Source of the DNA: Macrostomum lignano
Taxonomy: Eukaryota
Direction of reading: 5' to 3'
Length of the DNA: 64,000 nt
NCBI GenBank assembly: GCA_002269645.1
Contig: NIVC01002668.1
Coordinates: forward strand, 86,681 to 150,680
Position 1 is the stretch's first letter. Each line of letters begins with the position of its first letter. A program made the translations under genes and the position numbers. Below the pieces are notes generated by a model that worked only from the letters and a program-made list of their open reading frames with translations, ran no database searches and was not told the DNA's origin. Shown here one piece after another: positions 1 through 64,000 of the stretch.

Positions 1-407
1 TACTCGTATATCGAGCTGCTCGTCGATTCCTTGCCGTTTAAATAATTTTCCAGACTTTTCAGTCGCAAACAAGGTTTTTTGGTTTGCCTGAATCAAAAAG
101 GATATCTGATAGCTTTCTGCTGTTTGTCCTCACGCTGCAACTGTACCAAGTTTTTCCTTAACTGTCATGTTTTAAGTTGTCCTTTTGCACTAAAGCAAGT
201 TTGCACTCAAACAATACTTCTTGCACTGGAAATTTGCGGCAGAATAATGCTAAAAAACATGAAAAAGCGAACGATCTTTTGTTCTTTAAAAGAGTTTTCC
301 ATCTAGACCCTGAAGCATGGAAACTCATTTGGGTTGCGGCCGCTCCCCCTGAAGCAAGGAAGCCCGTTTAAGTAGTATTTTAGGCTTTAGGCAAATTCAA
401 TCTTAGA

Positions 408-700
408 GGATTATAGCCTGGCGGTTAGAGCATCTGACTCACGACCGGAATGTCAGGGGTTCGAATCTAGACCCATTTAAAACATTTTAATGTCCTTGAG
501 CAAGACACTTAACTCTGCATTGCTTCAGTTCACCCAGCTGTAAAATGGGTGCCATGGCATTGCTGGGGTAATTGAGGGTGTGTGTGGCGACCCCCCAGTC
601 CTTGGACTGAACAGCCGTACGCAGCCTTCAGATGCGCCGCGCAATAGCTGCGGCTGAGCTGTCAGTTCCGCATTTGCCCATCGAAGCGGGTGTAATAAGT
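408..700 (+). mobile_element. tRNA-derived SINE with CORE-like central domain (family 1, copy 1)
   Basis: A-box-like TAGCCTGGCGGTTAG and B-box GGTTCGAATC are followed by CCTTGAGCAAGACACTTAAC...TCAGTT...CTGTAAAATGGG, which resembles the MIR/CORE domain. A close reverse-complement copy lies at ~55952-56250. Confidence 0.8.
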
Positions 701-898
701 TAGTTTTTTATTTTATTTTCTATTTTCAAAGCAGCTCTTAAGGCTATTGTCCCGTCAAATTACTGTTTAGAACATTGAGATAAAAAAATTGCGATGTTGT
801 TATATCTTCCTTTGCTGTCTGCTGGATGTGACAATTTTCCTGTAGCAAGTTAGCTCATTTATAAGCGAATTTCTTACCTGCAAATCTCGTAACGCCAG

Positions 899-1359
899 GC
901 CTGGAGTGGCTGCACGCCCGGACCAGCGCTCAGCCCAGCAACAACCGGTTCCGCGTCGACCTGCTGTACTGGAACGACACCTACATCTACGCCTACTACC
1001 TGAACGTGCTCATTCTGGCCGAGAGCACCAACTACACGGTGTCTGAATTCACGTTTGAGCCGGGTGGAGGTCTTCACCAGAACTTGTTCGGTGGCAATAA
1101 CATCCAGTTTCAGACTCGAGATCGTGGCTTGAGTACCTGCAATAATGGACAGAAATGTGCCCAAAGGTACCAGCCTCAGTGGCACGCATGCTGCCATGCC
1201 TCAGGTCCGTTCGGCAAGTACTTCAACTACCCGACAGCGCTGAATGTGCCAGCTGCAGACCGAGCCAAGGGCATCGTTTGGGCTTCAAATGCTCCAACAA
1301 ACATCACTGACGGGTTCTTCTACAGCTTCAAGCAGCTGGAGATTCTCATGCTCACCTGA
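899..1359 (+). CDS. Terminal exon of a fibrinogen C-terminal domain (FReD/FBG) protein; upstream exons not identified
   Basis: Acceptor CCAG at 895-898. Translation (G)LEWLH...RVDL..W....YA.Y...I..E..NY...F.T.DR...CAQRY...W..CCH...G.Y follows the FBG motif order. Stop at 1357-1359. Confidence 0.75.
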
Positions 1360-1911
1360 AATATTTCATATTTTTCATGTCGTTTTACTCGCCTTCAGTT
1401 GCTTTAACCGTTAAATCAACAACTGTGAGTCAGTTTCTCAAAAACATCTAGTTCTGTCTGACTCTGATGCAATTTTCGGACTCCAGTTTGCCCCCGAGTC
1501 CCTGTCCTCAATGAAGTCCAATACCTAACCTAATGCTTGTACTCGTACCGCACTTGCCTCTTCTGTGTGTCAGTAAGGTCAGCCTGACAGCATCAAAAAA
1601 TTAATTGACTATTTGTTAGACTGTTGAAATTTTTAGGTGGCTTACTCGAAGTTTCCTCTGAAATATTAATTTATTGTACACGTTTCATGATGATGATTTC
1701 CTATGTAGCCATTTCCGCGCCAGTTAGCTACAGACATTTTCTTGCCAACTTGTTCTTCTTAAATAAAACTAAAGTAATTATTGAGGTCTGCTTTATCTCT
1801 CTGGAAAAAGCAGCATTTTCATGGACTCTGATGTGTTTTGAACACACAAACTCTAATCGTGCTTGCATTAATCATATTGAAGACGATCCCAACTGATTGA
1901 TTGAGCTGGGG

Positions 1912-2196
1912 CTGGCGCCTCTGGTGCTGGCGCCTCTGGTGCTGGCGCCTCTGGTGCTGGCGCCTCTGGTGCTGGCGCCTCTGGTGCTGGCGCCTCTGGT
2001 GCTGGCGCCTCTGGTGCTGGCGCCTCTGGTGCTGGCGCCTCTGGTGCTGGCGCCTCTGGTGCTGGCGCCTCTGGTGCTGGCGCCTCTGGTGCTGGCGCCT
2101 CTGGTGCTGGCGCCTCTGGTGCTGGCGCCTCTGGTGCTGGCGCCTCTGGTGCTGGCGCCTCTGGTGCTGGCGCCTCTGGTGCTGGCGCCTCTGGTC
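1912..2196. repeat. 15-bp minisatellite CTGGCGCCTCTGGTG x19
   Basis: Essentially perfect tandem copies, which produce the repetitive ORFs (LAPLV, PEAPA, QRRQH, WRLWC). Confidence 0.95.
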
Positions 2197-2671
2197 CATA
2201 TTCTTTTCCCACTGCTAGAATCAGTGCTAGTAGAGTCCCTAGATCAGTGCTAGTAGAGTCCCTAGATCAAGGCTAGAGGGACCTTACAAGTCCAAAAGAG
2301 TCTGCAGAGAGGATAGGATAAGACGCGAGAAGAGTGACAGTTACTGAGAAGCATCTGAGCATTTGCAACTAAGCCTACGAATTCTCATTAGGCGCGAGAG
2401 CCTATTGAGTCAGTATTAGAAATACCCGCTACTCGGAATCCAAAGACAGGCTTAAATCTGACCAGTTGATACAGGCAGGCGCGAATAATGAGCGGCATTG
2501 ATCTGTGAAATCTATTATTTTTGTCTATTTGCTTACATGAGCTTCTTTATTAATTGCGTCGAGCGGTACATTTGGCTTATGCGCGCATTGCATGCAGTAG
2601 CATTTAGCCTAGGTACTGCCGAAGCTGTGCGGCCGTATCATCGGTTGCATGGGATATCATGGTCTCTTCAC

Positions 2672-2797
2672 CCCCAGGACTCTTCATTGTGTCCCCAGGA
2701 CTCTTCATTGTGTCCCCAGGGCTCTTCATTGTGTCCCCAGGGCTCTTCATTGTGTCCCCAGGGCTCTTCATTGTGTCCCCAGGGCTCTTCATTGTGT
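2672..2797. repeat. 21-bp minisatellite CCCCAGGGCTCTTCATTGTGT x~6
   Basis: Direct tandem copies. Confidence 0.9.
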
Positions 2798-4265
2798 CAG
2801 AGCTCTTTGTTTTCCCTCGGCCTTCCTCTTGGTTTCCCAGAGCTTTTCATTGTGCCCCAAGACTCCTCAATTGGGCCTCAGAGCTGCTCAACGGTGTCTC
2901 AGAGCACATCAATGGTGTCTCAGAGCTCCTCATGGTGTTTCAAAGCTCCTCATGGTGTGTCAAAGCTCTTCCTGGTGTCTCTGAGCTCCTCAGTGGAGTC
3001 TCAGGGCTCCCAAATGGCGCTTTAGAGCTTCACATGGCGTTTCAAAAATGTGGTAAAGTGGTTCCTACTTCGAGGAGCGGAATATCGTTTTAGAAAGAAC
3101 CAAGCATGGCTCAAAAATACAGCTTGAATTAAACGGTGGTTCAAAATTAAGACACAAGAATCGAGTTAATGTTTTAGCACGGACAACTAAAGCCACGTAT
3201 CTACTTTAGTAGTCCTTGATGTTTCAAGGTTAAACAAATGTTTAGTTTAGAATAAGTCAAGACGTACGACTCGCAATGGTTAGAATAACACAGCCATTTT
3301 GTGTTTTTAACACTTATCTCATTGAATGCTTTCCATGTACCAATCCCAAAGCAAGGGAAGGTACAGTTTTGTTGAGGTTAAATCCAGATTTTAGAATATA
3401 TTATTTTTGTTAGGTAAATTTGAACTTCAAAGATACGTTTTTAACAACAGGGGCAGCTAGTGAAAACTGAAGTTTTAGAAAGAGCAATAGAACAGCATAG
3501 GTATATAAGGGCTAAAATTGAGTTCTATTGGACGGTAATTCAGAGCCGGCAGTCAAAGTTAAATAAAACGACAACATCAAGGCCTAGCATAGTAACATGA
3601 CCTGTAGCCCGTACAATAGCGTAGCACATAATGTGTTACCTGTACTCTACACAGCGAGGGTGCTCACAGCCGACATAAAAACAGCTTTAGCTGAGGTGCC
3701 ACAAAAACTATGAAGAACAAAGAAAGCAGAAGAAAATCGAGAGAAACATGGCTGATAAACCATTATAAATAAGTTGATTTTAAACATACAACACGATTTT
3801 GGTAGGAAAGCAGGACCAGTTGTGGAATGATTGGCAGGCAGTCAGAGAAATAAGGAGAATATAGTACGTTATAATAGCCATCATGGAATGCTGCATTATG
3901 ACCTTTTTAGTAGTTTCTACAGATATTCACGTTAACAGTTGCTGTCGCTCCACTGATAGAATAAAAAAGGTTCGTGACCAACTTGCCGATTTGTATACTT
4001 ATTCGAATATCGCTTGGATAGAAACAGATATGAAATTGGTAAGAATTTGCTATATTTGACCGATGATTTTATATGCGTCTAAAAAACAAGAAAGTGGGGC
4101 TTAAAAAACGGCATTTAACAGAAAATCAAAAGTCAAACTCTCGAGTCAGCGGTCATTGACAAAGTATTTAAAAAGCTTTTCAGCCGCATGCCCTGTTTTG
4201 TTAAAGTGACTGACTGCGGCTGGTGAGTACAGCATCATCATCCGTTCTAAATGGACAACCCGACG

Positions 4266-5586
<1,321 letters not shown>

Positions 5587-6864
5587 CAGAAAAAAGCAAT
5601 TTACATAGTTCACTATTGTTACTAATGTATTTTAACAACTAGATAATTAATATAATATGCCAATTATTCCATCAGATATATATTTAGTGTTTGGTATTTT
5701 ACACCACGACATTTTTCTAGCATAGGCAATTAAAGCAGTAAATAAAATACATATTGTCATGATTAAGTCGCTATAATAAAATTACAAAGCCATGAACTCA
5801 TCGGTGGCCATTATTATCTAAGTACAAGGGAGATAACAAAATATTGAAACCATGTGCCTGTGCATGTGCATCTATTCTAAGACTTTTGAACTGGTAGATG
5901 TGAGGTATTTTCAAATCCTAAAACATTTTTATTTGCATACATCATAATTAATTTTTCCTTTTCGCTTCACCAATATACCACAAACTTTTTGCCATACAAG
6001 AAAAGGAAAATGCTGTTTTTTTAATAAAACTTCCATGAAGGCATGAAGCGGATTCGCTACTAAAATTTGTGTACACAACAATACAACAATAAAAAAGTTT
6101 TCTAAGTTTCTATATAGTCAAACGTAATTTTGATATTGTTGTTTAAAGTACAAGAGCGCATAATCTCTTTGACTAATCAGAAGCTAGCAGCCAACAATAT
6201 GTGCATGTACAGCTGCTACACAAAATGATGACTGGTGAGCGCCTACTAAGCGGTAACGGCAAAATAAGCCAGATCCACGAAAAATGCGATAGCATAACTA
6301 AGTTAAAATGTAAAATAAAGCTGACCAACATGCAAATAGGCATATTTAAATAAAGTAAGAAAATATATAGAAAAAAATAAATCACTAGTAGAAATAATTA
6401 AGCAATTTCTTTTTTTGTAACAAAAAGTATAGGAACATTTGTTTAAAATGAGTTACTTTTTAGCCAAGATTTAACTCACACTAATTTAACGTACTGTTTT
6501 TTAAGTAATTCGAATTGCAGAGCTGAGATCTCTGAACAAAGCAGCAATAATGTGCCTGCCACGCTGCCAAGTACCAATTGCCAACAAAAAGAATACTTAC
6601 TTGTAAACTTAGCAGCAGGGACTGCTGTAAAATGGGACTAATGGAGAAAACATTGCGGTGTATTGGTGGTAATATAATAATATTATAATAATAATATTCC
6701 TGCTTGTTTGTTTTTTGGTTTTATATTATAGAAATTTAGGTCTCTGACTCTCTGGCTGACACAGGCACAGTTAACAGTTTTTTTCCATTTACTTACCTTT
6801 TGGCCTTTTCCATAATTTTGCTCATTTTAATCATTTTAGGCAAATCTTAATACTTTCTTAGCAA

Positions 6865-7279
6865 CCATAGCTGGGAAGGTGGCAGTTTTTGGTGAATTTT
6901 CTGGCGCAAATTGGCCCTTTTTTGGCACACACGGCGCACACAGCATACAAGGAAAAATTGGAAATGCTCTGGCGGCGCACATGGCGCATGGCGCTGAAAA
7001 AATATATAGTTATACTTTGTTATACTTTGCAAAATATATAGTGTCAGGCCTAATTCCATAATTCGTAAAATAAAATTACGTAAATCATGATATAAAATAC
7101 GTAAATAAAATTCAAATTTGTCTACCGTAAATTCCTTACCTTACCTTACCTTACCTTAGACTTACCTTATCATGGTGCGCTGCAGCGCACAAAATCTTTT
7201 CTTCATGGCGCACGGCGCACAGTGCTCAAAAGCCATCAAAATAGTTCTGGCGCACACTGTGCCACCTTCCCGACTATGG
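6865..7279. mobile_element. 415-bp MITE with ~20-bp imperfect TIR (CCATAG..GGGAAGGTGGCA) and 8-bp TSD CTTAGCAA
   Basis: TSD at 6857-6864 and 7280-7287. TIRs match 18/20. Internal GGCGCA subterminal repeats. An 8-bp TSD fits hAT or P. Confidence 0.8.
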
Positions 7280-7825
7280 CTTAGCAAGTTGATTTTGTTT
7301 TACTATTTAGTAGGGCCTACCTCTAAATTACTCTAGTCTAGGCAGTCTTACATGCAAAAAATAGATTCTTAACAACATGTCTTGATGGCTTAGTAAAAGG
7401 TGTGTAGATATACATAGATAGGCCTAACTTAATTTTTTTAGTATTTTATTATTTATCCAATAATATAATTGCATAGATGGAATTTCACAGATGTGACAAA
7501 AAGCCATAGAAATGTTTTTGCAATTTTTTATTAGCTATTAATAACCAATGACAATGTCTTTTTTTCTATTAGTAGGTTTATATAATTACAATATACTATA
7601 TAGGACTAGGTCCTATAGTCTAGATCAAAGCAAGCATAGGCCTATACCAGAATGAAAATTAATGTTTTTTTCATTCATGCAGTAAAAAATGCAGTGCAAT
7701 ACAAAAAGGTAGAGAGAATATAGATATGACATAAAAGCAGAGATATAAGAAAAAAGAGAGTATAGACTATAAGATGGAAGAGATTAGATAAAGATAAGAG
7801 ATTTTTTTATTAGAGGCAGGGGGGT

Positions 7826-8165
7826 TGTGTGCACCCTGGCGCACTTTAAGCAACATAGGCACACAACCGGCGAAAGGCATTACTGCCCATTCCGCCGACT
7901 CCCTTGAGCAGGCATACAAGCGCGTGGATACATATGCAGGCACACACTCACACAGGAGTGTACAGCGGCCCTAACTTTATATTATCGTTAGGCATGTACA
8001 CTTCACTGTGCCTTGGGGGGGGGGGTTGGCTCTCAAGGCCATTAATTGCACAAGCAGAGCCAAGCCAAGATTCCAATTCAGCCCCAAATTGATGTGACTG
8101 CACTTGGAATTGAGCCTAGGTCGCTGGCACACCAGAGCAGCTGCGCTACCACTGGGCTACGGCCC
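7826..8165 (-). mobile_element. tRNA-derived SINE family 2, copy 1
   Basis: The minus strand begins GGGCCGTAGCCCAGTGG (A box) with GGCTCAATTCC (B-box-like). Homologous copies at ~38775-39032 and ~32250-32372. Confidence 0.7.
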
Positions 8166-8710
8166 TCCTAAAGATAAGAGATGAAAAAGAAACAAGAATA
8201 AATAAAAGAGACAATGCAAGAAGAGAGAAAAAGAAAAGAGAGAGTAAAAAGGAGAGAAGAGAGATAAAAGAGCAGAAGAAAAATACAAGTACAAGAGAAG
8301 AGAGAAAAGAAAAGAGAAAAAAGGAAAGAGAAAAGAGAAGAAATGGGATAAGGGAGAGGAGAGAGGATAAGAGAGAAGACAGGAGGGAGTAGAGCCAAAA
8401 GACAAAAGAAAAAAATAAGAGAGTAGAGATGAAGAAAACGAGAAAATATGAAAAAGTAGGGAGAAGAAATAAAATATTAGAGAGGAGAAAGAAAAGAGTA
8501 GATATATAAGAGCAAAGCAAGGAAAGATGGAAGATAATAGAATAGAGATAAGGGAAAAGAGCAGAGATGAAAGAGTAGAGAGAAGAGATAAAAGATTAGA
8601 GAGTAGATATAAGAGCAAAGAAAGGAGAGATAAGAGATGATAAATAAAAGTTAAGAGCAGAAAAAAAGATAAGAGATAAGAGACCAAAAAAGAGAGAGGA
8701 GGCATGAGAG
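8166..8710. repeat. AG-rich low-complexity tract
   Basis: Almost entirely A/G. It yields spurious L/S/F-rich minus-strand ORFs. Confidence 0.85.
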
Positions 8711-9175
8711 TCTCAGTCTAAACAATAATAGTAGAGAAATGGTATTTGATAGAACCTCAAATGGAAAAGATTTGAAAGATGGAACTTGGGTCATAGGATG
8801 GATTTCAGGGAGTGAAGTTCTGGCGATAGGAGTTCTATCCCCTTTCTCTTCCAATGGAGGAGTTGGCCTCATTAATTATAATACTAAGGCTTATTGATCT
8901 AAATACGTTCATTAGGCCTATTTTATTAATTATAATGATATTATATATTGAAGTTTCAGTTTGAGCCAGTGATAAAGTAAGAGTTTGGCAAATCTGCAGT
9001 GCAAATAAGAAAATAAATAGTTTTAAAAAGTAAAACAGGGAATAACAAAGAATGAAAGGGTTGAATAAATTGGTCATTTATTAGGTTTAAATGATATACA
9101 AGCTCAGTATATAAAACAAATGCATTTCCAATAAAAAATATGCCCCACTGAAAGCAGGAGCAAAAATGGTTAGCA

Positions 9176-9873
9176 CAAGGACGACTTAAGTAGAAGGACG
9201 GGAAACCTCGTTTCTTAGAAAATTTTTGAAGGCACTTTTTCCCAAAAAAATACACTGCGGAGATAGGAAATTTTCATTTTTTCAGCACAAAAATTGCTAT
9301 AACTTTTGATAGGAGGCAGATCCAGTGTTGATCTTTTGATATGTTGTGCCTTTTTTATTGCTCTATCGATATTTATAAAGCTTTCCGTTTAGAAAATTAG
9401 GATTCTATGTTAATTTTTTATTCTATGTATATTTTCATGTGTCTTGTGCTTGAAATACATTAGAATGCCACGGCTTGGCTCTTTGATTTTATGAGTCTAT
9501 TTTATCCTTCTTACCTGACTGTATAGCAAATAGTCGTAACATAGATGATAAAATAGATTCATAAAACCAAATATTAGAGCTGTGTCATGCATTTTTGTGA
9601 TTTTTAGATACAGGAAATATATGTAGAATAAAAAATTAACATTGAATCCTAATTTTCTGAACGAAAAGCTTTATAAATATTGATAGAGCAATAAAAAAGG
9701 CACAACATATCAAAAGATCAACACTGGATCTGCCTCCTATCAAAAGTTATAGCAATTTTTGTGCTGAAAAAATGAAAATTTCCTATCTCCGCAGTGTATT
9801 TTTTCGGGAAAAAGTGCCTTCAAAAAATTTCTAAGAAACGAGGTTTCCTGTCCTTCTACTTAAGTCGTCCTTG
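9176..9873. mobile_element. 698-bp non-autonomous foldback element with ~260-bp TIRs, 8-bp TSD GGTTAGCA and CAAGG termini (P-superfamily-like)
   Basis: The left arm from 9176 (CAAGGACGACTTAAGTAGAAGG...) is the reverse complement of the right arm ending at 9873. Exact TSD at 9168-9175 and 9874-9881. Confidence 0.88.
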
Positions 9874-11432
9874 GGTTAGCATTAAATCAGCAAGAGGGAG
9901 GGGGCCTAGCCTAATAAGATCTATGCTTAGGATTAGAAGGTTAGACAAAGGCCTTTATTGTATGTGAAATTTTATAGTTTTTTGTTGGGCATGATTGTGA
10001 TTGTGATTATGATAATTATTACTAATGAAAATTTACATTTAGTGCCACACTTGAGATTTTAGTAGTAATTAGTAAATTTTAGTACTAAAATGTCAGGTGT
10101 TTTGCTAAATTGTTGCTAAAATGAAAATCATAATCTTGGATTTAAATTCTATAAGTCATGATTGTAAAAAAGTGTTATGAGATCACAATTTAATGATCAT
10201 GCTCTTGCATACATGCACAACCTCCAACATTCAGTCGGCCATGCAACTTAGTTTTAACAAAAATGCGACATAGATTTTGGCCAAAAAAGCAACTTACATG
10301 TAAAAAAACCTAATGCAAAATTAATGCAATTTTGGGTAAACGGCAGGAGTAACTATGACTTTCTTATTAAGTCAAAATGCCTCGTCAGATACTTAGTACT
10401 ACTACTTATTTATTCTACTTAGGTATTTTTCAGGTGCGAATTTTTGCAACTTCCTTGATTAGCCGCCAAATTGGTCAGCCTGATCGGCCAACTCGGCCGA
10501 CTGTTGTGCATGTATGCTTGTGATCATGCCTGACCCTTTCTCAGGATGCAAGGACTCTGGTTACTAGGCTATAGAGGGTCCTAGCAATGGAAAAGACAGA
10601 TCCTAAGCAATGGGCCCAAGATGACAAGACATTTTATCATGCAATATTTGTCTAAAGGACTATCTTAGAGAAGGACCATGTGGAAATTTGTCTGTTATAT
10701 ATGCAAACAAAGTTAAATAATAAATGAAATTCAAAAAATAAAATAGTAGTAGCTCCCCACCACAGTTTCTTTATGAAGTCTTCTAATGAAAGATAACAGT
10801 TTGTTATAATTCTAATAAAAGTTGTAAAATAAGTATATTTATATTATGTTATCTCCTTGATTCTATCCAGTCAATTTTTTAGCCAAGGTCTAAAGTGTGC
10901 TTTACTAGAAGCTTCCATTTGCTGTGCTAGACTCTAATCTCTTCCTATTATATATATTCTTACCTTTTATATTTGCCTCCATATCCATGTTTTGTATTCC
11001 ATTCATGCTTAATAGTAGGAATATCAAGCTTTTTTATAAAAATTATTTAAAACTACTTTAACTGGCTAGGTTAGCTAGGCTAGGTTGGCTAGGTTAGCTT
11101 ATATTCATATACTAGTATTATTTTTTTCAATCTACAATTTTTCAATTTCATAATTTCATGTGCTATTAAATTTTAAAAAATTGCCTTCAAATAAATTCAT
11201 ATAAGCTACTTAAATTTAATAAATGCAGAGTAATATATTTTAAACAGTAAATAAAATGCAATAGTCAGATTCAAAATAAGTTACTGATACAATTGATATA
11301 TATTACACAATAAGCATTGTAGATATCAATTATAGCAAATTAAAAAAGAAACTTCTGCTTATTAGTTGTATGCTTTATTCAACGCATGCCAAAAGCTATG
11401 CTCATCACAGTGTTGCACAGATACAAAAAGCC

Positions 11433-13660
11433 ATGAGCCATACCCAGTTGGACTTTTCCCACACTCAGCAGCAGTCCCTTGGCACCAGTCCAGGGATGGT
11501 GGCAGCTCTCTGCTGTCCGCTGTCTGCTTCAGAGAAGCGACAGAAGTTTCTTCATCGACTTGTCCATTTCCGGCACATGGACTTTGAGTATGCCCTGTGG
11601 CAGATGCTCTACCTATTTGTGTCGCCCCAGAAAGTCTATCGGAACTTTCAGTATAGAAAGCGTAAGTGAAGTTTTGCCTAGCATTGTGGTTCTATTTTGT
11701 ATGTTAGTATAGCACTGGATAGCTAGTGAATAATACTAAGACAAGTGATAGATAATTTAGAACAGTTAAGTAGGGCTATATCACAGGTATGGAAGGTAAT
11801 TGAATAGTTTGGGTAGGGTTATATTGATAGAGCAGGTGGACATGGTTATAGGAGAGGTGGACATGGTTATAGGACAGGTGAACATGGTTATAGGACAGAT
11901 GGTCAGGGTTATAGGACAGGTGGTCAGGGTTATAAGACAGGTGGTCAGGGTTATAGGACAGATGGTCAGTGTTATAAGACAGGTGGTCAGGGTTATAGGA
12001 CAGGTAGAAAGGGTTATAGGACAGGTAGAAATGGGTTATATGACAGGTGGACAGGGTTATAGGACAGGTGTACAGGGTTATAGGACGGGTGGACAGCGTT
12101 ATAGGACAGGTGGTCAGGGTTATAGGACAGGTGGTCAGGGTTATAGGACAGGTGGTCAGGGTTATAGGACAGGTTGTCAGGGTTATAAAACTGGACATGG
12201 TTATAGGACAGGTGAACAGGGTTATAGGACAGGTAGATAGGGTTGTAGGACAGGTGGACAGGGTTACAGGACAGATGGTCAGGGTTATAGGACAGGTGGT
12301 CAGGGTTATAAGACAGGTGGACAGGGTTATAGGACAGGTTGTCAGGGTTATAAAACTGGACATGGTTATAGGACAGGTGAACAGGGTTATAGGACAGATG
12401 GTCAGGGTTATAGGACAGGTGGTCAGGGTTACAGGACAGATGGTCAGGGTTATAGGACAGGTGGTCAGGGTTATAAGACAGGTGGACAGGGTTATAGGAC
12501 AGGTTGTCAGGGTTATAAAACTGGACATGGTTATAGGACAGGTGGACATGGTTATAGGGCAGGTGGACAGGGTTATAGGACAGGTGAAGAGGGCTATAGC
12601 ACGAATAAATATAAATATTTGTAATAAAAAAATTATAATACCAATTAAAACCTACTCTTTGCCACCTCAGAAACCCGAAACCAGTGGGCCCGCGATGACC
12701 CAGCCTTCCTAGTGCTGCTGTCGACCGTTCTGCTGGGCACTTCCCTGGTCTTCGGCCTGGTATTGCGCCTGTCATTCCTTGAGACTCTCAAACTGATGCT
12801 ATGGATTGTCTGCATCGACTGTATCGGCGTTGGCGTTGTCATAGCAACCATTTTCTGGCTGCTGGCCAACCGGGTATACCGGCTGCCCGGCTCTGCGCCC
12901 GCCCTGCAGGTGGAGTGGGCCTACGCCTTTGACGTGCACCTCAATGCCTTCTTTCCGCTGCTGGTGATTCTGCACCTCATCCAGCTGCCCTTTCTCTACC
13001 GTGAGTACCCTGGCTGGCGATTGGAATGACTGGCAGACAGACACAGACAGACAGGCAGGCAGTCAGACAGACAGACAGGCAGACAAAGATACAACCAGAC
13101 AGATGGGCAGGTACAGCAAGACACCAAGACTGGCTGAGGCAAATGGAAAAGCATATAGTAGACACACTAAAGCTGGTAACACAGACAGATGTATTGATTC
13201 TCAGACATGATCAGAGCCGGACTATTGAGCAGACAATCTCATAACAGAACTGAAGACAGACATGGCTATTAACAGTAGTTAGTAGCGTCACAGTGCACTG
13301 GTGCCCAAGGCTGATCCTCATGCAACGCTAACCCATTGCAGCCGTACTCTATCACGACTGGTTCGTCTCTTCACTATTGGGCAATCTGTTCTGGCTGGTG
13401 GCCATTGTCTATTACCTGTACATCACTTTTCTAGGATATCGAGGTAAAGCCTGTTGATTTTCGATACATATGGGCGATTCAAATTTCACAAAAAATTAAC
13501 TAAATATACATTTTCTCTCACAGCGCTAAGTTTCCTGCGCGGAGTGAACGCCATCCTGTACCCCATCACCCTGCTGTGCATCGTGTTCCTGGTGTCCGTG
13601 CTGCTCCGCTGGAATTTCACCAAGCTTCTGGCCGACTTCTACAAGTTTAGAATACGCTGA
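11433..13660 (+). CDS. UNC50: UNC-50 family Golgi membrane protein; join(11433..11661,12671..13000,13342..13443,13524..13660), 265 aa
   Basis: KFLHRLVHFRHMDFEYALWQMLYLFVSPQKVYRNFQYRKQTRNQWARDDPAFLVLL...VEWAYAFDVHLNAFFPLL...YITFLGY...WNFTKLLADFYKFR. All introns are GT-AG with matching phase, total 798 nt. The start codon could alternatively lie further upstream in the same frame. Confidence 0.93.
11832..12597. repeat. ~21-bp minisatellite GGTTATAGGACAGGTGGTCAG in UNC50 intron 1
   Basis: Tandem copies with higher-order variant blocks. Confidence 0.92.
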
Positions 13661-15124
13661 GCGGCCTGCAGCAAAGTGATACATATAAAATATATATGAA
13701 ACATAAAATTTTTTCAAATATCGGTCAATGTATGCGTATTGCTCTACTCACTGTTAAGTAGATTGGGACACTTTTGCACTAATTACCGTATTTTTTCATT
13801 TTTATGTGTCTGTTCGCTTCTCTGTATCTGTTAGCTTAACCAAGTTAGTAATGTTTAGTTGCGGTACATGAATATAATATCACTGTTTTCTCTGGGGCTC
13901 GCGGTTTCTGGTGTTCTTCTTCTGTGCATGTAATCATTAATCTAACAGTTTAGTGAAATTTGTAAATATACCGAGTCTTTTGTATATGAAAGAATACAAA
14001 TAACTAATTTGGATGTTGGATGCGCTACTTAACTACTTATTAGTAGCTTTCTAGCGTATTTAATTTAATAACCCCACTAATATCGACCAATTATCCTCCT
14101 TTACCTAATGCTTCTGCTGTAAATTAAACTATTTGAGTCTAAATTAGAGAAATGCTGGTTAACTGGTTGGGTTGTGTTGGTGGCGCACATTAATTAAGTT
14201 TGCTTGGTTATTTCTATTTTTATCTTTGTGTATTTATTGTTAGGATGCTCTGGACTAGAATCCCACAGTTCTGAAATTAAGGTTTCCAGTCCAGGTTGGA
14301 TGAGGATCCATGGCTTCCTCATTGGCTAGCCTCCCTTGTTGGAACCTGTAGTGCCTTTAGTTTCAAAAAGGAATTCAATTCAACTCTTGATTATCGATTT
14401 TCAATTTTCGATATTTATTGAAAACAATTTTTCGATACATATCGGCAATTGACCCAGTTCCTATTTCACAAGCGTTGGCAACTACGGTGGAGCAGTTTAA
14501 CTACGTGTCTCTTCCACATCCCTGTCTAACTGTCTCGTTCTTTTATATTCCTATCTGTTCTTGTAATTTTATTCAGAAATCTGTGTTTCCCTATTGTTTG
14601 CTTACATTTCAATAGCTGTTTGTGTTTTTTGAGTTGAATAAAATACATGATCTGAGAGAAATATGCGACTACTTATGCTATAAATACATCTACATATGCA
14701 GAACGGTTACACTGCGGCTTTTTTTGATTGTTGGATTTATTTTCTATTCTGTTAAGTTAATAATTCAAGCTGAAGTTGCTATTTTTAGCTTTTTTTTGGT
14801 TTAGTGCAATGTCATTTCATATCAGTTTGGGTTTTTTTCAGTGTTCGCTTTGGCTTTTAAAAATTTGCGATCAAGATATGTCTCAGTAATGAGTTTTATT
14901 TTTTCACTGTTATGTTAGGCAAGGCAGGTCACTGAGTGCAAGTGCGGTGCGTATGTAAGGGTGTAGGTTGACTGCGTTTTCATTTCATGGGAGCTTTTAA
15001 AGTCATTCATTATCTGCTAGGGGATGCAGTACCATTTTTGGGGAATCTATAGTTATCTCGCTTCTCGATATTCTTCGGGCAACTCTACCTAACGATCCGA
15101 CACCATTCTTGTAGAGTAATTCCT

Positions 15125-15790
15125 GCCATTCTTCCCGGGGATTTCACGCTAGTCTCCATGAGGATTCACTGCTACTCTTGTTGGGAAATTTCCGTCTCTC
15201 CCAGGGGATTTTCTGCCACTCTCCCAGGGGATTACCCGCCACTCTTCTAGGGGATTTCCCGCCACTCTTCTAGGGGATTTCCCGCCACTCTCGCAGGGGA
15301 TTTCCCGCCACTCTCGCAGGGGATTTCCCGCCACTCTTCTAGGGGATTTCCCGCCACTCTCGCAGGGGATTTCCATCCACTCCTCTATGGGATTTCCCGC
15401 CACTCTTCGAGGGGATTTCCAACCACTCTTCCATGGGATTTCCAACCACTTCCAGGGGGATTTCCCGCCACTCTCCCAGGGGATTAACCGCCACTCTCCC
15501 AGCGGATTTCCCGCCACTCTTCCAGGGATTTCCCGACACTCAGGGGATTTCCCGACACTTTCAGGGGATTTCCCGCCACACTTCCATGGGAATTCCCGCC
15601 ACTCTTCCAGGGGATTTCCAACTAATCCAGCGGATTTCCCGCCACTCTTCCAGGGGATTTCCCGCCACTCTTCCAGGGGATTTCCAACTAATCCAGGGGA
15701 TTTCCCGCCAATATTCCAGGGGATTTCCTGCCACTACTTCAGGGGATTTCCCGACACTTCCAAAAGATTCCCTGCTACTTTTCCCGAGGT
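15125..15790. repeat. ~23-bp degenerate minisatellite (GGGGATTTCCCGCCACTCTTCCA) upstream of the tubulin gene
   Basis: Tandem degenerate copies. Confidence 0.9.
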
Positions 15791-15908
15791 TCACCCCAGC
15801 AATCTCTGAGATTTTCTATCACTGGATTTTGTTTATTTCGAAATTCTTACAGTTTTACGGTAATGCTTTGTTCCTATTTCAGCAGTGAAAGGGCCATTGA
15901 CTCGTGTC

Positions 15909-18900
15909 ATGTCGACAGTGCTGGTGTGCATCGGCCAGTGCGGCAACCAGCTGGGCGCGGAGTACCTGTCGCATCAGCTCGCAGTTGAGCCCAGCGTTGT
16001 GTCCGACGCTCTGGGCAACGTCAGGGCAGTGTTTGTAGACTCTGAGCGGAAAGTGGTGCAGTCCATGTGCCGCAAGTATCCCGCCTTGCGAGGCAGAGTG
16101 CCAGATGCTAACTGCGTCACTGCCAGGTAGGTGACAACTAATCGTGGGATTCCCTTTGTTGAATTATGGGGATACCCCTTTTCACTCATCTATGGAGATT
16201 CCCCTTTTCACTGATCTATGGGGATTCCCCTTTTCACTGATCTATTGGGATTCCCCTTTTCACTGAAATGGGGATTCCCCTTTTCACTGATCTATAGGGA
16301 TTACCTTTTTCACTGATCTATGGGGATTCCCCTTTTCACTGATCTATGGGGATTCCCCTTTTCACTGAATTAAAGGGATTCCCCTTTTCACTAATCTATG
16401 GTGATTCCCATTTTCACTGATCTATGGGGATCTATGGGGATCTATGGGGATTTCCCTTTCACTGATCTAGGAGTATTCCTCTTTCTACTGGTAAATGAGG
16501 ATTCCCCTTTCTACTGATCAATGGAGATTCTCCTTTTCACTGATCTATGGGGATTCCCGTTTTCACTGATCTATTGGGATTCCCCTTTTCACTGATCTAT
16601 GTGATTCCCCTATTCACTGATCTATGGGGATTCCCCTTTTCACTAATCTATGGGGATTCCCCTTTTCACTGATATATTGGGATTCCCCTTTTCACTGATC
16701 TATGTGGATTCCCCTATTCACTGATCTATGGGGATTCCCGTTTTCACTGACCTATCTGGATTCCCTTTTTCACTGATCTATGGGGATTCCCCTTTTCACT
16801 GATCTATGGTGATTCCCCTTTTAACTGATCTATGGGGATTCCCGTTTTCACTGATCTATGGGGATTCCCCTTTTAACTGATCTATGGGGATTCCCGTTTT
16901 CACTGATCTATCTGGATTCCCTTTTTCACTGATCTATGGGGATTCCCCTTGTCACTGATCTATGGGGATTCCCCTTTTAACTGATCTATGGGGATTCCCG
17001 TTTTCACTGATCTATGGGGATTCCCCTTTTAACTGATCTATGGGGATTCCCCTTTTCACTGATTTATTGGGATTCCCCTTTTCACTAATCTGTGGGGCTC
17101 CCCTTAAGAATGAAACTTTAATGCCGAACCCCGACCGTCCCGCAGGCAGGGCCGCGGCAACAACTGGGCTTATGGCTACTCGGCTTCCGGCGACGAGGCG
17201 CTTTGCGCCGAACGCCTGGTTGACGACTGCATTCGCCGGGTTGGCGAGCAGTGCGACTATTTCTCTGGGGTGCTGCTGGCGCACTCGCTGGCCGGCGGCA
17301 CCGGCTCGGGCCTGGGCACCCGGCTGGCGGAGTGTGTCCGGGACAGCCTCGGACTGCAGCTGCTGGCGCACTGCTGCGTGCTGGCTGACAGGGACACCCC
17401 GCTGCAGAATTATAACAGCCTGCTGGCTCTGAGCCGCTTGGCTGGCCTGGCTGACTGCATGCTGCTTTATAGGAACTCTTCTGAGGCTTCTCCTGCTCAG
17501 GTGCGGCCCGCCTGTTGGGGCTGTGGGGGTCTTTGTGCTCAAGATTCTTAAGCATGGGTTTCTGAGTTTCTTTTCCCTGAAGTCATGAGTTCCTGAGTTT
17601 CTTTTCCTGAAGTCATGAGTTCCTGAGTTTCTTTTCTCTGAAGTAATGAGTTCCTGAGTTTCTTTTCCCTGAAGTCATGAGTTCCTGAGTTTCTTTTCCC
17701 TAAAGTCATGAGTTCCTGAGTTTCTTTTCCCTGAAGTCATGAGTTCCTGAGTTTCTTTTCCCTGAAGTCATGAGTTCCTGAGTTTCTTTTCCCTGAAGTC
17801 ATGAGTTCCTGAGTTTCTTTTCCCTGAAGTCATGAGTTCCCGAGTTTCTTTTCCCTGAAAGTGAATCTATGAGTTCCATCCATCACTGCATCCCCATTCC
17901 CCAGGTAAACTCCATCACTACATCCCCATTCCCCAGGTAAACTCCATCACTGCATCCCCATTCCCCAGGTAAACTCCATCACTGCATCCCCATTCCCCAG
18001 GTAAACTCCATCACTGCATCCCCATTCCCCAGGTAAACTCCATCACTGCATCCCCATTCCCCAGGTAAACTCCATCACTGCATCCCCATTCCCCAGGTAA
18101 ACTCCATCACTACATCCCCATTCCCCAGGTAAACTCCATCACTGCATCCCCAGGTAAACTCCATCACTGCATCCCCATTCCCAGGTAAACTCCATCACTA
18201 CATCCCCATTCCCCAGGTAAACTCCATCACTGCATCCCCAGGTAAACTCCATCACTGCATCCCCATTCCCCAGGTAAACTCCATCACTACATCCCCATTC
18301 CCCAGGTAAACTCCATCACTGCATCCCCAGGTAAAATCCATCACTGCATCCCCATTCCCCAGGTAAACTCCATCACTACATCCCCATTCCCCAGGTAAAC
18401 TCCATCACTGCATCCCCATTCCCCAGGTAAACTCCATCACTGCATCCCCATTCCCCAGGTAAACTCCATCACTGCATCCCTATTCCCCAGGTAAACTCCA
18501 TCACTACATCCCCATTCCCCAGGTAAACTCCATCACTGCATCCCCAGGTAAAATCCATCACTGCATCCCCATTCCCCAGGTAAACTCCATCACTGCATCT
18601 CCATTCCCCAGGTAAACTCCATCACTGCATCCCCATTCCCCAGGTAAACTCCATCACTGCATCCCCATTCCCCAGGTAAACTCCATCACTGCATCTCCAT
18701 TCCTTAGGTAAACTCCATCACTGCATCCCCATTCCCCAGGTAAACTCCATCACTGCATCCCCATTCCCCAGGTAAACTCCATCACTGCATCCCCATTCCC
18801 CAGGTAAACTCCATCACTGCATCCCCATTCCCCAGGTAAACTCCATCACTGCATCCCCATTCCCCAGGTAAACTCCATCACTGCATCCCCATTCCCCAGG

Positions 18901-20436
18901 TAAACTCCATCACTACATCCCCATTCCCCAGGTAAACTCCATCACTGCATCCCCAGGTAAACTCCATCACTGCATCCCCATTCCCCAGGTAAACTCCATC
19001 ACTACATCCCCATTCCCCAGGTAAACTCCATCACTGCATCCCCAGGTAAACTCCATCACTGCATCCCCATTCCCCAGGTAAACTCCATCACTACATCCCC
19101 ATTCCCCAGGTAAACTCCATCACTGCATCCCCAGGTAAAATCCATCACTACATCCCCATTCCCCAGGTAAACTCCATCACTACATCCCCATTCCCCAGGT
19201 AAACTCCATCACTGCATCCCCATTCCCCAGGTAAACTCCATCACTGCATCCCCATTCCCCAGGTAAACTCCATCACTGCATCCCCATTCCCCAGGTAAAC
19301 TCCATCACTACATCCCCATTCCCCAGGTAAACTCCATCACTGCATCCCCAGGTAAAATCCATCACTGCATCCCCATTCCCCAGGTAAACTCCATCACTGC
19401 ATCTCCATTCCCCAGGTAAACTCCATCACTGCATCCCCATTCCCCAGGTAAACTCCATCACTGCATCCCCATTCCCCAGGTAAACTCCATCACTGCATCT
19501 CCATTCCTTAGGTAAACTCCATCACTGCATCCCCATTCCCCAGGTAAACTCCATCACTGCATCCCCATTCCCCAGGTAAACTCCATCACTACATCCCCAT
19601 TCCCCAGGTAAACTCCATCACTGCATCCCCATTCCCCAGGTAAACTCCATCACTACATCCCCATTCCCCAGGTAAACTCCATCACTGCATCCCCATTCCC
19701 CAGGTAAACTCCATCACTGCATCCCCATTCCCCAGGTAAACTCCATCACTGCATCTCCATTCCCCAGGTAAACTCCATCACTGTATCTCCATTCCCCAGG
19801 TAAACTCCATCACTGCATCCCCAGGTAAACTCCATCGCTGCATCCCCAGGTAAACTCCATCACTGCATCTCCATTCCCCAGGTAAACGAGTCTGTCGCCA
19901 GCCACCTCAGCCGCCTGCTGTTCCCCTGTCGCAGCCTCTACAAGTCTTGTAGGCTGGGCGGCAATGAGCTGGCTGAACTCACCCGGTCCTGCTGCCCCCT
20001 GCCGGGTCTCAGCCTGCTCAGGACCGCCTCAGCCAACGACCTGCCCTGCCTGCTCCGCTGCCGGCCCCGCCCCGCCTCCACCGTGGCCGCCGTGGCGGTT
20101 CTCCGCTCGCCAAGCGGCTCAAAGATTCGAGCTCCGAAGTCCGCTGATTGCGACGCTTTGAAAGCCTACCTGCGACCCGTGGCTTACAATGCCTTCCCGG
20201 TGGATTACTGGATGGATTCCGGCTGGGGCGGCGGCGGTTCCAGCCTCACGTTGGCCTACAATTCCGTCTCCGTGGTGGACTGGCTGGTTCCCATAGCAAC
20301 TAAAAGTGCCGCCCAGCTGAGCGCGGGTGCCTACTTGCACCACTATGAGCGCTACTTGCCGGATGCCAGGGAGGCGCTGCGCCTGGTCTCCGTGCAGTTC
20401 GAGGATCTCATTGCTGGCTACCGGTCTATGCGCTGA
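15909..20436 (+). CDS. Divergent delta/zeta-class tubulin, best match zeta-tubulin; join(15909..16126,17146..17500,19882..20436), 375 aa
   Basis: IGQCGNQLG, AVFVDSERKV, GRGNNWAYGY, HSLAGGTGSGLG, PLQNYNSLL, RSCCPLPGL, YNAFPVDYW, GAYLHHYERY. DSExKV, GRGNN, SxCPxP and NxFPVxxW match recalled Xenopus zeta better than delta (DMEPKV, GSGNN). Intron phases are consistent, total 1128 nt. Confidence 0.85.
16145..17105. repeat. 26-bp minisatellite CTATGGGGATTCCCCTTTTCACTGAT filling tubulin intron 1
   Basis: Roughly 36 tandem copies. Confidence 0.93.
17560..17858. repeat. 31-bp minisatellite TGAGTTTCTTTTCCCTGAAGTCATGAGTTCC in tubulin intron 2
   Basis: About 9-10 tandem copies. Confidence 0.92.
17878..19887 (+). 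repeat. 32-bp minisatellite GTAAACTCCATCACTGCATCCCCATTCCCCAG (~60 copies, some 25-bp variants) overlapping the exon-3 acceptor
   Basis: Each unit starts GT and ends CAG. The last CAG (19881) is the real acceptor, and the exon begins GTAAACGAG. Confidence 0.95.
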
Positions 20437-20459
20437 CTGTGTGCAGCAAATCTGGCTAG

Positions 20460-21205
20460 TTCTAGGATTGGGAGATTTGGGGAGATTTAGGATTGGGAGA
20501 TTTGGGGAGGTTTAGGATTGGGAGATTTGGGGAGGTTTAGGATTGGGATATTTAGGGAGGTTTAGGATTGAGAGATTTGTGGAGGTTCAAGATTGGTATA
20601 TTTAGTGAGATTTAGGATTGGGAGATTTAAGATTGTGATATTTGGGGACATTTGGGATTTGAATATTTAGGGAGGTTTAGGATTGGGATATTTGGGGAGA
20701 TTTAGGATTGATATATTTGGGGAGATTTAGGATTGGGAGATTTAAGATTGTTATATTTGGGGAGATTTAGGATTGGGATATTTAGGGAGATTTAGGATTG
20801 GGATATTTAGGGAGATTTAGGATTGGGATATTTTGGGGAGACCTAGGATTGGGAGATTCAAGATTGGGATATTTGGGGAGATTTAGGATTTGAATATTTA
20901 GGGAGGTTTAGGGTTGGGATATTTGGGGAGATTTAGGATTGGGATATTTTGGGGAGACCTAGGATTGGGAGATTCAAGATTGGGATATTTGGGGAGATTT
21001 AGGATTTGAATATTTAGGGAGGTTTAGGATTGGGATATTTGGGGAGATTTAGGATTGGGATATTTGGGGGGATTTAGGATTAGTATATTTAGGGAGATTT
21101 AGGATTGGGATATTTTGGGGAAACCTTAGGATTGGGAGATTCAAGATTGGGATATTTGTGGAGAGTTAGGATTGAGAGATTTGGAATCGGGAGATTTGGC
21201 ATTTT
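20460..21205. repeat. Degenerate TTAGG/TTAGGG-containing ~25-bp repeat in the tubulin 3' region
   Basis: TTTAGGATTGGGAGATTTGGGGAGA-type units lie between the stop codon and the AATAAA. Confidence 0.85.
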
Positions 21206-21222
21206 GAGATCCTTTTATGTTC

Positions 21223-21228
21223 AATAAA
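21223..21228 (+). terminator. Candidate polyadenylation signal of the tubulin gene
   Basis: First AATAAA after the stop codon and repeat, followed by a GT/T-rich stretch. Confidence 0.45.
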
Positions 21229-21733
21229 TGCTGTATACATGGTATATAAATGTACAAAAATATCCTGTAAGAAGCGGCTGTGCATTTATGCTTTTACTTG
21301 AGCTGTTCCGTCCATGTTATGCTAACTTTATTTGCAAGAAAAATTATGCCAAAATAATGTTTTCTAAAGCAGTTTGTTTATGCCTTTCGATGACTTTCAT
21401 TTAAGTTACTTTAAGTAGTACTAATGGGATTATAAATGTTGTCATCCAGCTGATTTACCCTGCCTTCTGATTCGTTCCACTCTTCAGCCAATAGCATTTG
21501 CCCAATAGCGAATAGCCAGTCAGCTTATAAAACACTCGTCTGGGTCTGGGTAACTGACTGCAGCAGTGCGAACTTTGCGTGTCTCTCACTGTGTGCCTAC
21601 TTGTTCATTTGCAGCCTCCTTCATCCCCGGTGGCAGCTGGCACTGTTACTGAGAAGAGCCTCGCGGTGAGAGTCTGAGCGGCAGTTCACCAGCTACTACT
21701 AGTCAATCAGTAGTAATTATCATTATCAACAGT

Positions 21734-23542
21734 ATGTGCAAAGCCAGGGATTGGCAGCAGGTGAGAACTGCGGCCTGTCTGTTCTGCTTTCTACTCTGCG
21801 TGCTGCTCAATGTGCACCTGCAGTCGGCTGCCGCTGCCGACTCGGCTGTCTACCGGACTAACCAGTCTCGAAGGCACCTGAATCTCATCATGCTGGAGTA
21901 CGGAGGCTCGAACAAGTCTGTGAATCTGCACGGTCTGGAGCGGCTCATGGTTCAGATTGGGCTGCTGAAAAACCAGACTGCTCAGCCGGTTGAGCACAAG
22001 GAGGAGCATGAGCATGAGCACGAAAATGAGCATGAGCACGAGATGGAGGCTAAACAGAGCGCAAATGAGACCGGCACTGTTAAAGAGGTCAGTATGATGC
22101 TATATTTTCAGATTTCACCGCCCTGAGGGCCTTGAGTACAGTATTGGCGCGATTGTATTCATGCTCAAGAGTCAGCGCATGGCTAATGGTGATGTCGAGT
22201 AACTGAGTAGTAGCGTGTGTATGGACAGACTCTCTTGCATGCTCCCTCATCAGTATAGGGGCAAGCGTAAAAACGTACACCCCAAACAGTACACAAATTG
22301 TTCTCAATTTCAGTTCTTAAGTCCTTCTAACCATTAGCTCTGTAGGCCTTGCTGATTTCACTTGGCTCCGCCTCCGCCTTCCTAACAGACACGTGTCTGT
22401 TCTTATCTGTTAGACTTTGTGGTAGGCGGGCTGGTCACGTGAGCAGCTCGTGCTCGTGTGCTCCGCCACAGCTGTTAATGCTAGCAGCAGGTTTATGCGC
22501 TATTCAACTTCATTGAACAATCTCTTCTCAAGTTCGAAAGAAATTTGTCATGTGACCGGCGGCTTGCTAGCATGCAAAAAAGTGCTCACAAAGAAGTACC
22601 AGTGCGTTAATTTAACGCCTTAATATTGGTGTTACCTTTTTCCGAGTGCTTTCTAGTTAACAAACAGCAGAAGCAGAAACCGGCTTGGGTGCAGTGTTGT
22701 AGATAAGTACAGGCCCCCCCCCTGTGCTTTCTTTCTTAGAAATAGTTAGCTTTATGACACAAAAATCAGGTGCTGCTCAAAGTCCACCTGTCAATCAGTC
22801 TGGTCTGTCTGCATACATTCCAGTTCATAAATAGTGTATCCTGTCCTGAAATCCTATTGAAAATTGCACAAGGTCCAAGCTGGAGTAGTTTTAGACCCTT
22901 GTAGCCATAGTTCCTTTCCTGCATCAGCTAATTCAAATCAACCGCTCAGGCCGTGTCTTTGTATTCTGCATATTTAATTAGCAATACAGTGCTCAAGCAG
23001 GAACTTGCCCTTTGGGAGCCTGCCGCCTCGGCACTGTGGTTTTTCCTCTTGAGCTCTTGAGCTGCTCAAATGCTATTTATAGCTTATAGATTGCTGGTCA
23101 GGAGAGAAAGTACGGAGAGCAGCCGAGTGGCTCCTTTCATTTTTAATTTGTCGTCGGCTAAAGCCTGCTCGCGTGCTGGCACCTAATCTTAGTTATTTCT
23201 CTGCTGCTTCCTTCCTGCGAGATCTTCCGAGAGGCGTCTTGCCACTTCAGCTTGTTTTTTGGCTGTGCCAATTTTGCTGCTTTTTTTCTTCTTGGAACGC
23301 ACAGGCACAGGACCTGTCAGCGAGCACTGGTCTGCCTGGCATCATCGATTGCTGGCCACCCACGCGTTTGCAGAGTTTGCTCAGGCCGTGTACTCAGGCC
23401 TCAGGGGTGATGGGCTTTAGGGACAGGCGTTCAGACCGTTTGTGTGGCTTGTCCCTGTCTTTTGGAAGGAATATGACAATAAAGTGGGTGTGATACAGAT
23501 GGATAAATCGATATATGGATAGACAGACAGATAGATAGATAA

Positions 23543-23615
<73 letters not shown>

Positions 23616-23768
23616 CAGATTGATAGATATACAGATAGATAGATAGATAGACAGATAGATAGATAGAAAGATAGATAGACATATAGATAGATAGACAGAC
23701 AGATAGATAGATAGATAGATAGATAGATGGATGGATGGATGGATAGATAGATAGATAGATAGATAGAC

Positions 23769-23803
<35 letters not shown>

Positions 23804-26791
23804 CAACAGGCAGACAGATAGATATATGATTTACTAGAGATTAACAAGTATTTAGCACAATATACAAGTTAATTCTCATGCATCCATCCTAAACGCCATG
23901 CTCAAATTCAACACTCAGAACAGCAGTATGACTCAGCGCCAGGTGCTGACTAAGGTCCCAAGCTTATAACCGCTATTTTCTCCTTGGCTGGCTCCCAGCC
24001 AGTCCCTCCTGTCTGCTAAGACCCTCGCTGACGTAATCATTTGAAACTCTTCCTTTCGTGTCGGATTACTGTACTGTAAATATTCCCAAAAGCTTGTAGG
24101 CATCAGTATTATGCATTATTATATACTATACTACCGGCTCTAAGGAGTTCCGCTGTTCGTGTCTTATTTCCTCATTAATCCTCTCCGGTGGACCCCCAAC
24201 CGTTCTTTTTTCAAGTCTAAAAACTGGGCCATCCCGCCTAGTGGTTCGCTACACTCTGCCTGCCTGACACGCATCGCCACTGTAAACTTGCTTTAAATAT
24301 AGTCAGCTCAGCACTGGACTGGCAATGAAAAGGAAAATCTTGAGAGAAAAAACGATACTTCTCTTGTGTCCTGCATGGCCCACTGTAGCCATCTGCTTCA
24401 AGTTTAATTTAAGCACTCACCTTTGATGGCCTGGATCCTGCGGATGAAATTAAAGGGCTTCAGGGCTTGGTGACGAAGATTTCTGCGGTGATTGCATGAG
24501 TTTAATGGGTTCAAGGGGTATTAGATGCATCCAGGGGGTATTAGATGCATCCAGGGGGTATTAGATGCATCCAGGGGGTATTAGATGCATCCAGGGGGTA
24601 TTAGATGCATCCAGGGGGTATTAAATGCATCCAGGGGTATTAGATGCATCCAGGGGTATTAGATGCATCCAGGGGGTATTAGATGCATCCAGGGGGTATT
24701 AGATGCATCCAGGGGGGTATTAGATGCATCCAGGGGGTATTAGATGCATCCAGGGGGGTATTAGATGCATCCAGGGGTATTAGATGCATCCAGGGGGTAT
24801 TAGATTCATCCAGGGGGTATTAGATGCATCCAGGGGGTATTAGATTCATCCAGGGGGTATTAGATGCATCCAGGGGGTATTCGATGCATCCAGGGGGTAT
24901 TAGATGCATCCAGGGGGTATTAGATGCATCCAGGGGGTATTAGATGCATCCAGGGGGTATTAGATGCATCCAGGGGGTATTAGATGCATCCAAGGGGTAT
25001 TAGATGCATCCAGAGGGTATTAAATGCATCCAGGAGGTATTGAATAGGTTCATGAGGGTATTGACTGGATTTAGCGGGGTATTGACTGGGTTCAGAGGGT
25101 ATTGACTGGGTTCAGGGGGTAGTGATTGGGTTCAGTGGGTATTAAATCAATTCAGGGGGTATGAAATCGGTTCAGAGGGTATTGAATTGGTTCAGAGGGT
25201 ATTAAATTGGTTCAGAGGGTATTAAATCGGTTCAGAGGGTATTAAATCTGTTCAGAGGGTATTGAATGGGTTCAGAGGGTATTAAATCGGTTCAGAGGGT
25301 ATTAAATCGGTTCAGAGGGTATTAAATCTGTTCAGAGGGTATTAACTTTAGAGGGTATTAAATCGATTCAATGCATTCTATAGGCTCAGATGATGTTAAC
25401 TTTGTTCAGTGCATAATTAATAGACTTTATTTTATTGTGTCATTTCACACGCGCATATATAACCGAAGCAATAATTGTTTAACGCTGCGCCCCTTCCGTC
25501 ACTTCCGCAGTGCCCCACAGCCAGGCAGATGCTGTCCTGGTACCCCAGCGGCCAGGCCTTTGGCAGCCTCACGGAGCCGGAATTTCTGGACCTCTGCCCG
25601 ACCCTGGTGTACCTGCTGCACTCCAAGGCCTGCAGCCGCGGCTCGACTCCCGACCCCGCCAAGCCGCCCGGTCGCACCTGGAAGGTGTGGGGCGCCTCCC
25701 TGCTGGCTGTTCTGATCACCAGCCTGGGCGGCGTGGCCACCATCTTCATCATCCGGCCGCTCATGCGGACCCGCTTCTACACTCTGGTGGTCCAGTTCCT
25801 CATCGCCCTGGCCGTCGGGTCTCTGAGCGGTGACGCCTTCCTGCACCTGCTGCCTCATGTGAGTCTGCGGTTCACCTGTGTGTCTGTGACTGCTGCCTCA
25901 TGTGAGTCCGCGGTTCACCTGTGTGTCTGTGACTGCTGCCTCATGTGAGTCTGCGGTTCACCTGTGTGTCTGTGACTGCTGCCTCATGTGAGTCCGCGGT
26001 TCACCTGTGTGTCTGTGACTGCTGCCTCATGTGAGTCTGCGGTTCACCTGTGTGTCTGTGACTGCTGCCTCATGTGAGTCTGCGGTTCACCTGTGTGTCT
26101 GTGACTGCTGCCTCATGCGAGTCTGCGGTTCACCTGTGTGTCTGTGACTGTTGCCTCATGTGAGTCTGCGGTTCACCTGTGTGTCTGTGACTGCTGCCTC
26201 ATGTGAGTCTGCGGTTCACCTGTGTGTCTGTGACTGCTGCCTCATGCGAGTCTGCGGTTTACCTGTGTGTCTGTGACTGTTGCCTCATGTGAGTCTGCGG
26301 TTCACCTGTGTGTCTGTGACTGCTGCCTCATGAGAGTCTGCGGTTTACCTGTGTGTCTGTGACTGCTGCCTCATGTGAGTCTGCGGTTTACCTGTGTGTC
26401 TGTGACTGCTGCCTCATGTGAGTCTGCGGTTCACCTGTGTCTGTGACTGCTGCCTCATGTGAGTCTGCGGTTTACCTGTGTGTCTGTGACTGCTGCCTCA
26501 TGTGAGTATGCGGTTTACCTGTGTGTCTGTGACTGCTGCCTCATGTGAGTCTGCGGTTCACCTGTGTGTCTGTGACTGCTGCCTCATGTGAGTCTGCGGT
26601 TTACCTGTGTGTCTGTGACTGCTGCCTCATGTGAGTCTGCGCTTCACCTGTGTGTCTGTGACTGCTGCCTCATGTGAGTCTGCGGTTTACCTGTGTGTCT
26701 GTGACTGCTGCCTCATGTGAGTCTGCGGTTTACCTGTGTGTCTGTGACTGCTGCCTCATGTGAGTCTGCGGTTCACCTGAGTCTGTCTGTC

Positions 26792-26838
<47 letters not shown>

Positions 26839-26913
26839 TTCTGTCTGTCTGTCTGTCTTTCTGTCTGTCTACCTGTATGTGTCTGTCCGTCTATCTGTCT
26901 GCCTTAGTGTCTG

Positions 26914-26958
<45 letters not shown>

Positions 26959-29900
26959 CTCTGTCTTCCTTAGTGTCTGTGTCTGTCTGCCCTTCTATCT
27001 ACCTGCCTGTCTTATTTGTCTTAGTGTGTCTGTCTGTCCGTTCGTCTGTCTGTTAGTGTGTGTGTATTTCTGTCTGCCAGTCTGTGCCAATCTGTACTCG
27101 CCTGTGATACCCCTGTCCCGCACTCCCGTTGGTTCAATGCTCTTATATTTGTCACCTGCGTCGGTGCAGAGGCACTGGGAGACGGCGCGATACTTAAAAG
27201 TTCATTTCGCCTTCAGCAGAAGCTACTGTCTGCTACCTTCTGCTTCCCTCAAGCCAGAAACTGGAGCAGCTGTACTCTTCAATAATAGTGCGTGTATATT
27301 TAGGATCAATACTTCTTTATATCTGGCCCCCAATCTCGTGAGATGATAAATTTAATGATAAATAAAGGCCGCAGTCACCCAGTCTGAAATTTCCTATTGT
27401 TTACTGAGCGTTAGGTTGTAGAGGAAATTCGTCTGAATAAGAATTTTTATTAATTCCTTTCGACCGCTTGCACCACTGTGTCTGGATTGCGATTTCCTCT
27501 CGTACCAGCGAGTGGGCGTTCCTGATTGAAGAGCTGCTTTGGCTGGCGGTGAATTAATTGAATGGTGGCCCGTGTTGTTGACTTTGATTTGATTAGTAAT
27601 TTTTTTTCGAATGCACCGGGTCCTTGTGTTTGTTCCTGTAAGGATCTGAGAGCTATTTTTGGACACTGCTTCTGACTGTTGACTGTCTTCCCTTTTCCCC
27701 AGATCCCAGCTGCTGGCCTGCTGGGCCAGCCTCCCAGATCCTCAATTGCTGGGCCAGCCTTCCAGAGTGTCAGTTGCTGGGCCAGCCTCCCAGAGTGTCA
27801 GTTGCTGGGCCAGCCTCCCAGAGTGTCAGTTGCTGGGCCACCAGCCTCCCAGATCCTCAGTTGCTGGGCCAGCCTCCCAGATCCTCAGTTGCTGGGCCAC
27901 CAGCCTCCCAGATCCTCAGTTGCTGGGCCAGCCTCCCAGATCCCCAGCTGCTGGGCCAGTCTCCCAGATCCTCAGTTGCTGGGTTAGCCTCCCAGAGTGT
28001 CAGTTGCTGGGCCACCAGCCTCCCAGATCCTCAGTTGCTGGGCCAGCCTTCCAGATCCTCAGTTGCTGGGCCACCAGCCTCCCAGATCCTCAGTTGCTGG
28101 GCCAGCCTCCCAGATCCCCAGCTGCTGGGCCAGTCTCCCAGATCCTCAGTTGCTGGGTTAGCCTCCCAGAGTGTCAGTTGCTGGGCCACCAGCCTCCCAG
28201 ATCCTCAGTTGCTGGGCCAGCCTCCCAGATCCTCAGTTGCTGGGCCACCAGCCTCCCAGATCCTCAGTTGCTGGGCCAGCCTCCCAGATCCCCAGCTGCT
28301 GGGCCAGCCTCCCAGATCCTCAGTTGCTGAGCCAGCCTCCCAGATCCTCAGTTGCTGGGCCACCAGCCTCCCAGATCCTCAGTTGCTGGGCCAGCCTCCC
28401 AGATCCCCAGCTGCTGGGCCAGCCTCCCAGATCCTCAGTTGCTGAGCCAGCCTCCCAGATCCTCAGTTGCTGGGCCACCAGCCTCCCAGATCCTCAGTTG
28501 CTGGGCCAGCCTCCCAGATCCTCAGTTGCTGAGCCAGCCTCCCAGATCCTCAGTTGCTGGGCCACCAGCCTCCCAGATCCTCAGTTGCTGGGCCAGCCTC
28601 CCAAATCCTCAGTCGGGAAGCTGTCTAAGCGGCAATCGCGCTAAGTGAAATCGATGTTGCTAATATATTCAAATAAATATAGTCTTGCAGAAGTTTCATT
28701 CAGAAGGGCCAAGTGTTTTTTTATAATTTTCAGTTTATCAACCCAATCACGAAAAAACATGCAATTAGGCACCTGCCAATCAAAGCCTTGTGTTTTTCTC
28801 TATGCATTTTTGTTTAGAATTCTAGGCCAGACTTTTTGTCCGGTTCGAATTGATTCTAATTATTCTGTAGCAGAGGCTTCCTTTTTTAAATCAATTTGTT
28901 TGCACTATTTACCTCTGTTTTTCCCTTTTAGCTCTCTTGGAAATTGCCTACATTTTTATTGCTTATTGATTTTTTCAGTGTAGTGCTCTACAAATCCCTA
29001 ATGCAGTTCCTACAAATCCCTAATGCAGTTCCTACAAATCCCTAATGCAGTTCCTACAAATCCCTAATGCAATTCCTACAAATCCCTAGTGCAGTTCCTA
29101 CAAATCCCTAATGCAGTTCCTACAAATCCCTAATGCAATTCCTACAAATCCCTAATGCAGTTCCTACAAATCCCTAATGCAGTTCCTACAAATCCCTAAT
29201 GCAGTTCCTACAAATCCCTAATGCAGTTCCTACAAATCCCTAATGCAGTTCCTACAAATCCCTAATGCAGTTCCTACAAATCCCTACTGCAGTTCCTACA
29301 AATCCCTAATGCAGTTCCTACAAATCCCTAATGCAGTTCCTACAAATCCCTAATGCAGTTCCTACAAATCCCTAATGCAGTTCCTACAAATCCCTAATGC
29401 AGTTCCTACAAATCCCTAATGCAGTTCCTACAAATCCCTAATGCAGTTTCTACAAATCCCTAATGCAGTTCCTACAAATCCCTAATGCAGTTCCTACAAA
29501 TCCCTAATGCAGTTTCTACAAATCCCTAATGCAGTTCCTACAAATCCCTAATGCAGTTCCTACATATCCCTAATGCAGTTCCTACATATCCCTAATGGAA
29601 TTCCTACAAATCCCTAATGCAGTTTCTACAAATCTCTAATGCAGTTCCTACAAATCCCTAATGCAGTTCCTACAAATCCCTAATGCAGTTCCTACAAATC
29701 CCTAATGCAGTTTCTACAAATCCCTAATGCAATTCCTACAAATCCCTAATATAGTTTTCTATAAATCTCTAATGTAGTTCCCTACAAATCCCTAATGTAG
29801 AGCCCTACAAATCCCTAATGTAGCGCCCTACAAATCCCTAATGTAGAGCCCTACAAATCCCTAATGTAGCGCCCTACAGATCCCTAACGTTGCGCCCTAC

Positions 29901-32900
29901 AAATCCCTACAAGTCTAATGCAGCCTGAGTGCCCGTGAACGGGAGTAGTGACACCGCACCCCAACCCCATCCCGCAGGCCCTGTTCCCAGAAGACGATCA
30001 CAAACACGAGCACAAGGAGGGCGGAGAGTCTGGCGGCCTGGACCACATGGCAACTATGTACCGCTGCCTGACCGCCCTGACTGGCATCTACTGTTTCTTC
30101 GTGATCGAGCGAATCACCGTGCTGTGCCAGAACCGGCGCAGCAGGCGAAGGAGCAGCTCTCGAAGGCCGGTGAGTTGAGAAGAGTTTAGCGGTATTTTCT
30201 AACAAAATGTTCAACACTTTTTGTCTTGGTCACAGCTACACTTTCTAAGCCTTAATGATATCTGCCTATCTATCTGTCCTGTGTTGCTCCAATGCAAAAA
30301 TTTCAGTTCTCTATCACCGCTGCACTGGTGCGTTTGAGGCGGATAAAAAAGAATTCGTTTATAAAAAAACAACAGCTAAGAAATTGATCATTTTTAGCTA
30401 GAACACAAAACATTCCATAGCTAATCCTAAATAAGTTACTATTTACACACGAGTTGTAGTTTTGCACTGTTAAATCTTTCTCCTTGTGCTGTGACTCAGT
30501 GTTGTGCATTAGATAGTAGGGGTGATTGATCATCTTAATTTATAAAGCTTGTGTTGTCTTACAATATAGTTTATTTGTTGCAGTATATGAAATATTTAGT
30601 TGAATGTTTATTTATCTAGCATGATGTTCTGTGTGGTAACTGCGCTGTTTAGTGTGTGTGATTTTTACATATAACTTTCTCACTTACATGAGATAGTGCT
30701 CATTTGCATTTAGTTTAGGGGGCCAGGGGCTTGGGTAGAGAGCGGAGAGTTGGGAGAAGGCGGAGAGGGTAGGGAAAAGGCGGAGAGGGTAGGGAAAGGG
30801 CGGAGAGGGTAGGGAAAGGGCGGAGAGGGTAGGGAAAGGGCGGAGAGGGTAGGGAAAGGCGGAGAGGGTAGGGAAAGGGCGGAGAGGGTAGGGAAAGGGC
30901 GGAGAGGGTAGGGAAAGGGCGGAGAGGGTAGGGAAAGGGCGGAGAGGGTAGGGAAAGGGCGGAGAGGGTAGGGAAAGGGCGGAGAGGGTAGGGAAAGGGC
31001 GGAGAGGGTAGGGAAAGGGCGGAGAGGGTAGGGAAAGGGCGGAGAGGGTAGGGAAAGGGCGGAGAGGGTAGGGAAAGGGCGGAGAGGGTAGGGAAAGGGC
31101 GGAGAGGGTAGGGAAAGGGCGGAGAGGGTAGGGAAAGGGCGGAGAGGGTAGGGAAAGGGCGGAGAGGGTAGGGAAAGGGCGGAGAGGGTAGGGAAAGGGC
31201 GGAGAGGGTAGGGAAAGGGCGGAGAGGGTAGGGAAAGGGCGAAGAGGGTAGGGAAAGGGCGGAGAGGGTAGGGAAAATGCGGAGAGGGTAGGGAAAATTC
31301 GGAGAGGGTAGGGAAAGGGCGGAGAGGGTAGGGAAAGGGCGGAGAGGGTAGGGAAAATGCGGAGAGGGTAGGGAAAATGCGGAGAGGGTAGGGAAAGGGC
31401 GGAGAGGGTAGGGAAAATGCGGAGAGGGTAGGGAAAAGGCGGAGAGGGTAGGGAAAGGGCGGAGAGGGTAGGGAAAGGGCGGAGAGGGTAGGGAAAGGGC
31501 GGAGAGGGTAGGGAAAGGGCGGAGAGGGTAGGGAAAATGCGGAGAGGGTAGGGAAAGGGCGGAGAGGGTAGGGAAAATGCGGAGAGGGTAGGGAAAGGGC
31601 GGAGAGGGTAGGGAAAATGCGGAGAGTGAGCTTTACGACTTTATTTACAGAAGGTGCCGCGGCCAGTGATTTAATTGATAAATCACCACTACGTTCTTAG
31701 AATAATTTATTGCTGATCCATTTTTAGTCCTGTTGACCGTCCGGGGCAGTCCATCAGCAGCTGATCAACAAGTTGTGTAGAAATTTGCCAGCTAAATATA
31801 GAACACTGACTGCCTGCAGACCGAGGCTTGCTTATCACCCGGTCCTGTGGAAGAGTGGCTTTTGAAAGCTCAGGCGCCGCTGTCAGCCTCCGCTCCCAAC
31901 AACCTCCCACAAAAAGATGATGGGTTTCGTGAGAAGCCGACTGGAAACAGAGGCGGAGAGATAATGCTCTCGCTAGACAGCTTCTCTTCCTCATCATTCG
32001 CGTCACCGAATTCCCGAAAGGGCTGTCCGAAGAAGACCCTGAATGAGGCATTTCTGCTTTGAAAGAAAGAGTCGATTGGCCTCTTCAATTAGCCGCGTTT
32101 GATTGTCTTCTGAGCAGGGGGGGGGGGCAGCTGCTTATTAGATGGCGAAGGCTTCGAAGGCGGTGTATGAACGCGTCCAACACCCGACACTCCCCTGGTT
32201 CGATCTGTGCTCGAAAATTGGCCTGGAGGTTGTCGTACGGTTCACAGCCGTGAGGGCCTTCAATGGCGTTAATTGCACAAGCAGAGCCAAGCCGAGATTC
32301 CAATTTAGCCCCAAAATTACTGTGACAGAACTTTAAATCGAGGCCTGGGCGGCTGGCACATCAGAGTCGCACTCCTAATAGATTAGAAAGTTCCCCTCCT
32401 GTGCGTATTTGTATTTCTTAGCAACAGTCAACTTACTCTCGCCTTATGTATTGTATTGAGTTGATTGATTTTGTTTACAAACTTTGCAGCAATCCAATTC
32501 TTCCAATGTTGGCGAGAAGTTGTGCAATCCGTTCCATCGGTCCTATGCCAACCTGACCGGGGGCGCTCAGCGTGAGTTCTGCTCTGCTATCATTAACCTG
32601 CTTGCTGCTGGCTTTGGAATCCGTCTTTTGAATCCCCCCCCCTGAACCCACTAGAAATCGCCCCCTGACCCCACTAGAAATCGCCCCCTGACCCCACTAG
32701 AAATCGCCCCCTGACCCCACTAAAAATCGCCCCCTGACCGCACTAAGAATCTCCCTCTGAACCCACTAAAAATCGCCCTCTGACCCCACTAAGAATCGCC
32801 CTCTGACCCCACTAAGAATCGCCCTCTGACCCCACTAAGAATCTCCCACTGACCCCACTAGAAATCGCCCCCTGACCCCACTAAAAATCGCCCCCTGACC

Positions 32901-35900
32901 GCACTAAGAATCTCCCTCTGAACCCACTAAAAATCGCCCTCTGACCCCACTAAGAATCGCCCTCTGATCCCACTAAGAATCGCCCTCTGACCCCACTAAG
33001 AATCTCCCACTGACCCCACTAGAAATCGCCCCCTGACCCCAGTAAGAACCCCCTGACGCCACAAGGAATCGCCCCCTGACGCCACAAAGAATCGCCCCTG
33101 ACTCCAATAAGAACCGCCCCCTGACCCCACTACGAATCGCCCCCCTCCCCCCTGACCCCATTAGGAATCGCCTTCTGGCCCCACAAAGAATCGCCCTCTG
33201 ACCTCATCTTCGCATTGGCTGGCTTCACCCCGCTGCTCCTCCCCTCCCAGCCGAGTCCGTCATCTGCGAGGCGGCAGCGGCCGCGGCAGCCGAGGCCGCC
33301 GAAGCGGCAGCGGACGACCTGACCGTGGAGTTCCTGCACGACTGCAACCGCTGCACCGCCAACGCAGCCGCTGTAGCCGCGGCCGCCGCCGCCAATGCAG
33401 CCGCCAGCGACACCAACGGCAACAACGGCGGCAGCTGCTTCCGCCGCCTGTCGGCCTGCGGCAGCCCCGACGACAAGCAGCAGCAGCGAAACAATCACCA
33501 CACCGACAACCAGCACAACGATAGCGAGAAACCGAAGGACGCCGGCCCGGCCGCGGTGGCCGCCCAGGAATCCGAGCTCACCAGCCTGTCCACCAACGCC
33601 GCTTCCGCCGCCACCGACAGCGCTGTCGCGGGTAGCCGGGGCGGCCCCGCCGGCAGCACCGCCGCCGCTCTCAGCGTCACCTTCGACGATGACGTTGGCG
33701 GCAACGGAGACGACGCCGACGAGAGCGAAGGCCGCGGGCACGGGCACGGGCATCACGGGCACTCGCACTCGCACACCACAGTCAGGGCGCTGGCCTGGAC
33801 TGTCATCATTGGCGACGGGCTGCACAACTTCTGCGACGGTATGGCGCTTGGCGCGGCGTTCGCCGCCGATGTCGGCTCCGGGGTGTCCACCGCTGTGGCC
33901 GTCTTCTGTCACGAGCTGCCGCACGAGTTGGGCGACTTCGCCGTGCTGCTCCAGGCTGGCATGTCGGTGCGGATGGCCCTGCTGGCGAACCTGGTGTCCA
34001 GCCTGGTGTGCCTGCTTGGCATGGTCTGTGGTGTGCTGCTCGCCAAGGGTGCCACCAACTGGGTGTTCATGGTGACCGCTGGCATGTTTCTGTACATTGC
34101 TCTGGTGGATATGGTGAGCAGTTCTCAGATCCTTTATAGCTTTAGGTTTGATTGAGGTTTTGATTGAGCTCATGTAGGTTTTGATTGAGCTCATGTAGGT
34201 TTTGATTGAGCTCATGTAGGTTTTGATTGAGCTCATGTAGGTTTTGATTGAGCTCATGTAGGTTTTGATTGAGCTCATGTAGGTTTTGATTGAGCTCATG
34301 TAGGTTTTGATTGAGCTCATGTAGGTTTTGATTGAGCTCATGTAGGTTTTGATTGAGCTCAAGTAGGTTTTGATTGAGCTCATGTAGGTTTTGATTGAGC
34401 TCATGTAGGTTTTGATTGAGCTCATGTAGGTTTTGATTGAGCTCATGTAGGTTTTGATTCAGCTCATGTAGGTTTTGATTGAGATCATGTGGGTTTTGAA
34501 GCAGCTCATGTAGGTTTTGAAGCAGCTCATGTGGGTTTTGATTGAGCTCATGTAGGTTTTGATTGAGCTCATGTGGGTTTTGAAGCAGCTCATGTAGGTT
34601 TTGAAGCAGCTCATGTAGGTTTTGATTGAGCTCATGTAGGTTTTGATTGAGCTCATGTGGGTTTTGAAGCAGCTCATGTAGGTTTTGAAGCAGCTCATGT
34701 AGGTTTTGATTGAGCTCATGTAGGTTTTGAAGCAGCTCATGTAGGTTTTGAAGCAGCTCATGTAGGTTTTGATTGAGCTCATGTAGGTTTTGAAGCAGCT
34801 CATGTAGGTTTTGATTGAGTTCATGTGGGTTTTGAAGCAGCTCATGTAGGTTTTGATTGAGCTCATGTAGGTTTTGATTGAGCTCATGTGGGTTTTGAAG
34901 CAGCTCATGTAGGTTTTGAAGCAGCTCATGTAGGTTTTGAAGCAGCTCATGTAGGTTTTGATTGAGCTCATGTAGGTTTTGAAGCAGCTCATGTAGGTTT
35001 TGAAGCAGCTCATGTAGGTTTTGATTGAGCTCATGTAGGTTTTGATTGAGCTCATGTAGGTTTTGATTGAGCTCATGTAGGTTTTGATTGAGCTCATGTA
35101 GGTTTTGATTGAGCTCATGTGGGTTTTGAAGCAGCTCATGTAGGTTTTGAAGCAGCTCATGTAGGTTTTGATTGAGCTCATGTAGGTTTTGATTGAGCTC
35201 ATGTGGGTTTTGAAGCAGCTCATGTAGGTTTTGAAGCAGCTCATGTAGGTTTTGATTGAGCTCATGTAGGTTTTGATTGAGCTCATGTAGGTTTTGAAGC
35301 AGCTCATGTAGGTTTTGATTGAGCTCATGTGGGTTTTGAAGCAGCTCATGTAGGTTTTGAAGCAGCTCATGTAGGTTTTGATTGAGCTCATGTAGGTTTT
35401 GAAGCAGCTCATGTAGGTTTTGATTGAGCTCATGTAGGTTTTAAAGCAGCTCATGTAGGTTTTGAAGCAGCTCATGTAGGTTTTGAAGCAGCTCATGTAG
35501 GTTTTGATTGAGCTCATGTAGGTTTTGAAGCAGCTCATGTAGGTTTTGATTGAGCTCATGTAGGTTTTGATTGAGCTCATGTGGGTTTTGAAGCAGCTCA
35601 TGTAGGTTTTGATTGAGCTCATGTAGGTTTTGAAGCAGCTCATGTAGGTTTTGATTGAGCTCATGTAGGTTTTGATTGAGCTCATGTGGGTTTTGAAGCA
35701 GCTCATGTAGGTTTTGATTGAGCTCATGTAGGTTTTGAAGCAGCTCATGTAGGTTTTGATTCAGCTCATGTAGGTTTTGATTGAGCTCATGTGGGTTTTG
35801 AAGCAGCTCATGTAGGTTTTGATTGAGCTCATGTAGGTTTTGATTGAGCTCATGTGGGTTTTGAAGCAGCTCATGTAGGTTTTGAAGCAGCTCATGTAGG

Positions 35901-36741
35901 TTTTGAAGCAGCTCATGTAGGTTTTGATTGAGCTCATGTAGGTTTTGATTGAGCTCATGTAGGTTTTGAAGCAGCTCATGTAGGTTTTGATTGAGCTCAT
36001 GTAGGTTTTGATTGAGCTCATGTAGGTTTTGATTGAGCTCATGTAGGTTTTGAAGCAGCTCATGTAGGTTTTGATTGAGCTCATGTAGGTTTTGATTGAG
36101 CTCATGTGGGTTTTGAAGCAGCTCATGTAGGTTTTGAATCAGCTCATGTAGGTTTTGAAGCAGCTCATGTAGGTTTTGATTGAGCTCATGTAGGTTTTGA
36201 AGCAGCTCATGTGGGTTTTGAAGCAGCTCATGTAGGTTTTGATTGAGCTCATGTAGGTTTTAAAGCAGCTCATGTAGGTTTTGATTGAGCTCATGTAGGT
36301 TTTAAAGCAGCTCATGTAGGTTTTGATTGAGCTCATGTGGGTTTTGAAGCAGCTCATGTAGGTTTTGATTGAGCTCATGTAGGTTTTAAAGCAGCTCATG
36401 TAGGTTTTGATTGAGCTCATGTGGGTTTTGAAGCAGCTCATGTAGGTTTTGATAGAGCTCATGTAGGTTTTAAAGCAGCTCATGTAGGTTTTGATTGAGC
36501 TCATGTAGGTTTTGATTCAGCTCATGTAGGTTTTAAAGCAGCTGTCAGAGACCTGCCTATCCATGGTCTGCGCCCCATCCCCCAATTCCAGATGCCGGAG
36601 CTCACCACGGAGAAGTCCTCGCGCGGCCCCGGACCCTGCGTGGTTTTCTTCTGGCAGAATCTGGGCTTCTTCATCGGCGCGGGGATCATGCTGCTCATAT
36701 CGCTGTATGAGCACAAGATCATCAAGCTGGGGTCTGGCTGA
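21734..36741 (+). CDS. SLC39A/ZIP zinc transporter, LIV-1 subfamily (ZIP5/6/10-like); join(21734..22087,25511..25858,29978..30169,32490..32571,33251..34113,36592..36741), 662 aa
   Basis: Signal peptide, His/Glu-rich N-terminus, [15 protein letters not shown]1-2 ([11 protein letters not shown]...[22 protein letters not shown]), [12 protein letters not shown] loop, [40 protein letters not shown]. All introns are GT-AG with matching phase (1989 nt). Confidence 0.92.
23510..23825. repeat. (GATA)n microsatellite
   Basis: Direct observation. Confidence 0.95.
24525..25370. repeat. 20-bp minisatellite AGATGCATCCAGGGGGTATT grading into a related degenerate 20-mer
   Basis: Tandem copies in ZIP intron 1. 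Confidence 0.92.
25847..26778 (+). repeat. 43-bp minisatellite that includes the ZIP exon-2 donor (CTGCTGCCTCAT|GTGAGT); 21 units, 22 donor copies
   Basis: Unit GTGAGTCTGCGGTTCACCTGTGTGTCTGTGACTGCTGCCTCAT. Its last 12 nt equal the exon end. Confidence 0.95.
26780..27065. repeat. (TCTG)n-rich microsatellite
   Basis: Direct observation. Confidence 0.9.
27700..28615. repeat. ~28-32-bp minisatellite ATCCTCAGTTGCTGGGCCAGCCTCCCAG
   Basis: Tandem copies in ZIP intron 2. Confidence 0.92.
28985..29915. repeat. 22-bp minisatellite CCTACAAATCCCTAATGCAGTT
   Basis: About 42 tandem copies. Confidence 0.93.
30750..31626 (+). repeat. 20-bp G-rich minisatellite GGGCGGAGAGGGTAGGGAAA (G-quadruplex consensus)
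   Basis: About 43 copies with three GGG runs per unit. Confidence 0.93.
32250..32372 (-). mobile_element. Partial SINE family 2 copy
   Basis: TTAATTGCACAAGCAGAGCCAAGCCGAGATTCCAATTTAGCCCCAAA matches the copy at ~8040-8090. Confidence 0.6.
32640..33200. repeat. ~23-bp minisatellite GACCCCACTAAGAATCGCCCTCT
   Basis: Tandem degenerate copies in ZIP intron 4. Confidence 0.9.
34140..36541. repeat. 21-bp minisatellite with two interspersed main variants (TAGGTTTTGATTGAGCTCATG / TAGGTTTTGAAGCAGCTCATG), ~114 units
   Basis: Fills ZIP intron 5 and gives the [14 protein letters not shown] minus-strand ORFs. Confidence 0.95.
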
Positions 36742-37073
36742 TCAAACAGTCCATGTTGTTTTTTTGTTATCCTTGAATGTAAACTCCTGTTGTTGTCCTT
36801 GAACTCTCTGCTCCGCGAGCTACAATTTTTTGTGCAATTTTTTCATCATATCTTTTTGTTTGTGACACTTTCACTACCTGCTGACTCTGCATTGCCGTTG
36901 GCTGTGGGCCCTTGAATCTGAATGGTCAGGGACCGGCGGCATGATAACACTGTCTGTCAACTTCATTTTGCTTCCAAGTAGCTCTATTTTTTGTCTTCAA
37001 CCAAAAGTACATATTTGTTACCTCGCTTAATGCATACTTATACTGTTTTTTGTCCTCAAATATGCATTCGCCT

Positions 37074-37086
37074 AATAAATAATAAA
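37074..37086 (+). terminator. Candidate polyadenylation signals (AATAAA x2) of the ZIP gene
   Basis: AATAAATAATAAA lies ~330 nt after the stop codon. Confidence 0.45.
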
Positions 37087-37499
37087 GTTCTTATTTGGCT
37101 GTTATAGTTGCTATATTGTAAGGACCATTGATTTCTGTTATTGCATAACAGTTCTTGTTTGCGTGCAATCTGTTAAACATATCCGTTATTGTACACCTCC
37201 TATTCTTTATATTCATATAGCCCTATGTTTAATATCAAGCCGCAGTTCCAATGCACACACAGCTATGTCTAAACTTTTTTCATGTTGTTACTTTTTCAAC
37301 ATTCACGTCTTATTATTCATTTATTCTGTCAGTCAGCTCTGGATTCACGTGTTCTTTCACGCTTTCACGTGAGTCATTCAATTCACAGTGAATTTTTGCT
37401 GGTTAGCGACTGCAGTTGTTTGTGGACCCGTTTGCTCAGCCCTGCTGTCTATACTTGATTTTGCCTGGTTGCTAGCTAATAGTGCTCATTATTCTCTGC

Positions 37500-38170
37500 T
37501 CACTTCCCATCTTCCTACTTCCTCACTTCTCATCTCCTCACTTCCCATCCCCTCACTTCCCACCTCCTCACTTCCCATCTCCTCACTTCCCATCTCCTCA
37601 CTTCCCACCTCCTCACTTCCCATCTCACCTCCTCACTTCCCATACCATCTCCTCACTTCCCACCTCCTCACTTCCCATCCCATCTCACTTCCCATCCCAC
37701 ATCTCGCTTCCCATCCCATCTCCTCACTTCCCATCCCACCTCTCACTTCCCATCCCATCTCCTCACTTCCCATCTCCACTTCCCATCTCCTCACTTCCCA
37801 CCTCCTCACTTCCCATCTCACCTCCTCACTTCCCATCCCATCTCCTCACTTCCCATCTCCTCACTTCCCACCTCCTCACTTCCCATCTCACCTCCTCACT
37901 TCCCATCCCATCTCCTCACTTCCCATCTCCTCACTTCTCACCTCCTCACTTCCCATCCCATCTCCTCACTTCCCATCTCCTCACTTCTCACCTCCTCACT
38001 TCCCATCCCATCTCCTCACTTCCCATCTCCTCACTTCCCACCTCCTCACTTCCCATCTCACCTCCTCACTTCCCATCCCATCTCCTCACCCTCCTCACTT
38101 CCCATCTCCTCGCTTTCCATCCCATCTCACTTCCCATCCCACCCCTCACTTCCCATCCTCCAGACTTCTC
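37500..38170. repeat. Pyrimidine-rich ~15-bp repeat CCTCACTTCCCATCT
   Basis: Tandem degenerate copies. Confidence 0.9.
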
Positions 38171-38774
38171 ATCCCTTGAGTCCCCAATTACCATCACACT
38201 GACTTCCCAATTCTTTAACAACTAAGCTACTTTCAAACAATCCAAGTTGCTGTTCTCATAAGCAATCCCTTGTTCGATGTTGTTGGCCTTATTTAACCGG
38301 CAATAATATATGTATATATAACTGTTTAACAGAACTGTGCTTTTTCCAGTTCTTAATAGCAATTTTCGTTCAATTCAGCTGTGCGCTGTCCAAATTAAAC
38401 ACTTGAGCAGTCCCCAAGTGTCCTCAGCCGCTGCAACGAGTTGATCGGATCGAGAACCGTTCCGCAACACTGCCTGCGCCCCCTACCCGCTATCCGTATA
38501 TTCAATGCGCCTTTGCTTTTATTGTGTTTGTTCTCTTCTTCAACTGCCGTGTTATTTCGCTTCTATATATATATTCGTATACTACTAAATAAAAATACGT
38601 TAATTTCCTGCAATTTTCGTGCTTTTTTTCTATCATTGTGTGCTCGTGTCCGTGTTCACTTTTTGGAAGCAAAAATTTTGCCGGTGTATTTTTTCCAATT
38701 ATTTTTTCTAGTTTCTGTGACTCCAGATGGCTGGCTTAGGGACCGCGGCTTTTTATTAGTAAGTGGGAACTGCT

Positions 38775-39032
38775 GTGTGCACCTCAGCGCACTCTGCCCA
38801 TTCCACCGACTCCTGGGCAGTCATACGCACAGGCACACACTCACACAGAAGTGTACAGCGGCCCTAACTTTATTTATCGTTAGGCATGTACACCTCACTG
38901 TGCCTTGGGCACGAGCAGAGCCTGGCCGAGATTCCAATTTAGATCCAAACTAATGTGACTGCACTTGGAATCGAGCCTGGGCCGCTGGCACATCGGAGCG
39001 TCGCGCTGGACCTGGCGGCAGGCTACGGCCCC
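38775..39032 (-). mobile_element. tRNA-derived SINE family 2, copy 2
   Basis: Shares AGTGTACAGCGGCCCTAACTTTAT..ATCGTTAGGCATGTACAC and GTGACTGCACTTGGAAT with the copy at 7826-8165. Confidence 0.7.
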
Positions 39033-39599
39033 CCAATTGACCCTATCAGACATCAGTACTAGAACTAAAATCAAACAGATTTCACTCCGTCAAGAGAGTT
39101 CATAACTCAGAATTCAGACATTTCTCTGTCTGATGCAACCGACCGTATGAATCGTTGATTCGTCAATAGTTATGGATCGTGCATCAGTCGTTGTTTGCAA
39201 GTACGAGTATATACTTGTGCACATGAAGGGCACATTGATTTGGGTTTGTTTACAGAATTATTGGCCGGATCGGGTTGTCGCATAATTCACAACTATGAGG
39301 GTCAATCGCAAAGGCACAGAATCTGACGATTACGTAATCTGGGCCGCTGAGAGCATTGGCGCACCCTGTATTGTGCTCAGGACTCAGTGGAATGCCCAGA
39401 ATTGCCTCATCGCGGGCTGGTTGTTGTTAGTCTGTTGAATGGCCAAATTTTTTATTCTAGAATTTTACTAGCAATCTGCGCCCCCCGATGGGGGACATCT
39501 GGATAGAATCCTTGTTCTTTACAAATAACAAATAGACCGCGAAATAAAGCCTTCATAAAAAAACAGACATTCCCTCTAAAAACAAAACATCCCAAGACA

Positions 39600-40270
39600 G
39601 CAAGCATCCTTAGACAGCATTCAAGCATCGATGCCCAGATAGCAAGTATCCCCCAGACCGCCAGCAACCCCTGATAGCAAGCATAACCTGGATACAAATG
39701 GTCCTGACAGATAGCTAGCAACCCCCTCTCAGGTACCCTCCACCTCCCAAGGGCAAGCATCTCCCAATGGCAAGCATCCCCCAGACAGCAAGCATCCCCC
39801 AGATAGCAAGCATCCCCCAGATAGCAAGCATCCCCCAGATAGAAAACATCCCCCAGATAGCAAGCATCCCCCAGATAGAAAACATCCCCCAGATAGCAAG
39901 CATCCCCCAGATAGCAAGCATCCCCCAGATAGCAAGCATCCCCCAGATAGCAAGCATAACCTGGATACAAAGAGACCTTATAGATATCTAGCAACCCCCC
40001 TCTCAGATAGCAAGTACCCTCCACCCCCCAAAGAGCAAGCATCTCCCAATAGCAAGTTACCCCAGTAGCAAGCATCCTTCCGATAGCAAGCATCCCCCCA
40101 ATAGCAAGCATCCCTCGGATAGCAAGCATCCCCCTGATAGCAAGCATCCCCCTGATAGCAAGCATCCCCCTGATAGCAAGCTTCCCCCCAATAGCAAGCA
40201 TCCCTCGGATAGCAAGCATCCCCCTGATAGCAAGCATCCCCCTGATAGCAAGCATCCCCCTGATAGCAAT
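39600..40270. repeat. ~20-bp minisatellite GATAGCAAGCATCCCCCCA with a duplicated ~100-bp higher-order block
   Basis: Tandem copies. The block GCAAGCATAACCTGGATACAAA... occurs twice. Confidence 0.88.
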
Positions 40271-41512
40271 TCTAGAATTTTATTTGTACTTTTCAGACTG
40301 ATGACTGATCGCAAAACCCTAAAAATTTAGCCAGAGTTGTTAAAATTAATTGCCTCCTTTCCGCAATTAATCTCCGCCTGCTGCTTAACCCGTAATATAG
40401 TTACGAAGAATAAATGCGCAGTACTAAAGGCAAGGCCGCATGGACTTTTGCAATGCGCAGTTCAGTGACGAACTAGTCGATGCATTGTCATCACAGAGGG
40501 TCTCGGGTTTCCAATAGTCTGTCCAGACACAGGTGCTATAGCTGATATACACCTATGCCTGAACTATGGTCTCTCATGGCCTAACTTTTGTCGTCAAAAG
40601 GATGCATTTAGGAATCGAATCTTGGGAGATCTAGAAGCTAATTCTGTGTAGATCGTTACTTCTGAATATGAATTGAGCCTGCAGTTCGACTTTCTTGCTG
40701 GCTCAGGTTTCCATAGCTGGTATCATCAGTTAGAAGCTGGTGACTGATTGCTGCGAATGTAGAAACTGAAACATTACACTCCTGTACAGGCGGAGTGCTG
40801 CTGCAGTGGTGTCGAAAGGTTGCGACGTGCGAAAGAATCCCTTCGGGCTCAGCTGTAGCGTGAGAAAGCATTTTATTTGCTTTCCAGAGGTCTTCTGTCT
40901 GCATGCACTTTGCACTGATCTGCACTGCATCACTTGGGGGCTCTTGTACCAATTTTGCTTGTCCTCAGCTGGTGCAGTGCAAGTTCGAAAATTCCTGTCG
41001 AAATATTGCGTCCATATGAGCCCGATTAGCTGCGCAAAAACTGCTTTGAAATCTTGCTTTCTGTCAGTTGAATACCTGCTTTTTGTGGCAGAAGTGCTGG
41101 GGCTCGTTTCGTAGAATTCCTACAGAGCAGACTTCGTTCCTATTGCAAGAAAATCATTCGCACAAGAAGCATGCATGAGCTTGCTTTCTCTTAGGGTTAC
41201 AACAAGTGAGTGGTGACTTTCCAATTTTCCTTGACCGCGCCTGCCATCTGTCCGGGTTGTCTTCTTCATTTCCGGACAAGCTTTTAAATTCGGTGCATTA
41301 TGCAAATTCTTGCGATTAAAGTACAACGTTGCGTGAGGCCTTCATTGTAAAATGAAGGAATTCCTTGTCTGAGCTGGCATGGCAATTAGTTGCATGCCCT
41401 GATTTGAGTAGCAAAGTTATAGTAGCGATATTTAATAATGTAACGAGTCATGCGAATTTAAAGCACTGACCGACTGTCAATCTGAGCGCTTCTCAGTACT
41501 TCAAGTATTTAC

Positions 41513-42058
41513 CCACAGTTGCGCAATGACAACCGACGGATGGATACAACAGAAAGCCAAACCAAAGTGCAACAAAGACAGTAAATGGCTGCTACTCGAA
41601 ATGACTTATGATGCAATTGACTTGGTTTTTGGTAAATATACAGTATGAAGTGGCAATCTGCAGCCGGATTCGACTTTCTGCCAACTGACCTGAATGTGTC
41701 GCACTTTACCTGAGTTATTCGCACTTGAGTTGGCTGATTTGCTACGTGACCAGAAGAACCATATAAAGTGAATATCTGGACGCGCTTTTTGCCCTCCTCG
41801 AGGTACATCGTCGCGTCGGGTTGACCGTGCAAGAGAGCCTGGGTACAGATGGTGCCTTGGTTTTCCCCCACTTGGATCACCAGAGCAGTTGATTTGGTGA
41901 ACGACACCAGAGCACTGAGCATGAGGAACGCGTGGTTTAAGGCGCCAGCAGTGGTGCAGACAAATTTGAATTTGTAGCAAAAGAACGTGTTTGTGCGTGG
42001 GGTATTTGCATACGACGTATTTTGGTCTTGCTTGGTAGAGTCTGATCGCCCTGTGTCG
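41513..42058 (-). CDS. Probable exon of a single-pass membrane protein with a loosely CUB-like ectodomain
   Basis: Non-repetitive 186-aa ORF with Cys spacing loosely like CUB, a hydrophobic VAAIYCLCCTLVWLSVVSI segment followed by RR, and a GT donor at 41512-41511. Family assignment is weak. Confidence 0.35.
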
Positions 42059-43072
42059 CTCTCCGACAAATGAATTCAAGGCACAATGAATAACTAATTA
42101 ATTAATTAACTGCCTTAAAATTAAGATCAAATAACGAAGATCATGAAATATTCATTACCCTGATGCGATTCCTTGACGATATTTATTATACGCTCATCGA
42201 TTTGTGAATTTATTGTCTCCAATAAATAAACAAAATTAATTGTCTGCTGGGCTGGAGAAGGTCCAAGTGTCAAATGAGGTGCCCGTAGTGTAGAGCGGGT
42301 TTATGGCGCAAATTCGAATTTTTTGCTAGCTACTGCTAGTAATACGTTGCACAATGCTTTTACTTGCATTTTTACCCTTTTCTGGGATAAATGTACGTCT
42401 CAGGTTTATGGATAACATGAGGACACACTAGTGATGCTAATAATAAATCACATGACTAATAACTCAGGTTTAAAATCGTTTCAACAATTACAGTAAACAG
42501 CAATATAGTTGCTTTATATAGCGAAAAAATCACATAACAATTTCAAGAAATAAGTATTATCGCAGAATTTACAGCATGCCATGCCGAGAGGTTAACAATC
42601 CATCACAGACGATTCATTGAAGCAAAATATAATAATTTGATCACTCAGTAGTCGGGTAAGCAAATTTGTATCTGTAATCGTTTCTCACATATAAAACGTA
42701 CATACAGCTTTTATTGAATACTCAAAAACATTGGCGGACACTGAGCAGCAAAAAATCCAGTTAGTGAGAAGCCAACAGAACAAAACAGGAAGCCAACAGA
42801 ACAAAACAGGGACTGTATGGACTGATACTCGACCAAGATCTATCGAAAACATGTTTTTAGTCTGCACAGACCATGCGATCTTAATGCCATACTTTCTGGA
42901 AGCAAATTGAGAAACTTTTGAGTTCGTAAGTAAAAAAATAATAACCGCGAACTCTTAGATAGAATTTTCAAATGGCATTTCAGCCTCTTACCCCTGCCTT
43001 CATCTTCGAAAAATTGTGTAAATCCTCAAGAAAGTCGAGCTCACATCCAGCCGTCCTCATAGTCATTGTTGG

Positions 43073-63781
<20,709 letters not shown>

Positions 63782-63829
63782 CTACGGCAGCTCTTTGGGG
63801 TGGAAAAGTGTTGGTGGCATTGGTTTAAG

Positions 63830-64000
63830 ACGCTTGGTGTGATCAGAGACGCTTTGGTGTGGTCAGAGATGTTTTGGTGTGGTCAGAGGAGGCGTTTTGG
63901 TGTGGTCAGAGATGTTTTGGTGTGTCAGAGGGTTTTGGTGTGTGTCAGAGACGCTTTGGTGTGGTCAGAGACGCTTTGGTGTGGTCAGAGATGTTTTGGT
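63830..64000. repeat. ~20-bp repeat TTTGGTGTGGTCAGAGACGC running off the window
   Basis: Tandem copies. Confidence 0.85.

What the first reader, a model, noticed from the sequence alone, without database searches (positions are those of the whole stretch)
15909..20436. Compact zeta-tubulin rather than delta-tubulin
Seen: a 375-aa tubulin, clearly shorter than typical tubulins, with DSERKV, GRGNNWAYGY, RSCCPLP and YNAFPVDYW. Established: zeta-tubulin belongs to the zeta/epsilon/delta module, localises to the basal foot of multiciliated cells in Xenopus and is lost in placental mammals. Inference: this is an invertebrate zeta orthologue that automated pipelines would likely label delta. It appears to lack ~20 aa near the exon 2/3 junction. 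The ciliary GTPase ARL3 lies ~10 kb away.
Basis: partly seen in the sequence, partly recalled or inferred. Interest (0 to 1): 0.7.

Follow-up and report, generated by a model that had tools for sequence, protein, structure and literature searches.

The report
Shortened zeta-tubulin gene of a flatworm
The window carries a three-exon gene of the flatworm Macrostomum lignano that encodes a fast-evolving, unusually short (375 aa) zeta-tubulin, a known basal-body tubulin that databases routinely mislabel as delta. The flatworm has a separate, ordinary delta-tubulin gene.

Summary
Exons 15909-16126, 17146-17500 and 19882-20436 (+), all with GT-AG borders, give exactly 375 aa and contain all four quoted motifs. 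The protein is identical to GenBank PAA56069.1 ('hypothetical protein', M. lignano), whose gene models come from RNA-seq.

The zeta reading is supported.
- The best relatives are the ~420-aa family found in frogs (including Xenopus), fish, reptiles, marsupials and marine invertebrates. No placental mammal or bird appeared among its top 120 hits.
- Profile scores are 235 bits for zeta against 129 for delta, and each half of the protein favours zeta. Beta-tubulin controls lean slightly towards delta.
- Neighbour-joining bootstraps keep it outside the delta clade in 97-100% of replicates and on the zeta side in 72-83%.
- The genome has a canonical delta-tubulin (P0118, E 1e-112 to vertebrate TUBD1, three copies).

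The shortness is real. A second, syntenic genomic copy has the same 1128-nt coding sequence, and no hidden exon exists. The protein lacks helix H6 with most of the H6-H7 loop (about 21 aa, just upstream of the exon 2/3 junction), about 15 aa around H9, and a few residues in the H1-S2 loop. AlphaFold still gives a confident tubulin fold. Ciona zeta shows the same H6 loss.

ARL3 lies 10.3 kb upstream, with UNC-50 between them, and nothing links the two genes. This is a new, divergent member of a known family.

The parts
15897..15908 (+). Annotated 5' end of the transcript (5' UTR, in frame with the ATG). An in-frame TAA lies at 15861-15863, and a possible (trans-)splice acceptor 'tttcag' ends at 15882.
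   Evidence: The L001 gene starts at locus position 10001, which is window 15897. Sequence read.
15909..16126 (+). Exon 1, residues 1-73 (phase 2 at its end): T1 loop GQCGNQ, H1, a shortened H1-S2 loop, and T2 VDSERKV.
   Evidence: tblastn of eight zeta proteins hits this exon.
16127..17145 (+). Intron 1 (GT..AG), filled by a 26-bp minisatellite of about 37 copies at 16165-17105. It is 456 bp in the paralogous copy.
17146..17500 (+). Exon 2, residues 73-191: T3 GRGNNWAYGY, T4 AGGTGSG, T5 ..TPLQNYN, S6 and T6 'YRN'. Helix H6 is missing between 'YRNSS' and 'EASPAQ'.
17501..19881 (+). Intron 2 (GT..AG): 52 bp of unique sequence, a 31-bp array (17553-17859) and a 32-bp array of 65 copies (17879-19887). 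The 32-bp unit is a copy of the 3' splice site plus the first 6 nt of exon 3. No hidden exon. It is 949 bp in the paralogous copy.
19882..20436 (+). Exon 3, residues 192-375 plus TGA: H7 (VNESVASHL..), T7/H8 with both acidic residues (GGNELAEL), CPLP, a shortened H9 region, YNAFPVDYW, and H11-H12.
4266..5613 (-). Neighbour, not part of the gene: ARL3 orthologue (two of its exons seen as ORFs).
   Evidence: Pfam Arf. PDB search gives ARL3 204 bits against ARL2 123 bits.
11391..13660 (+). Neighbour between ARL3 and the tubulin: UNC-50 family gene.
   Evidence: Called gene in L001. Pfam UNC-50.
21734..34155 (+). Downstream neighbour: ZIP (SLC39-type) zinc transporter gene with long repeat-filled introns. 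The 3' limit was not determined.

Best explanation
The gene encodes the Macrostomum lignano orthologue of zeta-tubulin (TUBZ1). With delta- and epsilon-tubulin, zeta forms the 'ZED' group of tubulins found only in organisms with centrioles and cilia.

Shown:
- It is a tubulin with intact nucleotide-binding loops T1 to T5.
- The T6 and H7 asparagines are present, and so are both acidic residues of T7/H8.
- It belongs with zeta and not delta.
- The genome keeps a separate delta gene.
- It is present in two near-identical syntenic genomic copies, and the deposited gene model comes from RNA-seq.
- It has lost helix H6 and part of the H9 region, yet is still predicted to fold confidently as a tubulin.

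Inferred:
- It binds GTP.
- It does not build a canonical microtubule lattice, because the segments it lacks sit at protofilament contact surfaces. Zeta-tubulins are in any case not known to polymerise.
- By analogy with Xenopus, it acts as an accessory tubulin at basal bodies or the basal foot of the multiciliated epidermis, together with delta and epsilon.

The short length most likely reflects fast, lineage-specific erosion of dispensable surface elements. Ciona zeta shows the same H6 loss.
For: Gene model and motifs.

Identity and transcript-based annotation. PMC5730564 states that the GenBank annotation NIVC01 derives from a genome-guided RNA-seq assembly.

Family placement:
- Two searches (a word-prefiltered homologue search, and an exhaustive representative search) rank first the ~420-aa family of fish, amphibians and Nematostella, with E 1e-42 to 1e-43 (names).
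- That family contains Xenopus and seven marsupials. No placental mammal or bird appeared in its top 120 hits. This matches the zeta distribution described in PMC4202323 and PMC10707541.
- HMM scores are zeta 235.4 against delta 129.0 bits. The N half differs by +52 and the C half by +54. Three beta-tubulin controls give -14 to -22. M. lignano delta gives -302.
- Neighbour-joining bootstraps exclude it from the delta clade in 200/200 replicates and in 97-100% of four later sets. It falls on the zeta side in 74% and in 72-83%.
- 38 of the 48 residues invariant in 18 metazoan zeta-tubulins are kept.

Separate delta gene: P0118, E 2e-112 and 40-44% identity over 96% of its length to vertebrate TUBD1 including placental mammals. 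Copies P0476 and P0477 also exist.

The shortness is real:
- The second copy, L002, has the same three exons and 6 nucleotide differences.
- Zeta proteins hit only the three exons in the window.

Fold:
- AlphaFold gives pLDDT 91.4 and pTM 0.92, with S6 joined to H7 by a 5-residue loop.
- A Xenopus zeta control has H6 at residues 188-199.
- Foldseek gives TM 0.80-0.85 to beta-tubulins.
- Ciona zeta has 11 residues where M. lignano has 9 and typical zeta has 30.
Against: - The branch is long: 33% mean identity to other metazoan zeta-tubulins, against 35-48% among the others.
- In 4-15% of bootstrap replicates the protein is sister to the whole delta clade. Placement specifically with metazoan zeta is weak (16-54%).
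- No epsilon-tubulin was in the tree, and only distance methods were available.
- Ten of the 48 residues otherwise invariant in zeta are changed or deleted, including W277, K262 and W391.
- The two genomic copies differ by only 3 synonymous and 3 non-synonymous changes, too few to show purifying selection.
- I saw no RNA-seq reads myself. Expression rests on the provenance of the GenBank models.
- No X-box or other ciliary promoter motif was found upstream.
- Function and localisation are entirely by analogy with Xenopus.
Confidence: 0.85

Rival explanations
1. It is a decaying zeta-tubulin: a gene under relaxed selection on its way to loss. It may still be transcribed but no longer acts as a tubulin.
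For: - It is the shortest metazoan zeta seen, with loss of H6, part of the H9 region and 10 of 48 residues invariant in the family.
- It sits on a long branch.
- Half of the six differences between the two copies change the amino acid.
- Zeta has been lost many times in evolution (PMC4202323).
Against: - Both genomic copies have intact 375-codon frames and canonical splice sites.
- All GTP-binding loops and both acidic T7/H8 residues are retained.
- 79% of invariant residues are kept, the same as the annelid Dimorphilus at 80%.
- The AlphaFold model is confident.
- Ciona zeta shows the same H6 loss. That argues for a tolerated variant, although I did not test whether the Ciona protein is itself functional.
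Confidence: 0.1
2. It is a highly divergent delta-tubulin paralogue, or an early offshoot of the delta lineage, and not a zeta orthologue.
For: In 3-15% of bootstrap replicates it is sister to the delta clade. Delta and zeta are sister families and always form one supergroup (PMC4202323).
Against: - It was excluded from the delta clade in 97-100% of replicates.
- The delta HMM scores 106 bits lower than the zeta HMM, in both halves of the protein.
- It carries the zeta signatures GRGNNWA, TPLQxYN, CPxP and NxFPxDxW, not delta's GSGNNWA and GEVxVQxYN.
- The genome already has canonical delta copies.
Confidence: 0.03
3. The short length is an artefact of the gene model or the assembly: an exon is hidden or lost inside the repeat-filled intron 2.
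For: Intron 2 is almost wholly minisatellite and such arrays are hard to assemble. The missing H6 segment lies close to the exon 2/3 junction.
Against: - Two independent contigs give the same exons and the same junctions, although their repeat numbers differ.
- Eight zeta proteins and the M. lignano delta find no extra coding piece anywhere in the window.
- The gap lies inside exon 2, about 8 codons before the donor site.
- The second shortening lies inside the continuous exon 3.
- The deposited models derive from RNA-seq.
Confidence: 0.02

Closest known systems
Zeta-tubulin (TUBZ1/Tub6) of Xenopus and other vertebrates other than placental mammals and birds (Findeisen et al. 2014, PMC4202323; Turk et al. 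2015, cited in PMC4741028)
   Same: - Best sequence matches at 34-37% identity over nearly the whole length.
- Shared signatures: GQCGNQ, GRGNNWAYGY, (S/T)PLQxYN, CPxP, NxFPxDYW and AYLHxY.
- Same fold in AlphaFold models.
- It coexists with a separate delta-tubulin in the same genome.
   Different: - 375 aa instead of 419-425 aa.
- No H6 helix and a much shorter H6-H7 loop.
- About 15 aa fewer around H9, including the invariant Trp.
- 10 of 48 family-invariant residues changed or deleted.
- Two introns instead of about ten, neither at a position shared with the Lingula or Owenia zeta genes.
- Function untested.
Invertebrate zeta-tubulins (Nematostella A7RI16, Lingula, Owenia, Lineus, Asterias, Branchiostoma, Trichoplax)
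   Same: Same family by HMM and tree. Nematostella is the single best hit, at 164 bits. All are mislabelled 'tubulin delta chain(-like)'.
   Different: Those proteins are 40-48% identical to one another on average and 406-421 aa long. The M. lignano protein is about 33% identical to them and 375 aa long.
Ciona intestinalis and Dimorphilus gyrociliatus zeta-tubulins (fast-evolving lineages)
   Same: The H6 segment is shortened or lost: 11 residues in Ciona and 18 in Dimorphilus, against 9 here. Dimorphilus keeps only 80% of the residues invariant in the other species.
   Different: They keep the H9 region and are 401-422 aa long. They do not group specifically with M. lignano, so the losses look independent.
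Delta-tubulin (TUBD1/UNI3), including M. lignano P0118
   Same: It is the sister family of zeta, has the same overall fold, and is found only in organisms with centrioles or cilia.
   Different: Delta scores 106 bits lower for this protein. It has different T3 and T5 signatures, a longer H1-S2 loop and a longer H9-S8 insertion. M. lignano's own delta is only 31% identical to the window protein, over 67% of the window protein's length.

Membership tests
Tubulin superfamily | Tubulin/FtsZ GTPase domain with T1 (GQCGNQ), T3 (GxGNNWA) and T4 (GGTGSG) loops and a two-domain tubulin fold | tested here: met
   Pfam PF00091, E 1.1e-26. Motifs read. AlphaFold pLDDT 91.4, and Foldseek TM 0.80-0.85 to beta-tubulins.
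Zeta-tubulin | Closer to zeta than to delta or any other tubulin class by profile comparison | tested here: met
   Zeta HMM 235.4 against delta HMM 129.0 bits, with both halves agreeing. Beta controls lean slightly towards delta. Solved gamma- and beta-tubulins score 62-74 bits. No epsilon profile was available.
Zeta-tubulin | Falls within the zeta clade in a phylogeny that also holds delta and an outgroup | tested here: met
   Neighbour-joining with a beta-tubulin outgroup, two alignments, two distance corrections and two gap filters. On the zeta side in 72-83% of replicates; excluded from delta in 97-100%; sister to delta in 3-15%. Support is moderate. No likelihood method and no epsilon sequences were used.
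Zeta-tubulin | Family-invariant residues and signatures (GRGxNWA, SPLQxYN, CPxP, WNPFPxDxW, AYLHW) | tested here: met
   38 of 48 columns invariant in 18 metazoan zeta-tubulins are kept, 8 are substituted and 2 are deleted. YNAFPVDYW stands for WNPFPxDxW, and AYLHH for AYLHW.
Zeta-tubulin | Distinct from, and in animals coexisting with, a bona fide delta-tubulin in the same genome | tested here: met
   P0118, P0476 and P0477 are M. lignano delta-tubulins, E 2e-112 to TUBD1 orthologues.
Zeta-tubulin | Complete secondary-structure set of a tubulin, including helix H6 and the H6-H7 loop | tested here: not met
   9 residues lie between the T6 Asn and the H7 Asn, against a median of 30. S6 joins H7 directly in the model, whereas the Xenopus control has H6 at 188-199. 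This feature describes typical members. It does not define the family: Ciona zeta also lacks it.
Zeta-tubulin / ZED module | Epsilon-tubulin present in the same genome | not tested
Planarians are reported to have epsilon and delta (PMC4799839).
Zeta-tubulin | Localises to the basal foot of multiciliated cells, as in Xenopus | not testable with these tools
   Known only from Xenopus (PMC4741028).
Delta-tubulin | Best profile match to delta, and delta signatures GSGNNWA and GEVxVQxYN | tested here: not met
   The delta HMM is 106 bits below the zeta HMM. The protein has GRGNNWA and DTPLQNYN.

The most novel reading that the evidence does not exclude
A functional zeta-tubulin can do without helix H6 and much of the H9 region, both of which lie at polymer contact surfaces in alpha/beta-tubulin. 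The same H6 loss arose independently in Macrostomum and Ciona. If so, zeta-tubulin acts as a non-polymerising, GTP-binding module, and the M. lignano protein is a natural minimal version suited to structural and transgenic study in a flatworm whose whole epidermis is multiciliated.
Probability: 0.45. Interest if true: 0.4.

Novelty: new member of a known kind. Interest (0 to 1): 0.3.

Why it matters
Zeta is the least studied tubulin class. The papers I read describe its localisation only in Xenopus, and no delta, epsilon or zeta structure turned up in my PDB searches (also stated in PMC10707541).

M. lignano is transparent, transgenic and amenable to RNAi, and its whole epidermis is multiciliated (PMC4799839). 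It evidently keeps both delta and zeta, so their proposed interchangeability could be tested there.

The naturally shortened protein, together with the parallel H6 loss in Ciona, marks out which parts of the tubulin fold zeta may be able to do without.

In practice, this gene should be annotated as zeta-tubulin. The widespread 'tubulin delta chain-like' labels on zeta orthologues are misleading for anyone counting delta and zeta across genomes.

None of this overturns current knowledge. Zeta in marine invertebrates was already reported.

Tried and rejected
1. Hidden exon in intron 2. tblastn of eight zeta proteins and the M. lignano delta against the whole window found only the three exons. 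The intron is 52 bp of unique sequence plus two minisatellites.
2. Assembly artefact. Rejected, because a second contig carries the same coding sequence.
3. Whole-exon loss as the cause of the H6 gap. The Lingula and Owenia zeta genes have about 11 exons, but none matches the missing segment, and neither M. lignano intron lies at one of their positions.
4. Selection test between the two copies. Only 6 differences (3 synonymous, 3 not), so it is uninformative.
5. A solved delta, epsilon or zeta structure for comparison or as an outgroup. None appeared in the three PDB searches. I took beta-tubulin sequences from the printed alignments instead.
6. Epsilon-tubulin as an outgroup, and as a test for a complete ZED set in M. 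lignano.
7. A ciliary (RFX X-box) motif upstream of the gene. None found: the nine matches in the window all lie in a tandem array at 27829-28553.
8. Literature on this gene or on zeta-tubulin in flatworms. No paper held mentions the gene identifiers, and none of the three papers that mention both zeta-tubulin and planarians is about zeta-tubulin in flatworms, judging by title and abstract. Turk et al. 2015 is not held.
9. Closer relatives, such as other flatworm zeta-tubulins. The exhaustive search found nothing between 100% and about 39% identity.
10. A functional link to ARL3. The two are separated by UNC-50 and 10 kb. I found nothing that links them, and treat the proximity as coincidence.
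Full report
WHAT IS THERE. The region 15909-20436 of the + strand holds a three-exon gene (exons 15909-16126, 17146-17500 and 19882-20436). Both introns have GT-AG borders, and the joined exons give an open frame of 1128 nt, or 375 aa plus a TGA stop. Pfam recognises the Tubulin/FtsZ GTPase domain at residues 4-184, E 1.1e-26.

The introns are almost entirely minisatellites. Intron 1 holds a 26-bp unit in about 37 copies. Intron 2 holds a 31-bp unit in 10 copies and a 32-bp unit in 65 copies.

SOURCE AND STATUS OF THE GENE MODEL. The protein is 100% identical to GenBank PAA56069.1, 'hypothetical protein BOX15_Mlig023198g1, partial', from the flatworm Macrostomum lignano, contig NIVC01002668.1. 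The GenBank protein differs only by four in-frame 5' UTR residues. The first ATG gives MSTV..., which matches the MSxV start of its homologues. The GenBank annotation of this assembly was built from a genome-guided RNA-seq transcriptome (PMC5730564). The identical deposited model is therefore indirect evidence that the gene is transcribed and spliced as proposed. I did not see reads myself.

A second copy, PAA71669.1 on contig NIVC01001149.1, lies in the same gene order (UNC-50, tubulin, ZIP transporter). It has the same three exons and the same 1128-nt coding sequence with 6 differences, 3 synonymous and 3 not. Its introns are shorter (456 and 949 bp against 1019 and 2381 bp) and are made of the same repeats. 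This fits the known redundancy of the assembly, which has 180 Mb in blocks at least 95% identical, and its 15% content of simple and tandem repeats.

DELTA OR ZETA.
1. Two searches (a word-prefiltered homologue search and an exhaustive representative search) rank first a family of about 420-aa proteins, with E 1e-42 to 1e-43 and 35-39% identity. It includes fish, amphibians and Nematostella.
2. A search seeded with the frog member of that family returns Xenopus tropicalis and X. laevis, reptiles, sharks, bony fish and seven marsupials, including the tammar wallaby. It also returns Lingula, Owenia, Lineus, Tubulanus, Branchiostoma, Asterias, Glandiceps and Liolophura. No placental mammal and no bird is in the top 120. 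This is the distribution published for zeta-tubulin (PMC4202323; PMC10707541). Several of these species also have a separate, longer delta-tubulin.
3. I built profile HMMs from 14 metazoan zeta-tubulins and 14 metazoan delta-tubulins. The window protein scores 235.4 bits on zeta and 129.0 on delta. The N-terminal half differs by +52 bits and the C-terminal half by +54. Three beta-tubulins used as neutral controls score 14-22 bits better on delta, so the zeta profile is not simply the more generic one. M. lignano's own delta scores -302.
4. Neighbour-joining trees were rooted with beta-tubulin sequences read from PDB alignments. In the first set the delta clade excluded the protein in 200 of 200 bootstrap replicates, and it grouped with all zeta sequences in 147 of 200. 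With more taxa, a different alignment method, two gap filters and two distance corrections, it was on the zeta side in 72-83% of replicates. It was excluded from delta in 97-100% and was sister to the whole delta clade in 4-15%. Support is moderate because the branch is long.
5. It keeps 38 of the 48 residues invariant in 18 metazoan zeta-tubulins, and it carries zeta signatures, not delta ones.

SEPARATE DELTA GENE. M. lignano has a canonical delta-tubulin (P0118, 473 aa). It matches vertebrate TUBD1 orthologues, placental mammals included, at E 2e-112 and 40-44% identity over 96% of its length. Two further genomic copies exist.

WHY IT IS SHORT. I measured segment lengths against the zeta profile.
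- Between the T6 asparagine and the H7 asparagine the protein has 9 residues. The median is 30 in 202 zeta-type sequences (minimum 11), and 21 in delta and beta-tubulin.
- Between the CPxP motif and the conserved Arg after S8 it has 35 residues, against a median of 50.
- The H1-S2 loop is about 4 residues shorter by this measure, and about 8 in the pairwise view.

AlphaFold2, run with a 66-sequence alignment, gives a confident model (mean pLDDT 91.4, pTM 0.92). In it strand S6 runs into helix H7 through a five-residue loop. The Xenopus tropicalis zeta control, run the same way (pLDDT 91.9), has H6 at residues 188-199 followed by a 15-residue loop. Foldseek matches the M. lignano model to beta-tubulins with TM 0.80-0.85.

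The H6 gap lies inside exon 2, about eight codons before the donor site, and the second gap lies inside exon 3. Neither is a splicing artefact. Zeta proteins find no further coding piece in the window.

The GTP-binding loops T1 to T5, both base-contacting asparagines, and the two acidic residues aligned with beta D251 and alpha E254 are all retained. Ciona intestinalis zeta has 11 residues in place of H6, and Dimorphilus has 18. Erosion of H6 therefore recurs in fast-evolving lineages.

HOW IT MOST LIKELY WORKS. Shown: this is a zeta-type tubulin with an intact nucleotide pocket and a confident predicted fold, present in two genomic copies alongside delta. Inferred from the family: it is a GTP-binding accessory tubulin that does not polymerise, acting at basal bodies of multiciliated cells. 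In Xenopus, zeta localises to the basal foot (PMC4741028), and the whole epidermis of M. lignano is multiciliated (PMC4799839). Loss of H6 and shortening around H9 remove surfaces that alpha/beta-tubulin uses for lattice contacts, which fits a role outside a lattice.

The main rival is a gene decaying under relaxed selection. The evidence is against it but cannot exclude it, because the two copies are too alike to measure selection.

COMPARISON AND NOVELTY. Zeta-tubulin in marine invertebrates is already documented. Findeisen et al. list 24 metazoan zeta-tubulins. No paper held mentions this gene, and none of the three that mention both zeta-tubulin and planarians is about zeta-tubulin in flatworms, judging by title and abstract. 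The finding is therefore a new and unusually divergent, shortened member of a known family.

NEIGHBOURHOOD. ARL3 is real, at 4266-5613 on the - strand, scoring 204 bits to ARL3 structures against 123 to ARL2. It lies 10.3 kb away, with a UNC-50 gene (11391-13660) in between. A ZIP zinc transporter gene follows downstream. No X-box motif precedes the tubulin gene. I see no evidence of a functional cluster.

LIMITS.
- Only distance trees were possible, and no epsilon sequences were available.
- Only indirect evidence of expression is available.
- Presence of epsilon in M. lignano was not checked.
- No other flatworm zeta-tubulin was available.

Noticed in passing
window 17879-19887 (intron 2 and the first 6 nt of exon 3); L002 about 11560-11993: The 32-bp minisatellite unit (TCCATCACTGCATCCCCATTCCCCAG|GTAAAC, 65 copies) is a copy of the intron 2 acceptor plus the first two codons of exon 3. 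Every unit therefore carries an acceptor directly abutting a donor-like GTAAAC, like a recursive splice site. Splicing to any internal copy would read VNSITASPFPR and then stop. The paralogous copy has only about 17 units, alternating between GGTAAAC and GGGCAAC variants. How the last acceptor is chosen is unexplained, as is whether internal ones are re-spliced.
   Followed up: partly
L002 (NIVC01001149.1) 10016-12548, compared with window 15909-20436: A second, syntenic copy of the whole UNC-50 / zeta-tubulin / ZIP block exists. Its coding sequence is 99.5% identical (6 of 1128 nt differ) but its intronic repeat numbers are very different. This fits the duplicated chromosome of the sequenced DV1 line. 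Minisatellite copy number changes much faster than the coding sequence.
   Followed up: yes
P0266 (Ciona intestinalis) and P0247 (Dimorphilus gyrociliatus), compared with window exon 2: Ciona zeta-tubulin lacks helix H6 much as the M. lignano protein does (11 against 9 residues between the two conserved Asn), and Dimorphilus is intermediate (18). The loss looks independent in fast-evolving lineages.
   Followed up: partly
Database names of the proteins: Zeta-tubulin orthologues across animals are systematically named 'tubulin delta chain' or 'delta chain-like', and a few 'tubulin beta chain-like', in NCBI and UniProt. Name-based counts of delta and zeta would be wrong.
   Followed up: yes
window 4266-5613 (-), 11391-13660 (+), 21734-34155 (+): Neighbouring genes are ARL3 (two exons seen), a UNC-50 family gene and a ZIP/SLC39 zinc transporter with very long repeat-filled introns.
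   Followed up: partly
window 27829-28553: Nine exact matches to the RFX X-box consensus (GTGGCCCAGCAAC) against 0.66 expected by chance. All lie in one tandem array inside the ZIP gene region, so they are probably a by-product of the repeat and not regulatory sites.
   Followed up: no
window 1819-2253, 11776-12775, 15196-15758, 20463-21141, 23417-23847, 26717-27346, 33130-36126: Many further minisatellite arrays produce long spurious ORFs of repeated peptides (HQRRQ, LSYNPDH, IYLS, MSSIKTY and others). This is typical of the genome, of which 15% is simple or tandem repeat. The 25-bp array starts 27 bp after the tubulin stop codon.
   Followed up: no
L003 (Lingula) and L004 (Owenia) zeta-tubulin loci: The Lingula and Owenia zeta genes share about ten intron positions with each other. 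M. lignano has only two introns and neither coincides with theirs, which suggests massive intron loss plus new or shifted introns in the flatworm lineage.
   Followed up: partly
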